64,000 bases of DNA, taken from contig CBFGIV010000002.1 in assembly GCA_965648915.1 (NCBI GenBank), positions 85,711 through 149,710 of the forward strand, read 5' to 3'. Made by a program: the position numbers and the translations under genes. Of this stretch, positions 1 through 64,000 are shown piece by piece. The notes beneath the pieces were generated by a model that saw only the letters and a program-made list of their open reading frames with translations, searched no databases and had not been told where the DNA came from. Each line of letters begins with the position of its first letter. The first letter of the stretch is position 1. Origin of the DNA: a candidate division WOR-3 bacterium. Its GTDB lineage: Bacteria; Hydrothermota; Tepidihabitantia; SM23-42; CAYGYG01.

Positions 1-255
1 GCGGCTGCCTTGATCTTATACTATATGAACAATGATAGTCAGATTCTTGGTGAGACCAGGATCTATCGGGGAACAACCTACTGTAACTGGCAGAATTCAT
101 CCACGATTCATCTGATTCGTGCGGCGGATACGAGTAACTGGTATAACTACTCGTTTATTATCCGCAACGAACTTAATAATCTCCCCGGAATTAATCCGGC
201 CCAGGTCAAACGGATCAAAGTTGCCCTTTATGCTTATTCAACCCATAATTGCTGA
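1..255 (+). CDS. 3' end of a 5'-truncated ORF, hypothetical; in the same frame as the next ORF and separated from it only by an in-frame TGA
   Basis: Frame 1 is open from the window edge to TGA 253-255; no recognisable motif. Confidence 0.3.
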   Translation, partial: AAALILYYMNNDSQILGETRIYRGTTYCNWQNSSTIHLIRAADTSNWYNYSFIIRNELNNLPGINPAQVKRIKVALYAYSTHNC

Positions 256-327
256 GGGGTCTATCCTGAGGCGAAGGTCTTCGCCGATAACATCTCATTA
301 AACTATACGCCGAACCAGCCCAAGATT

Positions 328-1629
328 GTGTATCTCAGCAATACGGTCGATGACCGAAATGGCAACAACAACAAGCGACTTGATCCCAATGAGCAGGCGA
401 ACCTTATTGTAAGTCTGAAAAATGTTGGAACCAATGCAACTGGAGTAAATGGGCGATTGAAGACAACGAACAGTTACATCGAAATCCGTGATAGCCTGGC
501 CAATTATGGCAATATTAATCAGGGAGACACGACAAACAATTTTGGGGACCCGTTTGTCATCTTTGCCCGGCCCAATACACCGATTGGATCAAAGGTGGAT
601 TTTACACTCTATCTTAACTACAGTGGAAAGTTGTATACCGATACAATAAACTTCAGTATCTTTGTTGGTGACCTGATTACCCTGCCGATACCCGATAATC
701 AAAACCGCTACTGGGCATATGATGATATTGATATCGATCCTCAGCATCCAACCTATAACTGGGTAGAGATCAGAAATTTAGGAACACGACTTGACTTAAG
801 CGATGATCAGACCGTCACAATAGCAATGCCCTTCGGTTTTACTTATTATGGAACCCGCTATACCAACCTCTCAATCTGCTCCAATGGCTGGATCGCAGCC
901 GGATCGACGACCGATAACGACTATACCAACTCAAGGATCCCGGATCCGGATGGCCCATCAGCAATGATAGCAATTAACTGGGACGATCTCTATCCGGATA
1001 CGAATATCTGGTACTATCACGACCGCAATAACCACCGCTTCATCATCGAATACGACAGTATTCGTTATATCAGCACAACGGTTAGGGATAAATTTGAGAT
1101 TATTATCTATGATTCGACGGTTGTGACGCCAACCCGAGACAATGTAATCCTTTTCCAGTTCCGAACTGCCAACGGTTTTGCTGGATCAACCATTGGTATC
1201 GAGAATTCTAATGAGACCGTTGGGATTCAGGATCTTTATGACGGCACCTATCATATCTATGCTGCGCCCATTATACCGGGACGGGCGATTAAATTTACCA
1301 CGGTCTTACCTCTCAGGGTTGAAGAAACGGTTTCAGCATCAAGCCGAATAAGAAATGAACCGCTTCTTTCGATCTCTCCCAATCCGCTGGTTAAGTCGGC
1401 ACAGATCAGGTTTGTTATTGAAAGGTCCGGACCAATCTCGCTTGAGGTTTATAATATTGAAGGTCGATTGATAAAGAGACTGGCTGATGGTTTTTATAGA
1501 CCTAATACCTACAATTTGAGATGGTCGGGTGAGGATATGAATGGGAAGAGGGTTAGCAGTGGTGTCTATTTTATAAAACTGAAGACCGATTCTGGTGAAG
1601 AGACGACCAAGAGTGTGATGATGAGATAA
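328..1629 (+). CDS. Secreted protein with type IX secretion (T9SS) C-terminal sorting domain
   Basis: C-terminal ~80 aa (LSISPNPLVKSAQIRF...GVYFIKLKTD) match the Por/T9SS CTD beta-sandwich pattern; N-rich repeat-like body; frame open upstream to 256. Confidence 0.55.
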   Translation: MYLSNTVDDRNGNNNKRLDPNEQANLIVSLKNVGTNATGVNGRLKTTNSYIEIRDSLANYGNINQGDTTNNFGDPFVIFARPNTPIGSKVDFTLYLNYSGKLYTDTINFSIFVGDLITLPIPDNQNRYWAYDDIDIDPQHPTYNWVEIRNLGTRLDLSDDQTVTIAMPFGFTYYGTRYTNLSICSNGWIAAGSTTDNDYTNSRIPDPDGPSAMIAINWDDLYPDTNIWYYHDRNNHRFIIEYDSIRYISTTVRDKFEIIIYDSTVVTPTRDNVILFQFRTANGFAGSTIGIENSNETVGIQDLYDGTYHIYAAPIIPGRAIKFTTVLPLRVEETVSASSRIRNEPLLSISPNPLVKSAQIRFVIERSGPISLEVYNIEGRLIKRLADGFYRPNTYNLRWSGEDMNGKRVSSGVYFIKLKTDSGEETTKSVMMR

Positions 1630-1649
1630 AGAAGATATATGTCGCCGAT

Positions 1650-1682
1650 CAGGGCCCGCGCAAAGCGCGGGCCCTGTTTGAT
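1650..1682 (+). terminator. Rho-independent terminator
   Basis: GC-rich perfect hairpin GGGCCCGCGC-aaa-GCGCGGGCCC followed by TGTTTG, 20 nt after stop. Confidence 0.7.
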
Positions 1683-1728
1683 TACAACCCCTTATTAACC
1701 ACATAGATTGAACAACCTAACAAAGATA

Positions 1729-1756
1729 TTGACATTTATTTAAAATCAGATAGAAT
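1729..1756 (+). promoter_or_regulatory. Sigma-70-type promoter (TTGACA-N16-TAGAAT); TSS predicted at or next to the ATG, so likely a leaderless mRNA
   Basis: Seen directly: TTGACA 1729-1734, TAGAAT 1751-1756, ATG at 1764. Confidence 0.55.
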
Positions 1757-1763
1757 TGTTTTA

Positions 1764-2372
1764 ATGGGTTTGAGGATAACCCGACTAATTTTTATTATTT
1801 TTACCCTCGTCTATGCACAAAATCTGTATAGGGTGAGCGAAGGTGGGGCAATTCTTTTTACCAACATCCCGAAAAAAGAGAATTTAAATATCTTTAAACC
1901 ACCCAGTCCAGTTCTAGAAAACCTTTCCCGCTATGATTCGATCATCGATGAAGCCTGTGACCAGTATCAGGTTGATGCTGAACTTATTAGGATTATTATC
2001 CTCGCTGAATCAGGTTTTAATCCCAACGCTCGCTCACCCCGGGGCGCGATTGGATTGATGCAGTTGATGCCCGAGACCGCCCGACTGCTTAATATTAAAA
2101 ACCCCTATAACCCAAGGCAGAATATTTTCGGTGGAGTTAAATTTTTTCGCTATCTCCTCAATCTTTTTAATGGTGAACTGGAACTGGCTCTGGCTGCCTA
2201 TCATGCCGGGCCAAAGATCGTTATGGCTAAAAAAGCGGTGCCGGCAATACCTGAAACCAGACAGTATGTAGATTTCATTACGGGTCGTTATGCACCACAG
2301 GATCGACGCAATCGTATCTATTCTTATGTTACACCCGATGGAGGAATCTTCCTGACCAATATTCCGAGATAG
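1764..2372 (+). CDS. Lytic transglycosylase (SLT domain) with signal peptide
   Basis: ESGFNPNARSPRGAIGLMQLMPETA is the canonical SLT catalytic motif; hydrophobic N-terminus. Confidence 0.85.
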   Translation: MGLRITRLIFIIFTLVYAQNLYRVSEGGAILFTNIPKKENLNIFKPPSPVLENLSRYDSIIDEACDQYQVDAELIRIIILAESGFNPNARSPRGAIGLMQLMPETARLLNIKNPYNPRQNIFGGVKFFRYLLNLFNGELELALAAYHAGPKIVMAKKAVPAIPETRQYVDFITGRYAPQDRRNRIYSYVTPDGGIFLTNIPR

Positions 2373-2387
2373 CCCCCTTATTCAAGG

Positions 2388-2415
2388 TTGACAATCAGAG
2401 GTTTTCGAATATACT
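2388..2415 (+). promoter_or_regulatory. Sigma-70-type promoter (TTGACA-N16-TATACT), ~118-nt leader
   Basis: TTGACA 2388-2393, TATACT 2410-2415. Confidence 0.55.
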
Positions 2416-2533
2416 TAATCAAGTATCAAATAGAAGATCTTTTACTTTTTAAAACAGGCATTTATTAACTTCTATCATCCGGCACAACTGAACTGATGTT
2501 GTACGGATAACAGATCTTAGAAAGGGATAAAAA

Positions 2534-3658
2534 ATGGCTCATGCATATACTCCAGGTCTGAAAGTATTAGAAAAAACAACCGTTATTAAAGACCGGCGTC
2601 TTCCTCTACCAGGCAATATCCTGGTTGAAAAAGGCAGTAAGGTTAAGGCAACAGCAGTTGTTGCACGGACCCATCTGCCCGGTAATGTCCAGACCGTAAA
2701 TGTTGCTGGCCTTCTTGGGATTTTACCTGAAGAGGTTGAAGGAGCAATGTTGAAGAAGGTCGGCGATAAGATAAAGAAGAATGACATCCTTGCTCAGAGC
2801 AAGGGTTTCTTTGGTCTTATGAAATCGAAGGTGACGGCGCCAGTCGATAGTGAGGTTGAAAGTATTTCCAAAATCACCGGCCAGGTGATTCTTAGAGAGC
2901 CACCGATTTTAGTCGAGGTGATTGCCTATATCGATGGTGAGGTTACCGATGTTTTTCAGAATGAAGGGGTCAGGATCGAGACGATCGCAAGTTTTATTCA
3001 GGGGATATTCGGGATCGGGGGAGAGATGATTGGGGAATTGCGATCGGTTGCTGATGGCCCAGATGACCCGTTGACCGCAGATGAGATTGATGAAAGTTGC
3101 CACGATAAGATCCTGGTAGGAGGTTCAATCGTTGATGCTCAGGCCTTAGAGAAGGCAGTGAAGGTCGGTGCTAAAGGTATAGTGGTTGGGGGCATCGAAG
3201 ACAAGGATTTGAAAAAATTCCTGGGATATGATATCGGGGTGGCGATAACCGGTTCAGAAAAACGAGGACTTACCCTCATCGCTACCGAAGGTTTTGGTCG
3301 CCTGCGTATGGCAGATCGGACATTCCGCTTGCTCAATTCTCTGGTCGGAAGAAAGGCGTCGATTAACGGAGCAACCCAGATTCGGGCCGGGGTGATTCGG
3401 CCAGAAGTTATTGTCCCTTTTGAAGAAAGTCCGGGTGAGGTTAAAAAATCGACCCTGCAGGAGAGTGGCCTGGTGATTGGCACACCGATCCGGGTGATAC
3501 GCGAGCCCTATTTTGGTAAACTTGGTAAAGTGACCGCCCTCCCCGCTGAGTTACAGGTGATTGAAACTGAGGCAAAGGTTCGGGTGCTCGAAGTCGAACT
3601 CGAAGATAAACGAAGGGTTGTTTTACCCCGTGCCAATGTTGAAATAATTGAGAGTTAG
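2534..3658 (+). CDS. Conserved hypothetical protein (374 aa), Gly/Val-rich soluble protein, function unknown
   Basis: Long clean ORF with its own promoter and AAAGGG-N8-ATG; no motif I can assign with confidence. Confidence 0.45.
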   Translation: MAHAYTPGLKVLEKTTVIKDRRLPLPGNILVEKGSKVKATAVVARTHLPGNVQTVNVAGLLGILPEEVEGAMLKKVGDKIKKNDILAQSKGFFGLMKSKVTAPVDSEVESISKITGQVILREPPILVEVIAYIDGEVTDVFQNEGVRIETIASFIQGIFGIGGEMIGELRSVADGPDDPLTADEIDESCHDKILVGGSIVDAQALEKAVKVGAKGIVVGGIEDKDLKKFLGYDIGVAITGSEKRGLTLIATEGFGRLRMADRTFRLLNSLVGRKASINGATQIRAGVIRPEVIVPFEESPGEVKKSTLQESGLVIGTPIRVIREPYFGKLGKVTALPAELQVIETEAKVRVLEVELEDKRRVVLPRANVEIIES

Positions 3659-3659
3659 T

Positions 3660-4526
3660 ATGTATCTCTGGTTAGCGGTTATTTTCTTCACTAATGAAGG
3701 TGTAGCATCATCTTTGATCTGTCCAACCGCACGCGAAGCAGGGATGGGCAATACCGGTTTTTCGCTAACCTATGGTCCCGAGGCGGTTTATCTCAATCCG
3801 GCCCATCTCCAGTTGAACAAAAGTCAGGAACTACTCTTTTCGATCTCCTATGGTCGTCTATTTTTGGATATTCAACACTCTTCACTCTTTCTGTCAAAAA
3901 GATTTTCCTCATTCAATCTCGGGCTCGGCGTGTCAAATTTTGATTACGGTGATCTGATTTTTAAACCTGAATATCCTACCGAGGAAGATGCAGTCTTCAA
4001 TGCCAATGATCTGTCAATCCTTGGCGGAGCAGGATTTAATCTATCGAACAAAGGATATGGGGGTATCGGTATTAAATTTATCAAAGAATACATTCAGATA
4101 TATTCGGCACAGGTTCTGGCAGGAAACCTTGCCCTCAGTTATCTGCCCAATCAGAATTTACGATTTTCCTTGGGAACATTTGATATCAGCCGAAATATGA
4201 AGTTAAAAAATAGTGAATTCGAAGGCGAACCATACGGATTGCCGGTGAGATTCAGTTTTGGATGCAGTAATCAATGGAGAAGATTGCTTAGCGGACTCGA
4301 CCTCCATTACCTGATTCGTTCTAAGGATTGGATGTTAAACTTTGGAGAGGAGATCGGGCTGGTGTCAGAATTTAAACTGCGCTGGGGTTGTAGATATTTT
4401 GATGGTCTGACCCTGAGTGGTGGATTGGGTATCTCATTGGCCTGGCTGACACTGGATTATGGGGTTAGTTACCTACCCAAAGGACTCGGCCTCAACCATT
4501 ATTTTACCCTCAAAAGAAATCTTTAG
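3660..4526 (+). CDS. Putative outer-membrane beta-barrel protein (PorV/PorQ/FadL-like N-terminus)
   Basis: Signal peptide, then AREAGMGNTGFSLTYGPEAVYLNPAHL resembling the N-terminal strand of PorV/FadL-type barrels; alternating hydrophobic pattern; C-terminal aromatic residue; ATG 3660 chosen over TTG 3648. Confidence 0.4.
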   Translation: MYLWLAVIFFTNEGVASSLICPTAREAGMGNTGFSLTYGPEAVYLNPAHLQLNKSQELLFSISYGRLFLDIQHSSLFLSKRFSSFNLGLGVSNFDYGDLIFKPEYPTEEDAVFNANDLSILGGAGFNLSNKGYGGIGIKFIKEYIQIYSAQVLAGNLALSYLPNQNLRFSLGTFDISRNMKLKNSEFEGEPYGLPVRFSFGCSNQWRRLLSGLDLHYLIRSKDWMLNFGEEIGLVSEFKLRWGCRYFDGLTLSGGLGISLAWLTLDYGVSYLPKGLGLNHYFTLKRNL

Positions 4527-5477
4527 ATGAATAATATTCTGCTTGATTTTGAAAAACCGATTTTTGAACTGGAAAAGAAGATCCAGGAATTAAAGGCAAT
4601 CAACTCACCGGAAATCGCCGAGGAGATCGATCGTCTCGAACGGCAGGCGGAAAGACTCAGAAAGAAAATCTATTCAAACCTTACCGCCTGGCAGAGGGTT
4701 CAGCTGGCACGCCATCCCCGTCGTCCTTATTCTCTGGATATTATCAATCTAATTGTCAGAGATTTTATCCAGTTACATGGAGATCGACTGTTCGGTGATG
4801 ACGCGGCGATCGTATGCGGTATCGGACAGATCGATGAGTATCCAGTCGTTATTGTTGCTGAACAGAAAGGTCGGGACATAAAGGAGAAAATCCAGCGCAA
4901 CTTTGGTAGTCCCCATCCTGAAGGTTATCGGAAGGCGTTGAGGATTTTTTATTTTGCGGAAAAATTTTCCTTGCCAATTGTCTGTATTGTTGATACCCCT
5001 GGTGCCTATCCCGGGGTCGGCGCTGAAGAACGGGGGATTGCGGAATCGATTGCCCGGAATCTTAGAGAAATGGCATTGTTAGAAACGCCCATTGTTGTCC
5101 TGATACTGGGCGAAGGTTGCAGTGGTGGGGCCATTGCGATTGCCCTTGGTGACCGAATATTGATGATGGAAAATGCCTACTATTCAGTAATTTCTCCGGA
5201 AGGCTGCGCCTCGATCCTCTGGCGTGACAGCGCCCGGGCCAAGGATGCGGCTGAGGCAATGAAGATTACGGCGCAGGATCTTGATAAATTTAAGATTATT
5301 GACCGGATCATACCTGAACCTCTGGGTGGAGCCCACCGTGATTGGTCAGTAACCGCGCAGAATATCAAACAGGCAATAATTGAGACGCTCGATGAACTTC
5401 TAAAGATCCCCATCGCGAAACTTGTTCAACAGCGTGTGGAAAAGTATCGAAGAATGGGTGTACAGCGGGAGAGTTAG
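4527..5477 (+). CDS. accA: Acetyl-CoA carboxylase carboxyltransferase alpha subunit
   Basis: ARHPRRPYSLDI, GFSLPIVCIVDTPGAYPGVGAEERG and coiled-coil N-terminus typical of AccA. Confidence 0.9.
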   Translation: MNNILLDFEKPIFELEKKIQELKAINSPEIAEEIDRLERQAERLRKKIYSNLTAWQRVQLARHPRRPYSLDIINLIVRDFIQLHGDRLFGDDAAIVCGIGQIDEYPVVIVAEQKGRDIKEKIQRNFGSPHPEGYRKALRIFYFAEKFSLPIVCIVDTPGAYPGVGAEERGIAESIARNLREMALLETPIVVLILGEGCSGGAIAIALGDRILMMENAYYSVISPEGCASILWRDSARAKDAAEAMKITAQDLDKFKIIDRIIPEPLGGAHRDWSVTAQNIKQAIIETLDELLKIPIAKLVQQRVEKYRRMGVQRES

Positions 5478-6092
5478 TTGGCTTTAGAAGGCAATCTTGA
5501 AGATTTTGAAGTAACTGATATCTTTCAACTCATCCAGCTCGGACAGAAAGCGGGCTGTCTCAGAATCCAGACCTTAAATGCAGTGGGGGTTATCTATTTT
5601 AAGGCCGGTATGGTCACCCATGCCCGGGCCGGGCATCTTGTAGGCGAAATGGCAATTCAGGAAATTTTGCGATGGTCAAAGGGTAAGTTTGTCTTTGTTC
5701 CCAATGAGGAGACGACCGAGAACACTGTCGGAAAACCGATTCAATTTATTATTCTTGAAGCAGCCCGGCGCATTGATGAATGGCAACGCATCGAGAAGGT
5801 AATCCCCTCCCTTGATTTAAAAGTCAAAATTGTCGAGGTGCCGGATGCAAGTATTGAAAACATCAATCTCCGTCCCGAAGAATGGAAAATTCTTTCTTTT
5901 GTTGATAGTCAAACGACGATAAAAGGCATCGCCCAGAAAGCAAACTTAAGCGATTTCGATACCGCAAAGATCTTATTCGGATTGGTGAGTTCCGGCCTGG
6001 TTCGTATCATTAAGGAGGAGAAACACGAGGCCAGCGAGAAGAAGGACGAGAGTGTCCTGAAAGGCATAATTAAGAAGATTAAGGGAGATTAA
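5478..6092 (+). CDS. DUF4388 domain protein
   Basis: N-terminus LEGNLEDFEVTDIFQLIQLGQKAGCL matches the DUF4388 signature; TTG start immediately after the accA stop. Confidence 0.55.
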   Translation: MALEGNLEDFEVTDIFQLIQLGQKAGCLRIQTLNAVGVIYFKAGMVTHARAGHLVGEMAIQEILRWSKGKFVFVPNEETTENTVGKPIQFIILEAARRIDEWQRIEKVIPSLDLKVKIVEVPDASIENINLRPEEWKILSFVDSQTTIKGIAQKANLSDFDTAKILFGLVSSGLVRIIKEEKHEASEKKDESVLKGIIKKIKGD

Positions 6093-6103
6093 AGGAGGTA
6101 AAG

Positions 6104-6424
6104 ATGGGTTTAAATATTACCGCACGCAAGTTCAGTTTAACTGAATCATTACAATCGGCGGCGTATGAAGCTTATAATCGACTATCCCGCTACTCCCATT
6201 TAATCATCGATACCCATTTAATCTTAGAAAGAGATAAACCCCTCAATTTTGTTGAGTTGACGGTTTCCGTAAAGAAAGGATTTTTACGGGCCGATACCAG
6301 AACCAATGACATCTACCAGGGGATCCATGAGGTTTTCAATAAAGTTGAGAAACAGTTAAAAAAGCACTACGAGAAGCTCAGGGAACGGAAGCGCCTCTCC
6401 CATAAGACCAAGAGGCAGATATGA
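6104..6424 (+). CDS. hpf: Ribosome hibernation promoting factor (HPF/RaiA, sigma-54 modulation protein family)
   Basis: MGLNITARKFSLTESLQSAAYEAYNRLSRY matches the HPF short form; AGGAGG SD upstream. Confidence 0.85.
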   Translation: MGLNITARKFSLTESLQSAAYEAYNRLSRYSHLIIDTHLILERDKPLNFVELTVSVKKGFLRADTRTNDIYQGIHEVFNKVEKQLKKHYEKLRERKRLSHKTKRQI

Positions 6425-7398
6425 GTCTCCTCGTAAAAACTTTTTATCAGGAAGAAAAAGAGGATCTGCGCTTAGAACTAATTGCTGGCCATAAGGGGCT
6501 GGGAACCCGTTATATTACAGTAGTTGATGTCTATCGGCCGATGCTTGCCCTTGCGGGTTTTACTGAGTATTTCTTAAAAGAGCGTATCCTGATTATCGGT
6601 AAGACCGAGACCGCGTACCTCGCAACCCTGAAACCTGCCCAGCAAAAAAAGGCGATCAAAACCGTGACGTCATTCACCCCACCGTGTATGATCGTGGCGG
6701 AAGGACTGGATATCCCCAGGGATTTAATTGTTGAGGCGAGTCGTCTGTCAGTTCCTCTTTTTCGGACTTCAATCTCAACCACACCTTTCATTCACCAGCT
6801 GACAAACTATTTAAGTTTCAAACTTGCTCCGAGATGTAATATCCATGGCACACTGGTTGATATCTTCGGTATCGGTGTATTGTTTATCGGTAAGGCGGGC
6901 ATCGGTAAGAGTGAACTGGCACTCGATCTGGTCGAAAGGGGACATCGCCTTGTTGCTGATGATCTGGTACTTGTAACCAAAAGGGACAATCTCTTGATCG
7001 GAACCGGTTGCGAGAAGAGCAACAAGTTGAAACATCACATTGAAATTCGCGGGGTGGGAATCGTTGATGTCTTCAGAATTTTTGGTGCCAAGGCGGTACG
7101 TAATCAGAAGAGAATCGAGGTTGTTGTTGAACTGGTTCTCTGGGATGAAACCAAGGATATCTATGAACGGGTCGGTATCGTTGACAACTATAAGGAGATT
7201 CTGGGGATTTCGATACCGCATATTCAGATCCCGCTTGTTCCGGGCAAGAACGTCTCGACGATCATTGAGGTGATAGCGATTAATCAGTTACTCAAACTGC
7301 GGGGGATCAATCCGGCCAAGGAGTATGATGAAGAATTGAAGCGAGTGATGAAACGGAAAGTAGTCGAGGAAGTACGGCTGGATGAGGATCTTGAATGA
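6421..7398 (+). CDS. hprK: HPr kinase/phosphorylase
   Basis: Walker A GKAGIGKSELALDLVERGHRLVADD and HprK signature; ATGA overlap with hpf. Confidence 0.9.
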   Translation: MSLLVKTFYQEEKEDLRLELIAGHKGLGTRYITVVDVYRPMLALAGFTEYFLKERILIIGKTETAYLATLKPAQQKKAIKTVTSFTPPCMIVAEGLDIPRDLIVEASRLSVPLFRTSISTTPFIHQLTNYLSFKLAPRCNIHGTLVDIFGIGVLFIGKAGIGKSELALDLVERGHRLVADDLVLVTKRDNLLIGTGCEKSNKLKHHIEIRGVGIVDVFRIFGAKAVRNQKRIEVVVELVLWDETKDIYERVGIVDNYKEILGISIPHIQIPLVPGKNVSTIIEVIAINQLLKLRGINPAKEYDEELKRVMKRKVVEEVRLDEDLE

Positions 7399-7518
7399 AA
7401 ACTAAATCGTGTTGCTACCGACTTCGTTCTTGATCAACGATCTCGTTATGATTTCTATCATCAGATGTTTTGAAAAGATGGGATAGCATTTGAGGACGAA
7501 GGGTAACAGAAAAAAGAT

Positions 7519-7926
7519 ATGACTAAGGCAATAATCGTTGGTCACTATAACTTACCGAGGGCATTATCCGAGACCTTAGAATCGATTGTGGGCAAATTAG
7601 ATGATGTTTTGTTCATCTCCAACACTGGCCTCTCCAGTGAGAAACTGACCCAGGAGGTCAAACGGGCGATTGATATCCTATCGCCCGAAGAGACGATTAT
7701 CTTTGTTGATGTCCCTGGTGGTAGTTGTGCGATCTCCTGTTTAAATATATTGAAAACATTCAAAGGGATACCAGTTATCTGTGGGGTTAATCTTCTGATG
7801 CTCTTAGAATTCTTCATTAACCGTGAACGATATCCCCGGGATAGATTAGTTGAGATCTTGGTTGCTAAGGGTAGAGAAAGTATCAAAAGGCTGGGCGGAA
7901 ATGACCTCCAGGCCAAAAGAGGGTAA
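7519..7926 (+). CDS. PTS EIIA component, mannose/fructose (EIIA-Man) family
   Basis: IIVGHYNL with His near position 9; FVDVPGGSC and VICGVNLLML parallel the EIIA-Man motifs. Confidence 0.7.
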   Translation: MTKAIIVGHYNLPRALSETLESIVGKLDDVLFISNTGLSSEKLTQEVKRAIDILSPEETIIFVDVPGGSCAISCLNILKTFKGIPVICGVNLLMLLEFFINRERYPRDRLVEILVAKGRESIKRLGGNDLQAKRG

Positions 7927-9589
7927 GCCACTGGTTACAATTGGGGCGATGCTGGACCGTAGTGCCGAATATCGGCCTGACCGGATAGCCCTGAGAGCCA
8001 GGCGTGGCGATCGCTATTATGAAATGACTTACCAGGCGTTGAAAGAGAATGCACATCTTCTTGCCCTTGAGTTACGCGGACTCGGTCTCAAGAAGGGGGA
8101 TCGCGTCGGACTCATCGGTGAAAACCGCCCTGAATGGGCGGTTGCCTATTTTGCAATTCAGAAGGCTAATCTGGTCGGGGTACCGCTCGACCCGCAACTG
8201 AAAGAGAATGAAATAAGACACATCCTTAACGAAAGCGGAGCCCGGGCAGTCATTGCCGCGGGCAGTTTTGTCCATATGCTGAGTGAGATTAAAGAAGGTC
8301 TTCCTAATTTAAGGCATATCATCTCGATGGAAAATCTTGAAGCCGTTCTTAGAACCAAAGTCCCGAAGTCCTTTGAGATTAAAGAGGAATCATCCATTGA
8401 TGATCTTGCCCTTTTGATTTATACTTCAGGTACCACCGGTTCATCGAAAGGAGTAATGCTCAGCCATCGAAATATTATCAGTAATGTCGATTCGATCTAC
8501 CGATTCATCGAAGTGAATGAGTATGATAATTTTCTTTCGGTCTTGCCCCTCCATCATACATTTGAGGCAACCTGCGGCTTTCTTGTTCCCATTTATAATA
8601 ATGCGACGATCACCTATGCACCGAGTTTGAAATCGAAAGAGATTATTGAGACCATGCGGGAGACTTCGGTTACCTGTCTGTTAGGGGTCCCGCTCCTTTT
8701 TGAAAAATTTTATGATGGTATTCAGCGTAATATTAAGAAATCGCCCGTCCATAAGAGGCTATTTTTTAAGATTATGTATAGGGTCTCAAGCCGGATTCAA
8801 CCTCTGGCCGGGCTTATCTTTAAGGGACTCAAGGAAAGATTAGGCATGGGTAAGATTCGTTACATAATATCGGGCGGAGCACCCCTCCCGGTGAAAATAT
8901 CTTCGTTCTTCAATGGTCTTGGCATTCCGCTACTCCAGGGGTATGGCCTGACCGAGGCATCACCGGTCCTGACAGTTAATCCCCCGGATCGACCCCGGAA
9001 TGCTTCGGTCGGTATTGCCATCCCGGATGTCAGGATTGCTATCGATCAGCCCAACGAGGATGGTATTGGTGAAGTGATTGCCACCGGGCCCAATATTATG
9101 CTGGGTTATTACCGGAATCAACAGGCAACTAATGAAGTACTGAGAGAGGGCTGGCTCTATACTGGTGATTTAGGTTACCTTGATAAAGATGGTTATCTTT
9201 ACATCGTCGGTCGTAAGAAGAGCGTTATCGTGACCGCCGGCGGTAAGAATGTCTACCCGGAAGAGATCGAAGAGATTCTGTTGAGGAGCCCTTATATAAA
9301 AGAGACAATTGTTCTACCCCGGTTAAATCCGAAAACAAACCAGGAAGAGGTCTACGCTATAATCCATCCTGACTATGAAAGGATCGACGAACTGGCAACC
9401 AACGCGAAAAGAAATTTTACCGAAGCGGATATAGAACAATTGATTCGCTGTGAAATTAATAAACAGTGTGATTCAATTGCTGAATATAAGAGGGTTAGAT
9501 CTTTTAAAATCCGGGAAGAAGAATTTCCCAAGACAACGACCAAGAAGATCAAACGTCATCTATTTGAAAAAGAGATTGTCCAGGTTTAG
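7901..9589 (+). CDS. Long-chain fatty-acid--CoA ligase (AMP-dependent synthetase/ligase)
   Basis: AMP-binding motif YTSGTTGSSKGV; GYGLTE; C-terminal lid; ATG 7901 preferred over TTG 7850 to limit overlap with the upstream gene. Confidence 0.85.
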   Translation: MTSRPKEGKPLVTIGAMLDRSAEYRPDRIALRARRGDRYYEMTYQALKENAHLLALELRGLGLKKGDRVGLIGENRPEWAVAYFAIQKANLVGVPLDPQLKENEIRHILNESGARAVIAAGSFVHMLSEIKEGLPNLRHIISMENLEAVLRTKVPKSFEIKEESSIDDLALLIYTSGTTGSSKGVMLSHRNIISNVDSIYRFIEVNEYDNFLSVLPLHHTFEATCGFLVPIYNNATITYAPSLKSKEIIETMRETSVTCLLGVPLLFEKFYDGIQRNIKKSPVHKRLFFKIMYRVSSRIQPLAGLIFKGLKERLGMGKIRYIISGGAPLPVKISSFFNGLGIPLLQGYGLTEASPVLTVNPPDRPRNASVGIAIPDVRIAIDQPNEDGIGEVIATGPNIMLGYYRNQQATNEVLREGWLYTGDLGYLDKDGYLYIVGRKKSVIVTAGGKNVYPEEIEEILLRSPYIKETIVLPRLNPKTNQEEVYAIIHPDYERIDELATNAKRNFTEADIEQLIRCEINKQCDSIAEYKRVRSFKIREEEFPKTTTKKIKRHLFEKEIVQV

Positions 9590-9599
9590 CGATACATCC

Positions 9600-9627
9600 T
9601 TGACATTTTTATCCCATTAGATATAAT
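9600..9627 (+). promoter_or_regulatory. Near-consensus sigma-70 promoter (TTGACA-N16-TATAAT); TSS coincides with the ATG at 9633 (leaderless)
   Basis: TTGACA 9600-9605, TATAAT 9622-9627. Confidence 0.6.
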
Positions 9628-9632
9628 TGATT

Positions 9633-9962
9633 ATGACCATTGAAGGTCCCTGGCGTCGGTTGATACCCGAACAGATCAAGAATGTACCTGACTATCCTGG
9701 TGTGTATGAACTCGCCGATATACTTCAAGAGATGATTTATATCGGTAGTGCATCGAGTTTGGTTCAGGCGATCGAGCAGGTTTATGAGCGGAGGGATCCA
9801 GATTTGAAGACCGCGGCTTTTTTCCGTTTCCAGCTCACCCAGGACTATGAAAAAGAACATAAAAGATTACTTGAAGAATTCCGAGTGCAGTTTAATCGCC
9901 TGCCGGTCTGTAATGCTAAGAAAGAATTGGATAATCCTGATACTAATTCTAAATCAAGTTGA
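9633..9962 (+). CDS. Small GIY-YIG nuclease-domain protein (~110 aa)
   Basis: PGVYEL...IYIGSA gives GIY/YIG-like strands with the right spacing, and a conserved Arg and Glu follow. Confidence 0.5.
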   Translation: MTIEGPWRRLIPEQIKNVPDYPGVYELADILQEMIYIGSASSLVQAIEQVYERRDPDLKTAAFFRFQLTQDYEKEHKRLLEEFRVQFNRLPVCNAKKELDNPDTNSKSS

Positions 9963-9976
9963 TCTCTTTTCTGCAC

Positions 9977-10005
9977 TTGACTTAATATCCATTTTCGAAT
10001 ATCTT
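9977..10005 (+). promoter_or_regulatory. Sigma-70-type promoter (TTGACT-N17-TATCTT)
   Basis: TTGACT 9977-9982, TATCTT 10000-10005. Confidence 0.45.
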
Positions 10006-10055
10006 TTTTAGTGCGAAATTCAGGATCGAATGAATGGTTAAAGGCAAGACTGGAG

Positions 10056-10670
10056 ATGGTTGAGAATCAGATCATAAGGAGGGGTATAAAGGATCAGCGG
10101 GTGATAGAGGCCCTTCGGCGTGTTCCCCGACACCGGTTTGTGGCGGATGCTTTTATCGGACAGGCGTATGAAGATTACCCGTTGCCAATCGGGTCGAATC
10201 AGACGATATCGCAGCCTTATATGGTGGCAGCAATGACCGAGTATCTGGAATTAAAAGGTAAAGAGAAGGTCCTCGAGATCGGGACCGGTTCGGGGTACCA
10301 GACTGCGATCTTGGCCGAATTATCATTTAAGGTTTTTACTGTTGAGCGTGTTGCGGAGCTGGCTGATGATGCACGGAAAAGACTTGAACAATTAGGTTAT
10401 AATAATATTGTCTTCCGGGTCGGTGATGGGACAATTGGCTGGAAGGAGTTTGAGCCTTATGATCGGGTTCTTGTAACGGCGGGCGCCCCTGATATACCGC
10501 CGTCGTTGCTCGATCAACTCGATGATGAAGGAATTATGGTTATTCCCATTGGCAGTGAATATGTTCAAACCATCAACCAGATTCGTAAGCATAAAGGTCG
10601 GGTCTTGAGAAGGGAATTGTTCGAATGTGTATTTGTACCGCTGATTGGTAAAGAGGGGTGGTCGGGATAG
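10056..10670 (+). CDS. pcm: Protein-L-isoaspartate O-methyltransferase
   Basis: VPRHRFV, SQPYMVA, VLEIGTGSGYQTA SAM motif; ATG 10056 preferred because the predicted TSS falls on the alternative GTG 10011. Confidence 0.88.
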   Translation: MVENQIIRRGIKDQRVIEALRRVPRHRFVADAFIGQAYEDYPLPIGSNQTISQPYMVAAMTEYLELKGKEKVLEIGTGSGYQTAILAELSFKVFTVERVAELADDARKRLEQLGYNNIVFRVGDGTIGWKEFEPYDRVLVTAGAPDIPPSLLDQLDDEGIMVIPIGSEYVQTINQIRKHKGRVLRRELFECVFVPLIGKEGWSG

Positions 10671-10676
10671 AAATAT

Positions 10677-10748
10677 CGGGGAGTGGCGCAGTGGAAGCGC
10701 ACCTGGTTCGGGACCAGGGGGTCGCTGGTTCAAATCCAGTCTCCCCGA
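10677..10748 (+). tRNA. tRNA-Pro (anticodon CGG)
   Basis: Cloverleaf folded by hand: C1-G72 acceptor stem typical of bacterial tRNA-Pro; anticodon stem CCTGG/CCAGG; loop TTCGGGA; GTTCAAATC T-loop; no encoded CCA. Confidence 0.85.
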
Positions 10749-10766
10749 TTTAAATTATTAAAAACA

Positions 10767-11288
10767 ATGACTGCTAAGAACAAGAAGTTGCGGTTGGTAA
10801 AAAATAGGACCCGACTAAAGGTGGTTGCGGTGATCGGGGCTTCTGAGGCCGGTGAGGACATCTTGATCGAGGCTGAAGCAATTGGTGAAGGTATTGCACG
10901 GGCCGGGGCTTTTTTAATTTGTGGTGGTTTAGGCGGAGTGATGGAGGCTGCCTGTCGGGGCGCAAAGAAAGCAAATGGTTTTACAATTGGTATTCTGCCT
11001 GGAACCGATCGGAGTGATGCCAATCAGTATGTCGATTTAGCAATTGTTACCGGAATGAGTCAGGCCCGGAATATAATAATTGCAAGAAGTTGTGATGCAG
11101 CAATTGCCATTGCCGGCAGATACGGGACACTTTCTGAAATAGCCTACTGCCTCATGTTTGGTGTTCCGGTCATTGGTCTTCATACCTGGAAGATATCGTC
11201 GAGTCTGATGCCTGAACTCAAACCAATAATTTATGCCGACAGTGCCGAGGATGCCTTAGAAAAGTTGACCAGGATATTGAGGGATTAA
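10767..11288 (+). CDS. TIGR00725/LOG-like Rossmann-fold nucleotide-binding protein
   Basis: VAVIGASEAG...ICGGLGGVMEAA...PVIGL pattern of the LOG/TIGR00725 family; ORF-track start lies inside the tRNA, so trimmed to ATG 10767. Confidence 0.55.
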   Translation: MTAKNKKLRLVKNRTRLKVVAVIGASEAGEDILIEAEAIGEGIARAGAFLICGGLGGVMEAACRGAKKANGFTIGILPGTDRSDANQYVDLAIVTGMSQARNIIIARSCDAAIAIAGRYGTLSEIAYCLMFGVPVIGLHTWKISSSLMPELKPIIYADSAEDALEKLTRILRD

Positions 11289-11293
11289 AGATA

Positions 11294-14200
11294 ATGCTCG
11301 GGCTGTCTTTTTTTCTGTTTACCTTCAGTTTTCAGCCACTCCCTGATGGTCTGGAATTAGACTTCAGGATCGATGCTACACCCGAGAACGGATTTTCTTT
11401 TCCGGGTGGGATCTATTATCATCCGGTAGGTGCGCCCAACCTGCCCGGTCAGTTCTTCTATATTGGTGTTCCTCAGGAGGGTGGGGTCCGGGTTGAGATT
11501 GTTGAAGAGGAGAGCCGGACCTATCCGGGCGAGATCAAGCCTGTAGGGAAGTTCTCTTTTGAAGAGACGAGTTTTGAGAAAGACCCGGAGATCTACAGTC
11601 GGGCCGAATATTATCCTGATTTATTTTTCCTTGAAGGGCCGTTTCGCTGGCGGGATTTAAGGGTGGTTCGGCTCCAGGTCAATCCGATCCGTTATAATCC
11701 CGGGAAGCGATTAGTATCGGTGACGAGCCATTTAAGGTTGCGTCTGGTCTTTGAGGGGCGTCCCCGGGTGGTGAGGCGGTCTTCGACCTTTGACAATATC
11801 TATCCGGCGGTAATCTTAAACTATGAGCAGGCGAAGGACTGGAGAATACTGGACAATCCTTTGAAGATCCATCCGATCTTTGATATGCCCTTATGGTTCA
11901 AGATGGTAGTGGACAGTGATGGTCTCTACCAGATCGATTATGAACTCCTCAAGAGGTTTATCCCTGATCCTGGACAGATCGATCCCCGGACGATAAGAGT
12001 CTATACGGCAAAATTTGATACATTAACGGGGAATGGTTCGATCTTTAATATCGATACAACTCTCTTCAATGGACTGATTGAGATTCCCATCCTGGTCTAT
12101 GGTGAGGAGGATGGCAGGTTTGATCGGGGCGACTATATTCTCTTCTATGGTTTTGGTGCGAGCCATCTCTCAATCACTAAGCCGGAGACCCTTACCTATT
12201 TCAACAACCCTTTTGATCGGAGTAATTTTTTCTGGTTGACATTCGGGGCCAAGCCGGGCAAGCGCTTCAGTCGGATTGATGGCCGGATTCAGCCGGGTGA
12301 GGTCTGCTATTTTTTGCGCCATCCGGTCCATCTTGAAGAGGAGAAGGAAAATCCAGGCCGTTCTGGACTCAACTGGGCCTGGCAGACAATGACCATTACC
12401 GGTAGTGGCTCCTGGGCTTTTCCGATCAACCATTATGGGTCTACGGGTGAGGGCAATATAAAGGTAAAGATCATCACATTTGGACATAAGTTTGAGATAA
12501 AACTATACTACAATGATTCGCTCTTCTTTGATACCCTGTGGCTATTTGGTAATGTAAATCTAAGAAAGAAACTAAACTATATCGGAGATTCAGGAATATT
12601 AAGAATTGATCTCTTTTCATCAGGTAGCGACAGTTTCAGTGTCTTTCTGGACAACTTAGAACTGAATTACCGATCCCGGCCGATTTTACAGCGTCCCCTT
12701 TATTCTCTGGTTACCGTGCCGGGCAGTTATCAATATGCGATTGGTGGAGTCCATGCACCCCCCCTGGTCCTCGACATCACCGATCTCCGTAACCCCCGGC
12801 TCTTCTACAATCTCCAGGTTGAAGGCGAATCATTATACTTTTCGCACCGGGTGGATAGTCTTGCCCTGCTCTACATCACCGATCTCAAGAAGGTGCGCAG
12901 ACCGATCCTTACTGCCGGTCGGGTGGGTAATTTAAGAAGGGAGACCGCCGGTTGTGACTATCTGATTCTGACCGCTGATGAATTTTATGAAGAGATGAAG
13001 CCATTGCTCATGTGGCGTCAGCGGGAGTATCAAGTCCGGATGGTGCGGTTGAGCGAGGTCTATAACAATTTTGGTTTTGGCAAGGAGGAGCCGGCGGCAA
13101 TCAAATATTTTCTCTACTATGTCTATCGTAACTGGCAGCCGATGCCTAAATTCGTCCTCTTTGTCGGCGATGGCAGTTATGACTATAAGAATAATTTAAA
13201 ATTAGAAAAACCGAATCGGTTCTTTCCTCCTCTGGAACAGGGTATGAATCTACAGAGTCCGGATGGCAATTATTGTTACGACGATTGGTTTGTTATGTTT
13301 AACAGTACCAAACTACCGGAGATGATTGTCGGCCGATTGAATGTCCGGAATAAACAGATGGCAAGGATTGTGGTCAAGAAGATCCTTGACTATGAGCAGA
13401 AGGTGAACCTCGGCCCCTGGGCAAAAAATATAATATTTCTGGGTGATGATGAATGGAGTCCTTATGGTCTTGAATGGGATTCAATACGGAGTTACTGGGA
13501 GCACTCAGCCAACTGTGAATCACTCCTTTTTTACATCCCCGACTCCCTGGTTGATATCACCAAAATCTATATGAATGTCTATCCGAATGAAAGCGGTAAG
13601 AAACCAAAAGCCCGCCTCGACTTTATTGCCGCAATGAATAAGGGAGCATTCTGTGGTGCCTATTATGGCCACGGCAACAATCATCAGTTAGCCCATGAAG
13701 GTGGTTTTTACGGTGAGGATGTCAATCTGGTAAAAAATGGTCCCCGCAATTTCTTCTTCTACTACGGTACCTGCAGTCCCGGCCGTTTCGATGATACAAA
13801 ATATGAATCGATCTGTGAAGAGTTTGTCTGTCGGGCCGACGGGGCCATCGGGACATACGGTGCAACCCGGGTCACCAGTCCAGGCCAGAATGTTCCGCTC
13901 GGTAACCTCATCTTTGACAATATCTTTAACAAAAACTTTACCATGGGTGAGTGCTGTTACCATGCCAAATTGATGTCACCCGCAGATATAACCTGCTGCC
14001 TCTTTGGCGATCCTGGAGTAAGATTAAATCGGCCAATCGGTGGTGTAAGTATCTCAGTCCAGCCTGATACTTTAAGACCTTTGAGTCAAGGACGGATAAG
14101 ATGCGGTGAACCAAAATATTTTCTCCGGGCAACGATCCGGGATTCTCTAACTGGCCTGACCCATTACATCGTTCGTGATCAACAGGGGAGATTTGTCGAT

Positions 14201-15052
14201 TCCTTCAATTTCTCACTTGAGGGGCAGACCTTTTTCTCGGGTGTGAGCAGTCAGGAGAGCATTGGTTTTATTGTTCCGCAGTTTGCGACCCGGCACCAGC
14301 CGGTCCTGCGCTTCAGTATCTATAACAATTTAAGATCCGGCCGGCTCGACTCGGTGCCGCTGCGCGGTCTGGCCGTGCCCTCGGGTGACATCGAGCCTCC
14401 CCGGGTCGAATTCTATGCTCAGGGCCGGAGGCTCAAGGATGGGGACTGGGTGGAGAAGAATCTTTCTCTGACCGGGGTGATTGAGGATGCGAGCGGGATA
14501 AATCTGATCGATCCGGCGCAGAACGAGAGGCAGGGTTTTGGTCTTTATGTGAATGGTAACAAGGCCGGGGTGATTGATCTGCGTAATTATTTCAGTTATG
14601 ATTTAGACAGTTATCAGCGGGGGCGATTTACCGTCGAATTAAACCTGCCGGACCGGACCGATACGATTACGGTCTATGTGAGTGACAACAACTACAATCG
14701 GACCGAGGCGAAGCTCGGTCTCCGGGTTGCCCAGGACGAAGAACTTGTGGTTGAGGATTTTTTAGTCTATCCCAATCCGCTGGACGAGGGTGGTTATTTT
14801 ACCTTTGTCCTTTCGGTCGATGCCCGGGTGAGGCTTGAGATCTACACGGTCAGTGGACGTTTTGTGCGCCGGCTCGATCATCTCCCGATGCGGGCTGGTT
14901 TCAACAAAGTCTGGTGGGATGGTCTGGATCAACGGGGTGACCGGCCGGCCAATGGGGTATATTTAGTGAAGATCGAGGCAATCCGGGAGCGGGGCGGAAA
15001 TCGAAGATCGATCTCAAGGATCGAGAAATTTATCATCCACCACCGGCCGTAA
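11294..15052 (+). CDS. Large secreted C25 (gingipain-like) cysteine peptidase-family protein with T9SS C-terminal sorting domain
   Basis: Candidate catalytic His (AYYGHGNNH) and Cys (YYGTCSPG) blocks with C25-like spacing; signal peptide; C-terminal VYPNPLDEGGYFTFVL...GVYLVKIEA is a T9SS CTD. Confidence 0.6.
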   Translation: MLGLSFFLFTFSFQPLPDGLELDFRIDATPENGFSFPGGIYYHPVGAPNLPGQFFYIGVPQEGGVRVEIVEEESRTYPGEIKPVGKFSFEETSFEKDPEIYSRAEYYPDLFFLEGPFRWRDLRVVRLQVNPIRYNPGKRLVSVTSHLRLRLVFEGRPRVVRRSSTFDNIYPAVILNYEQAKDWRILDNPLKIHPIFDMPLWFKMVVDSDGLYQIDYELLKRFIPDPGQIDPRTIRVYTAKFDTLTGNGSIFNIDTTLFNGLIEIPILVYGEEDGRFDRGDYILFYGFGASHLSITKPETLTYFNNPFDRSNFFWLTFGAKPGKRFSRIDGRIQPGEVCYFLRHPVHLEEEKENPGRSGLNWAWQTMTITGSGSWAFPINHYGSTGEGNIKVKIITFGHKFEIKLYYNDSLFFDTLWLFGNVNLRKKLNYIGDSGILRIDLFSSGSDSFSVFLDNLELNYRSRPILQRPLYSLVTVPGSYQYAIGGVHAPPLVLDITDLRNPRLFYNLQVEGESLYFSHRVDSLALLYITDLKKVRRPILTAGRVGNLRRETAGCDYLILTADEFYEEMKPLLMWRQREYQVRMVRLSEVYNNFGFGKEEPAAIKYFLYYVYRNWQPMPKFVLFVGDGSYDYKNNLKLEKPNRFFPPLEQGMNLQSPDGNYCYDDWFVMFNSTKLPEMIVGRLNVRNKQMARIVVKKILDYEQKVNLGPWAKNIIFLGDDEWSPYGLEWDSIRSYWEHSANCESLLFYIPDSLVDITKIYMNVYPNESGKKPKARLDFIAAMNKGAFCGAYYGHGNNHQLAHEGGFYGEDVNLVKNGPRNFFFYYGTCSPGRFDDTKYESICEEFVCRADGAIGTYGATRVTSPGQNVPLGNLIFDNIFNKNFTMGECCYHAKLMSPADITCCLFGDPGVRLNRPIGGVSISVQPDTLRPLSQGRIRCGEPKYFLRATIRDSLTGLTHYIVRDQQGRFVDSFNFSLEGQTFFSGVSSQESIGFIVPQFATRHQPVLRFSIYNNLRSGRLDSVPLRGLAVPSGDIEPPRVEFYAQGRRLKDGDWVEKNLSLTGVIEDASGINLIDPAQNERQGFGLYVNGNKAGVIDLRNYFSYDLDSYQRGRFTVELNLPDRTDTITVYVSDNNYNRTEAKLGLRVAQDEELVVEDFLVYPNPLDEGGYFTFVLSVDARVRLEIYTVSGRFVRRLDHLPMRAGFNKVWWDGLDQRGDRPANGVYLVKIEAIRERGGNRRSISRIEKFIIHHRP

Positions 15053-15055
15053 AAT

Positions 15056-15090
15056 ACTTTACACTTTTGATCAGGTAAGAAATGTAAAGT
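15056..15090 (+). repeat. 35-nt conserved palindromic intergenic motif, copy 1 (ACTTTACACTTTTGATCAGGTAAGAAATGTAAAGT)
   Basis: Nearly identical to 18976-19010; arms CTTTACA/TGTAAAG; starts 3 nt after the stop codon. Confidence 0.6.
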
Positions 15091-15159
15091 GTGGCTATTC
15101 TTTGAGATACAGTGTTTTCCCTCTTGATTTCTTTTAAAAAATATATAGATTAGTTTAAA

Positions 15160-15837
15160 ATGAAACCATATGTAACCAGCAGAAATCTTGCTCTTAAAAC
15201 GAAGGAGTGGCTTAAGATAATTGCGCCTTATAACAAACACCGGATGAAACTTAACATCCAGAAAGCGGCGCTACTGGTAATCGATATGCAGAATGATTTT
15301 CTCAAACCAAATTCATTACTTTTGACCGAGGGTGGAGTTGCGATCCTGAATAACTTAAAAAAACTAATCAGTAGCTGCCGTAAACAGAAGATTCCGGTCA
15401 TATTTACCGCCCATGTCCATAAAGATCCGAAGATCGATGGCGGTATGACGGCAAAATGGTGGCCGGAGCTGATGAAAAAGCGGGCACTGGTTTATGGCAG
15501 GAAAGGTGTGGAGATTTATGAAGCACTCGCTCCCCGACCGACTGAACCGGTAATTTATAAACATCGTTATAGCGCATTTTATAACACCAATCTGGAAGTG
15601 ATTCTTCGTGGGCTGAGAGTCGAAGATGTCATTATCACAGGTGTGATGACCAATATCTGTTGTGAATCTACAGCCCGGGACGCATTCTTTCGGGATTTCA
15701 GGATTTTTTTTGTTGCCGACGCCACTGGTTCGGTAACTGAGGATCTGCATCTCGGAGCCTTGCGTAATCTTGCCTATGCCTTTGCTTATATAACGACCAC
15801 CGGTGAGGTTTTAAGAGATTTAAGGCAGCGCAGATAA
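15160..15837 (+). CDS. Isochorismatase-family cysteine hydrolase
   Basis: LLVIDMQNDF, VIITGVMTNICCESTARDA with catalytic Cys; likely true start ATG 15244. Confidence 0.75.
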   Translation: MKPYVTSRNLALKTKEWLKIIAPYNKHRMKLNIQKAALLVIDMQNDFLKPNSLLLTEGGVAILNNLKKLISSCRKQKIPVIFTAHVHKDPKIDGGMTAKWWPELMKKRALVYGRKGVEIYEALAPRPTEPVIYKHRYSAFYNTNLEVILRGLRVEDVIITGVMTNICCESTARDAFFRDFRIFFVADATGSVTEDLHLGALRNLAYAFAYITTTGEVLRDLRQRR

Positions 15838-17285
15838 TGGAGTTAAAATTTTCATCCAACCCGAGGCTGCGGGATAATTTCCGGTATGTTATTTTGATTA
15901 TATTTATCTTAAATTACTGTTTATTTGCTCAGCCTTATACTGATAGTCTCCTCTTTTTCTACTCACCTGACTGTCGCCACTGTGAGTTTTTTCTGAAGGA
16001 ATTTTTGCCCAAGATTGAGAGAGATTACCGCATCGCGGTTAAGACCTTCAACATTGAGATTGCGCGGAATATGTACCTCCTTGAAGGACTTGAAGCGAAA
16101 TTGAAGAATATAGGCGATGAATTGCCAGTTATTTTTTACCGGGACCTTGTTGTTTATGGCACCGACAGCATTTTGAAGAAGTTACCGGCAATTATCGATC
16201 ATTATCGGGCCGAGTCCCTTATTTACATCGCCTACTTCACAAAGCCTTCCTGTCGGGAGTGCAGTCGGGTTGATAGGATTATAAAAATTTTAACTCGGGA
16301 AGAGAAAAATATCGTCGTCAAAACCTATAATATTAATATCAAGGATAATAAACTTCTGGCTGAGGCAATCAGTGAGCGGATTGGTGTCCCTGAGAGATTC
16401 CGGCTTCTTGTGCCGGCAATATTTGTTGGTCGAGATTATCTAATAAAAGATAATATCCGATTGACTGAATTGAAAGATATCTTAAGAAAATACCACGCGG
16501 GCACAGAGAATTTTGAATTATTAAATCCCGCAATCAAAGCTCAGAGTGAAGAGGCGATCTGCAACCGGTTTGCCCAAATAGGTTTTTGGGGTGTAATCGG
16601 TGCAGGGTTGCTTGATGGGATAAATCCCTGTGCTTTTGCGACAATTCTCTTCTTTATAAGTTATCTGGTCCTGCTCGGTCGTAAGCAACGCGATATAATT
16701 TTGATGGGTCTTTTTTTCTCCCTTGCGGTCTTTCTGACCTATTTTCTTATCGGACTTGGTTATCTTCAATTCTTAGATTACCTGACTCGGTTTAGACCAA
16801 TCAGTAAGTTCATTTTTGCAGGCTTTGGCATCCTGACAATTATCTTGGGTCTCCTGAATATCTATGATTTCCTCCAGGCGCGCACTGGCAGATTAGACCG
16901 GATGAAATTGCAACTCCCGGATTACATAAAGATTCAAATCCATAAAAGCATTAAAGCCCAGACCAGGATTTTTGGTATTGTCCTTGGTGCATTTGGTGCA
17001 GGGCTGTTTGTTTCGATCTTAGAATTTGCCTGTACCGGTCAGGTCTATATTCCAACCATTACCTTTGTGGTTTCGAACCCTCAACTGAAAATCAGGGCGA
17101 TAACTTTTTTGACACTTTATAACATTATGTTTATCTTCCCGTTAGTAATCATCACCGGGGTTGGATCGATCGTTTCTACTGACCGGGTTGGTAAGTTTTT
17201 AAAGGCCCGGATAGGGACGATCAAGGTTATGACAGCACTCTTTTTTATCACCCTTGGAATTCTGTTGATTATTTTATCATCGTAG
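15837..17285 (+). CDS. Thiol:disulfide oxidoreductase fusion: two thioredoxin-like CxxC modules plus a CcdA/DsbD-type transmembrane domain
   Basis: CRHC and CREC motifs in the N-terminal half; C-terminal multi-TM region with GINPCAFATI and ACTGQ, like the CcdA/DsbD thiol-transfer channel. Confidence 0.6.
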   Translation: MELKFSSNPRLRDNFRYVILIIFILNYCLFAQPYTDSLLFFYSPDCRHCEFFLKEFLPKIERDYRIAVKTFNIEIARNMYLLEGLEAKLKNIGDELPVIFYRDLVVYGTDSILKKLPAIIDHYRAESLIYIAYFTKPSCRECSRVDRIIKILTREEKNIVVKTYNINIKDNKLLAEAISERIGVPERFRLLVPAIFVGRDYLIKDNIRLTELKDILRKYHAGTENFELLNPAIKAQSEEAICNRFAQIGFWGVIGAGLLDGINPCAFATILFFISYLVLLGRKQRDIILMGLFFSLAVFLTYFLIGLGYLQFLDYLTRFRPISKFIFAGFGILTIILGLLNIYDFLQARTGRLDRMKLQLPDYIKIQIHKSIKAQTRIFGIVLGAFGAGLFVSILEFACTGQVYIPTITFVVSNPQLKIRAITFLTLYNIMFIFPLVIITGVGSIVSTDRVGKFLKARIGTIKVMTALFFITLGILLIILSS

Positions 17286-17294
17286 GGGTAAAGG

Positions 17295-18974
17295 ATGAAG
17301 AGAATCTTCTTTTGGGCCTTATTAATTGTTTCAGGTATGTTTGGCGATGATTTCAATCAGCTGGGAAGTGAAATTATTGAATATCTCTGGCGTTTTCATC
17401 CTGTGGATGCAACTTATAAAGGGATACATAAATATGATACCCTTCTTACTGATTTTCGTCCTGAGGTACTACGAGCGAGGTTTAAGGATATAAAAATATT
17501 TGAGCAAAGACTCGATCGGATTGACACATTAAGTCTTTCGGTTGATGAATATATCGATTATGCTCTGCTGCGGATAATGCTCAAGAACGAGATCTTCACT
17601 GGTGAGAGTTTGATGATTTACCGGAAGAACCCTCTTATTTATGTGAATGAAGCGATATATGGTATTTATAATATACTGATCCGATCGAGCCCATCCGTTC
17701 AACTTAAAATGGAAGCGATCAGGGCACGTTTGACGAAAATCCCGGATCTATTTGATCAGGCGCGCAAGAATCTTGTTGAACCACCGCCGATATTATGTAA
17801 GATTGCGATTGAGCAACTCCGTGAGGGTGCCGTCTTTTTTAACGACCTGGCAGCACGATATACTGATTCACTCGGGCCTGAAGCGAATAAGGAATTTATC
17901 ACGGCTAAAGAGAAGGCAGTTGTCGCCATGGTGGCTTTTCGTTACTGGTTGGAAGATATCGAAAAAGGTCCAGCGACATCATATGCCCTGGGTCATTCCA
18001 AATATGCTTATAAATTGAGGGAGATCCACCTGCTCGATATGTCGATTGATAGTATCCTGAGTCTGGGACAGAATATGCTGAATTTAACAAGCAGGGTGAT
18101 TGACAGTTTGAAGAAGGCTTATCAATCAAAAGAGACACCCCTTCTAAAACCACCCGCAGATTTCAAACCCGATGATGTGAAAAGGTATCGCCAGTGGGAA
18201 ATCGAAGAGATGAGAAGATTTGTTGGTTCTCAGGGGGTCGATTATGTTACCGTGCCCGATTATGTGGGTGCGATGTTTGTTGTGGAAACCCCTAAATTCT
18301 TAAGAGGACTGATCCCGGGGATCGCAATGGAACCGCCGGGGCCATTTGACAAGTCAACAACAAGTTATTTTTATGTTAGACCATTACCGGAGAGATTTGA
18401 TTCGTCCGAGGCAGTAAGATATTATAATTATATCAGACAACGGGGATTTAAAGGATCAGTTGTCCACGAAGGTTTTCCCGGCCATCATCTTCAGTTATCA
18501 ATTGCCAATCAACACCCTTCTCCGATTAGGAGGTCTATATCCGATAACTTCTTGATTGAGGGCTGGGCACTTTACTGTGAAGAATTGATGGCGCGCAGCG
18601 GTCTCTATGAGGATACCATAGGTGCCATTATTGGATATCTGGGTGGTGTTCGATTCCGTTCGGCCAGAGTTATCGTTGATGTGATGCTCCAGACCGGTCA
18701 GTATGACTATGAACAGGCAGTAAATTTTATGTGTCAGACCTTTGGCGGTGGTCAGGCCGATTCTGTATTTTTTGCCCGGGAAGTAGCAAGGTATATAACC
18801 GACCCAGGGCAAGCAGCGAGTTATCTAGTTGGGAAGATGCAAATCTTGAGACTTCTTGAAGATTATAAAAAGGTGGCAGGTAGACACTTCCGGCTGAAAG
18901 ATTTTCACGATAAACTGTTGAATGAGGGTTCGATCCCGATAAGTCTTATCCGGAGAAAGATTCTTACCCCTTGA
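17295..18974 (+). CDS. DUF885-family protein (putative secreted metallohydrolase-like)
   Basis: HEGFPGHHLQ motif and overall length typical of DUF885; signal peptide. Confidence 0.65.
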   Translation: MKRIFFWALLIVSGMFGDDFNQLGSEIIEYLWRFHPVDATYKGIHKYDTLLTDFRPEVLRARFKDIKIFEQRLDRIDTLSLSVDEYIDYALLRIMLKNEIFTGESLMIYRKNPLIYVNEAIYGIYNILIRSSPSVQLKMEAIRARLTKIPDLFDQARKNLVEPPPILCKIAIEQLREGAVFFNDLAARYTDSLGPEANKEFITAKEKAVVAMVAFRYWLEDIEKGPATSYALGHSKYAYKLREIHLLDMSIDSILSLGQNMLNLTSRVIDSLKKAYQSKETPLLKPPADFKPDDVKRYRQWEIEEMRRFVGSQGVDYVTVPDYVGAMFVVETPKFLRGLIPGIAMEPPGPFDKSTTSYFYVRPLPERFDSSEAVRYYNYIRQRGFKGSVVHEGFPGHHLQLSIANQHPSPIRRSISDNFLIEGWALYCEELMARSGLYEDTIGAIIGYLGGVRFRSARVIVDVMLQTGQYDYEQAVNFMCQTFGGGQADSVFFAREVARYITDPGQAASYLVGKMQILRLLEDYKKVAGRHFRLKDFHDKLLNEGSIPISLIRRKILTP

Positions 18975-18975
18975 A

Positions 18976-19010
18976 ACTTTACACTCTTGACACGGTAAGA
19001 AATGTAAAGC
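18976..19010 (+). repeat. 35-nt conserved palindromic intergenic motif, copy 2 (ACTTTACACTCTTGACACGGTAAGAAATGTAAAGC)
   Basis: 31 of 35 positions identical to copy 1; begins 1 nt after the DUF885 stop and ends 4 nt before ATG 19015. Confidence 0.6.
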
Positions 19011-19014
19011 ATTT

Positions 19015-22000
19015 ATGAATTTAAATGAAGAGCGGCGATTAATAACGATTCTTTTTGCTGATCTATCGGGGTTCACCACTCTTGCCCAGCATCTTGATCC
19101 TGAAGAGGTCAGTGAGGTAATAAATATCTGCTTCGGTCATTTAAATCCGATAATCACACACCATGGGGGCGTAATTCATAAGTATGAAGGTGACCTGGTT
19201 ATCGCGCTATTTGGGTTACCGGTTACCCATGAAGACGATCCGGAACGTGCGGTCAGGGCGGCCATAGAGATGATGGCTTCTGTACCCGAGATAAATGCAT
19301 CGCTCCTTAATAGGTTGAGTATCCGGAGTAGTGTCGATCTCCATATCGGAATCAGCAGTGGAGTTGTTTTTGTGGGCGAAGTTGGCTCAAGGGAAAAACA
19401 CGAATACACCGTAATGGGTGAAGTGGTAAATCTGGCTTCGCGTCTCAAAGATACAGCAAAAGCTGGCGAGATCCTTATTGCAGAGACAATCTATCGGTTA
19501 ACCCATTATCTTATTGAAACTGTCCCCCTGCCGCCAGTTAAACTTAAGGGCATCGAGGGCGAAGTAAGAATTTTCAAAGTCCTGGGTTTGAAATCCGAGC
19601 CGGAACCGGAACGTGGCATAAGAGGACTATCTTCACCACTGGTTGGTCGGGACCGAGAGTTCGCCCTGCTTAAAACTGCGGTTGAACGTCTGACCCAAGG
19701 AAAGGGTGGTATAATTTTCATCATCGGCGACCCCGGAATCGGGAAATCACGTCTTTTTGAGGAAATAAGGAATTTCATTATTACTGAGGAGATACCAATC
19801 ACCATATTTGAAGGTCGTTGTCTTGCTTATGGTGAAAATCTTGCTTATCATCCGTTTTTGCCGGTTTTAAGAAAAATTACCGGTATTACTGAAAAAGACT
19901 CAGTCAGTGATATTCAGAATAAATTAATCAGATTTACCGCCGAACTCTTTCCGGATGATTATAAAAGTGTCGCGCCCTACATCGGTTATCTCTTTTCTAT
20001 CCGTTATGGTGACGAACTGGATGAAAAGGTTAAGTATTTAGACCCCAAGGGTTTAAGGTATCAGATCTTTTTGAGTATAAAGAGATTACTTTTTGCTCTG
20101 GCTCAGAGGCAACCACTCCTGTTGGTTATTGAAGATTATCACTGGATCGATACTGAATCTTTAGAACTGCTTGAATTCATATATGAGCAATCAATTTCGG
20201 CGCCGATGCTGATGTTCGCTTTATCGCGCTTTGTCAAAGAAAAGATCCCAGGGATAGTAAAAGAGCGGCTCCGCAAAAAACTCAGCGAAAATTTTACCGA
20301 AATAATTTTAAGACCACTCGATCGAGATGCCGGGGCCCAACTTCTTTACAATCTATTAAATTTTCCGGACATCAGTCCGGACCTGAAAAACCAGATATTG
20401 ATGAAGGCCGACGGTAATCCATACTTTGTCGAAGAAATAATTCGTTCTTTGATTGATACCAGTAAACTTAAATTCACATCCGGACGATGGAAGGCGATCG
20501 GAGACTTTACGACGATTACCATTCCCGACACGATTCAACTGTTACTTACATCACGAATTGACCAGCTGGATGATGATGTGAGAAACGTACTGCAACAGGC
20601 TTCAATAATTGGGAGAATTTTTGATGTCGAATTGTTAGAACTGGTAAATGGTGCAAATCATCTTATGCTCAGCCTTTATCTCGCAACCCTTGAGGAATTT
20701 GGATTTATAATGCGGGTACCGGGTGAGGGTGATCTGCGTTACCAGTTTCGTCACCCTCTCTTGTATGAGGTGGTCTACAATAGCATTTTGAAAAAAAACC
20801 GACGATCGTTACATCGGAAGGTAGGTGAATTGATCGAAAATATTCATAAAGAGCGACTGGATGATTGGGCGGAGGCGCTTGCCCATCAATATGGTCAGAG
20901 TGATAATTATGAAAGGGCAATGCACTGGCTGATGCGGGCAGGGTATAAAGCCAAGGGACGATATGCCAATGATGAGGCAATCAGTTTCTTCGAGAAACTG
21001 ATTGCAATAACAACAACCGTAACCAAGGTTGAAAAAGAAGTCCGGAGGCGGTATCGGGTTCAGGCCTCAGAAGCGCTAGGGGAGTTATATTTCTTAACCG
21101 GTAGGTATGATCAGGCAATCAAAAATTTTGAAATGATGCGCGACAATGCTCAGAGCGTTGGCGATCGAGCACGGGCCCAGCGACAGTTGGCTACGATTTA
21201 TCAGAATCAAGGACAGTATGATTTTGCTTTACAGTTACTCGATGAGATTGAAAAGTCGTTCACCGGTACGTCGCTATCTGAAATATTGGAACGAGTAGAA
21301 ATTATGATTCTAAGAGGCTGGATATACTGGGTGCGGGGGATGCTGGAACCGGCGCGGGCCGAGTGTGAAGAAGCTATCAATCTTTTAGGTAAACTTAACC
21401 CCGAGGAGCAACTGGTGAAGGCGCTTAAAGCAACAGCAATGAGTCGACTCGGATTAATTGCTCAAACAAAAGGAGAATATGAGAAGGCAATTGCATATAA
21501 TGAAGAGGATTTAAGACTCTCTCGAGAAATTGCCAATAAAAAAGGTATCAGCCGTGCCTGCTGTAATCTCGGTAGTATCTACAAAGAATTCGGTCAGTAT
21601 GATCGGGCGATTGAGTATTATGATGAAGACTTAAGAATATCAGAAGAGATCGGTGATAAACAGGGGATGGGGATAACGGCAAATAATTTAGGCACGATCT
21701 ATTTGATTAAAAAGGATTATGACCGGGCACAAGAACTTTTTCAAAAATACCTGATTATCTCTCAAGAGACTGGATATCTCCAGGGGATGGGCACGGCCAA
21801 GCTCAATCTCGGGTCGTTGGCCCTGCGGGTCTCCGAAATTGAAGATGCTGAGAAAAATTTGCTTGAAGCCGAAGCGATTCTTAAAGAAATCGGTTATCAT
21901 AGTGTCTTGATTACGGTCTACATTTTACTGGCCGAACTCTATCTGGTGCACCGAAAAGAGATGAAGAAGGCGTGGTCTTATCTCAATCGGGCCAGACAAT

Positions 22001-22266
22001 TGAACCGGCAAGTGGATTCAAAATCACAGTGGGCAAAGATATTTTTTGCTTATGGTAAGATGAATATGGAGCGAGGTGAGTGGTTAAAGGCGGGAAAGAA
22101 CTTTGACCGAGCAGTGGAGAGATTTCTTGAACTTGGTGAGTTGAAGTATGCGGCCGAGGTTTATGAGAAATATGCCGAGTTATTCCGATTGACAGGAGAT
22201 AGAGAGAGAAATAATTTATATTCCCAAAAGGCGAAAGATATCTACAAGAAGTTAGGAGTATCTTGA
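19015..22266 (+). CDS. Class III adenylate/guanylate cyclase domain + P-loop (STAND/AAA-like) NTPase + TPR-repeat protein
   Basis: N-terminus ITILFADLSGFTTL with metal-binding Asp, and VMGEVVNLASRL, are class III cyclase motifs; Walker A GDPGIGKS; C-terminal half has multiple TPR-like repeats. Confidence 0.8.
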   Translation: MNLNEERRLITILFADLSGFTTLAQHLDPEEVSEVINICFGHLNPIITHHGGVIHKYEGDLVIALFGLPVTHEDDPERAVRAAIEMMASVPEINASLLNRLSIRSSVDLHIGISSGVVFVGEVGSREKHEYTVMGEVVNLASRLKDTAKAGEILIAETIYRLTHYLIETVPLPPVKLKGIEGEVRIFKVLGLKSEPEPERGIRGLSSPLVGRDREFALLKTAVERLTQGKGGIIFIIGDPGIGKSRLFEEIRNFIITEEIPITIFEGRCLAYGENLAYHPFLPVLRKITGITEKDSVSDIQNKLIRFTAELFPDDYKSVAPYIGYLFSIRYGDELDEKVKYLDPKGLRYQIFLSIKRLLFALAQRQPLLLVIEDYHWIDTESLELLEFIYEQSISAPMLMFALSRFVKEKIPGIVKERLRKKLSENFTEIILRPLDRDAGAQLLYNLLNFPDISPDLKNQILMKADGNPYFVEEIIRSLIDTSKLKFTSGRWKAIGDFTTITIPDTIQLLLTSRIDQLDDDVRNVLQQASIIGRIFDVELLELVNGANHLMLSLYLATLEEFGFIMRVPGEGDLRYQFRHPLLYEVVYNSILKKNRRSLHRKVGELIENIHKERLDDWAEALAHQYGQSDNYERAMHWLMRAGYKAKGRYANDEAISFFEKLIAITTTVTKVEKEVRRRYRVQASEALGELYFLTGRYDQAIKNFEMMRDNAQSVGDRARAQRQLATIYQNQGQYDFALQLLDEIEKSFTGTSLSEILERVEIMILRGWIYWVRGMLEPARAECEEAINLLGKLNPEEQLVKALKATAMSRLGLIAQTKGEYEKAIAYNEEDLRLSREIANKKGISRACCNLGSIYKEFGQYDRAIEYYDEDLRISEEIGDKQGMGITANNLGTIYLIKKDYDRAQELFQKYLIISQETGYLQGMGTAKLNLGSLALRVSEIEDAEKNLLEAEAILKEIGYHSVLITVYILLAELYLVHRKEMKKAWSYLNRARQLNRQVDSKSQWAKIFFAYGKMNMERGEWLKAGKNFDRAVERFLELGELKYAAEVYEKYAELFRLTGDRERNNLYSQKAKDIYKKLGVS

Positions 22267-22288
22267 GATAATCGGTCAAAAGGTTGTA

Positions 22289-22317
22289 TTGACAAAAATA
22301 AGAAGATCGATTATACT
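22289..22317 (+). promoter_or_regulatory. Sigma-70-type promoter (TTGACA-N17-TATACT) for rpsA; leader contains hairpin CCCCGTCAAAGGGG and an AGGAGG SD
   Basis: Read directly from the sequence. Confidence 0.55.
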
Positions 22318-22371
22318 TAATTCTTAAATTTTTACCCCGTCAAAGGGGAAAGGAGGCAAGAAAGAATAACC

Positions 22372-24021
22372 ATGAAGGACTTTTATGAATCTTCATTTCT
22401 CAACCTTAAGGAAGGAGAGATAATCACTGGTAAGATTGTAAAACGTGTTGGTAATTCAGTTTTAGTTGATCTCGGATTGAAGTCCGAGGGATTTTTACCG
22501 GTTGATGAGTTCAAAAACTTAGAGGATATTGTTCCAGGTAATGAAGTTGCGGTCTTTTTAGAACTACTGGAGAACAAAGAAGGTTTTCCAGTGATATCAA
22601 AGAAGAAAGCCGATTTCCTGCTTGCCTGGGAACAGATCAAGAAGATGTACGAAACGGGTGAAGCGGCTCAGGCCCAGATAAGAAAGCGGATCAAAGGAGG
22701 ATTTTTAGTTGAGATTCTCGGGGTTGATGCTTTTCTTCCTGGTTCGCAGATCGATATCAAGACCCCGGCTGAGGAGGCTGAACTCCACAACAAAAAGATC
22801 GGCGTTAAGATTGTAAAACTTAACTGGTTAAGAAAGAACATTGTAGTTTCAAGACGGTTGGTGATTGAAGAGGAACAGGAGAAGGCCAAGAAAAAGATCT
22901 TTGATAAATATAAAGTTGGTGATATCATTGAGGGCGAAGTTAAGGGCATTACCGAGTTCGGTGCCTTTATCGATATCGGTGGCGTCGATGCCCTCCTTCA
23001 TCTGGTAGATCTATCCTGGGGTAAAGTTACCCACCCCTCAGAGGTGTTGAAGATCGGTGATCGGATCCGGGTGAAGATTCTTAACTTAGACTTTGACAGC
23101 GGACGTATATCAGTTGGCTTAAAACAACTTACACCCCATCCCTGGGACGGTATCGAGGAGCGATATCCGATCGGAAGTAAGATCAAAGGTCGGGTCACGA
23201 GTGTCGTCGACTATGGTGCCTTTGTTGAACTGGAAAAGGGTGTCGAAGGGCTGGTTCATATCTCGGAGATGTCATGGACAAAATCGATCAAGCATCCCTC
23301 TCAGATTCTTGAGGAGGGTGATATGGTGGAAGCGGTTGTCCTTTCGATCGATCGCGATAATAAACGGATTTCCCTGGGTATCAAGCAGACCAAACCTGAT
23401 CCCTGGTCAGTCCTTGATCAGAAGTATAAAATTGGTGATCGGGTCACAGTTAAAGTCAAAAAACTTAAGGAGTACGGAGCCTTTGTTGAACTCGAGGAAG
23501 GTATTGAAGGACTGATTCACCTCTCGGACTTCTCATGGACAAAAAAGATCAAACAACCTAAAGAAGTGCTAAAACGGGGGCAGAAGGTGGAAGCGGTTGT
23601 CGTCAAACTTGATCGGGAAAATCGTCGTATCGCCCTGAGTTTAAAACATACCAAGGAAGATCCATTTGAAAAATTCGTTGGGCAGTATGAGGAAGGTAAA
23701 ACAATCAAAGTTAAGGTAGTCGACATACTCAATCAGGGTATTGGTGTTCAACTTGATTTTGGTATCGAAGAATTTATCCCGGTTGCCAAACTTAATATAC
23801 CAAAAGGCAAAAAGGTCAAGGATGTTTACAGCCTGGGGACTGAGTTAGAAGTTGTTATCGATAAGATAAATCAGAAGACAAGGAGGATCAGTCTAACTGA
23901 GAAAGGTTTAAAGGAAACAACCGAGGCCGTCGAAGCAGCCGGGATTGAGTTGCCCAAAGAGGAAAAGGCTTACTTTGGAGATTTTATCAAAGAAGAGAAA
24001 GAAAAAGAAAAACAGAAGTGA
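22372..24021 (+). CDS. rpsA: 30S ribosomal protein S1
   Basis: Six S1 domain repeats (G.I..G.V..I..FGAFV.L..G..GL.H.S.); Lys-rich tail. Confidence 0.92.
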   Translation: MKDFYESSFLNLKEGEIITGKIVKRVGNSVLVDLGLKSEGFLPVDEFKNLEDIVPGNEVAVFLELLENKEGFPVISKKKADFLLAWEQIKKMYETGEAAQAQIRKRIKGGFLVEILGVDAFLPGSQIDIKTPAEEAELHNKKIGVKIVKLNWLRKNIVVSRRLVIEEEQEKAKKKIFDKYKVGDIIEGEVKGITEFGAFIDIGGVDALLHLVDLSWGKVTHPSEVLKIGDRIRVKILNLDFDSGRISVGLKQLTPHPWDGIEERYPIGSKIKGRVTSVVDYGAFVELEKGVEGLVHISEMSWTKSIKHPSQILEEGDMVEAVVLSIDRDNKRISLGIKQTKPDPWSVLDQKYKIGDRVTVKVKKLKEYGAFVELEEGIEGLIHLSDFSWTKKIKQPKEVLKRGQKVEAVVVKLDRENRRIALSLKHTKEDPFEKFVGQYEEGKTIKVKVVDILNQGIGVQLDFGIEEFIPVAKLNIPKGKKVKDVYSLGTELEVVIDKINQKTRRISLTEKGLKETTEAVEAAGIELPKEEKAYFGDFIKEEKEKEKQK

Positions 24022-25214
24022 CACGGCTGGTCAATCTTGGTTGTAAACTTAATCAATATGAAGGTCACTGCCTTTTAACCATCTGTCAAGATGGTAATAT
24101 CGTTAAGGATCAATTCTTAAATAAAGATGATCCAGCCCCGAAGAAAATTGTCATTGTTAATACCTGTGTTGTAACAAAAGAAGCCGAGCGCAAATCCCTT
24201 AAACGAATTCGACAGGCGGTTCGACAGCAACCCAAACCGTTCATTATCGTTACTGGCTGTCTGGCAGAAAAATGGGAATCAGGTTTTGAGGGTGTTGATT
24301 TAATTTTGAAGAGTAAAGATCGTCACCCCCTAATGGAAAAAGTCTTCCCTCAACCCAGACAGACCCGCTACTTTCTTAAAATTCAAGATGGCTGCGATTC
24401 AGGATGCAGTTATTGTATCGTTCCCCTGGTGCGAGGTAGGCATACAAGCATCGCTCAGGATAGAATCATAAGTGAAATTGAGTACGCCCGGGATCGGGGT
24501 TATCCGGAAATTGTTTTAACCGGTGTGAACCTAGGTTACTATGGTAAGGAGTTTGACGGTTCGCTGGTCGACCTTTTACGGAGGATCGGCCGTATTCCTT
24601 CGTTACCGCGTCTCCGTCTCTCTTCCTTAGAACCCCAGTTTCTCATCCCGGAGATATTCGCCCTCTTCAATGATTTACCACTCTGCAAGCACCTCCACCT
24701 GCCGGTGCAGAGTGGCGATCCTGATGTTCTTCAATCGATGCATCGATTTTATGATATTAACAAGCTTCGAAAGATGATGGATCTGATCCAGACGCGTTTC
24801 CCTCAGTTCGCTTTTGGGGCTGATTTCATAACTGGTTTTCCAACTGAAGATAGACAATCTTTTGAAAAGACATTTGAGTTTATTAGAACTGCACCCTTCA
24901 GTTACCTCCATATCTTTCCTTATTCACCCCGTCCTGGGACCAGGGCATTTCCGCTGGGTGATCCTGTGAAACCTGAAGAAAAGCATTCACGGGTAAAACT
25001 TCTCCGTGCCCTGGGCAGGGAAAAGTCTTATGATTTTAGAAAGAGATTTATCAATCAGAAATTTATGATTACGGTCGAGCGCAGGAATGGTAAAACCTCT
25101 GGTCTTACTGAGAATTATATTAGAATGATTATTCCGGCAAAGCCCTATGAAAATCTTATTGAGGCACAGATCGTGAAAGTTGAGTTTGACTATACACTGG
25201 GTAAGATCGTATGA
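24018..25214 (+). CDS. mtaB: tRNA methylthiotransferase, MtaB-like radical SAM
   Basis: N-terminus LGCKLNQYE is MtaB-type; radical SAM CDSGCSYC; GTG start overlapping the rpsA stop. Confidence 0.7.
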   Translation: MTRLVNLGCKLNQYEGHCLLTICQDGNIVKDQFLNKDDPAPKKIVIVNTCVVTKEAERKSLKRIRQAVRQQPKPFIIVTGCLAEKWESGFEGVDLILKSKDRHPLMEKVFPQPRQTRYFLKIQDGCDSGCSYCIVPLVRGRHTSIAQDRIISEIEYARDRGYPEIVLTGVNLGYYGKEFDGSLVDLLRRIGRIPSLPRLRLSSLEPQFLIPEIFALFNDLPLCKHLHLPVQSGDPDVLQSMHRFYDINKLRKMMDLIQTRFPQFAFGADFITGFPTEDRQSFEKTFEFIRTAPFSYLHIFPYSPRPGTRAFPLGDPVKPEEKHSRVKLLRALGREKSYDFRKRFINQKFMITVERRNGKTSGLTENYIRMIIPAKPYENLIEAQIVKVEFDYTLGKIV

Positions 25215-26506
25215 AGTATTTTTTCAAGACCTATGGCTGCCAGATGAATCAGAATGATTCAGTATTGATCGAAAGCCTGATGGCGACGAGGGGATATGGA
25301 CAGGCGGAGAATATTGATCAGGCAGATCTGTTGATCGTTAATACCTGTTCGGTCCGGGCCCACGCCGAAGCTCGGGCCGGTGGATTTATTGCCTCGCTGG
25401 CAAGATGGAAGAGAGCACGCTCGGATCGGGTGCTCTGTATCTGCGGCTGTATGGCGCAGCGCTATGGGGTTAAACTTTTAGAAAGGTATCCCTGGATCGA
25501 TATCCTTATTGGTCCGGATCGTTATCGGAAAATTTATGATTACCTTGAGGAGGTTCGGACAAAGAGGAGTAAAGTTTGTGATCTGAGTCTGACCGGTGAA
25601 ACTTACTGCGGCATAAAACCTTTCAAGACCGGAACGATCAGCAGTTATGTTTCAATTATGCGTGGTTGTGACAATTACTGTTCATTCTGTATCATTCCGT
25701 ATCTCAGAGGCAGGGCGAGATCCAGACCAACGGATGATATTATCGATGAAATTAAGTCCCTGATTGATCAGGGGGTTAAGGAGATCACATTACTCGGTCA
25801 GAATGTTAATGCCTATAAGTTTAACAAAGTCCATTTTGCTGACCTGTTAGAGATGATAAATCAGATCAAAGGGCTTTTAAGAATAAGATTTATGACGTCT
25901 CATCCGGCTGATATGTCTGAAGAGATCCTGAGGGCAGTGGCCGGTCTTGATAAGGTTTGCGAATATATCCATCTTCCGTTTCAATCTGGTTCTGATCGCA
26001 TCCTCGGTTTGATGAATCGAAAATATTCAAGCGCGCAATATAAAGAGATCGTGAATATAGCCCGGAATCTTATCCCCGGACTGGCCCTATCGACCGATGT
26101 AATTGTCGGTTTTCCGACTGAAGCCGAAGATGATTATCAGGCGACCTATCGCCTGATGTCCGAGATCGAATTTGATTTTGCGTATATGTTTAAGTATTCA
26201 CCCCATAAAGAAACCGGTGCATTTCGTCTTGAACCAAAGGTTGATCCGGCAGTTGCTCAACGCCGTCTGGATGAAATAATAAGACTGCAGAATAGAATTA
26301 CCCGACAGAAGAATGCAGGTTTGATCGGCCAGAAGGTTGAGGTCCTGATCGAGGGGAATAGTTATGATAAAAAACTTATGGGCAAGACCCGGGATAACAG
26401 GATGGTGATCTTTGAAGGCAAAGGCAATATCGGCGATCTGGTTTGGGTTCAGATTGAAAAACTTAACGGCTGGACACCGGTCGGTTTTGTTGTAATAACT
26501 GCTTGA
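25211..26506 (+). CDS. miaB: tRNA-2-methylthio-N6-dimethylallyladenosine synthase
   Basis: TYGCQMNQNDS N-terminal MTTase motif; radical SAM CDNYCSFC; TRAM-like C-terminus. Confidence 0.85.
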   Translation: MKYFFKTYGCQMNQNDSVLIESLMATRGYGQAENIDQADLLIVNTCSVRAHAEARAGGFIASLARWKRARSDRVLCICGCMAQRYGVKLLERYPWIDILIGPDRYRKIYDYLEEVRTKRSKVCDLSLTGETYCGIKPFKTGTISSYVSIMRGCDNYCSFCIIPYLRGRARSRPTDDIIDEIKSLIDQGVKEITLLGQNVNAYKFNKVHFADLLEMINQIKGLLRIRFMTSHPADMSEEILRAVAGLDKVCEYIHLPFQSGSDRILGLMNRKYSSAQYKEIVNIARNLIPGLALSTDVIVGFPTEAEDDYQATYRLMSEIEFDFAYMFKYSPHKETGAFRLEPKVDPAVAQRRLDEIIRLQNRITRQKNAGLIGQKVEVLIEGNSYDKKLMGKTRDNRMVIFEGKGNIGDLVWVQIEKLNGWTPVGFVVITA

Positions 26507-26519
26507 GAGAGGAGGTTCG

Positions 26520-27401
26520 ATGTTTACTGGTTGTTATGTTGCCTTGGTCACACCATTTAAGAAAGATGGCGTGCTTGATGAAAGTGGACTGAGAAAGAAC
26601 ATTAAATTTTTGCTCAGGAATAAAGTGGATGGACTTGTGCCCTGCGCTACTACGGGCGAGGCCCCCAGTCTGAATGAGGATGAATACGAAAGGATTATCA
26701 GTATCACCGTGGAAGAGGCTAAAGGTAAGGTGAAGATTGTCCCCGGAGCAGGGACAAATTCAACCCACAAGACAATTGCCCTTATGGAAAGGGCGAAGGA
26801 ATTAGGTGCGGATGGTTGTCTGGTGGTTACCCCGTATTACAATAAACCAGGCCAGGAGGGGCTGTATGCTCATTTTCGCGCCATCACCGAAGCGGTGGAT
26901 ATTCCGGTTATAATTTATAATGTCCCGGGAAGGACCGGCGTCAATATACTTCCCAAGACAATCCGTCGATTAGCTACCGACTGTGAGAAGATTGTCGGAG
27001 TAAAAGAAGCAAGCGGTAGCCTTGATCAGGCTTCGGAGATTCGACGAAGTTGTGGACCGGACTTCGACCTTTTATCCGGTGATGATTCACTTACCCTGCC
27101 GATGATGGCGATCGGTGCTCAGGGTGTAATCTCGGTAATCGCCAATATTGCTCCCAGAGAGATTACCCAGATGGTAAATTATTATTTGAAAGGAAATGAG
27201 GATAAGGCCCGGGCAATACATCTCCGGCTTTTCTCTTTAATGAAGTTACTATTTATCGAAACCAATCCGGTTCCGATAAAGAAGGCGATGGAATTTATGA
27301 AGATGCCCGCGGGTAAACCCCGTCTTCCCCTGGTGGAGATGAGTAAGGATAATGCCGAATTGCTCAAGAAGGAGCTGACCCGGTTAGGCTGGATTGAGTA
27401 G
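26520..27401 (+). CDS. dapA: 4-hydroxy-tetrahydrodipicolinate synthase
   Basis: VALVTPF...GLVPCATTGE...YNVPGRTG typical DapA; GGAGG SD. Confidence 0.9.
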   Translation: MFTGCYVALVTPFKKDGVLDESGLRKNIKFLLRNKVDGLVPCATTGEAPSLNEDEYERIISITVEEAKGKVKIVPGAGTNSTHKTIALMERAKELGADGCLVVTPYYNKPGQEGLYAHFRAITEAVDIPVIIYNVPGRTGVNILPKTIRRLATDCEKIVGVKEASGSLDQASEIRRSCGPDFDLLSGDDSLTLPMMAIGAQGVISVIANIAPREITQMVNYYLKGNEDKARAIHLRLFSLMKLLFIETNPVPIKKAMEFMKMPAGKPRLPLVEMSKDNAELLKKELTRLGWIE

Positions 27402-27496
27402 TGTTCTAATTTTTCCTTGTCATTTTACTCTATTTATCTATAATAGTTGAAAGTGCATTATATAAAGATTGTCGTATAATGTGAAAGGAGTGTTAG

Positions 27497-29989
27497 ATGA
27501 AGCTGAAGCGACCGATCAGAGAACTCTCCTATAAAAAGTTGCGGTGGCGTTGTGACCCGCAGAGTTTAAAATTTGAAACAACCCGTGATCTTGATGTAAC
27601 ACGGGAGATAATCGGTCAGGAACGGGCAATCAATGCTATAAAACTTGGTCTTGAGGTCGAGCACGAAGGTTATAACATATTTGTCACGGGTATGGTGGGC
27701 ACGGGGCGCACCACGACAATTGGTGAACTCCTGAAGGAACTGGAAAAGAAAGAAGGTAGACCCGGTGATATCTGTTATGTGAACAATTTTAAGAATCCCG
27801 ATATGCCCAAAGCAATTTTTCTAAAGGCGGGTGAGGGAGTAAGATTTAAACGTGATATGGATGGTCTGGTGGAAAATTTAAAAAAGAGGATACCGGCGGT
27901 TTTTGAAAGTGAGTATTATATTAATCGGCGGAAATCGATCATTGAACAGTTCGAAGAGAAATCAAAGGTGAAATTTAAAGAGTTTGAAAAAAAGGTTCAG
28001 CAGGAAGGTTTCGCCATAATTCGCACACAATTAGGAATTTATGTAAAATCGGATCTGGTTCCGGTTTTTGAAAATAACCCGGTCTCCCTCGATCAGCTCG
28101 AACAGTTGATGGAACAGGGTAAACTGACAAAAGAGAAGTTTGAAGAGATTAAAAAAAGGCAGAATGAACTGGAAGAGGAGTTGAGGGCAATTTTTAAAGA
28201 GGCAAAGAACATCGAGCGAGAGATTAACGAGGCCTTGAAGCAATTGAATAATCAGGTCATCACTCCGATTATTGATGATTTAATTGGTGATATTAAAATA
28301 AAGTATAATATCCCGAAGGTGAATGCTTATCTCGATGAAGTTGCTCAGGAAGTAATTGGCAATCTTGAGCGATTTATTGAGAAAGAAGAACCGCCCGCAC
28401 CATTTCCAATACCGAAGGTTGAAGATAAATTTGTTGATTTTCAGGTAAATGTTCTGGTTGATAATTCCGAAACCAAAGGACCACCTATAATTACCGAGAC
28501 TTCGCCCAACTATCGGAATCTCTTTGGGACGATCGAAAGAGTTGTTGACCGGATGGGTGGGATCAGAACCGATTTTACCAAAATTAAGGCTGGTTCACTC
28601 CTGCGGGCCAATAATGGTTTTCTTATCCTCAATGCCTTAGACGTTCTGATGGAACCCGGTCTCTGGCAGGCACTGAAAAGGACCCTGCGCAATGGTGTTA
28701 TCGATATTCAGACTTACGATCCGTTCTATATCTTTGGCACGACTGCCCTCAAACCCGAGCCGATCCCCTGCACTGCCAAGGTTGTTATGATTGGTAATGC
28801 CTATCTCTATTCCATCCTTTATCATTATGATGAAGACTTTAAGAAGATATTTAAAGTCAAAGCCGATTTTGATAATGTTATGCCCAACACTCCTAAGACC
28901 CGGAACCAATACGGAGACTTTATATGTTTTATCTGCAAAGAAGAGGGTCTTTTACATTTCGACCGAACTGCGGTTGCCGAGGTTATCGAATATGGTGCAC
29001 GTATTGCCGGTCGTAAGAATAAATTGACCACCCGGTTTCATATTATTGCCGATATCTTAAGGGAGGCAAGTTACTGGGCGAAAAAAGATAATGCCCGATT
29101 TGTCTCAAGTAAATATGTGGAAAAAGCGATTGAGGAATGGGTGGAACGGGTCAGCCTGGTTGAGGATAAAATCTCCGAGATGATAAAAGAAGGGACGATA
29201 ATGATTGATACCAGGGGCAGGGAGATTGGACAGGTCAATGGGCTGTCGGTCTACACAACCGGGGAGTATTCCTTTGGTAAACCTACCCGGATAACCGCCA
29301 AGACCTCAATGGGCAGGGCAGGAATTATCAATATAGAACGGGAAGCCGATTTAAGCGGTCCCATTCATAATAAAGGCGTTCTGATTCTATCTGGGTATCT
29401 GCGCTGGAAATACGGACAGAATAAGCCACTGGTAATGACCGCCAGCCTCTGTTTCGAACAATCCTATGGTGAAGTGGAGGGTGACAGTGCATCATCGACC
29501 GAGGTCTACGCAATACTCTCGAGTCTGGCGAATGTCCCATTACGTCAGGATATTGCGGTAACCGGTTCGGTAAACCAGAAAGGGGAGATTCAACCAATTG
29601 GTGGCGTGAATCAGAAGATCGAAGGTTTTTTTGATGTCTGTAAAGCAGCCGGGTTGACCGGCAAGCAGGGGGTAATGATCCCCTACCTCAATATTCCTGA
29701 TCTGATGTTGAAAAAGGATGTGGTTGACGCGGTACGCCAAGGGAAGTTTCATATCTACCCGGTAAAGACGATCGATGAAGGGATTGAAATCCTTACCGGG
29801 ATGAAAGCAGGAAAAAGGCTGAAAAATGGTCAGTTTGAGAAGGATTCGATTAATTATCTGGTTGATAAAAGGTTACGAGAACTGGCTGAGAACTGGCAAA
29901 AGTTTAGCGGTGAGGAAGAGAAGGAACCCGAAAGCAAGAAGTTAACAAAAGTTAGAAGAGATCCGAATAAAAGATCGGTAAGCAGATAG
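27497..29989 (+). CDS. Lon-like ATP-dependent protease (lon_rel/LonC-type: AAA module with coiled-coil insertion + S16 protease domain)
   Basis: Walker A GMVGTGRTT; long Glu/Lys-rich coiled-coil insert; C-terminal S16 fold with GDSASS (Ser) and KIEG (Lys) dyad candidates; a -10 TATAAT and AAAGGAG SD lie upstream. Confidence 0.75.
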   Translation: MKLKRPIRELSYKKLRWRCDPQSLKFETTRDLDVTREIIGQERAINAIKLGLEVEHEGYNIFVTGMVGTGRTTTIGELLKELEKKEGRPGDICYVNNFKNPDMPKAIFLKAGEGVRFKRDMDGLVENLKKRIPAVFESEYYINRRKSIIEQFEEKSKVKFKEFEKKVQQEGFAIIRTQLGIYVKSDLVPVFENNPVSLDQLEQLMEQGKLTKEKFEEIKKRQNELEEELRAIFKEAKNIEREINEALKQLNNQVITPIIDDLIGDIKIKYNIPKVNAYLDEVAQEVIGNLERFIEKEEPPAPFPIPKVEDKFVDFQVNVLVDNSETKGPPIITETSPNYRNLFGTIERVVDRMGGIRTDFTKIKAGSLLRANNGFLILNALDVLMEPGLWQALKRTLRNGVIDIQTYDPFYIFGTTALKPEPIPCTAKVVMIGNAYLYSILYHYDEDFKKIFKVKADFDNVMPNTPKTRNQYGDFICFICKEEGLLHFDRTAVAEVIEYGARIAGRKNKLTTRFHIIADILREASYWAKKDNARFVSSKYVEKAIEEWVERVSLVEDKISEMIKEGTIMIDTRGREIGQVNGLSVYTTGEYSFGKPTRITAKTSMGRAGIINIEREADLSGPIHNKGVLILSGYLRWKYGQNKPLVMTASLCFEQSYGEVEGDSASSTEVYAILSSLANVPLRQDIAVTGSVNQKGEIQPIGGVNQKIEGFFDVCKAAGLTGKQGVMIPYLNIPDLMLKKDVVDAVRQGKFHIYPVKTIDEGIEILTGMKAGKRLKNGQFEKDSINYLVDKRLRELAENWQKFSGEEEKEPESKKLTKVRRDPNKRSVSR

Positions 29990-30015
29990 AAAGGAAAAAG
30001 CCAAGGAGATGTTGG

Positions 30016-30843
30016 GTGAAGCGAATAATACTTTTATTTAATTTTGTTAACAGCCTGCTGCTTGGTGATGTTCTTTTGGAACAGGTCTTAAGGGCCGATG
30101 GTTTTATGGGAACCGCGACCAGTGAGATCCGATCCAAGACTCTGGTGCACGGCGACAGGTTAAGGGTTGATACCAGGATAAAGATTTGCGGACTTACTTC
30201 AGGTAAGATTGAGCAGAAGCAGGTAACGATTATCCAGCTTGATAAAGAGAAGGTCTTGAATTTGGATCCCAAGACTAAAACCTATCGCGAAACAGATTTT
30301 TCTGAACTGAGAGAAAAAGCAGGGCATCTTAAGTCCCGGATTCAGCCCCGGAGCAGCCCGGCAATTGAAATTATAAAAAAGGACGAAACAAAAAGAATGG
30401 TCGGCCATAACTGCAAGCATATAATTGTTAAGATGAAGACCAGAATAAGTGATCCGGAGACCGGTGAACCCATCAAAGGCGTCTTGAAGAATGATATGTG
30501 GATTTCCGATCTTTTTAAGGAGGCAGAGGTCCTTGTGAATTTTAATAAAAGATTTGCTGATGCAACCGGGATCCCGGCATTACAGCAGGATATGATGCGG
30601 GAGTTTGGCATCGATACCTATGAATATGCTCAATTTGAAGAGACGATCAGGGCGATAAAAGGTTTTCCCATCTATACATTAGTGAGTATAGAGTCGGAGG
30701 AATTGAACCAGGAAGGTCGGGGATATGTCTTCTTTTCCGCGGTCAACGAGATCAAGAAGATATCCCCGGTGCAGACAGGTGCTGGTGAGTTTGAAATTCC
30801 GAAGGGTTATAAAAAGATAGAAGATAATGGTAAGATCTATTGA
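30016..30843 (+). CDS. Hypothetical secreted protein (possibly DUF4412-like)
   Basis: Signal peptide; no catalytic motif. Confidence 0.4.
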   Translation: MKRIILLFNFVNSLLLGDVLLEQVLRADGFMGTATSEIRSKTLVHGDRLRVDTRIKICGLTSGKIEQKQVTIIQLDKEKVLNLDPKTKTYRETDFSELREKAGHLKSRIQPRSSPAIEIIKKDETKRMVGHNCKHIIVKMKTRISDPETGEPIKGVLKNDMWISDLFKEAEVLVNFNKRFADATGIPALQQDMMREFGIDTYEYAQFEETIRAIKGFPIYTLVSIESEELNQEGRGYVFFSAVNEIKKISPVQTGAGEFEIPKGYKKIEDNGKIY

Positions 30844-30890
30844 TTGCAGATTAGCGGTTATAGCATAGGCTGACCGGTTTTAAGATTGTT

Positions 30891-32282
30891 ATGTTTATTC
30901 TATTAACTTTTTTGATCAATATCAATATTGAGGCAATCAGTCAGTCTCTGGTAGATCCGATCCTTGAGAGTTCTCACACCGGCATCTGTATCTACTCTCT
31001 CAAAAAAGATCGTCTGGTCTTTGAACATAATGGGGCAAAACTTTTTGTGCCGGCGTCCAACCAGAAGATTTTAACCACTGCGGCTGCACTCCATTATCTG
31101 GGTGGTGAATTTCGTTATATCACAAGGTTAAAGATGCGGGGAGAAATCCAGGCGTCGAGCCTGCTTGGTGATCTGATCCTTGTCGGTAGCGGTGATCCAT
31201 CCATCAAGGATTATTCATTTCTCGAAAGGTGGGCAGATATTGTGAAGAATCTTGGGGTCCATACCATAATTGGCAGTATCATTGTTGATGATCGGGTGTT
31301 TTCTAATGAACGATTGCCTGAAGGCTGGGCCTGGCACTATCTCGATGCCCGTTATGGTGCAGAGATTTCAGGATTCTCTTTCAATGGTAACGTTGTTAAG
31401 GTGACGGTTAAACCAGGTAATAAGATCAATGATACCGCTCAGGTAATACTTGATCCCCAGACCCAATATGTTAAGATCAAAAATAATCTAATTACGGTGG
31501 AGAGTCTTAATGGTAATACTATCAGTCAAGAAATAAATATCTATCGTGAGCCCGAAGCCAATATTATTCATCTTGAAGGTGCGGTGGCAAAGAATTTTAA
31601 GGGGAGGACCTATGAGATTGCGGTAAAGGATCCAGCTCTGTTTGCTGGTTACTATTTTAAGGAATTGCTGGAACGGAGAGGGATTAGAGTTTATGGTTAC
31701 CCAAAAAGGGTTGATACACTTACAGCTAACTTTGGTCACGCCGAGCGTCAATTAGACAGTATTATCTCCTGTTCGATGAAAGAGATTGTTAAAGAGACTA
31801 ACAAAGAGAGCAAGAACCTGTTTGCGGAGAACCTCCTGAAATCGATCGGGTATTACAGAGAAGGCAATGGCAGTTATAAAAACAGTAACAGCCTTATCAG
31901 AAAGTTCCTAGTCGAGGTCGGGGGCGACACCAGTGGTGTTTATCCAGTAGACGGTTCTGGCCTCTCAAGGCATAATCTCCTCTCACCTTATAATCTCGTA
32001 GTCGTCTTAAGGTATATGTATCTCTCAGCCCATCGTGATGATTTTTATGAGAGCCTGGCCCGGCCGAATGAAGGGACACTTTTCGGTCGACTTTTGAGAT
32101 TAAGAAACTCCCTGCACGCCAAGACAGGAACCTTAAAATGGATTTCCTGTATCTCCGGTTATATCGAAAATTCTACTGATAATGATACCTATGCCTTTTC
32201 GATTATGGTGAACAATTTTACGGGAACGGTTCGGGATATAAATCGATGGCAGGAGCGGATCATTGAGGCAATGCAGGAGTGA
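30891..32282 (+). CDS. dacB: D-alanyl-D-alanine carboxypeptidase/endopeptidase (PBP4, peptidase S13)
   Basis: FVPASNQKILTTAAAL (SxxK), LVGSGDPS and KTGTL (KTG) motifs. Confidence 0.75.
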   Translation: MFILLTFLININIEAISQSLVDPILESSHTGICIYSLKKDRLVFEHNGAKLFVPASNQKILTTAAALHYLGGEFRYITRLKMRGEIQASSLLGDLILVGSGDPSIKDYSFLERWADIVKNLGVHTIIGSIIVDDRVFSNERLPEGWAWHYLDARYGAEISGFSFNGNVVKVTVKPGNKINDTAQVILDPQTQYVKIKNNLITVESLNGNTISQEINIYREPEANIIHLEGAVAKNFKGRTYEIAVKDPALFAGYYFKELLERRGIRVYGYPKRVDTLTANFGHAERQLDSIISCSMKEIVKETNKESKNLFAENLLKSIGYYREGNGSYKNSNSLIRKFLVEVGGDTSGVYPVDGSGLSRHNLLSPYNLVVVLRYMYLSAHRDDFYESLARPNEGTLFGRLLRLRNSLHAKTGTLKWISCISGYIENSTDNDTYAFSIMVNNFTGTVRDINRWQERIIEAMQE

Positions 32283-32293
32283 TATTAGTTAGA

Positions 32294-33781
<1,488 letters not shown>

Positions 33782-33875
33782 TTAAATGAAAATAATCAAC
33801 CAATTTTTAGTGCTAACCTATTATAAGTCAATTTTTTTGATAAGTCAATACAATTCAACATTTGATTACAAATTA

Positions 33876-36800
33876 TTAAAGGTTTAACAAGAAGTTCAGA
33901 TTGTAAAACGCAATAAAGTTTTCCGGATCGAGGAGAAGGACTTTTTTGAACTCATTTGCTGCATCTTTTTTCTGTCCGAGGTTAGCGTAGACACCTCCCA
34001 GATTAATTCTGATATCGACTCTTAACGGATTTAGTATTAAAGCCTTCTTCAGATAAAAACTGGCTTTAAGGTTATTTTTTGTAGCTGCATAGATTGTGCC
34101 CAGTTTATATAATGCGTCGATATTAGATTCATTCAATTCAACCGAGCGAGTTAAAGATTTAATTGCTTTAGAAGTATCGCCCAGGATAAAGTGACAATAA
34201 CCAAGTTTCTCATAAATCGTTGAATTTAATGAGTCGATGGCAAGGCTCTGATAACATTCGGCGATTGCTTCGGAGTGAAGATTGTTTTCGATAAGGACAT
34301 TAATCAGATCGCAGCGATAATTGATATTGGTCGGTGCCAGCCTAATTGCCCTGTGGTATAGGTTAATGGCTTCATATCGCTTGTTCTGGAGTTCATATGT
34401 CTTGGCCAGCGCATAAACAATCTCGGCATTTTCAGGATCGAGGTTTAGTGCCCGGTTAAAATCCTCAAGTGCCAAAAAAATAAGATTGTTATTTCGGTAA
34501 ATTATACCCCGGCCGAGATATGCCTGGGCAAGTGTTGAATCTAATGCCAGAGCATTGTTAAATTCCATTTCTGCTTGATTGGTAATGCCTGCAAGTAGAA
34601 AATATTTCCCATCATAGTATCTAATAAGGGCACGCTGTTCTGGCAAAAGATTATCGAAGAGAGTCTTCTGATAACTCCGGATGTATTGATCGTTGAGCAG
34701 AGATGTTTCAGCATAAAGGCTCCGCGGCGCTGAAAACTCGAGGATAGGGAGATCATCAGAGTTGATCATTCCGTCTTTGACAAACTCCCGGACATCCTTA
34801 GAATTGAGAACCAGACAGCTGAGCAGGGAGTAAACATTTTCGATATTGACCGATTTTAAGTCTGCATAGATCCCGGGACGTTTTATTTTTTGATCAATCT
34901 GTTCAAGATTTAGATTGATCTCCTTAAAAGATCCAATAAGGAGGTAATCGGCCGTTCGTCCGGTAGACCAGATGGTAACATAAGGAAAGACAGATTGGAA
35001 AGTCTTTATAACCATCTGGAAGTCAGCCGGCGAAAGGCTGTAACCCTGAAGCCATTGACAGATCAATCCGTCCTTTTTCAATTTTCTTGCACAGATCTGG
35101 TAAAATTCTCTGGAAAATAGATTGGCGATACCAGCCATCCAGGGGTTGGACGGTTCGGTACTGATTACATCATACTTTTTAGGCGTGGCTAAAAGGTAGT
35201 TACGGCCATCCGCCGTTATGATCTTATCTCTTTGGTTATTAACGACATTATGATTCTCTTTATGAAAGAATTTTGCGCCTTCAATTACTGCCTCCTCAAT
35301 CTCAGCACATTCAACATTGGGTGCTCCGTAGTTCACACAGGCGCCCATAGTTACACCACTGCCCAGGCCTAAGATAAAAACATCCTTTGGATCGGGATGA
35401 AGGATCATCGGCAAATAACCACTTAGGACCTGAGTAATCATATCGCTTGCGCTACTGGCATCTGTTTTACCATTGATGTTTAGGGCGATGTGGTTTTCCG
35501 TTTTGATAACCGCCACATTGCAATTTATCCCTTCGCGATAATATAGTAATTTCCGGGACTGAAGGAATTCTTCCATAGTGATAACTTTCTGCATCGATAG
35601 ATATTTCCATGGACGAAACGAGATACCGGCATTCATAACCATCTTATTCCATTTCTTCCCCTGTATGATTAAAAGAAGGCCTATGATTACGACCATCCCA
35701 TTAAATATAAACTTTGCTCTTAATCGAAGTTGGTGACTAGTGAAGATAACAACAATTGCCACCAGGATGTTGAGTAGAACCGCTGTCTGGATTGCAGACT
35801 GAGCACCAATTAATGGTAACAGGAAAAAGCCGGTCAGGGCTGAGCCGATGATGCAGCCCAGTGTATTGATTGAATATGCCTGACCGATACGATTACCCAG
35901 TATATTTAAATCATCAACCAGGATTCTGGTGACGATCGGGAAGGAAGCACCAAAGAGCAGAGCGGGTATAATCATTACAAGAAAGCAGAGCAAAAATTGA
36001 ATGGCCTGGAGAAATCCATAATTGTTTGGAAAGAGTTGATAGAGCCTGACAAAATAGGTCGGCAGGCGGTCGAAGAGAGGCATTAGGAGGAGAACCGAAA
36101 TGCCGATGCCAGTTTCAATAAAACCAAAGAATTGATAGGGCACTCTTTTTTCGCCCCAGATCAATGAAAATAGCAAGCTGCCCGCGGCAATGCCGAAAAT
36201 AAATGCGACGAGCATGGTGCTGAAGGCGTAGATTGAACTGCCGATCGAAAGAGCCAGTGATCGGGTCCAGGCTACTTCGTAGACCATCGATGTGAAACCT
36301 GACAGACCAAAGCCTAAAAGGATTATCCACCCCGCATAGCTTATTTTTGATGGTTGCTTGGTGTCTAAGTCTCTTTCCTCCCTTTCCTTTTTAGTCAAGA
36401 GTATAAGGTGTTGGTCGAAGATAAAACATAAAGCTCCAATTCCGATATTCAAAACTGCAGCGATCAAGATCAAACGATGCACGCCCATTATCGGTAAGAG
36501 AAAATAGCCAGCCATTAAGATGCCAATGACTGCACCAAAGGTATTTATAGCATAGAGAAAACCAACAAGTTTACCAACGCTTTCAGCCCTTTTGATAAAG
36601 AATCTGGACATCAGCGGCAGGGTTCCACCCATCATGGTTGTTGGCGTGATGAGCAATATGAGACATAGAAAGAAAAGAAATATATTATAGGCAAAAGAGA
36701 ATTGCCAGTTTCGGGCAACACTCAAATATAGGGGTTGCACAATTTTAAATAAAAACGGAGTCACCAGAGCATATAATCCAGTGCCAATCTCTAATAGTGA

Positions 36801-37049
36801 ATAACCACGAAGTGGCCTTTTAATCCGATCGGCAATCTTACCAAATACCAGACTGCCTAAGGCGAGGCCGCCCATAAATGCAGAAAGGACAGTACTGGTG
36901 GCAAAGGCGGTCGAACCGAATATCAGGGTGAGCATCCTGGTCCAGAGTATCTCATAGATCAGGCCAGCGCAACCTGAGAAGAAGAAACAGATAAAGACGG
37001 CGATCAGTATCTGTTTTATTTCATCCTGGGTTTTCTTTTCTGAAGACAT
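33876..37049 (-). CDS. Fused MFS-like membrane domain / spermidine synthase-like (PABS) domain protein with C-terminal TPR repeats
   Basis: About 14 predicted TM helices in the N-terminal ~450 aa; then VFILGLGSGVTMGA SAM-binding-like motif and PABS-like body; C-terminus has about 6 TPR units. Confidence 0.6.
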   Translation of the reverse strand: MSSEKKTQDEIKQILIAVFICFFFSGCAGLIYEILWTRMLTLIFGSTAFATSTVLSAFMGGLALGSLVFGKIADRIKRPLRGYSLLEIGTGLYALVTPFLFKIVQPLYLSVARNWQFSFAYNIFLFFLCLILLITPTTMMGGTLPLMSRFFIKRAESVGKLVGFLYAINTFGAVIGILMAGYFLLPIMGVHRLILIAAVLNIGIGALCFIFDQHLILLTKKEREERDLDTKQPSKISYAGWIILLGFGLSGFTSMVYEVAWTRSLALSIGSSIYAFSTMLVAFIFGIAAGSLLFSLIWGEKRVPYQFFGFIETGIGISVLLLMPLFDRLPTYFVRLYQLFPNNYGFLQAIQFLLCFLVMIIPALLFGASFPIVTRILVDDLNILGNRIGQAYSINTLGCIIGSALTGFFLLPLIGAQSAIQTAVLLNILVAIVVIFTSHQLRLRAKFIFNGMVVIIGLLLIIQGKKWNKMVMNAGISFRPWKYLSMQKVITMEEFLQSRKLLYYREGINCNVAVIKTENHIALNINGKTDASSASDMITQVLSGYLPMILHPDPKDVFILGLGSGVTMGACVNYGAPNVECAEIEEAVIEGAKFFHKENHNVVNNQRDKIITADGRNYLLATPKKYDVISTEPSNPWMAGIANLFSREFYQICARKLKKDGLICQWLQGYSLSPADFQMVIKTFQSVFPYVTIWSTGRTADYLLIGSFKEINLNLEQIDQKIKRPGIYADLKSVNIENVYSLLSCLVLNSKDVREFVKDGMINSDDLPILEFSAPRSLYAETSLLNDQYIRSYQKTLFDNLLPEQRALIRYYDGKYFLLAGITNQAEMEFNNALALDSTLAQAYLGRGIIYRNNNLIFLALEDFNRALNLDPENAEIVYALAKTYELQNKRYEAINLYHRAIRLAPTNINYRCDLINVLIENNLHSEAIAECYQSLAIDSLNSTIYEKLGYCHFILGDTSKAIKSLTRSVELNESNIDALYKLGTIYAATKNNLKASFYLKKALILNPLRVDIRINLGGVYANLGQKKDAANEFKKVLLLDPENFIAFYNLNFLLNL

Positions 37050-37088
37050 ATTTTTAACCTCCGTTATTATTGATAAAATAGTCTATGA

Positions 37089-38174
37089 TTATGAGCGAAA
37101 TTTCCGTAATTTTAAACTTTTTACTACCTGTTGATAATCAGGCAGAATTACCTTACCCTGAGCCCGGTCGTAAATATAAATATCATCCAGGGGGTGAGGT
37201 GGAATCGTTTCGATGAATCTACTCTTTAATAAATCATTAAGATCTTCGGGAAAGGTATTTTTTGCTGCTTTATAAGCAATTAATCTCTGGTTAATAATTC
37301 TAACATTCATTTCGAGGAGATCATAGAGTAGTGTCGAATTTAATACCTGACCACTGTCTTGAATAAAATAGAGACCGCCGAAAGGTTCCTCAGGGATTAT
37401 GGGTATAACCTTTTTATCAACCAGTTCAGATAGTTGTCGGGGATAGGAGTGGTATTTCTTGTAATATTCGTCAACGGCTTTGCTTAAAACTTCCATATCT
37501 TCTTCAATCTGAATGTAATTCAATGAGCGGCGAGCCAACTTTTGACGAGATGGTGTGGTCGCGGAGAGTTCAATCTTTTTCCAGAGATCGCGTGCCGCCG
37601 AACGATTTCCGGCTTTACGATAGGATTGGGCAGCAAAACGGATGGATCGCCCCATAATACCTTCATTGAGATATGCAAGATAGAAGTATTTGGCGGCGCG
37701 CTGGTAATTGTAGGTTATTGTGTAATTTATAAAACCAATGTCGAACGGTAATTCATACCTTTGAGGATTTTGATACATTCCCCGAAGGAGTAATTGAATC
37801 GCCCTTTCTGGCTGATTGAGGTCCTCTGAGATCAACAATCCACCAAACCGATAGCCGTTAATAAAGAATGGATCGAGCACGGTCAGGATGTCGAATATAT
37901 GGGGTAACCAATAGAAATTCAAATCGGTAAGGATATGTTGGCCATAATACTGGATGGCTTTTAACCAGACAAAGTCGGCAAGGGTCGTTTCATAATCACA
38001 GGCCATAATCTTAAGAAGACGACCTGAAGGGAAATATCTCATCTCAAAAAGAGTTTGATCAGGAGTTGATTTATAGAAGTCGAGCGCCAGATGGAAATTG
38101 TGCAGGCAGATGGCACTGACAATTATGAGAAGAAAAGGTATGATACGATAGAATTTAATTCTAATTTTGTTCAT
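37089..38174 (-). CDS. Hypothetical N-terminally membrane-anchored protein (operon partner of the ABC-2 transporter)
   Basis: Start moved to internal ATG 38174, directly after the upstream stop; one N-terminal TM helix, remainder helical and repeat-like. Confidence 0.4.
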   Translation of the reverse strand: MNKIRIKFYRIIPFLLIIVSAICLHNFHLALDFYKSTPDQTLFEMRYFPSGRLLKIMACDYETTLADFVWLKAIQYYGQHILTDLNFYWLPHIFDILTVLDPFFINGYRFGGLLISEDLNQPERAIQLLLRGMYQNPQRYELPFDIGFINYTITYNYQRAAKYFYLAYLNEGIMGRSIRFAAQSYRKAGNRSAARDLWKKIELSATTPSRQKLARRSLNYIQIEEDMEVLSKAVDEYYKKYHSYPRQLSELVDKKVIPIIPEEPFGGLYFIQDSGQVLNSTLLYDLLEMNVRIINQRLIAYKAAKNTFPEDLNDLLKSRFIETIPPHPLDDIYIYDRAQGKVILPDYQQVVKSLKLRKFRS

Positions 38175-38175
38175 C

Positions 38176-38937
38176 CTAAAGGTCTTTTTTCTCAAAAATG
38201 ATAACGGCGATTGATAAAAGAATGATAATATATGCAATAGTATAGGCTGAGACGAAGATAAGCCACTGGTTGGTAATTGGTAGATTATGGACAAACTCAG
38301 TTTTGCTGTTTAAGTAAGAAAGGTTGGGAAGAATATAATAGAATAGGGTTGATAGATCTTTCAAGATTAGGGATTTGGCAATCTGGGCGAAGGCAAGGAG
38401 ATCCTGTGTAAAATGGCCAATAAAATATATTGCAAAAGTAAAGATACCGCTACCGATTGGCGTTGTGAAGGTTGAAAGGAGAATGGCGATTGCGGCGATC
38501 AAGAGCAATTCAAGAAGAATGAAGTAGATGGTTTTGGGGAGATTTAAGGTTAAAGGATATTTAAATATGAGCGAATAGACGACAAAACCCGCGGTAAGGA
38601 CAAGTACGACGATTAGCAACGCAAGAGATATGCCTAGATACTTACCAAGGATAAATTGCCAGCGCTGAACCGGTTTGGGTAGTATGGTGTAGATGGTTTT
38701 GCGTTTGATTTCGTCGTAGACAAGCCGGGTCCCAATGATAATAGCAATCAGGATGCCGAATATTGAGATGGCGGAAGTCCCGATGTCACGGACAATTCTT
38801 AAATCTTCATCGAGGGATAGAGGGGCAATGAGCTTGGAACTTAAAATAATCAGAAGACCAAAGATAATGATTGCATAAAATGTTCGGTCCCTTAATATCT
38901 CTTTAGTCGTATTGATTGTTATAGCTACTATCTTCAT
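38176..38937 (-). CDS. ABC-2 family transporter permease
   Basis: 6-TM 253-aa protein, translationally coupled to the ATPase. Confidence 0.65.
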   Translation of the reverse strand: MKIVAITINTTKEILRDRTFYAIIIFGLLIILSSKLIAPLSLDEDLRIVRDIGTSAISIFGILIAIIIGTRLVYDEIKRKTIYTILPKPVQRWQFILGKYLGISLALLIVVLVLTAGFVVYSLIFKYPLTLNLPKTIYFILLELLLIAAIAILLSTFTTPIGSGIFTFAIYFIGHFTQDLLAFAQIAKSLILKDLSTLFYYILPNLSYLNSKTEFVHNLPITNQWLIFVSAYTIAYIIILLSIAVIIFEKKDL

Positions 38938-39866
38938 CGATTCTTGAGCACTTGAGTGATAAAGTGTTCTTCAAGGGTTTTAGTATGGGGTTGGAGACTG
39001 ATCAGACGACCACCCAATTCTCTTATTTTATCCACTGCCTGATCTGCATCATCCGGGGTTGAAAAGATAAATTGTATCTCTTTACCAAATTGATTAACAT
39101 AAGTAGCACTTCTTCCGACAATCTCGATACCGTCCTCGGTCAAGCCGATTGCGGTTACCTCGATCGATTCGATACTCTGCTTGAGGAGTTCATCAACGTG
39201 ACCGACTGATGCCAATCTACCGTTTAACAGAATACCGACCCGATCACATATAACTTCCACATCGGGCAGGATATGGGTTGAGAAGAAGACGGTCTTACCC
39301 TTCTTTTTCATTTCCAGCATTATATCTTTTACATCTTTTCGACCCAGAGGATCGAGGCCTTCCATTGGTTCATCAAAGATTAAAAGGTCGGGATCGTTGA
39401 TCAATGCCTGGGCAATACCGAGACGCTGGACCATCCCCTTGGAATATTTAGAGATCAAAAGGTCACCAGCATCTTTTAAACCTACTTTTGCTAAGGATTC
39501 CTCAATAAACTTTCTCTTATCCTGACAATGGATATTGTGGACCTGAATGCAGAAATCGAGGAATTCGGAACCGGTAAGATGGGCATAGAAGTAAGGGTGC
39601 TCAGGTAAATATCCTGTCTTTTTTCTGATTGATATGTCTGTGACGGGCCTATCGAATATAAATGCCTGACCCGAGGAGGGAAAGATGAGGCCGGTAAGTA
39701 TCTTTATTGTTGTTGTCTTGCCCGCACCGTTAGGCCCTAAAAAACCAAAGATTTCACCCGGTTCGATAGTCAGGCTGAGATCTTCCAGTGCCCGAATCTT
39801 ACGCCGGGTCATCTGGGTGCGAAAGTATTTGGAGAGGTTTCTAATCTCGATTGCAAATCTATTCAT
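38934..39866 (-). CDS. ABC transporter ATP-binding protein
   Basis: Walker A GPNGAGKTTT, signature LSKGMVQRL, Walker B LLIFDEP. Confidence 0.88.
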   Translation of the reverse strand: MNRFAIEIRNLSKYFRTQMTRRKIRALEDLSLTIEPGEIFGFLGPNGAGKTTTIKILTGLIFPSSGQAFIFDRPVTDISIRKKTGYLPEHPYFYAHLTGSEFLDFCIQVHNIHCQDKRKFIEESLAKVGLKDAGDLLISKYSKGMVQRLGIAQALINDPDLLIFDEPMEGLDPLGRKDVKDIMLEMKKKGKTVFFSTHILPDVEVICDRVGILLNGRLASVGHVDELLKQSIESIEVTAIGLTEDGIEIVGRSATYVNQFGKEIQFIFSTPDDADQAVDKIRELGGRLISLQPHTKTLEEHFITQVLKNR

Positions 39867-40062
39867 ATTTAAGAGAAATTACAAAGTTTCTACAACCACA
39901 GGGGTTGTACCTTCGATTGTTATCAACAAAGTTCTTAATTTTTTATATAATATTGAGTATTATATTTAGACTTAGAAATTTATTATATCTGCGCTTCGAT
40001 TTTATTGCTTTTTCACCAGGATTCGGGTTAATTATATTCACAAGTATGCCAAAGTCAATATA

Positions 40063-40098
40063 ATAACAAAAAGGGGATAGCCATTTTTGACTATCCCC
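40063..40098 (-). terminator. Rho-independent terminator of pilin gene 1 (minus strand)
   Basis: Minus-strand GGGGATAG-N10-CTATCCCC followed by TTTTTGTTATT. Confidence 0.65.
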
Positions 40099-40117
40099 AG
40101 ATTACTGCTGATGGTTT

Positions 40118-40639
40118 TTAGTTGTGGAAGACCAGAATGGTATTGGAACGGATAGACCTGTAGTCTCTACCCCTTATTCCAATAATTCCATATTCTGTAG
40201 GATTAACTCCTGGCCAGATACCATATCGAATCTTACCAACATCGGCAGCTGCAAGCTGTATGTCATTGGCACCACCGAGTTTGATATCACTATTATCACC
40301 AGAAGCAGCGTAGGTATGTTTAATGAAATCAGCAATTACCATTACATTCCCAGTATAAGGGTTCTTTGGATATTTACCAGGTGTCTTCTGCACATCTTCA
40401 TCCCCACCAGGGAAATAATAGGCAAATCCTGGTGCAGGTTCTGGCCCGGTTGGATAGGCTCCATTAAAATCAACGGCATAGGCTTCACAGGAGAGCTGGG
40501 TTGTATGCATATTACCCTTGACACTTGACTGTCTGCCTCTTTCCTGCATAGCGATGAAGTTCGGGATCGCAATTGCAGCCAGAATACCGATAATGACGAC
40601 CACAACCATCAGTTCGATTAAGGTAAAGCCTCTTTTCAT
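40118..40639 (-). CDS. Type IV pilin / prepilin-type N-terminal cleavage-methylation domain protein (paralog 1)
   Basis: MKRGFTLIELMVVVVIIGILAAIAIPNF class III signal peptide; AGGAGG SD. Confidence 0.8.
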   Translation of the reverse strand: MKRGFTLIELMVVVVIIGILAAIAIPNFIAMQERGRQSSVKGNMHTTQLSCEAYAVDFNGAYPTGPEPAPGFAYYFPGGDEDVQKTPGKYPKNPYTGNVMVIADFIKHTYAASGDNSDIKLGGANDIQLAAADVGKIRYGIWPGVNPTEYGIIGIRGRDYRSIRSNTILVFHN

Positions 40640-40852
40640 TTTAACCTCCTTGGTGAATTACAATAAACTAATGTAATTCCAATTTTACTCATAACTCAAA
40701 TGCAGTGTGTCCCGGAGTTTTGATAGAGATTTTATTGGACAGGCTTGGGACACAGACCATTAGAAGATCTTTATTCCAATAAGCCTATTTATTATATCAT
40801 AAAATTAAAATAAGGTCAATGAGCAATTTTTCAATTTCTATTAATAAGTATA

Positions 40853-40869
40853 TGCAAAACTTGTGCCAC
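40853..40869 (-). promoter_or_regulatory. Sigma-54 (-24/-12) promoter, perfect consensus TGGCAC-N5-TTGCA, facing pilin gene 1
   Basis: Minus strand reads GTGGCACAAGTTTTGCA. Confidence 0.65.
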
Positions 40870-40926
40870 TAATAAGTATTGTTATATTAAGCATTATATC
40901 CTGCTCAATTATAGAATTTGCAATTT

Positions 40927-40944
40927 TTTTTGCAAAATGCAAAA
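40927..40944. promoter_or_regulatory. Putative enhancer (UAS) for the sigma-54 activator: TTTTGCAAAATGCAAAA
   Basis: TGCA-N3-TGCA dyad ~65 nt upstream of the -24 element; same element repeated at 41571-41590. Confidence 0.45.
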
Positions 40945-40952
40945 AATTATCT

Positions 40953-41492
40953 TCAGTTATGGAGAAGAAATATGATCATTCCTTCCCTTATTGACCTGCC
41001 GTCCTTACGACTGCCAATTATGCCATATTCGGTTGGCAATGTATTCGGTGGTGCAGGGGGTGGAAAGATACCGTAGCGAATCATACCGGCTCTTGGTGCC
41101 AGCCAGTCATTGGGTCCACCGATGCTACTATTACTATTCTCACCGGAATTACCATAATTAATAACCACGATATCAAGAGGGGTTAGGGGTAATGAGGTCC
41201 AGGGATTATTAGGATAAGTGCCGGGCCTTGTCTGTTTCTCTTCATCACCATTCGGAAAGTAATAGGCAAAACCATAAGGTGAGGTTTCTGGCCCAAGCGG
41301 ATAGATACCGCCGAAATCTGCGGCAAACATTTCGACCGAGAGATGGACTTCATGACAGTTGTTTTTGTGTGAGGCCTGGCGGGTCCTTTCCTGAATTGTT
41401 AAGTAGTTAGGAATAGCAATGGCGGCAATAACACCAATGATTACTAAAACTACCATAAGTTCGATCAGGGTAAATCCTTTTTTATCCTTCAT
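40953..41492 (-). CDS. Type IV pilin / prepilin-type N-terminal cleavage-methylation domain protein (paralog 2)
   Basis: MKDKKGFTLIELMVVLVIIGVIAAIAIPNY; shares the YGFAYYFPNGDE block with paralog 1. Confidence 0.8.
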   Translation of the reverse strand: MKDKKGFTLIELMVVLVIIGVIAAIAIPNYLTIQERTRQASHKNNCHEVHLSVEMFAADFGGIYPLGPETSPYGFAYYFPNGDEEKQTRPGTYPNNPWTSLPLTPLDIVVINYGNSGENSNSSIGGPNDWLAPRAGMIRYGIFPPPAPPNTLPTEYGIIGSRKDGRSIREGMIIFLLHN

Positions 41493-41506
41493 AATGACAA
41501 TTTAAT

Positions 41507-41524
41507 AAGCAAAAATTATGCCTG
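41507..41524 (-). promoter_or_regulatory. Candidate sigma-54-like -24/-12 element (AGGCAT-N5-TTGCT) upstream of pilin gene 2; only ~5 nt of leader predicted
   Basis: GG-N10-GC spacing present on the minus strand; weaker match than the pilin 1 promoter. Confidence 0.3.
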
Positions 41525-41570
41525 AATAATTTACTGAAAAATCAGAGGTTTTAATCGAGTTTTCATAATA

Positions 41571-41590
41571 TTTTTGCATTTTGCAAAAAT
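41571..41590. promoter_or_regulatory. Second copy of the TTTTTGCA-N3-TGCAAAAATTAT putative UAS
   Basis: TTTTTGCATTTTGCAAAAAT abuts the stop codon of the regulator gene. Confidence 0.45.
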
Positions 41591-42876
41591 TATCCCTTCC
41601 TTATCTTTTTAAGTTTTCGATAGAGGGTTGACGGATGCATCCCGAGCCGGTGGGCGGCCCGGACCACATTCCCTTTTTCTATCTTTAAGGTCTTAGTAAT
41701 CTCTTTGTATTCAATCTCAGCCAGAGAAGATGTGGTAATTTTGGGCTCAAAGGATGGGAAGAACTGGGGGGTGATAATGGACTTATCACAGAGGATTGCC
41801 ATTCTCTCCACAACATTCTCCAGCTCCCGGATATTACCCGGCCAGTGATACTCTTTTAATGCCTTGATTGTCTCCTTAGCAAATGTCTTCTCTTTTATGC
41901 CCATCTTCTGGCAGATATTTTTGAGGAAGTGTTCGGCTAATATAGGGATATCTTCAACCCTTTCTCTCAGTGGGGGCAGGAGAATCGGGAAGACATTGAT
42001 TCGAAAGTAGAGGTCTTCGCGGAATTTTCCCCGGGCGACTTCTTCCTCAAGATTCTTATTGGTTGCGGCAATGAGGCGGACATCAACTTTGATCGGAGTG
42101 GTGGAGCCAAGAGGGACAATCTCTTTTTCCTGAAGCAGTCTTAAGATCTTCATCTGGATTGATGCCGGTGCATCGCCGATCTCGTCGAGGAAGAAACTCC
42201 CCTGATCGGCGGCAAGGAGGAGTCCTTCTTTATCCTGATGCGCACCGGTGAAGGCGCCTTTCTTATAGCCAAAGAGTTCACTCTCGAGAAGGGTCTCCGG
42301 GACTGCAGCACAAGAGAGGGTGATGAATGGTTTGGAACTGCGATTTGATCTTTGATGAATCTCCTTTGCAAATAGTTCTTTACCGGTCCCGCTCTCACCC
42401 AGGATCAAGACCGTGGCATCGGTGTTAGCAACCCGATCGACCAGTTCTAATGCCTTCCTGATGGTTTCGCTTTTACCAATGATTGCTGAGGATTCGACCG
42501 GTTTAATCTTTTTCGGTCTCAATACCGCATCGAGCCTTTGATAGAGTTCATTCAGGGTGAAGGGTTTTAAGAGATAGTCGTTTGCCCCGCCCCTTAATGC
42601 CTCGATCGCCGATTCCATCGAACCATAGGCGGTTATAAATATGACTGGTAAATCGCTATCAATCTTCTTGGCCTCTCGTAAAAATTTAAATCCATCCATA
42701 TCAGGCATCTTGATATCGGAGATGACACAGTCGATCTTCTCTTTTTTTACTAAGTTGAGTGCGGTATGAGGATCGGTCGTTGGAACGGGGAGGTAATTTT
42801 TCTGTTTTAAGGCGACGGAAATCCAGTCGACCATACTCTGCTCATCGTCAAGGACCAGGACACGAAATTTCTCCAT
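41590..42876 (-). CDS. Sigma-54-dependent two-component response regulator (NtrC/PilR family: REC + AAA+ + Fis-type HTH)
   Basis: Receiver Asp (VISDIKMPDMDG); Walker A GESGTGKE; GAFTGA sigma-54 contact motif; C-terminal HTH AAHRLGMHPSTLYRKLKK. Confidence 0.9.
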   Translation of the reverse strand: MEKFRVLVLDDEQSMVDWISVALKQKNYLPVPTTDPHTALNLVKKEKIDCVISDIKMPDMDGFKFLREAKKIDSDLPVIFITAYGSMESAIEALRGGANDYLLKPFTLNELYQRLDAVLRPKKIKPVESSAIIGKSETIRKALELVDRVANTDATVLILGESGTGKELFAKEIHQRSNRSSKPFITLSCAAVPETLLESELFGYKKGAFTGAHQDKEGLLLAADQGSFFLDEIGDAPASIQMKILRLLQEKEIVPLGSTTPIKVDVRLIAATNKNLEEEVARGKFREDLYFRINVFPILLPPLRERVEDIPILAEHFLKNICQKMGIKEKTFAKETIKALKEYHWPGNIRELENVVERMAILCDKSIITPQFFPSFEPKITTSSLAEIEYKEITKTLKIEKGNVVRAAHRLGMHPSTLYRKLKKIRKG

Positions 42877-42905
42877 AAATAATTATAATATTATTTTAGG
42901 AAAAG

Positions 42906-43679
42906 TCAAGGAGCAATACCGGTCTTCTGGGCAAAGAGAAGATATGCAGTATGGGTGATGGACCGTTCTCTTGGCCTTGTGCCGGTGTGGCGAATTAAGA
43001 TCTCGCGCATCATAATCTCACTGGTCTCAATCCGCTTAAAATTCTTAATCTCGAGTATCTCTTTGGTTTTTTTAATCTGTTCGATATTCGGGCTGAGACT
43101 GACCAGATGGTGGCCACCGGCGAGGGCAATGCTTGCGGGCTCGATTACAGTCCAGGGTTCGGGTATATCGATAAATATGGCATCGACCTCTTTATGCTTT
43201 AACCCTTCCTTTGCTACATCAGACAGGATAAATTCTACATAATCTGAAAGTCCACACCGTGTCAGATTCTTCTTACTAACTTCGATAAATTCACTCCGCC
43301 TTTCATAGGTATAGATCTTTCCATCGGGCTGGACCATCCGGGCGAGAAGAAGGGTAAGGGCACCACTGCCGGTTCCGATCTCAATTACCTTTGAACCCGG
43401 TCCGATTGCGGTCTTCAAGACCATCATCCCTGCATCCTTAGGGTAAACGATTGTTGTCTGCCTTCGGACCTTCATCATCAGATCGGCAATCGATGGTTTT
43501 AAGAGATAGAACGGTTTATTTAAGTGGGTCTTGAGTTCAGCACCAAATCTCTGCCCGATGATTTCATCTAATTTTATATTGCCTTGATGGGTCGAAAAAG
43601 TCAAACCACGCTTTATCTCAAGCAGGTATTCACTCTTTTCATCAAAATAGATAATAACCAGGTCGCCTTCTTTAATCAT
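42906..43679 (-). CDS. trmI: tRNA (adenine-N1)-methyltransferase, TrmI/Gcd14 family
   Basis: N-terminal beta-domain then VIEIGTGSGALT SAM motif; TrmI-like length. Confidence 0.75.
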   Translation of the reverse strand: MIKEGDLVIIYFDEKSEYLLEIKRGLTFSTHQGNIKLDEIIGQRFGAELKTHLNKPFYLLKPSIADLMMKVRRQTTIVYPKDAGMMVLKTAIGPGSKVIEIGTGSGALTLLLARMVQPDGKIYTYERRSEFIEVSKKNLTRCGLSDYVEFILSDVAKEGLKHKEVDAIFIDIPEPWTVIEPASIALAGGHHLVSLSPNIEQIKKTKEILEIKNFKRIETSEIMMREILIRHTGTRPRERSITHTAYLLFAQKTGIAP

Positions 43680-44421
43680 AATGCCTCAGAAGAATTGTCG
43701 TAAGGGAAAAGAGATTTATCCATCTTGATTTGATTCTTTCCCACTGGTAGAAGAGTTTAGGCCGCCCGGTGATCTTTATCTTAAGGGTTCGACAATTGTC
43801 CGTAACATAGATCGGTTCTTTGGCTATTGCCATCGGAAAGTTATTAACCGAAAAGCCACCAAAACCGAACTGGTAACCGGCCCGGCGTGCGGCATTGATA
43901 ACCGGATTGTTGACCCGATTAAAAGGAAATGAGATTGAATGGATTGGTCCGATATTCTTTTCTAAGATTTCCTTAGAATAGTTCAGTTCATATTCGAGTT
44001 CGTCCTGAGAAAGGCGGGTTAGATCCGGATGGGTAACCGTATGAGACCCAAACTCAATGCCAGCCGCGTGCATCTCTAATATTTCATTCCAATCGAGGTG
44101 CCTTCCCCGCGGGGTTAAAAATGGCAGATCCCATCTGTTTTCCTTACCGATATAGCCGGTAATCAAAAAGACCAGGACTTTGATCTTATACTCCCGGACG
44201 ATGGGGGTGAGATTTTGATAGAGTGAGACATCACCATCATCAAAGGTGATGATGATAGGCCGGACGATATGCTCATCTTTTAAATCCTGGGGTAAGACCG
44301 GGACAAACCCGAGATTGGAGATTGTCTTTATGAAATTTTCAAACTGTCCGGGTGTATTATAGGTTCCGCCCGGATAGAAACGATTTAGAATTTTATGAAA
44401 CTGAAGCACTTTTAAGTTCAT
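43672..44421 (-). CDS. Polysaccharide deacetylase (NodB homology domain) protein
   Basis: IIITFDDGDVSLYQN motif 1 with catalytic Asp-Asp; His motif FGSHTVTHPDL; start trimmed to ATG 44421, just after the MFS stop. Confidence 0.75.
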   Translation of the reverse strand: MNLKVLQFHKILNRFYPGGTYNTPGQFENFIKTISNLGFVPVLPQDLKDEHIVRPIIITFDDGDVSLYQNLTPIVREYKIKVLVFLITGYIGKENRWDLPFLTPRGRHLDWNEILEMHAAGIEFGSHTVTHPDLTRLSQDELEYELNYSKEILEKNIGPIHSISFPFNRVNNPVINAARRAGYQFGFGGFSVNNFPMAIAKEPIYVTDNCRTLKIKITGRPKLFYQWERIKSRWINLFSLTTILLRHYD

Positions 44422-44426
44422 AGAGA

Positions 44427-45704
44427 TCAACTTCTGGTCCGGATCAGCCCGATGCCCAGATAGATTGATGAACAGGTTATCAGGATACCGATAAAGATGA
44501 AGAGATACTTCCTGGTGATGAAAGTCGAAAGAGAACCGATCAGGGCCGCAGACAGGGCAAATGTAACATTGAGAAGCCACTCTCTGATACCAAATATTCT
44601 GCCCCGAGCCTTTTCGGAGATTTCTTGATGGATAATAGTATCTTGGGCGATGATGATTGGTTGGGCTAAAAATCCGGCGCCAAGACTCAAAAGGGCAAGC
44701 ACCCAGAAGTTTTTTATAAAGGAGAAGAGGAAGACGAAAGCACCAATGAATATAAAACCGCCGATCATTGCGTTGATCAGTTCGAATTTATGGCCGATCA
44801 GACCAAAGAGAAAGGCACCCAAAATAAGACCGATTGCGCCGATGGCGCCAAGGAGTCCAACTCCTTTTGTCCCCAGATTGAAGTCGATCTGGATGGTCGG
44901 AATAGCAAGGACATAAACGGTGCTGGCACTGATGACAAGAAGGAAGATTGAGCCCAAGGCAAAGGTGACGCGACGATTCTTGAGGCAGAGATACAAGGCT
45001 TCTTTGATTTTCGAATACGCCGTCTTGAACGGTTGAGTTATACTCTTCACATTCAGAATGGAGAACTTTGTTTCCGGGGGGATAAATTTAAGCGAGATAA
45101 AAGAGATCAAAAACGCCGAGACGGTAAAACAGAAGGCATCGAGGTAAAAACCTGCCTGCCATCCCTCGATATTGAATATAACCTTCCACACCGGCCAGTC
45201 GATGATGAATCCAGCAGTAAGCATCCCGACGAAGGTTGCCGCCCGGTTTACAAAAGAGACGGCTGAATTGCCGACGAGAATTGCCTCCTGACCAACCAGA
45301 TTGGGAATGATTGCAAGCCGGGTAGTATTGGCAAAGAGGTTCATTAAGAAGATAAAGAAGACGATGGCAAAGGCAGGATAGATATTTCTGCTTATCAGGA
45401 ATATGGTTGGTAGAAGAAGTGCGAGAAGGGCGCGTATTAAATAACTGATCTGGAGGATCTTTTTTCTATTCCAGCGGTCGATCAGAATACCCGAGATCGG
45501 GCCAAAAAGAAAGACCGGTGCAGTGAAGAAGATAGCCATCAGGGCAAGATAGAAGGATGCCTTATCTTTATAAAGTCCAATTAATCCGATCAGGGCAATG
45601 TAATCAATTTTGTCACCAAGTTGAGTCAAGATCTGGCTGACCAAAAAGAAGTTGAAGTCTCTTTTCTTAAAAATCAGGGCTGTCAGTTTTTTTTCTTGGA
45701 CCAC
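44427..45704 (-). CDS. MFS transporter
   Basis: 12 predicted TM helices; GxLxDRxxRK-like loop (ILIDRWNRKKIL). Confidence 0.7.
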   Translation of the reverse strand: MVQEKKLTALIFKKRDFNFFLVSQILTQLGDKIDYIALIGLIGLYKDKASFYLALMAIFFTAPVFLFGPISGILIDRWNRKKILQISYLIRALLALLLPTIFLISRNIYPAFAIVFFIFLMNLFANTTRLAIIPNLVGQEAILVGNSAVSFVNRAATFVGMLTAGFIIDWPVWKVIFNIEGWQAGFYLDAFCFTVSAFLISFISLKFIPPETKFSILNVKSITQPFKTAYSKIKEALYLCLKNRRVTFALGSIFLLVISASTVYVLAIPTIQIDFNLGTKGVGLLGAIGAIGLILGAFLFGLIGHKFELINAMIGGFIFIGAFVFLFSFIKNFWVLALLSLGAGFLAQPIIIAQDTIIHQEISEKARGRIFGIREWLLNVTFALSAALIGSLSTFITRKYLFIFIGILITCSSIYLGIGLIRTRS

Positions 45705-46812
45705 GCTCGGCAGCCTCTTTATAAAAATTTTCGATATCCCTTGTTATTTTTCTCCAGTCGTAGAGTAGTGCCTTCCTGCGCCCTGCCTCACCTAACTTAA
45801 GGCCGAGTTCCCTATTTTTCAATATTTTAATAGCGACATCGGCTATTGAATCAGGATCACCGACCCGGAAGAAGAGTCCCTCTTCACCTTGCGTAAGGAC
45901 CGAATGGAACCCATCGATATCAGCAGCGATAATGGGTCGGGCAGAGGCCATTGCTTCTAAGAGCACAATACCAAAACTCTCCAGGCCGATTGAAGGGGCA
46001 CAGAAGAGGTCACAGGATGCATAATAACTGGCCATCTCATCCGGTGCCACCTTGCCCACCAGGATGACTTTCTCTTTCAGATCGCGCTCAATCAACCGCC
46101 GGCAGAGGGAATCGGGTTTACCATCGCCCACAATCACCAGAGTAACATCTGGAAAAACCTTGAGAATTTTGGGGAGGGCCTGGATCAGGTATTTTAATCC
46201 TTTTCTCGGTTCCAGGCGGTTGACGAAGAGGATGATTGGTTTACGATTTATGAGTTCTTTTCTCGGTTGTACGCGGGGGTTGAAGCGTTCAGTATCGACG
46301 CCATTCGGGATGATATGGTATTCACCAGGAAAGTATCGGGCCATTGCATTCCGGGCAACTTCTGAGACGGCAATCAGACCGTGGAGTCGGGAGAAATACT
46401 GTTCGAGGATCGGGGTAAAAAGAGTATAACCGATACTGGAGACAAGGGCGGAATGGAAAGTGGCAATATTGGTTGTGGTTGAATATCTGAGGGCAAGATA
46501 AGGAAGGACTGGAGCGATTGGCCCCTGGATATGGATGATGTCAAAATTTTCACCTGTTAGAAAATCTTTTACCTGGCGGGAGAGATTGTAACCGAGGGTT
46601 ATCAGGTAATGCGAGCCAGCCTTCCGGAACTTAAATGCCCGGCCAATACGGTGCACATCTGGATCCCGATCATACGAATTTCCACCATATTCAGAAGTTA
46701 GGATTTTAACTTTATGCCCCAACTCTTTCAGATTTAGTTTCAAGTTGTAGATGTGCTCGGAAATTCCACCAATGAAGGGATAATAGACTTCAGTGACGAT
46801 ACAGATTTTCAT
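45667..46812 (-). CDS. Glycosyltransferase family 4 (GT-B fold)
   Basis: N-terminus KICIVTEVYYPFIGGISEH; C-terminal E-x7-E region (SIGLESFGIVLLEAMA). Confidence 0.8.
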   Translation of the reverse strand: MKICIVTEVYYPFIGGISEHIYNLKLNLKELGHKVKILTSEYGGNSYDRDPDVHRIGRAFKFRKAGSHYLITLGYNLSRQVKDFLTGENFDIIHIQGPIAPVLPYLALRYSTTTNIATFHSALVSSIGYTLFTPILEQYFSRLHGLIAVSEVARNAMARYFPGEYHIIPNGVDTERFNPRVQPRKELINRKPIILFVNRLEPRKGLKYLIQALPKILKVFPDVTLVIVGDGKPDSLCRRLIERDLKEKVILVGKVAPDEMASYYASCDLFCAPSIGLESFGIVLLEAMASARPIIAADIDGFHSVLTQGEEGLFFRVGDPDSIADVAIKILKNRELGLKLGEAGRRKALLYDWRKITRDIENFYKEAAERGPRKKTDSPDF

Positions 46813-47244
46813 TTAAACCCCGGTGTGACCAAATCCACCATTCCCCCGTCTGGTCTTAGAAAGTCTTTGGGCACGGACATATTTGACCCGTGGGACCGGT
46901 TTTATCAACAGTTGGGCGATGCGCATTCCGGATTTTACCCGAAAAGATTTTTTTGAAAGGTTAAAGAGGACAATCTCGATCTCTCCCCGATAATCCGCAT
47001 CGATCGTTCCGGGAGTGTTGAGGATACCGATACCATAATTTTTAGCCAGACCGCTTCTTGGTCGGATTTCGCCTTCAAACCCTTTTGGTATTTCAAGCAT
47101 CAGACCGGTGGGTATCGCCTTATACTCTCCTGGCCTTATAATAATATCCTGTTCGTTAGCAGAATAGAGGTCGGCACCGGCTGCATCAGCCGATTGATAA
47201 TGCGGGGCAAATTTCCCCTTAAATTTTACCTTCAGTTGAGCCAT
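46813..47244 (-). CDS. dut: dUTP diphosphatase
   Basis: AGADLYS; IPTGL; C-terminal RGNGGFGHTG motif 5. Confidence 0.85.
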   Translation of the reverse strand: MAQLKVKFKGKFAPHYQSADAAGADLYSANEQDIIIRPGEYKAIPTGLMLEIPKGFEGEIRPRSGLAKNYGIGILNTPGTIDADYRGEIEIVLFNLSKKSFRVKSGMRIAQLLIKPVPRVKYVRAQRLSKTRRGNGGFGHTGV

Positions 47245-48074
47245 TCTGATTGAAATATAAACCACTGGGTTGGATATTTTCGGATCGTCTGTTCGTATTT
47301 AGAGATCAGTTGAGCGGAGAAGGAATCGTCTGCCTTGAGCACCCGGGCCTCTTCAATAAATGCTGAATAGCGATGAGGACTTTGATCACTAAGCACAATA
47401 TAACAGAAGGCAACCGGGGTCTTGAGTGCAGAGGCTAAACGGACCGGTCCTTGAGGTACTTTACGCCAGCCGTTAAAGAATTTCATCTTCTTTCCGGAGT
47501 TATTCAAATCACGATCGCCGATCAGGCCTAACAGATGGTTGTTTTTTAAGATCCAGCGATAAATAAATGGGGAGGTATTTGAAGGGATGATCTTGATACC
47601 GGTGTGTTCACGCCTTTTTTTATAAAAAGTGAACAGGTCCGGTGGGGTTGGTTCGGCTACGGCAAAAAGTGGAAATTTCAATGCGCCGAGGAGACACCCT
47701 AATAGATCCCAGTTCCCGAGATGGAGACTGGTAAGGATTAGTCCTCTTCTTTTTTTTAAGGCCTGATCAATATGTTCGATCCCCTTTATATCGACCAGAT
47801 TGATGATCTCTTCTGGATCAAGATAAGGAAGACGCAGGGTGTCGACCAGACTGCGGGCATAGTTGTGAAAGGTTTTACGAACATAGCGCAGGAGAGTTTT
47901 TTTATCGATATTACAGTCGAATACCTTACTGAGATTTGTCTCAACGGCCCGGCGCGGTCCCTTCAGGAGATAAAAAGCAATATCGGCAAAAATCAATGCA
48001 ATCCGGTCGAGGATGTGAACCGGGAGGTATTTGGTCAAAGGGCCGATTAACCGATAGAGATAGACCGGCGTCAT
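47232..48074 (-). CDS. Lipid A biosynthesis (LpxL/HtrB-type) lysophospholipid acyltransferase family protein
   Basis: HLGNWD acyltransferase H-x4-D/E-like motif; PF03279-like length. Confidence 0.55.
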   Translation of the reverse strand: MTPVYLYRLIGPLTKYLPVHILDRIALIFADIAFYLLKGPRRAVETNLSKVFDCNIDKKTLLRYVRKTFHNYARSLVDTLRLPYLDPEEIINLVDIKGIEHIDQALKKRRGLILTSLHLGNWDLLGCLLGALKFPLFAVAEPTPPDLFTFYKKRREHTGIKIIPSNTSPFIYRWILKNNHLLGLIGDRDLNNSGKKMKFFNGWRKVPQGPVRLASALKTPVAFCYIVLSDQSPHRYSAFIEEARVLKADDSFSAQLISKYEQTIRKYPTQWFIFQSEWLN

Positions 48075-49264
48075 TTTTTAACTCTGTATTTTTGCAGCGC
48101 AATCTTGAGAATATCGAGGGCGTCAACCAGGTTCTTCTCCTTCAAGACATAGGCGATCCGGACTTCATTTTTGCCTTTATCGAGTGAGGTATAAAAACCA
48201 TTGGCCGGAGCAAGCATTGTTGTCTTGTTGCGATAGGCAAAGTCGGTCAAGAGCCAGGCACAGAAATGGTCGGCATCAATGACCGGTAATCGAACCACTG
48301 TATAGAAGGCACCTTCGGGTTTGTGGCAATATACCCCTTCCATCTCGGTAAGTTTATCATAGAGAATATTGCGTCGATGCTCATATTCAGCAATCATCGG
48401 TCTGATATACTTATTGATATGTTTATAAGCAGCGATTGCTCCGATCTGCTCAAGGGTTGGAGGGCAGAGGCGGGCCTGACCAAATTTTAAGACTGCATCA
48501 AAGACCTTCTTATTACGGGTAATCAGACAGCCGACCCGGGCACCACAGGCCGAGAACCTCTTCGATATGCTATCCATCACGATGACCCGGTCTTTGATTT
48601 CAAAAAGTTCAAGGGCACTGACATGGTGTCTTTTATCGTAAGTAAATTCACGATAGACTTCATCGGCGAGGAGGAAGAGATTATATTTTTTTACAATCTT
48701 AGAGAGAAGATATAACTCTTCTTCAGTGTAGACAGTTCCAGTGGGATTGTTGGGGTTGCAGATGAGGATGGCCCTGGTCCGCGGTGTAATCTTCTCGACA
48801 ATCTTCTCATAAGGGGGTAGATGAAATCCCTCTTCAACCCGGGTCTGGATCGGAACGAGTTTTATCTGGGCCATAATCGAAAAACCATTGTAATTTGTAT
48901 AGAATGGTTCAAAGACAATGATTTCGTCAAAGACATCACATACAGTCATCATTGCAAAAATGATTGCTTCACTGCCCCCGGTCGTAATCCAGACATTATC
49001 GAGTTCAATATTAATACCCAGATCCTTAAAATAATTTACAATCTCCAGTCTCAATTCGACCAGCCCACCGGATGGGCCATATTCAAGTACCTTCTCCTTA
49101 TAGTTCTGGATTGCTTTATAAATCTCAGCGGGAGTTTCGATGTCGGGTTGACCAATATTGAGATGATAGACACTGACACCTTTCTTCTTTGCTGCATCAG
49201 CCAGTGAGGCAAGTTTTCTAATTGGTGAACTGGGCATCTCATTAGCCCGTTTGGAAATTTCCAT
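48071..49264 (-). CDS. Pyridoxal-phosphate-dependent aminotransferase, class I/II (aspartate aminotransferase-like)
   Basis: SPIRKL N-terminus; NPNNPTG; SISKRFSACGARVG PLP-lysine region. Confidence 0.85.
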   Translation of the reverse strand: MEISKRANEMPSSPIRKLASLADAAKKKGVSVYHLNIGQPDIETPAEIYKAIQNYKEKVLEYGPSGGLVELRLEIVNYFKDLGINIELDNVWITTGGSEAIIFAMMTVCDVFDEIIVFEPFYTNYNGFSIMAQIKLVPIQTRVEEGFHLPPYEKIVEKITPRTRAILICNPNNPTGTVYTEEELYLLSKIVKKYNLFLLADEVYREFTYDKRHHVSALELFEIKDRVIVMDSISKRFSACGARVGCLITRNKKVFDAVLKFGQARLCPPTLEQIGAIAAYKHINKYIRPMIAEYEHRRNILYDKLTEMEGVYCHKPEGAFYTVVRLPVIDADHFCAWLLTDFAYRNKTTMLAPANGFYTSLDKGKNEVRIAYVLKEKNLVDALDILKIALQKYRVKK

Positions 49265-49360
49265 TAGACCTCCTCGAAAATTACCAACAACAAAGACCTC
49301 TTAATAGAAATCAGCCAATTACTCACGGTTAAAACTATTTATTAGCGCAGTGTTATGTTT

Positions 49361-49389
49361 ATTATATTCATATCCGACCTTAATGTCAA
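49361..49389 (-). promoter_or_regulatory. Consensus sigma-70 promoter (TTGACA-N17-TATAAT) on the minus strand for the aminotransferase operon
   Basis: Minus strand reads TTGACATTAAGGTCGGATATGAATATAAT. Confidence 0.6.
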
Positions 49390-49461
49390 GAGAGTCTGGC
49401 GATCACTCAATGGTGTAAGCCTTTGTTAAACGATCAAAATTTTATTTGCCGGTTTCAGTTT

Positions 49462-50358
49462 TTAACCAAAGAAGACAAACATAACCCCGGAAAAGGCAAC
49501 GATGATCCCAAGGAACCGACGCCAATTCACCGTTTCCTTCAAGATGAGGCCGGCCAAGATATAGATAAATATCGTGCTGGTCTGATTTAGCGCAGCAGCA
49601 ATCGAAATCTGTGTATATTTCATACCACCTAACCAGATAGCCATTGCCAGATAAGCGCCTAAGAAGGCACCGGTGATTGGATATTCCCAGTTCGGGGTCA
49701 ACCGAAGTGATTGAATAATAACAGTTCTTGCTGGATTAAAGATAAGTATCATTGTAAGGACGATGATCCCGCCCATTAGACGAATCGATGTCAACCATAT
49801 CAAAGGCAAATCATTAAGGAACGGTTTGATCGTCACGACACTCGTGGCTGTTGCAAGTGTGCCAATGACGCCGTACATTATCCCTATTAGAATTTGGCGA
49901 CGGATAACAATCTTTTTCTTTAATTCCAAAGACGCAACTAAGATTGCTGTGATGATTAGAATAGCACCGAATAACTGGTAGCCGGTCAATCGTTCACGCA
50001 AGAACAAGATTGCCAGGATGATCATAAAAGGGCTATAGAGACAGACGACAATGCTTGATAAACCAGCACCCAAGAGGTTAAGACTTTGGAAGTACAGGGT
50101 ATCACCAATACCGATACCCAGTGCACCACTCAGGATTAGCAGTAGATAGATATTTCTCGATGCTGGATAGAAGAGTTCTTCTTTAAAGATATAGATCGTT
50201 GGTATGAAGAAGATTAACGCCAGTAAGTTCTTGAATAAATTCAGGGCAAGGGGATGGATTGTCTCGCCACTCTTCTTAAAAAAAATGACGGCGAGTGCCC
50301 AGATAATTGCACAAAGTATTGCCAGTGCCTCACCCAGATAGAGATTAACAGTAATCAT
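49462..50358 (-). CDS. EamA/DMT-superfamily transporter
   Basis: 10 TM helices in two 5-TM repeats. Confidence 0.7.
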   Translation of the reverse strand: MITVNLYLGEALAILCAIIWALAVIFFKKSGETIHPLALNLFKNLLALIFFIPTIYIFKEELFYPASRNIYLLLILSGALGIGIGDTLYFQSLNLLGAGLSSIVVCLYSPFMIILAILFLRERLTGYQLFGAILIITAILVASLELKKKIVIRRQILIGIMYGVIGTLATATSVVTIKPFLNDLPLIWLTSIRLMGGIIVLTMILIFNPARTVIIQSLRLTPNWEYPITGAFLGAYLAMAIWLGGMKYTQISIAAALNQTSTIFIYILAGLILKETVNWRRFLGIIVAFSGVMFVFFG

Positions 50359-50791
50359 CGATTGGTTGGCTCAATACTTCTTTTAGCAGATTTCGGGTGT
50401 GCGGTACCATTTTCAATTTTTTAAGCTCAAATTTTTTCGCCCAGCGAATCTCGCCGGCATCAGAACCCGGTTTAACCCTGCCAGCCACATAGCGAGCCAG
50501 CAGGTAGATGATGGTGAAATGAAATCGAATACGACCCTTCGGGTCTTTGATGATACTATCATAAACATTGATAATTCGGCCCGGTCTGATCATGATGTTG
50601 CATTCCTCGTGAATTTCACGTTTTACCGCAGAAGCAATTGTTTCACCAAGTTCAACAACACCGCCTGGTAGACTCCAGAAACCTTTGTTAGGTTCGTGGG
50701 CTCTTTTTACCAATAGAATTCTATCCTGCCGGATAATAATCGCATGAACCGAAACAACCGGTTGCTTTGGATATTTTCGATCCCGAATCAT
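50345..50791 (-). CDS. NUDIX hydrolase
   Basis: Nudix box GGVVELGETIASAVKREIHEECNI. Confidence 0.82.
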   Translation of the reverse strand: MIRDRKYPKQPVVSVHAIIIRQDRILLVKRAHEPNKGFWSLPGGVVELGETIASAVKREIHEECNIMIRPGRIINVYDSIIKDPKGRIRFHFTIIYLLARYVAGRVKPGSDAGEIRWAKKFELKKLKMVPHTRNLLKEVLSQPIDDYC

Positions 50792-50990
50792 CTTTTTAAT
50801 CAGTGTGCGTGATCAATATTTGACCAGATCTTATACCTAAGTCGTTTTTGAGGCATTTCCTTATTTTCAATTTACCTTTATAACTTTTAATTCCAAGATA
50901 AATTTTAAACTCGTAACTCATATGAACCTTTACTGCGTCAAAATTTATTGTGAATTTCTGGCCACGTACATCAGTTCAATACCATCAATA

Positions 50991-52394
50991 TCAAAAAGGA
51001 GGGGCTTCCTGGGGGAAGATTTTTCCCGGGTTAAGGATATTTTTGGGGTCGAAGATTTTTTTAATCCTTCTCATAAGTTCAATCTGGACTGGATCAAGGG
51101 CCATAGGTAGATAGGATTTTTTAACCAGACCGATACCGTGTTCAGCAGTTATCGTTCCACCAAGTTCAATGGTTATCTGATAGACACGCTCGATTAATTT
51201 TGTTAAATGCGCACGGTCAAAGCCCTCCTGGGCAAGGAAATCACAGTGGATGTTTCCATCACCCATATGCCCAAAGGCAAAGAGTTTTACTCGATAGATA
51301 TTCTCGAGAGCCTTGAGTTGATTGATGAGTTCCGATACCCGGTTCCTCGGAACAACCAGATCTTCCCGGGCAACCATCATCCCGAGGGTCTTAAGTTCAC
51401 CAGTTTTTCTCCTTGTCTCCCAGATTCGATCCTGAGTTGGACGATCTTCACCAACCAGAACCTCAAGGGCTTTACTTTCATAGGCTGATTCACCTATCTT
51501 CTCGTATATTTTTCTCAGTTGCTCGATATCATCACCGTCGATCTGAACAATCAGTTGAACCCCGGCCTGGGAAAAGGGCAATGGATGGCCCAGGACCTTT
51601 TCGACACCCCGCACCACCTCACCATCCATAAGTTCAACTGCACTGGGGACAATCCCCTTTTCGAATATTTTGGGCACAAAACTTGCTGCTTCCTCAATCT
51701 TGACAAACGGGATGAGAAGATCGATCCGGGCCCTGGGCAGGGGCAGGAGTTTCAATGTGGCTTCGGTAATTACTGCCAGCGTCCCTTCAGAACCGATAAT
51801 CAGATCGAGCAGGCTATAACCAGCAACATTCTTCAACAGTTTACCGCTTAATTTTGTAATTGAGCCGTCAGGTAGAACGATCTCTAAACCCATTACATAG
51901 TTGCGGGTGACTCCATATTTGACTGCCTTAGGGCCACCCGCACACTCGGCAATATTACCACCGATGCAACAGGAGTCGATGCTGACCGGGTCCGGGGGAA
52001 AGAAGAGATTGTATCTTTCAAGAACTCTCCCCAGTTCACCGGTAATTATTCCTGGTTCGACCACCACCATTGAATTTTCGATATCGATCTCTTTAATCTT
52101 ATTCATCCTTTCAAAGGATATAACAATGCCCCCAAAGATGGGAATTGCCCCACCCGATAGACCGGTTCCCCCGGAACGGGGTGTCACCGGGATCATCTCA
52201 TCATTGGCTAAATTCATTATTTCAGAAACCTGTTTGGTATTTTCAACTTTTACTACAACTTCAGGCATCGCACAAAATATTGGAGTCTCATCATGGGAGA
52301 AGGGTTCTAATTTGTCCTGGGTTGTTAAGCAGTTTTGCGCGCCGACAATCTTTTGTAAGATCTCGACGATCTGTGGTGTAACTTTATTATACAT
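50991..52394 (-). CDS. FAD-binding oxidoreductase (GlcD / D-lactate dehydrogenase family, FAD_binding_4 + FAD-oxidase_C)
   Basis: PRSGGTGLSGGAIP FAD-binding motif; C-terminal HGIGL-like HMGDGNIH. Confidence 0.85.
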   Translation of the reverse strand: MYNKVTPQIVEILQKIVGAQNCLTTQDKLEPFSHDETPIFCAMPEVVVKVENTKQVSEIMNLANDEMIPVTPRSGGTGLSGGAIPIFGGIVISFERMNKIKEIDIENSMVVVEPGIITGELGRVLERYNLFFPPDPVSIDSCCIGGNIAECAGGPKAVKYGVTRNYVMGLEIVLPDGSITKLSGKLLKNVAGYSLLDLIIGSEGTLAVITEATLKLLPLPRARIDLLIPFVKIEEAASFVPKIFEKGIVPSAVELMDGEVVRGVEKVLGHPLPFSQAGVQLIVQIDGDDIEQLRKIYEKIGESAYESKALEVLVGEDRPTQDRIWETRRKTGELKTLGMMVAREDLVVPRNRVSELINQLKALENIYRVKLFAFGHMGDGNIHCDFLAQEGFDRAHLTKLIERVYQITIELGGTITAEHGIGLVKKSYLPMALDPVQIELMRRIKKIFDPKNILNPGKIFPQEAPPF

Positions 52395-52466
52395 TGATAA
52401 ATTCTATCCAGATTCTCTCAAAATTCAAGTAAAAATGAGGTCGAGCATTGTGTAAAGATAACCTTG

Positions 52467-52494
52467 TTGACTTTGTATAACTTTTGGATAGACT
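52467..52494 (+). promoter_or_regulatory. Sigma-70-type promoter (TTGACT-N16-TAGACT) followed by an AGGAGG SD
   Basis: TTGACT 52467-52472, TAGACT 52489-52494. Confidence 0.5.
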
Positions 52495-52513
52495 CTAAAA
52501 TAAGGAGGCGAAA

Positions 52514-54088
52514 TTGTTTATATCTATCTTGTTTCTCATCGGTATTGAAGTGAGTTCGAAAATTGACTCGGTCGTAGTCTATAGTAACCGGGTTCTTGTA
52601 TCGAGAATTGCCTATGTAAGTCTGGAAAAGAGTGCTGAGCTTGTCTTTACCAATTTACCCGGGACACTTGAGGATCAATCGGTCCGGATAAAAGCGGAAA
52701 ATCTGACTATCGGTGAAATTGAAATCAGGCGCGGTTATACAAAAGAACCCCATCCCCGGGTCAAAGACTTCCAGGCTAAAATCAAAGATCTGGAGAGTGA
52801 GGATCGTGGTCTAACTGACGAATATGCGGTGTTGAAAGAGTCCGAGAAGTTTCTCGGCTCGATTGCCACTGGTTCTGGTCAGACAATCATTAAAGAGATA
52901 AACACCGCTAAGATTTCACCTCAGTCCTGGCGTCAGGGTTTAAATTTTATTGTTGGTGAATGGGTTAAGGTAAAGACCAGGATGGCCGAGATTGAGCGAA
53001 GACAGATAGATCTGAAGGAGCGGCTTGAAGCTTTAAAAAGAGAATTGAATGACATCCGGGCAGATGTGGAACAACGCAAGACAATTATTTTTGATGTCTC
53101 GGTTAAAACTCCGGGTAATTACAAGATCGAACTCAACTATATTCTACCCGGTGCCCAATGGCGGACATATTATGAAATAAGAGGGCGGCCTTCGGAAAAA
53201 AAGATTGAGTTATTTTACTACGGCAAGATTGGGCAGAGGACAGGTGAAGACTGGGAAGATGTCAGGGTTGTTCTTTCTACGGGCGCGCCGGTAACTGGAG
53301 GGACAGCACCGATACCAGCACCCTGGTATATAGATTTGTATACACCTTACCGTGGTGGCCAGCTTGAAGAAAAAGCCGCTGCAAAAGCAGGTATACCACA
53401 ATTGTTACCACTCACACCGTCTGAGGTAAGCGAGGCACCGCCACCGGCTCCACCAGTCGAAGCCGGTATTGCCATCTGGTATCCTTTGCCGGGCAAATAC
53501 ACGATCAAGAGCGGTGATCAGGAACATAAAATGCTCATTGCCCAAACGTCTTTTGATGCCGATTTTGAATACTTTGCGATGCCGAGAATAGCCCAGTTGG
53601 CTTATCTCACGGGCAGAGCAAAGAACACGAGTGGTTATCTCTTTATTGCAGGTGAGGCGAGTACTTATGTTGGTGATGATTATACGGGCAAGATTTACCT
53701 ACCGAATATAGCACCGGATGAGTCGACTAAAGTTTCCGTGGGAATGGATGATCGGGTTAAAGTAACCCGGGAAACAAAAAAGATGAAGATTAAAAAGGGC
53801 GGGTTATTTGGGGGTAAGACCCGATACGAATTTACTTATGAGAACATCATTGAGAATTTTCACACCCGAGATATAACCTGTCAGATCGTCGATCAGACAC
53901 CAATTCCGAACAATCCCGATATTAATGTGGGTGATATTAAGATCGAACCCCGGCCAACCGAAGAGGATAAAGACCGCAGCCTTTACTACTGGCAGGTGCC
54001 GATCCAGGCGAAGGGGAGATACAGAATAACTGTCTCTTTTACGGTTGAGGCACCCGGTGATCGAGAGATCCGGGGATTGTTGCCATAG
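52514..54088 (+). CDS. DUF4140/DUF4139-family (MuiA-like, TIGR02231-like) protein, paralog 1
   Basis: N-terminal SVVVYSNRVLVSRIA block; central coiled-coil; C-terminal beta-rich region; signal-like N-terminus. Confidence 0.55.
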   Translation: MFISILFLIGIEVSSKIDSVVVYSNRVLVSRIAYVSLEKSAELVFTNLPGTLEDQSVRIKAENLTIGEIEIRRGYTKEPHPRVKDFQAKIKDLESEDRGLTDEYAVLKESEKFLGSIATGSGQTIIKEINTAKISPQSWRQGLNFIVGEWVKVKTRMAEIERRQIDLKERLEALKRELNDIRADVEQRKTIIFDVSVKTPGNYKIELNYILPGAQWRTYYEIRGRPSEKKIELFYYGKIGQRTGEDWEDVRVVLSTGAPVTGGTAPIPAPWYIDLYTPYRGGQLEEKAAAKAGIPQLLPLTPSEVSEAPPPAPPVEAGIAIWYPLPGKYTIKSGDQEHKMLIAQTSFDADFEYFAMPRIAQLAYLTGRAKNTSGYLFIAGEASTYVGDDYTGKIYLPNIAPDESTKVSVGMDDRVKVTRETKKMKIKKGGLFGGKTRYEFTYENIIENFHTRDITCQIVDQTPIPNNPDINVGDIKIEPRPTEEDKDRSLYYWQVPIQAKGRYRITVSFTVEAPGDREIRGLLP

Positions 54089-54131
54089 TTGAGAACTTGA
54101 TCGACAAAAATTATTGAATAAAGGAGATGAG

Positions 54132-55703
54132 ATGGTAGTGGATAAATTTGAAGTAACCGGCATCGAAGTAAATTCGAAAGTGGATTCGGTTGTTGTCTAT
54201 TCAGACCGGGTCCTGGTCACCAGGATTGCTGAGATTTCCATAGAGAAGGGAACCAATATTGTCTTTACTGACCTACCCGGAGCAATTGATGACCAATCGG
54301 TCAGAGTAAAAGCTAAGGATCTGACAATTGGCGAGATTCAGATAAAGACCGGCTATGTACTGAAACCGATCCCGAGGGTGAAAGAACTCCAGGATAAGAT
54401 TAAAACCTTGGAGATTGAGGATCGTAGTCTTAATGACGAACTTGCTGTTCTATCAGATAAAGAAAAATTCCTGAATTCCCTGATTACCGGTTCAGCCAAT
54501 ATTATCTTAAAAGAGATAAATACAGCAAAAGTTGCGCCTGAGACCTGGCAACAGGGAATCAGATTTGTGGCTGATGAACTTATGAGTTCAAAAAAAAGGA
54601 AGGTAGAGATTGAACTGGAAAGGCAGAACTTGAAAGAAAAAATCGATGCCCTGCGCCAGGAATTTAGTGATGTTCGGTCAATAGCGGAAAACCGGAAGGT
54701 GATTTTCTTCGAAGTCCAGCCCAGGAAACCTGGAAAATATTCAATCGAGCTCAGTTATATTATATATGGGGCAAACTGGTGGACCTATTATGATCTACGC
54801 GCCAATCCGGTTGATAAAAAAGTTGAGATCGCTTACTTTGGCAAATTAACTCAGAATACTGGCGAAGACTGGATTGATACCAAGATAACCCTATCCACCG
54901 GCCATCCTGCCACTGGCGGAGCACCACCTTCTCCCGAACCCTGGTACATAAATCTTTACCGACCTCCACCCCAGGAAATAGAAACAGCCTATCGGGGAAA
55001 AAGAGAGATGCCCTCGGCTTCAAAGGCGGCGGAAGATAAACTGGCACCCCCTGTGCTTGAGCCGGCACCACCGGTTGAGACCGGTCTGGCCATCTGGTAT
55101 CCTTTGCCCGGCAAATATACGATCAAGAGTGGTGATCAGGAGAGGAAGATTCTTATCCATCAATCAACCCTTGATGGCGAATATGAATATCTTATCATAC
55201 CGAGGTTCACCCTGCAGGCGTATTTGATGGCAAAGGTTAAGAATACGACCGGTTACCTCTATCTGGCTGGAGAAGCAGGTACTTATGTCGGTGATGATTT
55301 TACCGGCAAAGTATATTTCCCGAAAGTCGCTCCCGATGATACAGTGGATATAACTTTTGGTCTCGATGACCGCGTAAAGGTAAAAAGAGAGACTAGGAAG
55401 ATGAAGATCACCAAGAGCGGTATTTTAGGATCAAAAAACAGATACGAATTTGTCTACGAAAATATTGTTGAAAATTTTCATAATAGCGAAATAAGATGTA
55501 AAATTGTTGATCAGATCCCGATTGCCGGTGATCCCGACATTAAGGTGAGCGATGTGAAATTAAATCCCAAACCATCTGAGGAAGATAAAGATCGAGCGCT
55601 ATATAACTGGCAGATAACACTCCCGGCTAAAGATAAATTCACGATGACCCTGGCCTTTACTGTTGAATGGCCGGCGGAAAGAGAGCTGACCGGATTGATA
55701 TAA
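54132..55703 (+). CDS. DUF4140/DUF4139-family protein, paralog 2 (~50% identical to paralog 1)
   Basis: Shares many blocks with the upstream gene, e.g. GIAIWYPLPGKYTIKSGDQE / GLAIWYPLPGKYTIKSGDQE; AAGGAG SD before ATG 54132. Confidence 0.55.
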   Translation: MVVDKFEVTGIEVNSKVDSVVVYSDRVLVTRIAEISIEKGTNIVFTDLPGAIDDQSVRVKAKDLTIGEIQIKTGYVLKPIPRVKELQDKIKTLEIEDRSLNDELAVLSDKEKFLNSLITGSANIILKEINTAKVAPETWQQGIRFVADELMSSKKRKVEIELERQNLKEKIDALRQEFSDVRSIAENRKVIFFEVQPRKPGKYSIELSYIIYGANWWTYYDLRANPVDKKVEIAYFGKLTQNTGEDWIDTKITLSTGHPATGGAPPSPEPWYINLYRPPPQEIETAYRGKREMPSASKAAEDKLAPPVLEPAPPVETGLAIWYPLPGKYTIKSGDQERKILIHQSTLDGEYEYLIIPRFTLQAYLMAKVKNTTGYLYLAGEAGTYVGDDFTGKVYFPKVAPDDTVDITFGLDDRVKVKRETRKMKITKSGILGSKNRYEFVYENIVENFHNSEIRCKIVDQIPIAGDPDIKVSDVKLNPKPSEEDKDRALYNWQITLPAKDKFTMTLAFTVEWPAERELTGLI

Positions 55704-55746
55704 GGATCTATAGTTTAGTGCCATCAATCAAAACTATAACGCAAGA

Positions 55747-55774
55747 TTGACAATTATCGGATTTAAGATAAAAT
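55747..55774 (+). promoter_or_regulatory. Sigma-70-type promoter (TTGACA-N16-TAAAAT)
   Basis: TTGACA 55747-55752, TAAAAT 55769-55774. Confidence 0.5.
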
Positions 55775-55834
55775 TGATGTATTGGTTACCACATTCATCA
55801 CTTTGGTCCCTGTCTTTTCTATCAGTTTTTAATT

Positions 55835-56119
55835 ATGGAATTGAGAGATTATCAAGATTTGATTAAAGCAATCTATTTTGACAAAGATTCCCGAAGGGGG
55901 CTGTCCAAGACTTTTAACTGGCTGATTGAAGAGATCGGCGAACTGGCCCGGGCAATAAGAAAGGGTGATAAAAAGGCAGTCGATGAAGAGATCGCCGATA
56001 CTCTGGCCTGGCTCTTGAGTGTGGCTTCAATTTTGAAAGTGGATGTTGAAGAGTCAATGAAAAAATATAAGGACGGTTGCCCCAAGTGTCATAAGAGGCC
56101 TTGCCGATGTAAAGAATAA
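55835..56119 (+). CDS. MazG-like nucleotide pyrophosphohydrolase domain protein with a C-terminal Cys4 zinc-ribbon tail
   Basis: EEIGELARAIRKGD and EEIADTLAWL form the MazG EExxE/ExxD helix pair; tail GCPKCHKRPCRC. Confidence 0.55.
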   Translation: MELRDYQDLIKAIYFDKDSRRGLSKTFNWLIEEIGELARAIRKGDKKAVDEEIADTLAWLLSVASILKVDVEESMKKYKDGCPKCHKRPCRCKE

Positions 56120-56139
56120 GAAGATTATAAGGAGGTATT

Positions 56140-57258
56140 ATGCTGGAACTTAGCCTGATTTTTTTTATCACAACCCTTTCCCCTCCGACCGATGTCAGGG
56201 TATGTGATGCGCCGAATGATGCGGGTGGTGCGGTTATTATTATGTGGAAACTATCATCTGATGATCAAGATCTAAGTGCTTATCGGATTGAACGGGCTGA
56301 ATCCGGTAAGGAGTTCATCGATATCGGTTTTGTGCCTCGAGGTATCAATCGATACATCGATTCCAAGACCGATGACCGCCTGCAATATGTCTACCGGATT
56401 GTTGCCTTAAAAGATACAGCGAGAGCGGTCTCTGAGATCTCTAATCCGATCCAGAGCAAGGGGCAGTGGTTTCATACGGGTAGAGTGAATGTCATTATCG
56501 GTATTATTATCTTTGGCAGTCTGATTTTCTGGTTTGTCAATCATGCCCGAAAAGGTAGAGAACTCTTCATAAGGCGTATTGCCGGACTTGATGCAGTAGA
56601 GGAGGCAGTGGGTCGGGCGACAGAGATGGGTAAGGCGATTCTCTATGTCCCGGGCCTCTCTTCGGTCGGCGATGTCGCAACCATCGCTTCACTCAATATC
56701 CTCGGTGAGGTGGCACGTAAGGCGGCTCAGTATGAGACAACCCTGCTCGTTCCCAATCGTGATCCCATTGTCTATACAGTTGCCCAGGCCGTGGTTAAAG
56801 AAGCCTACACCAAGGAAGGGAGGCCTGATGCCTATCGAGATGAAAATGTCTTCTTTATTACAGATAGTCAATTCGCTTATGCCGCAGCGGTCGATGGTAT
56901 TATGGTCCGGGAGAAACCGGCGACAAATTTCTTTCTCGGTATGTTCTGGGCCGAATCACTCATTCTGGCTGAGACCGGGGCAACAACCGGTGCAATTCAG
57001 ATTGCGGGTACCGATTCGGTCTATCAGTTACCTTTCTTTATAACTGCCTGTGACTACACTCTGATCGGTGAAGAGTTATATGCGGCTTCTGCTTATCTCT
57101 CCCGAGAACCGACCCTGCTCGCCTCTTTGAAGGCTCAAGATTATGGTAAATTAATTATTATTGCATTGATCATTTTCGGCTCGGCGCTTCTTCTGGTGAG
57201 TGTCTTTCCTGGTTTAAGTTTTTTTAAGGGAATTATGAATTTCTTTTCGGTCAGTTAG
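56140..57258 (+). CDS. Uncharacterised membrane protein: N-terminal FN3-like domain, TM helix, ~230-aa soluble domain, C-terminal TM helix
   Basis: FN3-like [12 protein letters not shown]...[10 protein letters not shown]; TM segment [14 protein letters not shown]; AAGGAGG SD. Confidence 0.45.
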
Positions 57259-57271
57259 GGAGGTTGAAAAT

Positions 57272-57892
57272 ATGCAGCGACGTATTCCTATGGCAATCTG
57301 TCTGATTATGGGGCTCTTTATGATTATCCAGTATATGATCCCCCATAATGTTTCCAAACTCGCCTATGAGGAGATGCTGGACTGGGATCGAATCATTGTG
57401 GCATTTGCCCTCATTCTCTCAACCGGCAGTCTGGTAACCCATCATCTAACCAAGATCAAACGTAAGAAACAGGACTGGTATTTCAGTTTTGTAACCCTCA
57501 TCGGTTTGGTTGCAACTGCTTTCATTGGTTTGATCTGGGGAATCAAGGCGGGCACACCACTCCATATTATCTATATCAACATTATTGTCCCGCTCGGTTC
57601 ATCGATGTTTGCCATCCTTGCCTTCTATATGGCTTCAGCCGCCTATCGAGCCTTTCGGGCGCGTAATAAAGAAGCGACACTCTTACTGGTCGCTGCTTTT
57701 GTTGTTATGTTGGGTATGGTGCCGATAGGCTCTTTCATCTGGACAAAATTACCCGATGTTGCCCAGTGGATTCTCAATTTTCCGAACCTTGCCGCCAAAA
57801 GGGCAATCTTTTTCGGTGTCGCCTTAGGTATGATCTCGACCTCGATCAAGATTATCTTCGGTATTGAACGCGGTTGGATAGGAGGCAAGTAA
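57272..57892 (+). CDS. Uncharacterised polytopic membrane protein (~5 TM)
   Basis: Hydrophobicity pattern; GGAGG SD. Confidence 0.45.
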
Positions 57893-57893
57893 T

Positions 57894-58736
57894 ATGAAAT
57901 GGCTTAACTGGCTCTTCAGGATTGATCGTCGGATTGTCTTTCTTATCTTAGCAGTTGTTGTCATACTTCCCTTGCTGGTGCCGTTAAATCTTGGTGTTAC
58001 CATTTCACCTCCGGTTAAAAATCTCTTTGATGAGATCGATAGGATCCCGGCCAATAGCAAACCGCTGATGATCTCGGTTGACTTTGACCCCAATTCGATG
58101 CCCGAACTCTACCCGATGTATCTGGCGATTCTCCGCCATGCCTTTGCCCGGGATGTCAGGGTGATTATTCTCGGTCTCTGGCTAACCGGTATAAGTATCG
58201 GTGAAGAGGGTTTAAGTGAGGTCTCGAGAGATTTTAATAAGGTTTACGGTAAGGATTATGTCTTCCTCGGATGGCAGGCGGGCGTTGCCGCGGTAATCCT
58301 CGGTATGGGCGAAAATATCAAAAGGGTCTTCCCCAACGATTACTATAATCGACCCTTAGACTCTTTGCCCCTGATGCGGGAAGTCAGGAATTATTCTGAT
58401 ATTCCTCTATTTATCTCGCTCTCGGCTGGTGACCCTGGTTATCGAACCTGGATCACTTATGCAGGAGCAAGTTATGGGCTCAAGATTGGAACCGGGGTTA
58501 CGGCGGTTTCTGGTGCTGATGCCTATCCTTATCTTCAAACCGGTCAACTGGTTGGTCTCCTGGCCGGGATGAAGGGTGGGGCTGAATATGAAAACTTGAT
58601 CGAAAAAGCGGGGTATTATAAAGGTAAAAAACCGGCGACGCAGGCGATGGATTCTCAGTCCCTTGCTCATCTTGCCATAATGGTTCTGGTAATCTTAGGG
58701 AATATTGGTTTCTTCATCGGACGGAGGCAGAAATGA
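57894..58736 (+). CDS. Uncharacterised membrane protein (N- and C-terminal TM helices flanking a ~200-aa domain)
   Basis: Start 2 nt after the upstream stop; GGAGG upstream. Confidence 0.45.
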   Translation: MKWLNWLFRIDRRIVFLILAVVVILPLLVPLNLGVTISPPVKNLFDEIDRIPANSKPLMISVDFDPNSMPELYPMYLAILRHAFARDVRVIILGLWLTGISIGEEGLSEVSRDFNKVYGKDYVFLGWQAGVAAVILGMGENIKRVFPNDYYNRPLDSLPLMREVRNYSDIPLFISLSAGDPGYRTWITYAGASYGLKIGTGVTAVSGADAYPYLQTGQLVGLLAGMKGGAEYENLIEKAGYYKGKKPATQAMDSQSLAHLAIMVLVILGNIGFFIGRRQK

Positions 58737-59365
58737 CAACCGATATCTGGATCTGGATCAGTGCCCTTTTGACGCTCTGCATCTTTTCTTTCCTTTATAA
58801 GGATAACCCCTTCTATAAATTTGCTGAACACCTCTTTGTCGGTGTATCTCTTGGATATAGTATTGCCATTACCTACCATAATGCAGTCTATCCGAAACTT
58901 ATTATCCCGCTCTTCATAAACTTCAGTCCGGGTAACCTTCGGTTGATTATCCCGTTTGCACTGGGCATTATGTATCTTACCAGGTTTATTCCTAAACTCT
59001 CCTGGATGTTCAAACTGCCGATTGCCTTCCTCTTGGGTCTATTCTCAGGAGCAGCAATCCCCCGTGAGTTTCAGGCAAATATAATTCGACAGATCCAGGG
59101 CAGTCTTCTGACGCCAGAGATATTCGGCCGGATTGATAACGCAATCTTCACAATTATCGTCTTTATCGGCATAATCTGTTCTTTAATCTACTTCTTCTTT
59201 TCGCGAGAACGGAAAGGGATTATAAAACCAGCAGCAGATCTCGGTATTATCTTTCTGATGGTTGGGTTCGGCGCTTCTTTTGGTTATACCGTAATGGCCC
59301 GGGTGAGTCTGCTTATTGGACGAATTCAATTTCTCCTGGGTCAGTGGTTGGGGTTGATAAAGTAA
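58733..59365 (+). CDS. Uncharacterised polytopic membrane protein (~6 TM)
   Basis: ATGA overlap with the upstream gene. Confidence 0.45.
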   Translation: MTTDIWIWISALLTLCIFSFLYKDNPFYKFAEHLFVGVSLGYSIAITYHNAVYPKLIIPLFINFSPGNLRLIIPFALGIMYLTRFIPKLSWMFKLPIAFLLGLFSGAAIPREFQANIIRQIQGSLLTPEIFGRIDNAIFTIIVFIGIICSLIYFFFSRERKGIIKPAADLGIIFLMVGFGASFGYTVMARVSLLIGRIQFLLGQWLGLIK

Positions 59366-59398
59366 GGGCAGACCAGCGGCTTATAGTCAAGGACTGAA

Positions 59399-59827
59399 CT
59401 ACTGAGGAATTTTCTCTTCAACAAATTTAATTATCTTTTCTCTAATTTCGAGGTCTGCGGGAAAATAGAGGAAGATACCCCGGAAATTATTTAAAAAAGT
59501 TGGTTTAGAGAAGGGGCTTAAAAGCACACCGTTTTTACCAACATAATTTTTTCGAAATTCATTCCAGTGACGAACAGTGGTGAAAGATAGTTTTTTGATA
59601 ACGATTTGATCGTTCTCGAGGCGATAATGGGTTGGGAAGAAATACGAATTGAGGGTGGCGAGGAGAAATAAAATTCCAAAAAATACCCAGTAGATTCCAT
59701 AGAAGATTAAGATTATGACCAGAAAGAAGATGATGATTGCTAAAGCCAGGATGGTTTTCCTCAAAGAATCCCGGGCCGGGAAGAAAGTCCAGGAAAGAGT
59801 CTCACTGGTTGATGTCTCGTTGTCCAT
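59399..59827 (-). CDS. Small hypothetical membrane protein
   Basis: Two TM helices (ILALAIIIFFLVIILIFYGIYWVFFGILFLLATL); convergent with the membrane operon. Confidence 0.35.
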   Translation of the reverse strand: MDNETSTSETLSWTFFPARDSLRKTILALAIIIFFLVIILIFYGIYWVFFGILFLLATLNSYFFPTHYRLENDQIVIKKLSFTTVRHWNEFRKNYVGKNGVLLSPFSKPTFLNNFRGIFLYFPADLEIREKIIKFVEEKIPQ

Positions 59828-59844
59828 TGTCGATCAATAATAAA

Positions 59845-59918
59845 TGGGCCCGATCCGATTTGAACGGATGACCCGCTGATTATGAGTCAGCTGCTCTGAC
59901 CAACTGAGCTACGGGCCC
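59845..59918 (-). tRNA. tRNA-Met (anticodon CAT), elongator type; lysidine-modified tRNA-Ile2 not excluded
   Basis: Minus strand GGGCCCGTAGCTCAGTTGG...anticodon loop CTCATAA...GTTCAAATC; G1-C72 pair and no GGG/CCC anticodon stem, so not an initiator. Confidence 0.8.
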
Positions 59919-60072
59919 GAATCTTTGCTGTTTTTGATAACCCATAAATAATATACACAGAAATTCTTAAATGTCAATGAAATCTTGTAGATAGAATTAG
60001 ACATTGCAACCATGTGATAGGGATATTGAAATATTGTATTGACGGTGAATAAATTTTGTATAAGATATTATT

Positions 60073-60633
60073 ATGAAGAGATTAATATTACTATTTCCAC
60101 TTTTTCTCCTTTTTTTATCCTTCTGCAATAAGGAAGATAATCAAGAAGAACCACCCTCTCCTCCACCACCGGCCAAGAATGCAGTAGACCTTCTGCCCAA
60201 AGATAACGAGATCAGCGGCTGGACCAAGAGTGGACAGTTGAGAACCGCGAGCACCCCTGATGAGTTGACGGCAATTATTAATGGTGAGGCCGTGCCTTAC
60301 ATAAATAATAACTTCAAAGAGGCGGTCTTTCAGAATTATCAGGGGATAATCGGTGGGAATAATGTGACCCTGGAAGTGAGGATATTTGATATGCGGGATA
60401 CTATTAATGCCCGGAAGGTTTATAAGGATGTTGCCAATGGTCAGGAGACGCCCTGGGTAAATAATCATCCGGGAGTAGAGGCGAGGATTGATGAATCCGG
60501 ACTGTTCAGTTACGCAATCGACTTCTGGGAAGATAAATTTTTTGTTCGCACCGTGATTCAAGAGAAGAGTAGTGCCTCCTTAGATATCGCTAAGACATTT
60601 TCGTTGAATATATCGGCGGCAATTAAAGAATAG
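60073..60633 (+). CDS. Hypothetical lipoprotein
   Basis: Signal peptide with lipobox LSFC; Pro-rich linker. Confidence 0.45.
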   Translation: MKRLILLFPLFLLFLSFCNKEDNQEEPPSPPPPAKNAVDLLPKDNEISGWTKSGQLRTASTPDELTAIINGEAVPYINNNFKEAVFQNYQGIIGGNNVTLEVRIFDMRDTINARKVYKDVANGQETPWVNNHPGVEARIDESGLFSYAIDFWEDKFFVRTVIQEKSSASLDIAKTFSLNISAAIKE

Positions 60634-60635
60634 CG

Positions 60636-61562
60636 ATGATAGATAGAATTTCCCGTCGCGACTTCATAAAAAAAGCACTTGCAATTTCTTTTGCCTCTTC
60701 CATCTTGCCCAAGGATTTTTTACTCTATGCCCAAGAGGATATTCCTCCTGATCTGGTTGTGGCCAGAGGGGAGAAGGTTCAGGCCCTGAGAAAAGGACTC
60801 GAAGCCTTTGGAGGCATCGGCCGATTTGTTAAGGCCCAGGACCGGGTCCTGCTTAAACCCAATATCTCTTTTGCCAGCCCACCGTCCTGGGGTGCGACGA
60901 CCAGCCCGGAAATAATAGTCGAGGTAGCAAGGGCATGCTTAGAAGCCGGGGCAAGACGGGTTATTATTGCTGATTACCCATTGCGTTCGCCCCAGGTTTG
61001 TTTTGAGAAATGTGGTCTCAAAAAGGCAATTGCTGAACTGAAAGAGGTCGATGTCTTACTCCTGACCCAGGAGAGATTTTTTGTTGAGACCGAAATTAAA
61101 AATGGAGTAGTCCTTAAGTCAACTAAGATTGCCCGGGAGATTTCAAAGGCTGATGTGATAATTAACATCCCGACTGCTAAGTCTCACTCCGCAACTGGTG
61201 TGAGTATGGGATTGAAGGGTTTAATGGGATTGATCTGGGATCGGGCGTCATTTCATCAAAAGGTTGATCTCAATCAGGCAATTGCCGATCTGGCAACAAT
61301 CATCAGGCCCCATCTTACCATTATGGATGCATCAAGGGCCTTGACCTCAGGTGGTCCCGGTGGACCAGGTGTTGTGAAAACGTTGAATACAGTGGTAGTT
61401 GGGACTGATCCGGTTGCGGTCGATTCCTATACGGTCGGTCTGACGAAATGGTATAACAAAGTCTTCCTCGGTAAGAATGTCAAACACATCGCCCTGGCGG
61501 CAAAAATGGGTCTGGGTGAGATCGACCCAACAAAGGTCAAGATCAAAGAGATAGAAGTTTAG
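60636..61562 (+). CDS. DUF362-domain protein with twin-arginine (Tat) signal
   Basis: SRRDFIKKALA Tat motif; DUF362-like body. Confidence 0.65.
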   Translation: MIDRISRRDFIKKALAISFASSILPKDFLLYAQEDIPPDLVVARGEKVQALRKGLEAFGGIGRFVKAQDRVLLKPNISFASPPSWGATTSPEIIVEVARACLEAGARRVIIADYPLRSPQVCFEKCGLKKAIAELKEVDVLLLTQERFFVETEIKNGVVLKSTKIAREISKADVIINIPTAKSHSATGVSMGLKGLMGLIWDRASFHQKVDLNQAIADLATIIRPHLTIMDASRALTSGGPGGPGVVKTLNTVVVGTDPVAVDSYTVGLTKWYNKVFLGKNVKHIALAAKMGLGEIDPTKVKIKEIEV

Positions 61563-61664
61563 TAGTAACGTCGCGGTTAGAGAGGCCGGGTTTATCAGAG
61601 GATCAGGCTACCGGGTTATAGGGGTGTCAGGTTCTGATCGTTTTTTGGTGCATTATCCTTTAAT

Positions 61665-63149
61665 ATGACTTGGCTCAGGTATATCAGGGTCGCAGCGCAG
61701 ATTATCTTTTTGGGGCTATTTATATACTTCTTCCTTGTAACAGCGACAGTTACCCGTTCCATCTTTATCAATCCGTTTTTTTCGGCTGACCCATTGATAT
61801 TTACGATCAATTCGATCGCCACCCGAATTATGCTGTCCATTGGTTTACCGTTGATGTTGATTATTTTATCCCTGATATTCGGCCGATTCTTTTGTGGTTT
61901 TATATGCCCGCTCGGGATCTTAATCGATTGGTCGGGTTCATTTATAGGGAGGCATAAGCCGAGAAAGGGTGATGATAGAAAGATTAAGTATTATATCCTG
62001 CTCACGATCTTTATCTCGGCAATACTGGGAGGCTCTTTGGTTTATATCTTTGACCCGCTGGTAATTGTGGGGCGAAGTTTTACTACTGTTCTCAGGTTGA
62101 TAGTTTCTGTTTTCCAAGACAATGCGCTTCTGCACAATGGATTCTTATTTCTGGGCATCCTCTTGATAATCCTTGGTCTGAACCTGATCCGGAAGAGATT
62201 CTGGTGCCAGAGTCTATGCCCGCTCGGTGCATTATTTGCCCTCATCAGTCGCTGGTCGATATTAAGGTTCACCTTTAAGAAAAGTTGTAACGAGTGCCAT
62301 CGGTGTCGATATATCTGTCCGACCGGCGCCATCTCTGTTGAATTAAGAGCAGTATCTCAATTGGAATGCGTCCGGTGCCTGAGATGCCTTGAAGCGTGCA
62401 GGGAATCAGGGATTTCGCTTGCCTTTGCTTTGCCGGCCACTCCGCCACAATCGCTCAATCTATCACGTCGGGGTCTTATCACTTCAATCGGTCTGGGCAT
62501 AATCACTATCCCTTTATTAAAGACCGAAATATTTAAAAAGATCAATCCGAACCGAGTTATTCGTCCACCGGGTTCAATACCGGAAGAGTTATTTATCGAT
62601 GCCTGTATTCGTTGTGGTGAATGTGTTAAAATATGTCCGACCAATGGTTTACAACCGGTTCTCCTGCAGCGAGGGTTTGGAGGATTATTCACGCCTCAAC
62701 TTATACCAAGGATTGGTGGTTGTGAGAGGAACTGTAATGGTTGTGGTCAGGTCTGTCCGACCGGCGCCATCCGGAAGTTAGAACTCAAAGAGAAAGATTT
62801 TGTAAAGATCGGTACAGCAGTAATTCACAAGGAGATGTGCCTTGCCTGGGAGCAGGATAAATTATGTCTAATCTGTGATGAGGCCTGCCCTTATAATGCG
62901 ATCGAATCGAAAATGGTTGATATTTTGGGAAATAAATTGTTAAGACCCTTTGTTAAAGAAGAACTGTGCACTGGCTGTGGTATTTGCGAGTCGAGGTGTC
63001 CAATCACCGGACCTTCGGCAATTGAGGTCTTCCCGATCGGTGAAGAACGGCTATTGACCGGCTCTTATATTAACGAGCAGAAGATAAGATTAAGGGAATT
63101 ACTCGGACAGGAGTCTGAAGAAGATATTCCTACTGGATTTATGGAATGA
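61665..63149 (+). CDS. Membrane-bound polyferredoxin (NapH/MauN/NosR-C-like), 4Fe-4S clusters
   Basis: N-terminal TM helices with CGFICPLG and CQSLCPLG; four CxxCxxCxxxCP ferredoxin motifs. Confidence 0.75.
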   Translation: MTWLRYIRVAAQIIFLGLFIYFFLVTATVTRSIFINPFFSADPLIFTINSIATRIMLSIGLPLMLIILSLIFGRFFCGFICPLGILIDWSGSFIGRHKPRKGDDRKIKYYILLTIFISAILGGSLVYIFDPLVIVGRSFTTVLRLIVSVFQDNALLHNGFLFLGILLIILGLNLIRKRFWCQSLCPLGALFALISRWSILRFTFKKSCNECHRCRYICPTGAISVELRAVSQLECVRCLRCLEACRESGISLAFALPATPPQSLNLSRRGLITSIGLGIITIPLLKTEIFKKINPNRVIRPPGSIPEELFIDACIRCGECVKICPTNGLQPVLLQRGFGGLFTPQLIPRIGGCERNCNGCGQVCPTGAIRKLELKEKDFVKIGTAVIHKEMCLAWEQDKLCLICDEACPYNAIESKMVDILGNKLLRPFVKEELCTGCGICESRCPITGPSAIEVFPIGEERLLTGSYINEQKIRLRELLGQESEEDIPTGFME

Positions 63150-63160
63150 TATCATAAGTG

Positions 63161-64000
63161 ATGTTTAATTTCCTGCTTGTTACCATACTGGTGGCTCAGA
63201 GTAAGTCGGCGCTTGAAGGTCGATCTTTAATCTTATCGGCGGAAAATTTTATTTTTATCACGACCGATTTTGGTATCTACCGATATGATAAAAATGCCTG
63301 CGAGTGGTCGATGATTACAAGAAAAAATGGTCTGCCCGACCATAGGATAAATTTTATCGGTATCGACGAAGGAACTCTCTGGATCGGTACTGATTCAGGT
63401 GTGGCTTTTGCGGATTTGAAGTTATTGAATTTCAGAACCTATGATAGCCTCAGGACATCGGGTATTGCCTTTGATGATGACTATGCCTATATTGGCGGGA
63501 CGGGCGGGATTGAGCGTTATGACAAATATCGAGACCAGTGGTTTTTAATTGAGACGAGGGGAGCAGTTAATGATCTCTTTTTATTAAATGATCAACTCTT
63601 TGTGGCCGGTGACTCGGGCCTTGAGATCTATAATACCCGATACGAGAAATTTGAAGAACTTTCTTATCAAATTTCTGAAAGGCTGGTTCATATTATAAAT
63701 ACCCAGCATAATATTTTCTTCATCGGTGATAATTATTTTTTTAAATATAATAAAGAAACTCATACCTGGCAGAGATTGGAACAGTTCTCTTTCAACGACT
63801 ATGCTGTGCAAGGTGATTCGGTCTGGATGGCGACCGATGACGGTATAATGGTTTATGATGAAATCATTGGCAGATGGGATCGATATCGCAAGACGGAGTG
63901 GTATCCGGACAAGGAGATAACGGCGCTATCAGTTACCAGTAAAATGCTGGTGCTGGGCAGTAATTATGGAGTGAATGTTATTGATAATCAGACACAGAGT
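63161..64000 (+). CDS. Partial ORF (3' truncated) with beta-propeller-like repeats (two-component-regulator propeller / Y_Y_Y-like)
   Basis: Frame open from ATG 63161 to the window end; repeats of G..W.GTD.G..........W, hydrophobic N-terminus. Confidence 0.4.
   Translation, partial: MFNFLLVTILVAQSKSALEGRSLILSAENFIFITTDFGIYRYDKNACEWSMITRKNGLPDHRINFIGIDEGTLWIGTDSGVAFADLKLLNFRTYDSLRTSGIAFDDDYAYIGGTGGIERYDKYRDQWFLIETRGAVNDLFLLNDQLFVAGDSGLEIYNTRYEKFEELSYQISERLVHIINTQHNIFFIGDNYFFKYNKETHTWQRLEQFSFNDYAVQGDSVWMATDDGIMVYDEIIGRWDRYRKTEWYPDKEITALSVTSKMLVLGSNYGVNVIDNQTQS

Follow-up and report, generated by a model that had tools for sequence, protein, structure and literature searches.

In Enterobacteria and Pseudomonas, REP and BIME palindromes (such as the intercistronic REPs between malE and malF) are transcribed together with the upstream gene, and it is their functional model that we adopt here. 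A genome with REPs has tens to hundreds of them; their 5′ side bears a conserved GTAG-type tetranucleotide, their stem is G/C-rich, and they are linked to RAYT transposases. The DNA analysed here is a stretch of 64,000 nucleotides from a candidate division WOR-3 bacterium (the window), in which a 35-nt palindrome is present in two copies. The palindrome shares with the REP type its length of ~35 nt, its imperfect symmetry, its extragenic location and its position just past stop codons and between co-directional cistrons, and each copy is an imperfect extragenic palindrome within the 20–40 nt by which REPs are recognized. In contrast to REPs, two copies are known, 3.9 kb apart in the 64 kb, and the stem is A/T-rich; furthermore, there is no GTAG beside either copy and no Y1_Tnp/RAYT gene among the ~48 open reading frames (ORFs) of the window. 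The motif is most like a REP-type mRNA hairpin, while membership of the REP family is not demonstrable.

The window is ordinary chromosome. Most named homologues of its proteins come from WOR-3, and its DUF885 protein is 100% identical to a partial protein of GCA_039802405.1 (candidate division WOR-3). In a Pfam scan of the ~48 ORFs, neither phage genes nor genes for a transposase, an integrase or a RAYT protein were found. Every gene from 328 to 32282 lies on the + strand, and both copies of the palindrome fall in the intergenic share of the window, which amounts to 9.7%. The two copies bracket a three-gene block (15160–18974) that comprises the isochorismatase gene, the gene for a 482-aa protein and the DUF885 gene (Table 1), with GC3 values of 0.42–0.46, typical of the surrounding region. 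Elsewhere in the window, a tRNA-Pro(CGG) gene (10676–10749) overlaps the called GTG start (10683) of the SLOG/LDcluster4 ORF 10683–11288; the true start of the SLOG/LDcluster4 gene must lie downstream of this codon. A tandem of paralogous DUF4140/DUF4139 genes (52514–55703) has a 278-nt stretch in common, with 72% identity.

Table 1. Positions in the window of the two palindrome copies and of the features around them.
Feature	Position	Strand	Details
Palindrome copy 1, ACTTTACACTTTTGATCAGGTAAGAAATGTAAAGT	15056–15090	+	arms 15057–15063 and 15083–15089, core 15064–15082
Palindrome copy 2, ACTTTACACTCTTGACACGGTAAGAAATGTAAAGC	18976–19010	+	arms 18977–18983 and 19003–19009
C25 peptidase, propeptide and FlgD_ig C-terminal domain, 1252 aa	11294–15052	+	upstream of copy 1
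Isochorismatase family gene	15160–15837	+	first gene of the bracketed block
482-aa protein, weak glutaredoxin-like match	15837–17285	+	second gene of the bracketed block
DUF885 gene	17295–18974	+	third gene of the bracketed block
Class III adenylate/guanylate cyclase, AAA_16 and TPR domains, 1083 aa	19015–22266	+	downstream of copy 2
Putative sigma-70 promoter, TTGATT-N16-TAGATT-N8-ATG(15160)	15124–15151	+	read from the sequence; downstream of copy 1

In both copies, the perfect inverted arms CTTTACA/TGTAAAG enclose a 19-nt core, as the initial annotation had described. The copies lie on the same strand, 3920 nt apart, and are identical at 30 of 35 positions, which corrects an earlier count of 31; the five mismatches are at motif positions 11, 16, 17, 18, and 35. 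The core hexamer TTGA(T/C)(C/A) that had been noted is present, reading TTGATC in copy 1 and TTGACA in copy 2. Homology between the two sites ends sharply at the 35-nt boundary. Copy 1 begins 3 nt past the TAA (15050–15052) of the C25 peptidase gene and copy 2 begins 1 nt past the TGA (18972–18974) of the DUF885 gene, so the reported offset of 1–3 nt from these two stops holds. As for the distances to the downstream starts, the 4 nt given for copy 2 (cyclase ATG at 19015) is right, and copy 1 lies 69 nt, not 70, from the ATG at 15160.

The conserved right half of the motif also contains a start–stop mini-ORF, ATG TAA (15082–15087 and 19002–19007), with AGGT/CGGT 5′ of it at an SD-like distance. 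In copy 2, the stop of the mini-ORF is located 7 nt 5′ of the cyclase ATG, which lacks an SD. Judging from this arrangement, a putative role of the mini-ORF in termination–reinitiation is conceivable.

The two-copy 35-nt palindrome is a real feature. Its arm pattern had 0 occurrences in shuffles of the window, and when all such pairs in the window were compared, copy 1 and copy 2 formed the best non-coding direct pair of 35-mers. The sole direct 35-mer pair with a higher score lies within the paralogous DUF4139 genes. First-order Markov simulations of the window (n = 10) gave best pairs with 25–28 matches over 35 positions, all below the real value of 30/35. Finally, Logan contig L212 (run SRR27730040) is 100% identical to the window over 160 nt that include the 3′ end of the C25 gene, copy 1, and the start of the isochorismatase gene; therefore, the copy 1 junction is not an assembly artefact.

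The RNAs of both copies are predicted to adopt a common structure, with an outer stem of 7–8 bp, a one-base/two-base internal loop, an inner stem of 5 bp and a hexaloop, in which 25 of 26 cells are paired across the two copies. The predicted fold of copy 1 has an energy of −13.5 kcal/mol on the + strand (z −3.2) and −8.8 kcal/mol on the − strand, and that of copy 2 has −8.2 kcal/mol on the + strand (z −1.9) and −11.3 kcal/mol on the − strand; the + strand folds of both copies are below the shuffle means. For copy 2, the − strand fold is no worse than the + strand fold, which weakens the case for an RNA hairpin. The inner stem contains two G·U pairs, possible on the + strand only, and a structure-aware covariance model (CM) of the two copies scores the + strand at 58 bits compared to 19–24 bits for the − strand. 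None of the five differences between the copies disrupts the predicted pairing: three are in the hexaloop, one converts a U·G pair to C–G, and one is at the terminal pair. By our estimate, this structure-sparing pattern has a p of ~0.07 or worse, as the changes at positions 16–18 may be one mutational event, and the comparison of the two sequences (n = 2) showed no compensatory covariation. Overall, the predicted fold weakly favours a hairpin transcribed from the + strand.

A sense-strand stem-loop directly past a stop codon is also what intrinsic (Rho-independent) terminators have in common with this motif. As terminator candidates the copies were rejected: two of the eight stem pairs are G–C, there is no U-tract (the tails are GUGUGGCUAUUC and CAUUUAUGAAUU), and none was called in the scan. 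Two unrelated terminators, moreover, would not share 30/35 bases. The host does have canonical G/C-rich terminators with T-runs, found in the window after 1629 and after 40118, and beside these an A/U-rich stem that lacks a U-tract makes termination unlikely.

Our leading reading, which we hold tentatively, is that the repeat is a transcribed 3′ or intercistronic hairpin of the REP type, restricted to this lineage and locally duplicated. We favour it because each copy directly adjoins a stop codon within a long co-directional run of genes, because copy 1 is upstream of, not within, the putative promoter of the next gene, and because the common fold fits both copies, with the differences sparing its pairing and the + strand preferred by the CM. 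The absence of the motif from relatives (see below) suits a young lineage-specific element more than a conserved operator. The initial annotation had offered an operator, a 3′-UTR or processing element and a small genome-wide repeat as options. It had also anchored the element to the upstream 3′ end, and this is weakly borne out: copy 1 is 3 nt past the stop in a gap of 107 nt, a placement with a chance of ~5% by our arithmetic, and a good putative promoter for the next gene is 3′ of the copy.

We infer transcription, formation of the hairpin in vivo and every functional consequence of it, as follows. With transcription of the + strand, copy 1 would form the ~35-nt end of the C25 peptidase mRNA, and copy 2 would be transcribed as the spacer between the DUF885 and cyclase cistrons. 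The transcribed repeat would then fold into the two-part stem-loop, which, by analogy with REPs in E. coli operons, may block 3′ exonucleases or cause pausing or partial termination, so that the upstream cistron would be stabilized; this stabilizing effect is putative. In copy 2, the hairpin may in addition mask the ribosome-binding region of the cyclase gene and keep cyclase output below that of the genes upstream. A local duplication or recombination event, not spread through the genome, would have produced the second copy.

The promoters around the block bear on how each copy would be transcribed. The putative promoter of the isochorismatase gene sits 3′ of copy 1, which places this copy between the C25 stop and the promoter of the next gene. 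For the cyclase gene, neither the scan nor inspection of the sequence revealed a Shine–Dalgarno or a recognizable promoter of its own; the cyclase is therefore probably co-transcribed with DUF885, making copy 2 an intercistronic spacer. Sigma-70 promoters of the window include a perfect TTGACA-16-TATAAT at 9600 and TTGACA-17-TATACT at 22289. Promoters of a leaderless type, with a −10 only 5–8 nt before the ATG and no SD, were seen at 15124–15160, 52392–52430 (− strand) and 42874–42890 (− strand); examples are TTGATT-16-TAGATT-8-ATG, TTGAAT-16-TAGAAT-6-ATG and TATAAT-5-ATG. A strong SD is present in only ~40% of the window genes. The promoter spacing suggests leaderless mRNAs for several genes of the window, the isochorismatase gene among them.

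The initial annotation had called the core hexamer −35-like. A promoter role for it is unsupported: a sigma-70 promoter was rejected, as neither copy has a −10 element at a usable spacing (16–18 nt) from TTGATC/TTGACA and the scan called no promoter at either site. Extended −10, sigma-54, sigma-28, sigma-32 and ECF promoters were also considered by eye and by scan, and none fits both copies. A further promoter geometry would use the arms themselves, as an over-long-spacer palindromic promoter of the MerR type, with TTTACA as the −35 and TGTAAA or TAAAGY as the −10, which in copy 2 would put the transcription start on the A of the cyclase ATG and give a leaderless mRNA. Copy 2 has this arrangement exactly (18978–18983, a 19-nt spacer and 19003–19008, then 6 nt to A19015 of the cyclase ATG), and leaderless-type promoters with a −10 at 5–8 nt from the ATG exist elsewhere in the window. 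However, TGTAAA is without the two bases critical for a −10 (A at −11 and T at −7), TAAAGY would need a 21-nt spacer, outside the known range, and in copy 1 there is no start codon at the corresponding distance. With no promoter called by the consensus scan at either site and no MerR-family gene nearby, we consider such a promoter very unlikely.

A second pair of palindromes, TTTTTGCA-N3/4-TGCAAAAA, was found on the − strand at 40925–40946 and 41571–41589. These copies lie directly past the stops of a pilin-like gene (40953–41492) and a sigma-54 activator gene (41590–42876), and each is upstream of a pilin-like (N_methyl) gene. From its sequence context, the pair looks like a candidate site for an enhancer-binding protein.

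Dyad symmetry is also a property of the operators of dimeric regulators (CRP/FNR, LacI/CcpA cre, NiaR, NadR, and MerR-type), and the TGTAAA half-site resembles the consensus half-sites of cre and CRP. Unlike the sites of those families, the half-sites here are everted, with a gap of 19 nt, and are at no conserved distance from a promoter. The repeat could nevertheless be a DNA operator, at which a dimeric or tetrameric regulator would control the isochorismatase operon and the cyclase through the CTTTACA/TGTAAAG half-sites. This reading can draw on the perfect inversion of the arms and the full conservation of the right core in both copies, and on the + strand gene that follows each of them. 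Copy 1 has its centre ~87 nt 5′ of 15160, the putative leaderless start, where an activator could plausibly bind, and copy 2 overlaps the start region of the cyclase gene, a plausible position for a repressor. The TTTTTGCA-N3/4-TGCAAAAA pair likewise abuts stops, so operators in such places would be normal in a compact genome. On the other hand, the everted half-sites, with centres 26 bp (~2.5 helical turns) apart, are on opposite faces of the helix, the two copies differ greatly in their distance to the downstream start (69 nt versus 4 nt), and there is no adjacent regulator gene. Nor is there a similar site in the 1.4 Mb of loci from other genomes, which include several WOR-3 relatives. The operator reading appears rather improbable to us.

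Known regulators were examined in the same context. Since the gene after copy 1 belongs to the isochorismatase/nicotinamidase family, NiaR and NadR operators were among the candidates. The known motifs of these NAD regulators are TGT-N4/5-ACA for NiaR and TGTTTA-N6-TAAACA for NadR (PMC2330245), and they were rejected, as the spacing of our motif does not match. A conserved transcription-factor operator was rejected as well: the motif does not recur in the 1.43 Mb of loci, and with synteny lost, orthologous sites are absent. Two other classes were dismissed, namely a CRISPR repeat, which would call for tandem copies with spacers of 25–70 nt, the copies here being 3920 nt apart with genes between them, and a SECIS element, copy 1 following a TAA and not a TGA. 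Rfam 15 has no family at either copy, even with E up to 10, and a sequence-based literature search returned nothing relevant to the motif.

To what extent the motif occurs elsewhere was addressed with several searches. Hamming, repeat-finder, and covariance-model searches found no third copy within the 64 kb. Both known copies fall in one 3.9-kb interval, the other 60 kb of the window having none, and to this extent a dispersed REP family looks less likely. In the 1.43 Mb of fetched loci, WOR-3 relatives included, there was no occurrence at ≤11/35 mismatches and no CM match; the CM gave no new match in the window, the relatives or contig L211. The pattern CTTTACA-N9-13-GTAAGAAATGTAAAG had 0 matches in GTDB with one genome per species, a set from which the source genome is absent. 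In JGI metagenomes, the same pattern gave two matches, L001 and L002, and did not return the window's own copies. The arms-only pattern had at least 120 matches in large collections and is uninformative.

Neither JGI match was accepted as a true copy. L001 (1620–1654) lies inside a viral polB-like reading frame, and the same polB-like coding stretch (...LYNIFGVRNVKVYES...) is present in the related viral contigs L213 (3794–3826) and L093. In these three viral contigs, a capsid-like gene adjoins the polB-like gene; coding coincidence of this kind inflates pattern matches. The nearest named homologues of the gene on L002 are from Omnitrophota, not WOR-3. L002 (JACKQG010180829.1) carries at 85–119 a perfect palindrome with 14-bp arms, ACTTTACATTTCTT-N7-AAGAAATGTAAAGT, 7 nt 5′ of an NTP_transf_5 gene, and at ~1347–1362, just past the stop of this gene, an inverted second copy of the 16-mer AAATGTAAAGTTATTT; inverted 16-mers therefore lie on both sides of the NTP_transf_5 gene. 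With 22 specified bases, rich in A/T, and a collection as large as JGI, we estimate that chance alone would give 1–3 matches, and from their contexts both matches look like chance or convergence.

Conservation in orthologous intergenic regions, which had been proposed as a check, was looked for in relatives; synteny was lost, no corresponding intergenic regions existed, and the motif did not appear. The DUF885 homologues (L003–L009) are 54–62% identical and have other gene neighbourhoods with unrelated flanks and no motif, and the best homologue of the cyclase has an identity of at most 51%. In the nearest GTDB relative, represented by an S1-anchored locus (L131; CAYGYG010000001.1), S1 is 83% identical and the GC content is 56% compared to 44%. 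Positions 1–21605 of this locus retain the order S1, MiaB-like, MtaB-like, DHDPS, Lon, DUF4412, and S13, with DHDPS and Lon separated by an additional gene of 566 aa. Upstream of S1, synteny is lost at once, and the cyclase, DUF885, isochorismatase, and C25 genes are all absent. Analogous repeats in the loci of relatives are coding paralogues only. One WOR-3-related locus (L009) has identical 55-nt copies at 9101–9155 and 9215–9269, 114 nt apart in an intergenic region between an RNase H gene and a signal peptidase gene. As the motif is missing from the loci of relatives, the element is species- or genus-restricted.

The presence of exactly two co-oriented copies around one block argues for local duplication or recombination over a dispersed family, and it keeps a neutral insertion in consideration. 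The initial annotation had set against its element a local duplication flanking one insertion event, with no further copies. Further copies were indeed not found, whereas a duplication by a single insertion is not demonstrated: two direct copies around one 3.9-kb block fit such an event, and no relative with an 'empty' arrangement was found. The repeat would then be a neutral footprint, left when a segment comprising the three genes of the block plus one motif copy entered by recombination at a copy that already stood between the C25 and cyclase genes, so that direct repeats remained at both junctions, and would have no present function. The bracketing of one three-gene block by two co-oriented copies agrees with this, as do the lack of any other copy wherever we searched and the restriction of the homology to 35 nt. 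Moreover, in the nearest GTDB relative the stretch upstream of S1 is non-syntenic and the stretch downstream is conserved, a one-sided loss of synteny that makes the region rearrangement-prone. However, neither the block nor the window has an integrase, a transposase or another mobility gene, the GC3 of the block matches that of its neighbours, and the nearest homologues of DUF885 are from WOR-3, with no sign of foreign origin; this unremarkable composition together with the missing mobility gene weakens the insertion reading. Furthermore, a target-site duplication of 35 nt would be long, the five differences stay clear of the stems, which hints at constraint, and the motif still stands directly past a stop in two separate contexts. 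We regard a neutral footprint as somewhat unlikely.

A more specific recombination signal was also weighed, in which the copies would be miniature attC-like sites bounding a gene cassette. Like attC sites, the motif is located between a stop and the next start, its arms ACTTTAC/GTAAAGT match RYYYAAC/GTTRRRY (R″/R′ boxes) at six of seven positions each, and its two-stem fold has an asymmetric internal loop and unpaired bases. Against this, the invariant AAC/GTT is replaced by TAC/GTA, and the 35 nt are well under the ~55-nt minimum of known attC sites. There is no integron integrase or tyrosine recombinase in the 64 kb, and the 'cassette' would consist of three genes plus a promoter of its own. 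We give this interpretation hardly any credence. A small chance is left for something new in kind: the copies could be founding members of an undescribed WOR-3 recombination or mobility signal (attC-like or recognized as a hairpin) that moves multi-gene units between stops and starts, or they could form a long-spacer promoter at which a DNA-twisting activator fires a leaderless cyclase mRNA. The remainder of our confidence goes to some reading beyond those listed.

In summary, the repeat appears to be an ordinary intergenic hairpin, specific to this lineage, and any function of it is putative. WOR-3 is, to our knowledge, a phylum without cultured or genetically studied members. If the copies were recombination sites that move blocks of genes, they would be of greater importance; if a dispersed family were present in the whole genome, WOR-3 would have its first described REP-like repeat, with use in strain typing and in work on genome plasticity. 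If instead the hairpin reading is true, the repeat would be a small case of operon-internal expression tuning in WOR-3 and little more. As the evidence stands, it is a minor feature at the species level.

Follow-up and report, generated by a model that had tools for sequence, protein, structure and literature searches.

Gene content of the pilin locus

The window, a 64-kb stretch of DNA from a WOR-3/Stahlbacteria-like bacterium, carries on its minus strand a response regulator gene followed by two paralogous pilin genes and three ABC transporter-associated genes. The regulator gene (41590-42876) encodes a PilR-like enhancer-binding protein of 428 aa, in which Pfam identified REC, Sigma54_activat, AAA_lid_14 and HTH_8 domains. 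The AAA+ domain matched PF00158 with an E value of 3.4e-70, the GAFTGA loop could be read in the translation, the REC residues D10/D11, D54, T82 and K104 are all present, and MHPSTLYRKLKK forms the recognition helix of the Fis-type HTH, such that every component of the NtrC-family regulator described in the initial annotation was recovered. NCBIfam returned NtrC-class matches only, all below equivalog cut-offs. Orthologues are 75-77% identical in the related loci L001 and L007 and 40-61% identical in about 60 loci, and a REC, AAA+ and Fis-HTH regulator adjoins the major pilin gene on its upstream side both here and in about 59 loci. A putative sigma-70-type promoter, TTGACT-16-TATAAT (42882-42909, minus strand; 11/12 match), precedes the regulator gene, and with its -10 hexamer ending 5 nt short of the ATG, it is predicted to give a leaderless regulator mRNA.

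The upstream neighbor of the regulator is a TrmI-type methyltransferase gene, and we found no PilS-like histidine kinase beside the regulator or anywhere in the 64-kb window. A search of the window and the fetched related loci for an RpoN box or rpoN ORF was likewise negative. A distant relative, L013, carries the order T2SSE(PilT)-T2SSF(PilC)-PAS/HisKA kinase-RR-pilin-ABC-permease-PilM, which is the Myxococcus/Geobacter layout. Because the L013 homologue of the regulator sits in a pil cluster of this type, we regard the regulator as PilR-like, a label that rests on context and synteny.

Pilin 1 (40118-40639, 173 aa) and the type IV pilin-like pilin 2 (40953-41492, 179 aa), both on the minus strand, are 57% identical and share the prepilin N-terminus G/FTLIE; pilin 1 is predicted to have a small beta domain besides its long alpha1 helix. 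The N-terminal sequence MKRG-FTLIELMVVVVIIGILAAIAIPNF displays the class III signal, with G(-1), F(+1), E(+5) and a hydrophobic alpha1-N, and matches PF07963 and TIGR02532, PF07963 being the only Pfam match on either pilin. The nearest neighbors of the predicted fold are type IV pilins, and alpha1 is closest to M. xanthus PilA (best PDB match 8tj2) and Geobacter PilA-N. Pilin 1 contains one Cys (C51) and would therefore lack a D-region disulfide, a C-terminal feature that is not universal among pilins outside Proteobacteria. Pilin 2 belongs to a separate orthologous group, with 78% identity to its counterpart in L007 (5109-5648) and 65% to that in L001. The Shine-Dalgarno sequence AAGGAGG (40645-40651) and the clean intrinsic terminator (40063-40098; an 11-bp stem at 40098-40073 with 6 GC pairs, then TTTTTGTTAT) previously ascribed to pilin 1 are both present on the minus strand. 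Its strong Shine-Dalgarno sequence, own terminator and dual promoters suggest that pilin 1 is probably the major pilin. Neither a prepilin peptidase gene nor PilB/C/M-Q genes were found in the 64-kb window; type IV pilus assembly genes are linked to the homologous module in L013, L135 and other loci, and PilT- or PilB-like Walker boxes flank several related loci other than L013. The first cultured WOR-3 strain carries pili (PMC12285271).

Beyond the region covered by the initial annotation, the unit runs on into an ABC operon (37089-39866, minus strand) that is PilH/PilI/PilG-like. An ABC transporter ATPase gene (38934-39866; Pfam, with GldA as best NCBIfam match, below cut-off) directly follows pilin 1, a position that is kept in relatives. 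It is followed by an ABC-2 permease gene (38176-38937), identified by Pfam and syntenic in relatives, and by a gene for a membrane-anchored TPR-fold protein (37089-38174; 361 aa from the ATG at 38174) that matched neither Pfam nor NCBIfam. The trio occurs together with a pilin in 61 of 167 loci, and in Myxococcota/delta MAGs the order pilin-unk-ATPase-permease corresponds to pilA-pilG-pilH-pilI (order per PMC6060248 and PMC3724824). By position, the ATPase, permease and TPR-fold genes of the window resemble PilH, PilI and PilG.

Predicted sigma-54 promoters and dyad elements upstream of the pilin genes

The minus strand carries the perfect sigma-54 consensus previously described as facing pilin 1. 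This putative promoter, P1 (TGGCACAAGTTTTGCA, 40853-40868), matches TGGCAC-N5-TTGCA in full, its GG (-24) and GC (-12) being separated by exactly 10 nt. It is the sole copy of TGGCAC-N5-TTGCW in 64 kb, with 0.04 expected from shuffles, and it is kept across all orthologous loci. The candidate promoter of pilin 2, P2 (AGGCATAATTTTTGCT, 41508-41523, minus strand), departs from the consensus at 2 positions but keeps GG and GC. The weaker element noted before pilin 2 is present, but P2 by itself is not significant, as the window contains 21 sites with at most 2 mismatches against 19.9 expected by chance. At the equivalent position, 1-mismatch sites occur in L001 (GGGCACGGCTTTTGCA) and L007 (AGGCACAGATTTTGCA). 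Of 59 related loci, 56 have a -24/-12 site in the regulator-pilin interval, compared to 10% of random 380-nt windows. We also observed that the -12 C of P2 lies only 16 nt from the pilin 2 ATG, which places the predicted start at about 41497 (minus strand) and leaves a 5' UTR of about 5 nt; a near-leaderless pilin 2 mRNA, which the initial annotation did not mention, is thus predicted.

Two dyads accompany these promoters. UAS-1 (TTTTTGCA-AAA-TGCAAAAA, 40927-40945) and UAS-2 (TTTTTGCA-TTT-TGCAAAAA, 41571-41589) are exact reverse complements over 19 nt, and UAS-2 abuts the regulator stop codon (41590-41592). Their centers lie about 94 and 83 nt upstream of the predicted pilin 1 and pilin 2 starts, respectively, a conserved position within the range of roughly 80-150 bp used to define a UAS. 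The 7-3-7 form TTTTGCA-N3-TGCAAAA occurs exactly twice in 64 kb (40928-40944 and 41572-41588; 0.00 expected), and even the bare TGCA-N3-TGCA is found at these two places alone (0.58 expected). The second copy at the regulator stop, as originally described, is therefore genuine, and the suggestion that such an element might simply be frequent in AT-rich DNA does not hold. A degenerate sequence, TTGCA-AAT-TCTA (40912-40923, minus strand), may serve as an auxiliary site 19 bp promoter-proximal to the UAS-1 center; in L001 and L169 a complete second dyad, TGCG-AAA-TGCA/G, takes its place at a distance of 20 bp.

The dyads are also conserved in place. Orthologous UAS-2 dyads in L001 and L007 lie 58-59 nt from the -24 element, and among close relatives the best 7-3-7 dyad per upstream region falls 57-79 nt from it in 12 of 14. 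More broadly, 26 of 54 loci contain TGCR-N3-YGCA in the 200 nt preceding the -24 element, compared to 1.4% of 1080 control windows. The half-site (TTTTGCA, TTTCGCA or TGTCNCA) varies in step with the recognition helix of the regulator (MHPSTLYRK or ISRATLYRK).

The response regulator-sigma-54-pilin module recurs in MAGs labelled Eisenbacteria, Krumholzibacteriota, WOR-3, TA06, Fibrobacteraceae and Gemmatimonadota. Given its presence in 56 of 59 loci drawn from many candidate phyla outside Proteobacteria, the earlier view that such a regulon is unusual beyond that group is not supported; judging from these loci, the predicted circuit is of an ordinary kind and widespread outside Proteobacteria.

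A predicted second promoter and a probable structured RNA in the pilin 1 leader

The predicted sigma-54 start of pilin 1 (about 40842) lies about 203 nt before the ATG at 40639, in agreement with the leader of roughly 200 nt in the initial annotation; however, this is no plain leader. It contains two features absent from that annotation, a sigma-70-type promoter and a pseudoknot. The candidate promoter, TTGACC-17-TATAAT with a TG extension (40791-40819, minus strand; 11/12 match), lies about 45 nt downstream of P1, and TTGACA-N17-TATNAT is found at the equivalent place in 11 loci (L001, L002, L003, L006, L007, L024, L044, L049, L101, L169 and L171). With this promoter conserved, pilin 1 probably does not depend on sigma-54 alone.

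The conserved H-type pseudoknot RNA (40707-40786, minus strand) is supported by covariance-model matches and by covariation in its pairing. Its stem S1 pairs AGGCUU (40786-40781) with AAGCCU (40746-40741) and begins at the predicted sigma-70 transcription start, and S2 pairs GUGUCCC (40753-40747) with GGGACAC (40713-40707). Covariance model R1 matched 14 independent WOR-3/TA06-type loci, every one upstream of pilin genes, and in all 14 the pseudoknot lies between the sigma-54/sigma-70 promoter pair and the major-pilin gene. Searches of Rfam 15 gave no relevant match at E <= 10 for the window region and L009, and in 10 loci nothing reached the gathering score. The loops are variable, and the leader showed neither a conserved terminator nor an anti-SD platform. 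Together, these findings suggest that the leader contains what is probably a new structured RNA.

A c-di-GMP-II riboswitch lies upstream of Clostridioides difficile pilA1, which likewise gives a major pilin gene a conserved structured RNA in its 5' UTR. In contrast, the RNA described here is an H-type pseudoknot with variable loops and matches no Rfam family, c-di-GMP classes included. We raise, as a tentative and rather doubtful possibility, that it represents a previously undescribed class of cis-regulatory RNA. Acting as a riboswitch or as a leader bound by a protein, it would control pilin synthesis post-transcriptionally and take the place of the PilS-type pilin sensing missing beside the regulator. 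If so, the pseudoknot might respond to a second messenger or to the pool of unassembled pilin.

Proposed pilin expression and its relation to known systems

The identity of the pilins was weighed against the possibility that they are T2SS pseudopilins, subunits of another type IV filament or ABC substrates, with the regulator a generic NtrC-family enhancer-binding protein. Homologues carry the source label 'type II secretion system protein G', the first 60 residues match NCBIfam GspG, and the 64-kb window lacks assembly genes nearby; however, the GspG match falls below cut-off and is confined to alpha1, and the best NCBIfam and PDB matches are both to M. xanthus PilA. T2SS pseudopilin genes normally sit within gsp operons, whereas the L013 module lies between PilT/PilC and PilM, which are type IVa pilus rather than gsp genes, and the Walker boxes beside several other related loci are PilT/PilB-like. 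We therefore consider this reading improbable. We give still less credence to the idea that the dyads are bound by another protein, such as a repressor or nucleoid protein, or that the promoter and dyad matches arose by chance. The intergenic DNA is AT-rich, the dyad half-site and the -12 element both contain TTGCA, UAS-1 coincides in part with a sigma-70-like hexamer pair, and binding of the dyads by the regulator is a prediction, but shuffles and positional conservation across loci of very different GC exclude chance. The co-variation of half-site and recognition helix points to the adjacent regulator, and in L101 the dyad still accompanies the promoter although the regulator gene lies elsewhere.

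In a further alternative, pilin 1 is expressed mainly from the internal sigma-70-type promoter under control of the leader RNA, with the sigma-54 promoter and dyad auxiliary or vestigial for this gene. The near-consensus hexamers with their TG extension, the retention of this promoter in all orthologous loci and the start of the RNA at its predicted start site are all in its favor. P1 is nonetheless a perfect consensus, and P1 and its UAS are as well conserved in the same loci as the sigma-70-type promoter; vestigial elements would decay, which argues that neither is vestigial. The two promoters can also coexist. We judge this alternative unlikely, though less so than the other two.

With high confidence, we interpret the locus as belonging to the Myxococcus/Geobacter 'pilR-pilA-pilGHI' kind of module for type IVa pilin expression, carried here by an uncultivated WOR-3/Stahlbacteria-like bacterium. 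The proposal of the initial annotation, that an adjacent PilR-type activator drives two paralogous pilin genes and that a dyad UAS and a -24/-12 promoter precede each of them, is supported by positional conservation in dozens of loci, by half-site/helix co-variation and by L013 synteny, and this activator most likely turns on both pilin genes via the predicted sigma-54 promoters. The orphan regulator would be made from its own sigma-70 promoter and phosphorylated at D54 by a kinase encoded elsewhere. Its dimers would then bind the 7-3-7 dyads near -83 (pilin 2) and -94 (pilin 1) and oligomerize, and ATP hydrolysis together with the GAFTGA loop would open sigma-54 holoenzyme closed complexes at P2 and P1. 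P2 would yield the nearly leaderless pilin 2 mRNA and P1 a pilin 1 mRNA with a leader of about 200 nt, ending at the terminator (40073-40098), while the sigma-70-type promoter would yield a pilin 1 transcript that starts at the pseudoknot. The second promoter and the pseudoknot start suggest that pilin 1 probably has both basal and inducible transcription, with an added post-transcriptional layer. Downstream, the ABC transporter ATPase, the ABC-2 permease and the TPR protein may be the counterparts of PilH, PilI and PilG, and the pilins may form a pilus.

A PilR/sigma-54 pilin circuit together with a PilH/I/G ABC module is textbook for Pseudomonas, Myxococcus and Geobacter. In the M. xanthus cluster pilS-pilR-pilA-pilG-pilH-pilI, the major pilin gene is likewise directly preceded by an NtrC-type regulator gene, and pilA is reportedly sigma-54 dependent, a result attributed to Wu and Kaiser in 1997 (cited in PMC3724824). 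The window differs in lacking an adjacent PilS kinase or assembly genes; relatives such as L013 retain PilT-PilC-kinase upstream and PilM downstream. It also has two paralogous pilins with a UAS and promoter each, an unrelated C-terminal pilin domain, and an extra sigma-70 promoter and pseudoknot leader before pilin 1. In Geobacter, PilS is encoded in an adjacent position. The PilA-N of Geobacter sulfurreducens is among the best PDB matches to the alpha1 of the pilins here, whereas the Geobacter pilin is short and split (PilA-N/PilA-C). The Geobacter pilR gene lies immediately upstream of pilA, whose promoter is RpoN-dependent (PMC2725144). In M. xanthus, an ABC ATPase, a permease and an accessory protein encoded after the pilin are required for pilus biogenesis (PMC3724824, PMC6060248), and the three genes here, matched by position, likewise directly follow a pilin, but in the order ATPase-permease-TPR protein rather than G-H-I.

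In P. aeruginosa, an NtrC-class response regulator binds upstream of pilA and activates it with sigma-54, through TGT-N11-AGA and GTCT elements (PMC6058289) as opposed to the TGCR-N3-YGCA dyad found here. PilS senses PilA directly in that organism, whereas no kinase is linked to the regulator in the window. The NmpR enhancer of M. xanthus, GCGCA-N5-TGCGC, is present as two sites upstream of a sigma-54 site and supports step-wise oligomerization (PMC11841059). Its GCA...TGC half-sites are likewise dyad-symmetric, with sites one to two helical turns apart, but the spacer is 5 nt there and 3 nt here, and both regulator and regulon differ.

Collectively, these data indicate that the PilR/sigma-54 circuit with a linked PilH/I/G-like ABC module is a conserved feature of many uncultivated phyla, and they allow better labels for MAG genes now called 'hypothetical' or 'T2SS protein G'. 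Phylogenetic footprinting supplies a directly testable dyad, TGCR-N3-YGCA, for this PilR-like regulator family, and the pairing of dyad and recognition helix offers a natural example of operator/recognition-helix co-evolution. The leader RNA and dual promoters may provide an entry point to post-transcriptional pilin control in lineages that have only just been cultured.

Genes and proteins of the pilin locus

The minus strand at 40063-42876 holds three genes, transcribed in the order regulator, pilin 2, pilin 1. The regulator (41590-42876) is a 428-aa NtrC-class response regulator with REC, Sigma54_activat (bearing GAFTGA), AAA_lid_14 and HTH_8 domains; since its REC domain keeps the acidic pocket, D54, T82 and K104, a kinase encoded elsewhere is expected. 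A sigma-70-type promoter precedes it (TTGACT-16-TATAAT, minus strand, 42876-42909 region), with its -10 hexamer ending 5 nt short of the ATG, so that the mRNA is predicted to be leaderless. An SD precedes only 18 of the window's 49 genes, and SD-independent initiation is therefore normal here.

Pilin 2 (40953-41492, minus strand, 179 aa) and pilin 1 (40118-40639, minus strand, 173 aa) are 57% identical, carry N-terminal prepilin signals (MKRG/FTLIE and MKDKKG/FTLIE) and have PF07963 as their sole domain match. Searching a pilin profile against the PDB returned M. xanthus PilA (8tj2) and Geobacter PilA-N as top matches, over alpha1 only, and an AF2 model (pLDDT 77) consists of an alpha1 of 50 residues and a small sheet. 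The initial annotation was correct in assigning to pilin 1 a terminator (40098-40073, minus strand), an SD (40645-40651, minus strand) and a distance of some 200 nt (~203 nt) from its sigma-54 promoter to the ATG. Downstream of pilin 1, the same strand encodes an ABC ATPase, an ABC-2 permease and a membrane-anchored TPR-fold protein (37089-39866). The last of these (37089-38174, unannotated) is predicted to comprise an N-terminal membrane helix and a TPR superhelix; it received no family assignment, and a homologue search with it recovered only 11 unnamed relatives.

Predicted sigma-54 promoters and the upstream dyads

The sigma-54 promoter of pilin 1, P1 (TGGCACAAGTTTTGCA, 40853-40868, minus strand), is the sole perfect TGGCAC-N5-TTGCW site in the window, where 0.04 would be expected, bearing out the perfect consensus that had been noted facing this gene. 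The weaker GG-N10-GC element described before pilin 2 is likewise present (P2, AGGCATAATTTTTGCT, 41508-41523, minus strand) and has counterparts with 1 mismatch each at the same position in the related loci L001 and L007, but it is one of 21 window sites with at most 2 mismatches, which is the chance level. Comparisons of regulators, promoters and upstream elements drew on 160 loci from a search with the pilin alignment. In 56 of 59 loci the interval from regulator to pilin contains a -24/-12 site (no more than 2 mismatches, GG and GC fixed), as do only 10% of random 380-nt windows drawn from these loci, and all testable features of a sigma-54 enhancer-dependent promoter were found. Near-consensus -24/-12 sites at 51672, 54524 and 55042 of the window lie inside ORFs with no dyad near, and were judged to be chance occurrences. 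The -12 C of P2 is 16 nt from the pilin 2 ATG (13-15 nt in L007 and L001), from which pilin 2 mRNA initiated at P2 would have a 5' UTR of just 2-5 nt and no SD, the predicted length being ~5 nt in the window (41492-41523) and 2-4 nt in L007 and L001. Transcription is predicted to start at ~40842 from P1 and at ~41497 from P2.

Upstream of both promoters, the dyad TTTTGCA-N3-TGCAAAA occurs in two window copies (40928-40944 and 41572-41588) where none is expected, and the two 19-mers, UAS-1 (40927-40945, pilin 1) and UAS-2 (41571-41589, pilin 2), are exact reverse complements of each other. The TGCA-N3-TGCA element reported at both pilins was thus confirmed, and its bare form is found nowhere else in the window, so that it is not frequent here regardless of context. 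Close relatives supplied 14 upstream regions, and in 12 of these the best 7-3-7 dyad sits 57-79 nt ahead of the -24 element. Across the wider family, 26 of 54 loci carry TGCR-N3-YGCA (31 sites in all) no more than 200 nt upstream of the -24 element, compared to only 1.4% of 1080 control windows, and a WOR-3 MAG whose regulator is just 43% identical (L023) carries an identical TTTTGCAAAATGCAAAA. This conservation among relatives and across the whole family indicates that TGCA-N3-TGCA is the core of a family-wide enhancer.

The half-site varies between TTTTGCA (window, L007), TTTCGCA/G (L001, L169) and TGTCNCA with TGAGACA as its partner (L002, L003, L049, L171), and the HTH recognition helix shifts in step with it (MHPSTLYRK vs (I/V)SRATLYRK). 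This co-variation argues for the adjacent regulator as the probable binder of the dyad. A degenerate second site lies upstream of pilin 1, 19 bp closer to P1 than UAS-1, and in L001 and L169 this second site is itself a full dyad, 20 bp away; the arrangement fits NtrC-like enhancers, in which sites typically occur in tandem (PMC11841059). Neither L001 nor L007 conserves the sigma-70-like hexamers that overlap UAS-1 (40908-40936), which were discounted. Two resemblances between the elements were also observed: the -12 element of P1, TTTTGCA, equals a UAS half-site, and the left flank and half-site of UAS-2, AGGGATAATTTTTGCA (41582-41597, minus strand), has a GG-N10-GC spacing of its own and is 93% identical to P2 over 15 nt (repeat family D2).

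A predicted second promoter and a pseudoknot RNA in the pilin 1 leader

The ~200-nt leader attributed to pilin 1 held in length, but a sigma-70-type promoter and a pseudoknot RNA inside it had been missed. The promoter (TTGACC-17-TATAAT with a TG extension, 40819-40791, minus strand) lies ~45 nt downstream of P1, and all orthologous loci that were examined keep TTGACA-N17-TATNAT at the same place. A box, (G)ATC(T/A)TTGA(C/A)A, is conserved between the sigma-54 and sigma-70 promoters (window ~40820-40835, minus strand; L002 5600-5660; L006 2290-2350; L044 ~4800-4830), and in L002 and L006, and imperfectly in L003, an inverted repeat TTGACAATTC...GAATTGTCAA flanks the -10 hexamer; box and repeat may be an operator for an unknown repressor.

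A conserved H-type pseudoknot (40707-40786, minus strand) starts at the predicted sigma-70 transcription start near 40784, where its helix S1 begins (AGGCUU, 40786-40781, with AAGCCU, 40746-40741); helix S2 pairs GUGUCCC (40753-40747) with GGGACAC (40713-40707). An additional hairpin, GGUUNC...GNAACC, is present in relatives beyond the closest clade. A covariance model trained on 11 sequences, its annotated structure limited to S2 and the hairpin, recovered three further instances (L024, L044 and L101) and no convincing match elsewhere in the 1.2 Mb searched. All 14 independent instances lie directly upstream of a pilin gene, after the same arrangement of UAS, sigma-54 and sigma-70 promoters. 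When the 14 sequences were aligned, 94.8% of cells paired and both sides had changed in 7 pairs; none of 500 shuffles reached the observed values for paired cells, for pairs or cells altered on both sides, or for covariation score, and slid registers gave only 27-49% pairing. Since S1 is absent from the model's structure, its support is not a product of fitting the alignment to that structure. Independent compensatory changes came from the new instances: C-G became U-A in S1 of L044, and G-C became A-U in S2 of L101.

Possible roles for the RNA are stabilisation of the 5' end, protein binding by the leader, or riboswitch action. No Rfam family was found for it, even in permissive E-value scans; a LasI-thermometer match (E = 1.3) that overlaps the UAS was put down to chance, and a GEMM-like c-di-GMP riboswitch, suggested by a CAAAGCC string, was rejected because no Rfam model matches. 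In the MFE fold of the window sequence AAUCUCU pairs with the pilin 1 SD, but this anti-SD is not conserved as an expression platform; terminator-like hairpins occur in some loci only, and no conserved expression platform was found in the leader. Some relatives carry 5' UTR repeats absent from the window, namely tandem (A/T)ATTCG(T/C)GA between pseudoknot and SD (L003 5940-6000, L173 130-190, L171 2890-2990) and five YCUGAU within loop 1 of L006, all of which may be protein-binding sites. At L003 5768-5830 the S1 5' strand and flank, AAGGCUUUNUNAUGAAG, are duplicated in tandem ~52 nt apart, giving the single 3' strand two alternative partners.

Relatives and the kind of system

The pilin 1 family comprises ~26 sequence clusters with full-length similarity, beyond which similarity to generic pilins and pseudopilins is confined to the N-terminal half; the pilin-alignment search of genome and metagenome collections, its patterns dominated by the generic alpha1 motif, added no new full-length orthologues. 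Homologue contigs, whose source labels point to WOR-3/Stahlbacteria-type MAGs, share a gene order that runs from the regulator through one or more pilins, the ABC ATPase and the ABC-2 permease to an unannotated protein of ~350 aa, at times followed by a further pilin. When window proteins were compared with 167 fetched loci by tblastn, pilin, ATPase, permease and unannotated protein shared one strand in 61, and ~59 had a regulator 40-60% identical that ends ~250-800 nt upstream of a pilin gene. The latter are labelled Eisenbacteria, Krumholzibacteriota, WOR-3, TA06, Fibrobacteraceae, Gemmatimonadota and others, and the suggestion that such a regulon is unusual outside Proteobacteria is not supported.

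One pilin 64% identical to pilin 1 (P0011, in L168 1-6531, JGI 3300027888) has no adjoining regulator and is flanked by two large GGDEF-AAA_16-TPR proteins, to which a cyclase-AAA_16-TPR protein at 19015-22266 of the window is similar; it has its own TGGCATGAATCTTGCA site and a different palindrome, GTATCAAATTGATAC, without the leader RNA. Elsewhere in the window (328-1629 and 11294-15052, plus strand), encoded proteins bear a Por_Secre_tail (T9SS) sorting domain, and Peptidase_C25 along with FlgD_ig, in keeping with an FCB-superphylum organism using type IX secretion.

On the 3.6-Mb contig of L013, a regulator 43% identical to that of the window stands in the order PilT (T2SSE), PilC (T2SSF), PAS/HisKA/HATPase kinase, regulator, pilin, ABC ATPase, permease, homologue of the unannotated protein, PilM, which is the Myxococcus/Geobacter T4aP layout, pilT-pilC-pilS-pilR-pilA-pilGHI...pilM (PMC6060248, PMC3724824). 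A Myxococcota MAG and delta-proteobacterial MAGs (L059, L074, L083) have pilin, unannotated protein, ATPase and permease, equivalent to pilA-pilG-pilH-pilI. Given this synteny, the pilin evidence and the pili borne by a cultured WOR-3 strain (PMC12285271), the locus can be read as a sigma-54-dependent pilin module of PilR type, accompanied by a PilH/I/G-like transporter. The module appears detached from pilS and the assembly genes in this lineage; none of them lie in the 64-kb window, which has no rpoN either. With no kinase adjacent to the regulator there, assignment to PilS-PilR rests on synteny in relatives.

The circuit works like the PilR/sigma-54 control of pilA in Pseudomonas, Myxococcus and Geobacter (PMC6058289, PMC2725144); literature searches on sigma-54 pilins in WOR-3 and on a Geobacter PilR site consensus returned nothing usable. 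Its dyad, TGCR-N3-YGCA, differs from the TGT-N11-AGA and GTCT elements of P. aeruginosa PilR (PMC6058289) and from the GCGCA-N5-TGCGC of M. xanthus NmpR (PMC11841059). Unlike the pilA circuits, it has no linked PilS, two paralogous pilins promoted separately, and on pilin 1 dual promoters and a pseudoknot leader. Within the locus, this leader RNA is the sole part that may be new in kind.

Follow-up and report, generated by a model that had tools for sequence, protein, structure and literature searches.

The locus considered here raises the question of whether a small MazG-domain protein and the four membrane proteins encoded behind it make up one functional system and, if they do, whether that system resembles any that is already known. 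It lies in a 64,000-nt stretch of chromosomal DNA (the window) from a bacterium of candidate division WOR-3, where five open reading frames on the same strand, here called g1 to g5, occupy positions 55835-59365. The original prediction had described them as a five-gene operon in which a pyrophosphohydrolase-like protein is paired with an uncharacterized membrane complex.

Organization of the locus

The five genes and all features described below are on the + strand, and the intergenic gaps of 20, 13, 1, and -4 nt calculated from the ORF coordinates agree with those predicted. All five are real genes rather than chance reading frames, as homologues at 40-85% identity number in the hundreds to thousands for each of them. 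The expected promoter is present at 55747-55774 as a candidate sigma-70-like site, TTGACA-N16-TAAAAT, which is a pattern match only (11 of 12 consensus positions) and sits in the 131-nt gap between the upstream gene and g1. Just three sites matching at 11 of 12 positions occur in the 4.6 kb scanned, all of them intergenic, and the sole strong promoter-like site of the locus is the one upstream of g1. Each of the four membrane-protein genes has its own strong Shine-Dalgarno sequence, as had been claimed (AAGGAGG for g2, AGGGAGG for g3, TAGGAGG for g4, and GGAGG for g5), while none was found before g1. Searches of plasmid (PLSDB) and phage collections gave no match, on which grounds we reject a plasmid or phage origin of the cassette. 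An anti-phage defence system was likewise rejected, as none of g1 to g5 has a PADLOC match at E ≤ 0.001.

A conserved module of four membrane-protein genes

A survey of 114 related loci (WOR-3, TA06, Latescibacterota, Stahlbacteria, Fermentibacteria, and Hydrothermus) shows that g2 to g5, which all encode integral membrane proteins, are conserved and inherited together as a module of four genes. Of the 99 g2 copies that could be evaluated, 91 are followed by g3, g4, and g5 in unchanged order, with median gaps within the cassette of 10.5, -4, and -4 nt (72 cassettes). The cassette is also present, in identical order, on many metagenome contigs; the metagenome scan, run with an alignment query, took in relatives at ≥50% identity. 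Rather than being confined to one genome, the arrangement is therefore found across several phyla. The cassette often recurs in tandem, with two or three complete copies in each of nine loci; between such copies the four subunits diverge together (38-80% identity) and the periplasmic g4 diverges fastest. Eight g2 copies do not have g3 to g5 directly downstream, including three that are isolated within a downstream flank of ~6.5-8 kb, and extra solo g2 copies adjoin some cassettes. With its order kept, its gaps tight, and its duplication as a whole, the set of four membrane genes behaves as the unit that it was predicted to be.

The MazG-domain protein as a lineage-restricted neighbour

The first gene (g1, 55835-56119) encodes a 94-aa MazG-domain protein of the all-alpha NTP pyrophosphohydrolase type, which scores above the gathering threshold of the Pfam MazG family (PF03819; 48.1 bits, cut-off 22; E = 1.4e-12) and far under the cut-offs of the full-length MazG models of NCBIfam, as expected of a single short domain. 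Two acidic metal-binding motifs that it shares with these enzymes, E32-E33-I-G-E36 (EExxE) and E51-E52-I-A-D55 (EExxD), are kept in 19 of 19 aligned orthologues. The same holds for the Cys4 zinc knuckle at its C-terminus (56078-56110), C82-x2-C85-x4-C90-x-C92 (CPxC...PCxC), which we read from the sequence and the orthologue alignment. The predicted combination of a MazG-like domain with a Cys4 tail is thus borne out, and it is this conserved knuckle, together with a position ahead of a membrane-protein cassette in WOR-3, that sets g1 apart from small single-domain MazG forms.

The inclusion of g1 in a five-gene unit fared less well than the coherence of the four genes that follow. A MazG gene is found upstream of 31 of 106 g2 copies, solely in loci of WOR-3 and Stahlbacteria type, whereas the other 75 copies have none, among them every TA06, Latescibacterota-distant, Fermentibacteria, and Hydrothermus-type locus. 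Because the presence of MazG is so inconstant, the conserved system consists of four genes, and MazG is a lineage-restricted neighbour. One could still propose that all five genes form a functional unit, in which the pyrophosphohydrolase activity of the zinc-knuckle protein would be coupled to the membrane complex, for instance by docking on the conserved domain of g2. This proposal draws on the gap of only 20 nt between g1 and g2 behind the one strong promoter-like site, on the retention of a Cys4-tailed MazG beside WOR-3 and Stahlbacteria cassettes despite differences in the other flanks, and on look-ups that began from MazG zinc-ribbon homologues, of which four of six adjoin a cassette and two lie elsewhere in the genome. 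However, an unrelated 23S_rRNA_IVP gene intervenes between MazG and g2 in several WOR-3 genomes, MazG homologues of identical architecture also occur beside unrelated genes, and g1, with no Shine-Dalgarno sequence of its own, is not translationally coupled. Taken with its absence from most loci, these observations make a five-gene unit very unlikely in our view. In the WOR-3 window, g1 is probably co-transcribed with the cassette, of which it is an accessory neighbour rather than a core subunit; most simply, it would serve either as a house-cleaning NTP pyrophosphatase or as a regulator.

Architecture of the four subunits

The largest subunit in the window, g2 (56140-57258), is a 372-aa bitopic protein with more than 8000 homologues. 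Its predicted order is a short N-terminal hydrophobic leader, a periplasmic FN3 domain, TM1, a cytoplasmic domain, and TM2, based on hydropathy, positive-inside counts, and the canonical signal peptides of its homologues, the last of which place the N-terminal part outside. The FN3 domain (residues ~16-107, 56185-56460) has the seven-strand beta-sandwich fold of Fibronectin type III. This architecture agrees with the original prediction, but the central domain of ~230 aa that it set apart is already catalogued as DUF6754 (PF20539): residues 107-354 (56458-57201), which take in TM1 and the start of TM2, match nearly the whole profile (positions 2-249 of 257; 404.5 bits, cut-off 27; E = 1.9e-121) and make g2 a member of the family. 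The Pfam entry describes a domain of unknown function only and is silent on partners. Within the searchable literature, no paper mentions DUF6754 or PF20539 or links the domain to three further conserved membrane proteins, and nothing relevant was found on MazG with a zinc ribbon or on WOR-3.

DUF6754 contains ~60 invariant residues, including the motifs GRATE, GRPD, AE...ETG, CDY, and GEEL, and the window's copy is 51-56% identical to eight aligned representatives that lack FN3. In every case the domain occupies the C-terminal part of its protein. These proteins measure 300-1341 aa and vary in their N-terminal parts; the periplasmic module may be absent, or consist of several FN3 domains, of HEAT repeats, or of up to ~1000 aa. 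A P-loop reading of GRATEMGK was rejected, as the spacing is Gx5GK, the lysine varies between K and R, and no S/T follows. Searches of PDB sequences with the DUF6754 profile and with the single g2 sequence gave 0 matches, and the AlphaFold2 model of the domain is unreliable (pLDDT <50 over residues 140-165 and 249-330).

The remaining subunits are polytopic or bitopic, as had been anticipated. From hydropathy, g3 (57272-57892, 206 aa) is predicted to have ~6 TM helices with both termini inside, and g5 (58733-59365, 210 aa), whose start overlaps the stop of g4 by 4 nt, is also predicted to have ~6. Invariant residues are H58, R126, R129, P171-N172, R177, and E199-R200 in g3 (alignment A1), and N25-P26, E32-H33, Q120, YFxFS, GFGAxFG, R190, and R197 in g5 (alignment A3). 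Between them, g4 (57894-58736) encodes a 280-aa bitopic subunit with a predicted N-terminal TM helix, a periplasmic alpha/beta (Rossmann-like) domain at residues ~42-250, and a C-terminal TM helix; its structure model likewise has an alpha/beta domain flanked by two TM helices. Neither paralogy between g2 and g4 or g3 and g5 nor internal repeats in g3 and g5 were upheld by hhalign comparison of orthologue alignments, which returned probabilities ≤2% throughout.

No family in Pfam, NCBIfam, PADLOC, or the PDB was matched by g3, g4, or g5. Profile searches of PDB sequences gave 0 matches for g3 and g5 and chance-level matches only for g4 (E ≥ 0.39), while a Foldseek search of the PDB with the g4 fold found nothing at E ≤ 0.001. 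A census of weak Pfam matches among 28-31 orthologues each of g3, g4, and g5 revealed no consistent family; its best candidate, 7TMR-DISM_7TM for g3 (14 of 31 sequences, E ≥ 0.006), was put down to hydrophobic composition. The claim that the membrane proteins belong to no known transporter, secretion, or respiratory family is thus upheld in Pfam, NCBIfam, PADLOC, PDB sequences, and PDB folds, though a remote kinship with one of them may exist.

Genomic surroundings

The neighbours of the cassette differ between lineages. For 17 of 74 cassettes the next gene downstream is Wzi-like (PF14052), and in 5 loci the gene immediately upstream is Wza-like (SLBB/Poly_export). A further ~10 counts of loci with an envelope neighbour concern a secreted 547-aa protein, accompanied in 6 loci by a Big_5 lipoprotein. 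Where such envelope-related genes are present, in a minority of loci, they are on the strand of the cassette. Neither the Wzi-like nor the Wza-like gene occurs in the window, where the neighbours are instead two DUF4139/MuiA-family proteins (a DUF4139/DUF4140 pair). Elsewhere, housekeeping genes such as PurF (8 loci), GreA, SucCD, and EF-G-like are found, as are PGM/PMM and a nucleotide pyrophosphatase/phosphodiesterase. No ATPase gene is part of the cassette in any locus examined, and no energy-coupling element was identified.

Comparison with known systems

Three characterized systems share features of layout with the module. As in the inner-membrane polysaccharide co-polymerases Wzc and KpsE, which serve capsule and exopolysaccharide export together with outer-membrane Wza and Wzi, g4 is bitopic and has its periplasmic domain enclosed by two TM helices, and in some lineages a Wza-like or Wzi-like gene stands next to the cassette in the same orientation. 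However, there is no similarity in sequence or fold to Wzz/Wzc, a Wzz-type periplasmic domain (PF02706 fold) was not found, and no glycosyltransferase, flippase, polymerase, kinase, or ABC ATPase gene adjoins the cassette. Permease-sized subunits of ~6 TM helices combined with a periplasmic alpha/beta domain between two TM anchors also recall an ABC-2 permease with a GldG-type auxiliary protein. Unlike GldF-GldG, the cassette has no nucleotide-binding subunit, either in the window or in any examined locus, and neither g2 to g5 nor the 28-31 orthologues each of g3, g4, and g5 match ABC2_membrane or ABC_transp_aux. Finally, a compact operon that encodes two ~200-aa 6-TM subunits and a bitopic periplasmic one is reminiscent of RnfA/E and RnfG in Rnf/Nqr, but the cassette has no Rnf-Nqr (PF02508) or FMN_bind match and no conserved cofactor ligands, g3 and g5 are not detectably related, and cytoplasmic FeS/NADH subunits are absent.

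A proposed envelope-handling complex and its alternatives

Our preferred reading, to which we assign a probability of about 45%, is that g2 to g5 encode a new inner-membrane complex of four subunits, which lacks an ATPase and probably handles a component of the envelope. The gene organization suggests that the four products join in one complex, perhaps stoichiometric as predicted, whose membrane core would be formed by the two ~6-TM subunits, g3 and g5. To this core, g2 would contribute the strongly conserved DUF6754, cytoplasmic or membrane-proximal and rich in invariant acidic and small residues, along with an exposed and variable periplasmic module (FN3 in the window), and g4 would hold its Rossmann-like domain on the periplasmic side by a TM anchor at either end. 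A role in the envelope is suggested by several lineages in which genes for secreted or outer-membrane envelope proteins adjoin the cassette in the same orientation, and the complex would most likely export, assemble, or anchor a surface polymer or an outer-membrane-directed cargo. Because there is no ATPase gene, an ion gradient or binding energy would most likely drive it. This mechanism, in its envelope role as well as its energy source, is the weakest step of the proposal. A bolder version, which we consider unlikely as a whole, posits an unrecognized class of ion-gradient-driven inner-membrane machine without an ATPase, confined to WOR-3, TA06, Latescibacterota, Fermentibacteria, and uncultured phyla related to them. 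In such a machine, DUF6754 and the two unrelated 6-TM subunits would constitute a new ion- or substrate-conducting core, swappable extracytoplasmic modules of g2 and paralogous cassettes would tailor that core to various envelope cargos, and the MazG zinc-knuckle protein would act as a regulator in WOR-3.

Several of the same observations can be read differently. The conserved charged residues of two ~6-TM subunits and the missing ATPase would also suit a new secondary, ion-coupled transporter of small solutes, with g3 and g5 as the permease, g4 as a tethered periplasmic binding domain, and g2 in regulation or gating. Tandem paralogous cassettes would then differ in substrate specificity, and their divergence, fastest in the periplasmic g4, is typical of transporter paralogy; the occurrence of PurF, PGM/PMM, and nucleotide pyrophosphatase/phosphodiesterase among the neighbours is in keeping with this. 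We nonetheless regard a transporter as unlikely, given that g4 is a single Rossmann-like lobe unlike solved substrate-binding proteins, that neither an internal repeat nor a g3/g5 relation is detectable, that solute transporters do not usually have an extracytoplasmic part as variable, and at times as large, as that of g2, and that the extreme conservation of DUF6754 would be left unexplained.

That conservation, very high for membrane proteins, would fit an ion-translocating bioenergetic or motor complex, whether a new pump or a stator, in which invariant DUF6754 carboxylates with g3 and g5 would provide the ion path and the periplasmic domains would couple it to the envelope. Invariant E/D residues do occur in moderately hydrophobic segments of g2 (AE...ETG, CDY, GEEL), alongside E32-H33 in g5 and E199-R200 in g3, and both the lack of an ATPase and the Rnf/Nqr-like layout are compatible with such a complex. 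It is made quite improbable by the absence of any conserved cofactor-binding motif and of any match to Rnf/Nqr, MotA/ExbB/TolQ, or a respiratory family, and by the two or three paralogous copies per genome, which are unusual for a core bioenergetic complex. Least probable of all is a transmembrane signalling or receptor complex, where the variable outside domain of g2 would sense a ligand or surface contact and cytoplasmic DUF6754 would be the output. Although a variable N-terminal module joined to an invariant inside domain and the solo g2 copies beside cassettes would fit a receptor, no kinase, cyclase, or HTH output is fused or conserved nearby, three more dedicated membrane subunits are atypical of sensors, and sensor domains are seldom so conserved.

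Significance

The four-gene module is held almost unchanged by several uncultured phyla, with three of its proteins in no named family and the fourth known by no more than a DUF label. Such strong conservation in membrane proteins usually points to core machinery. As the module is intact in many WOR-3-like bacteria and resembles no characterized system in the searches above, it is probably an unstudied cell-envelope machine, and its elucidation could bring to light an envelope or membrane-energy machine of a new kind. The four proteins form a concrete set for joint modelling or co-expression, and solving the module would assign functions to thousands of proteins now annotated as hypothetical in metagenomes from sediments, hot springs, and groundwater.

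Gene organization in the window

We resolve five open reading frames on the same (forward) strand: g1 (55835–56119, 94 aa), which encodes a MazG-domain protein, and g2 (56140–57258, 372 aa), g3 (57272–57892, 206 aa), g4 (57894–58736, 280 aa) and g5 (58733–59365, 210 aa), which encode membrane proteins. These coordinates bear out the reading frames and the spacings of 20, 13, 1 and −4 nt in the original prediction. A candidate promoter (TTGACA-N16-TAAAAT, 55747–55774, 11/12 consensus match) lies in the 131-nt gap 5′ of g1; only three promoter-type matches of 11/12 occur in the 4.6 kb scanned, all of them intergenic. Strong Shine–Dalgarno sequences precede g2 (AAGGAGG), g3 (AGGGAGG), g4 (TAGGAGG) and g5 (GGAGG), and none is found ahead of g1. 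No convincing terminator was found after g5, and 33 nt from its end lies a convergent gene (59399–59827, reverse strand) for a 142-aa protein that has a pair of adjacent hydrophobic helices. This gene has its own sigma-70-like site (TTGACA-N16-TATATT, 59977–59948, reverse strand, 11/12 match), and its homologues occur in three related loci (L001, L094 and L107), with inconsistent adjacency to the membrane genes.

Conservation and duplication of the four-gene cassette

The four membrane-protein genes form a conserved, co-inherited and co-duplicating set without characterized relatives. There are more than 8000 homologues of g2, the best 120 listed having 59–80% identity and, where an organism is named, coming from WOR-3, TA06, Latescibacteria and Stahlbacteria, and at least 1768 homologues of g4. 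Sampling around g2 relatives (32 genome and 80 metagenome loci, plus a few obtained by exact look-up) yielded 132 g2 copies in 114 non-redundant loci. Among the 99 evaluable copies, i.e. those with at least 2.3 kb of downstream sequence, g3, g4 and g5 come next in this order in 91 cases; the median intergenic gaps are 10.5, −4 and −4 nt over 72 cassettes. Five of the eight exceptions are an extra g2 beside a full cassette (solo copies of this kind are present in L019, L021, L076, L084 and L101), and the other three are isolated (L080, L081 and L110). Nine loci carry tandem arrays of two or three full cassettes, within which all four subunits diverge together, g4 usually the most, to 38–80% identity (measured in L019, L020, L074, L076, L087, L089, L090, L101 and L107); complete tandem cassettes are also present in L116–L118. 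Searches of plasmid and phage collections gave no match.

MazG is a lineage-restricted neighbor

The g1 product matches the Pfam MazG family (1.4e-12, 48 bits versus a cut-off of 22). Its acidic motifs, E32-E33-x-x-E36 and E51-E52-x-x-D55, and its C-terminal Cys4 knuckle, C82-P-K-C85-x4-C90-x-C92, are retained in all 19 aligned orthologues. A search begun from MazG returned 352 homologues, almost all annotated as WOR-3. When the count is instead made from g2, a MazG zinc-knuckle gene lies 5′ of 31 of the 106 copies with enough upstream flank. These loci are of WOR-3 and Stahlbacteria type, and the gene is absent from this position in TA06, Hydrothermus, Fermentibacteria and UBP2-type loci. Four of six MazG homologues examined are directly upstream of DUF6754 cassettes, named here for the central domain of g2, with a 23S_rRNA_IVP gene between in each; a second full cassette follows in three of the four and a 705-aa DUF6754 gene in the other. 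The two more distant homologues have the same architecture and adjoin unrelated genes. Because of this limited occurrence, and because the distant homologues lie beside unrelated genes, MazG is a recurrent lineage-restricted neighbor and not a core part of the cassette. Thus, of the five-gene system originally proposed, the four-gene core stands, whereas MazG is accessory. Co-transcription of g1 with the cassette in the window is plausible given where the promoter lies and the gap of 20 nt to g2, but mechanistic coupling of MazG to the membrane proteins is not supported.

The small, four-helix-bundle 23S_rRNA_IVP gene (PF05635) separates MazG and g2 in L116 (7379–7774), L117 (7345–7731), L118 (7355–7780) and L119 (6317–6760), and also in L051 and L055. 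In several WOR-3 genomes, this insertion disrupts the tight MazG–g2 spacing of the window.

Predicted architecture of the cassette proteins

In a whole-library profile search, DUF6754 is C-terminal in every protein found (300–1341 aa), while the N-terminal parts vary: some proteins have none, others several FN3 domains, HEAT repeats or ~1000 aa without a Pfam match. The long N-termini include those of P0303 (1341 aa), P0339 (1272 aa) and P0308 (1146 aa), one of which has HEAT repeats at residues ~843–927, the others having no Pfam domain in ~900–1000 aa. Eight aligned representatives lacking FN3 retain 51–56% identity to the DUF6754 domain of the window. This part of g2 is poorly modelled (pLDDT <50 over residues 140–165 and 249–330); helices are predicted to alternate with short strands in it and to give way to moderately hydrophobic helices, in which invariant acidic residues sit (AE...ETG, CDY and GEEL).

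Both g3 and g5 have ~6 TM helices. In g3, both termini are inside and the invariant residues include H58, R126, R129, P171-N172, R177 and E199-R200, while those of g5 include N25-P26, E32-H33, Q120, GFGAxFG, R190 and R197. The g4 model is good (pLDDT 81.7, pTM 0.80) and shows a parallel alpha/beta domain (residues ~42–250) flanked by one TM helix at each terminus; positive-inside counts place this domain in the periplasm.

Genomic neighborhood

The cassette flanks are otherwise variable, but genes for envelope proteins, either secreted or of the outer membrane, recur on the same strand. Directly 3′ of 17 of 74 cassettes lies the gene for a Wzi-like outer-membrane protein (PF14052, E 1e-11 to 5e-18), and directly 5′ in five TA06-type loci that for a Wza-like SLBB/Poly_export protein. 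Upstream in ~10 WOR-3 loci is a secreted 547-aa protein without a Pfam match, followed in six of these by a Big_5 (Ig-like) lipoprotein of ~410 aa. This conserved pair lies upstream of MazG in L047 (4684–7571), a WOR-3 locus, and also in L001, L052, L082, L090, L113 and L116–L119. Neither gene is in the window, where the position is occupied by tandem DUF4140 + DUF4139 paralogues of 524 and 529 aa (52514–54088 and 54114–55703, forward strand, both with TTG starts), directly upstream of the cassette. The paralogues match NCBIfam TIGR02231 (1.9e-88), the mucoidy inhibitor MuiA family; a DUF4139-family homologue is upstream in the nearest relative, L001 (562–2100, plus a partial match at 1–237), and in no other locus. 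Phosphoglucomutase/phosphomannomutase follows the cassette in three Stahlbacteria-type loci and lies close to it in one further locus. Recurring housekeeping neighbors are PurF (8 loci), GreA, SucCD and an EF-G-like gene, and among the loci examined genes for an ATPase, a glycosyltransferase or a flippase are not constant neighbors.

Elsewhere in the window, a forward-strand cluster (60073–63149) encodes DUF6599 (186 aa) and DUF362 (308 aa) proteins, both also found in L001, and a membrane polyferredoxin of 494 aa rich in 4Fe-4S motifs. Further genes encode a 1252-aa peptidase of the C25 (gingipain-like) type, which has a propeptide and ends in an FlgD_ig domain (11294–15052, forward), a 1083-aa protein that joins AAA_16 and TPR repeats to an adenylate/guanylate cyclase domain (19015–22266, forward), and a 1057-aa protein in which MFS-like, spermine-synthase-like and TPR parts are fused (33876–37049, reverse). 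T9SS sorting domains (Por_Secre_tail) are carried by proteins encoded close to the cassettes of L033, L082 and L119, so a type IX secretion system is probably present in these organisms.

Relationship to known systems and possible function

When compared to known systems, the cassette resembles ABC-2/GldG-type systems loosely in layout but has no ATPase, and is similarly reminiscent of the membrane subunits of Rnf/Nqr but shows no homology to them and has no cofactor motifs. With polysaccharide co-polymerase/OPX capsule exporters, it agrees only in the g4 topology and in occasional Wza/Wzi neighbors. It lacks the testable membership features of all three; the only assignments that hold are g1 to the MazG domain family and g2 to DUF6754 (PF20539) with an FN3 domain. 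The main thrust of the original prediction, an undescribed, conserved and tightly coupled membrane system unlike any known complex, is right, with the further correction that Pfam already lists one of its domains as a DUF. Judged by searches of Pfam, NCBIfam, PADLOC and PDB sequences and folds, we provisionally rate the cassette as outside every known kind of system.

We infer that the four products form one inner-membrane complex, in which g3 and g5 would make up the membrane core, DUF6754 would be an element under strong constraint, in the cytoplasm or near the membrane, and the g4 domain and the g2 N-terminal module would reach into the periplasm. Because there is no ATPase and invariant carboxylates and histidines are abundant, we tentatively favor coupling to an ion gradient. 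We lean, again tentatively, toward a role in the export, assembly or anchoring of an envelope component, since there are periplasmic modules and since genes for secreted or outer-membrane proteins of the envelope repeatedly adjoin the cassette. It may instead be a secondary transporter of a new kind for solutes, a pump or stator that translocates ions, or a receptor complex. The extra g2 copies and variable g2 ectodomains hint that g2 may set its specificity.
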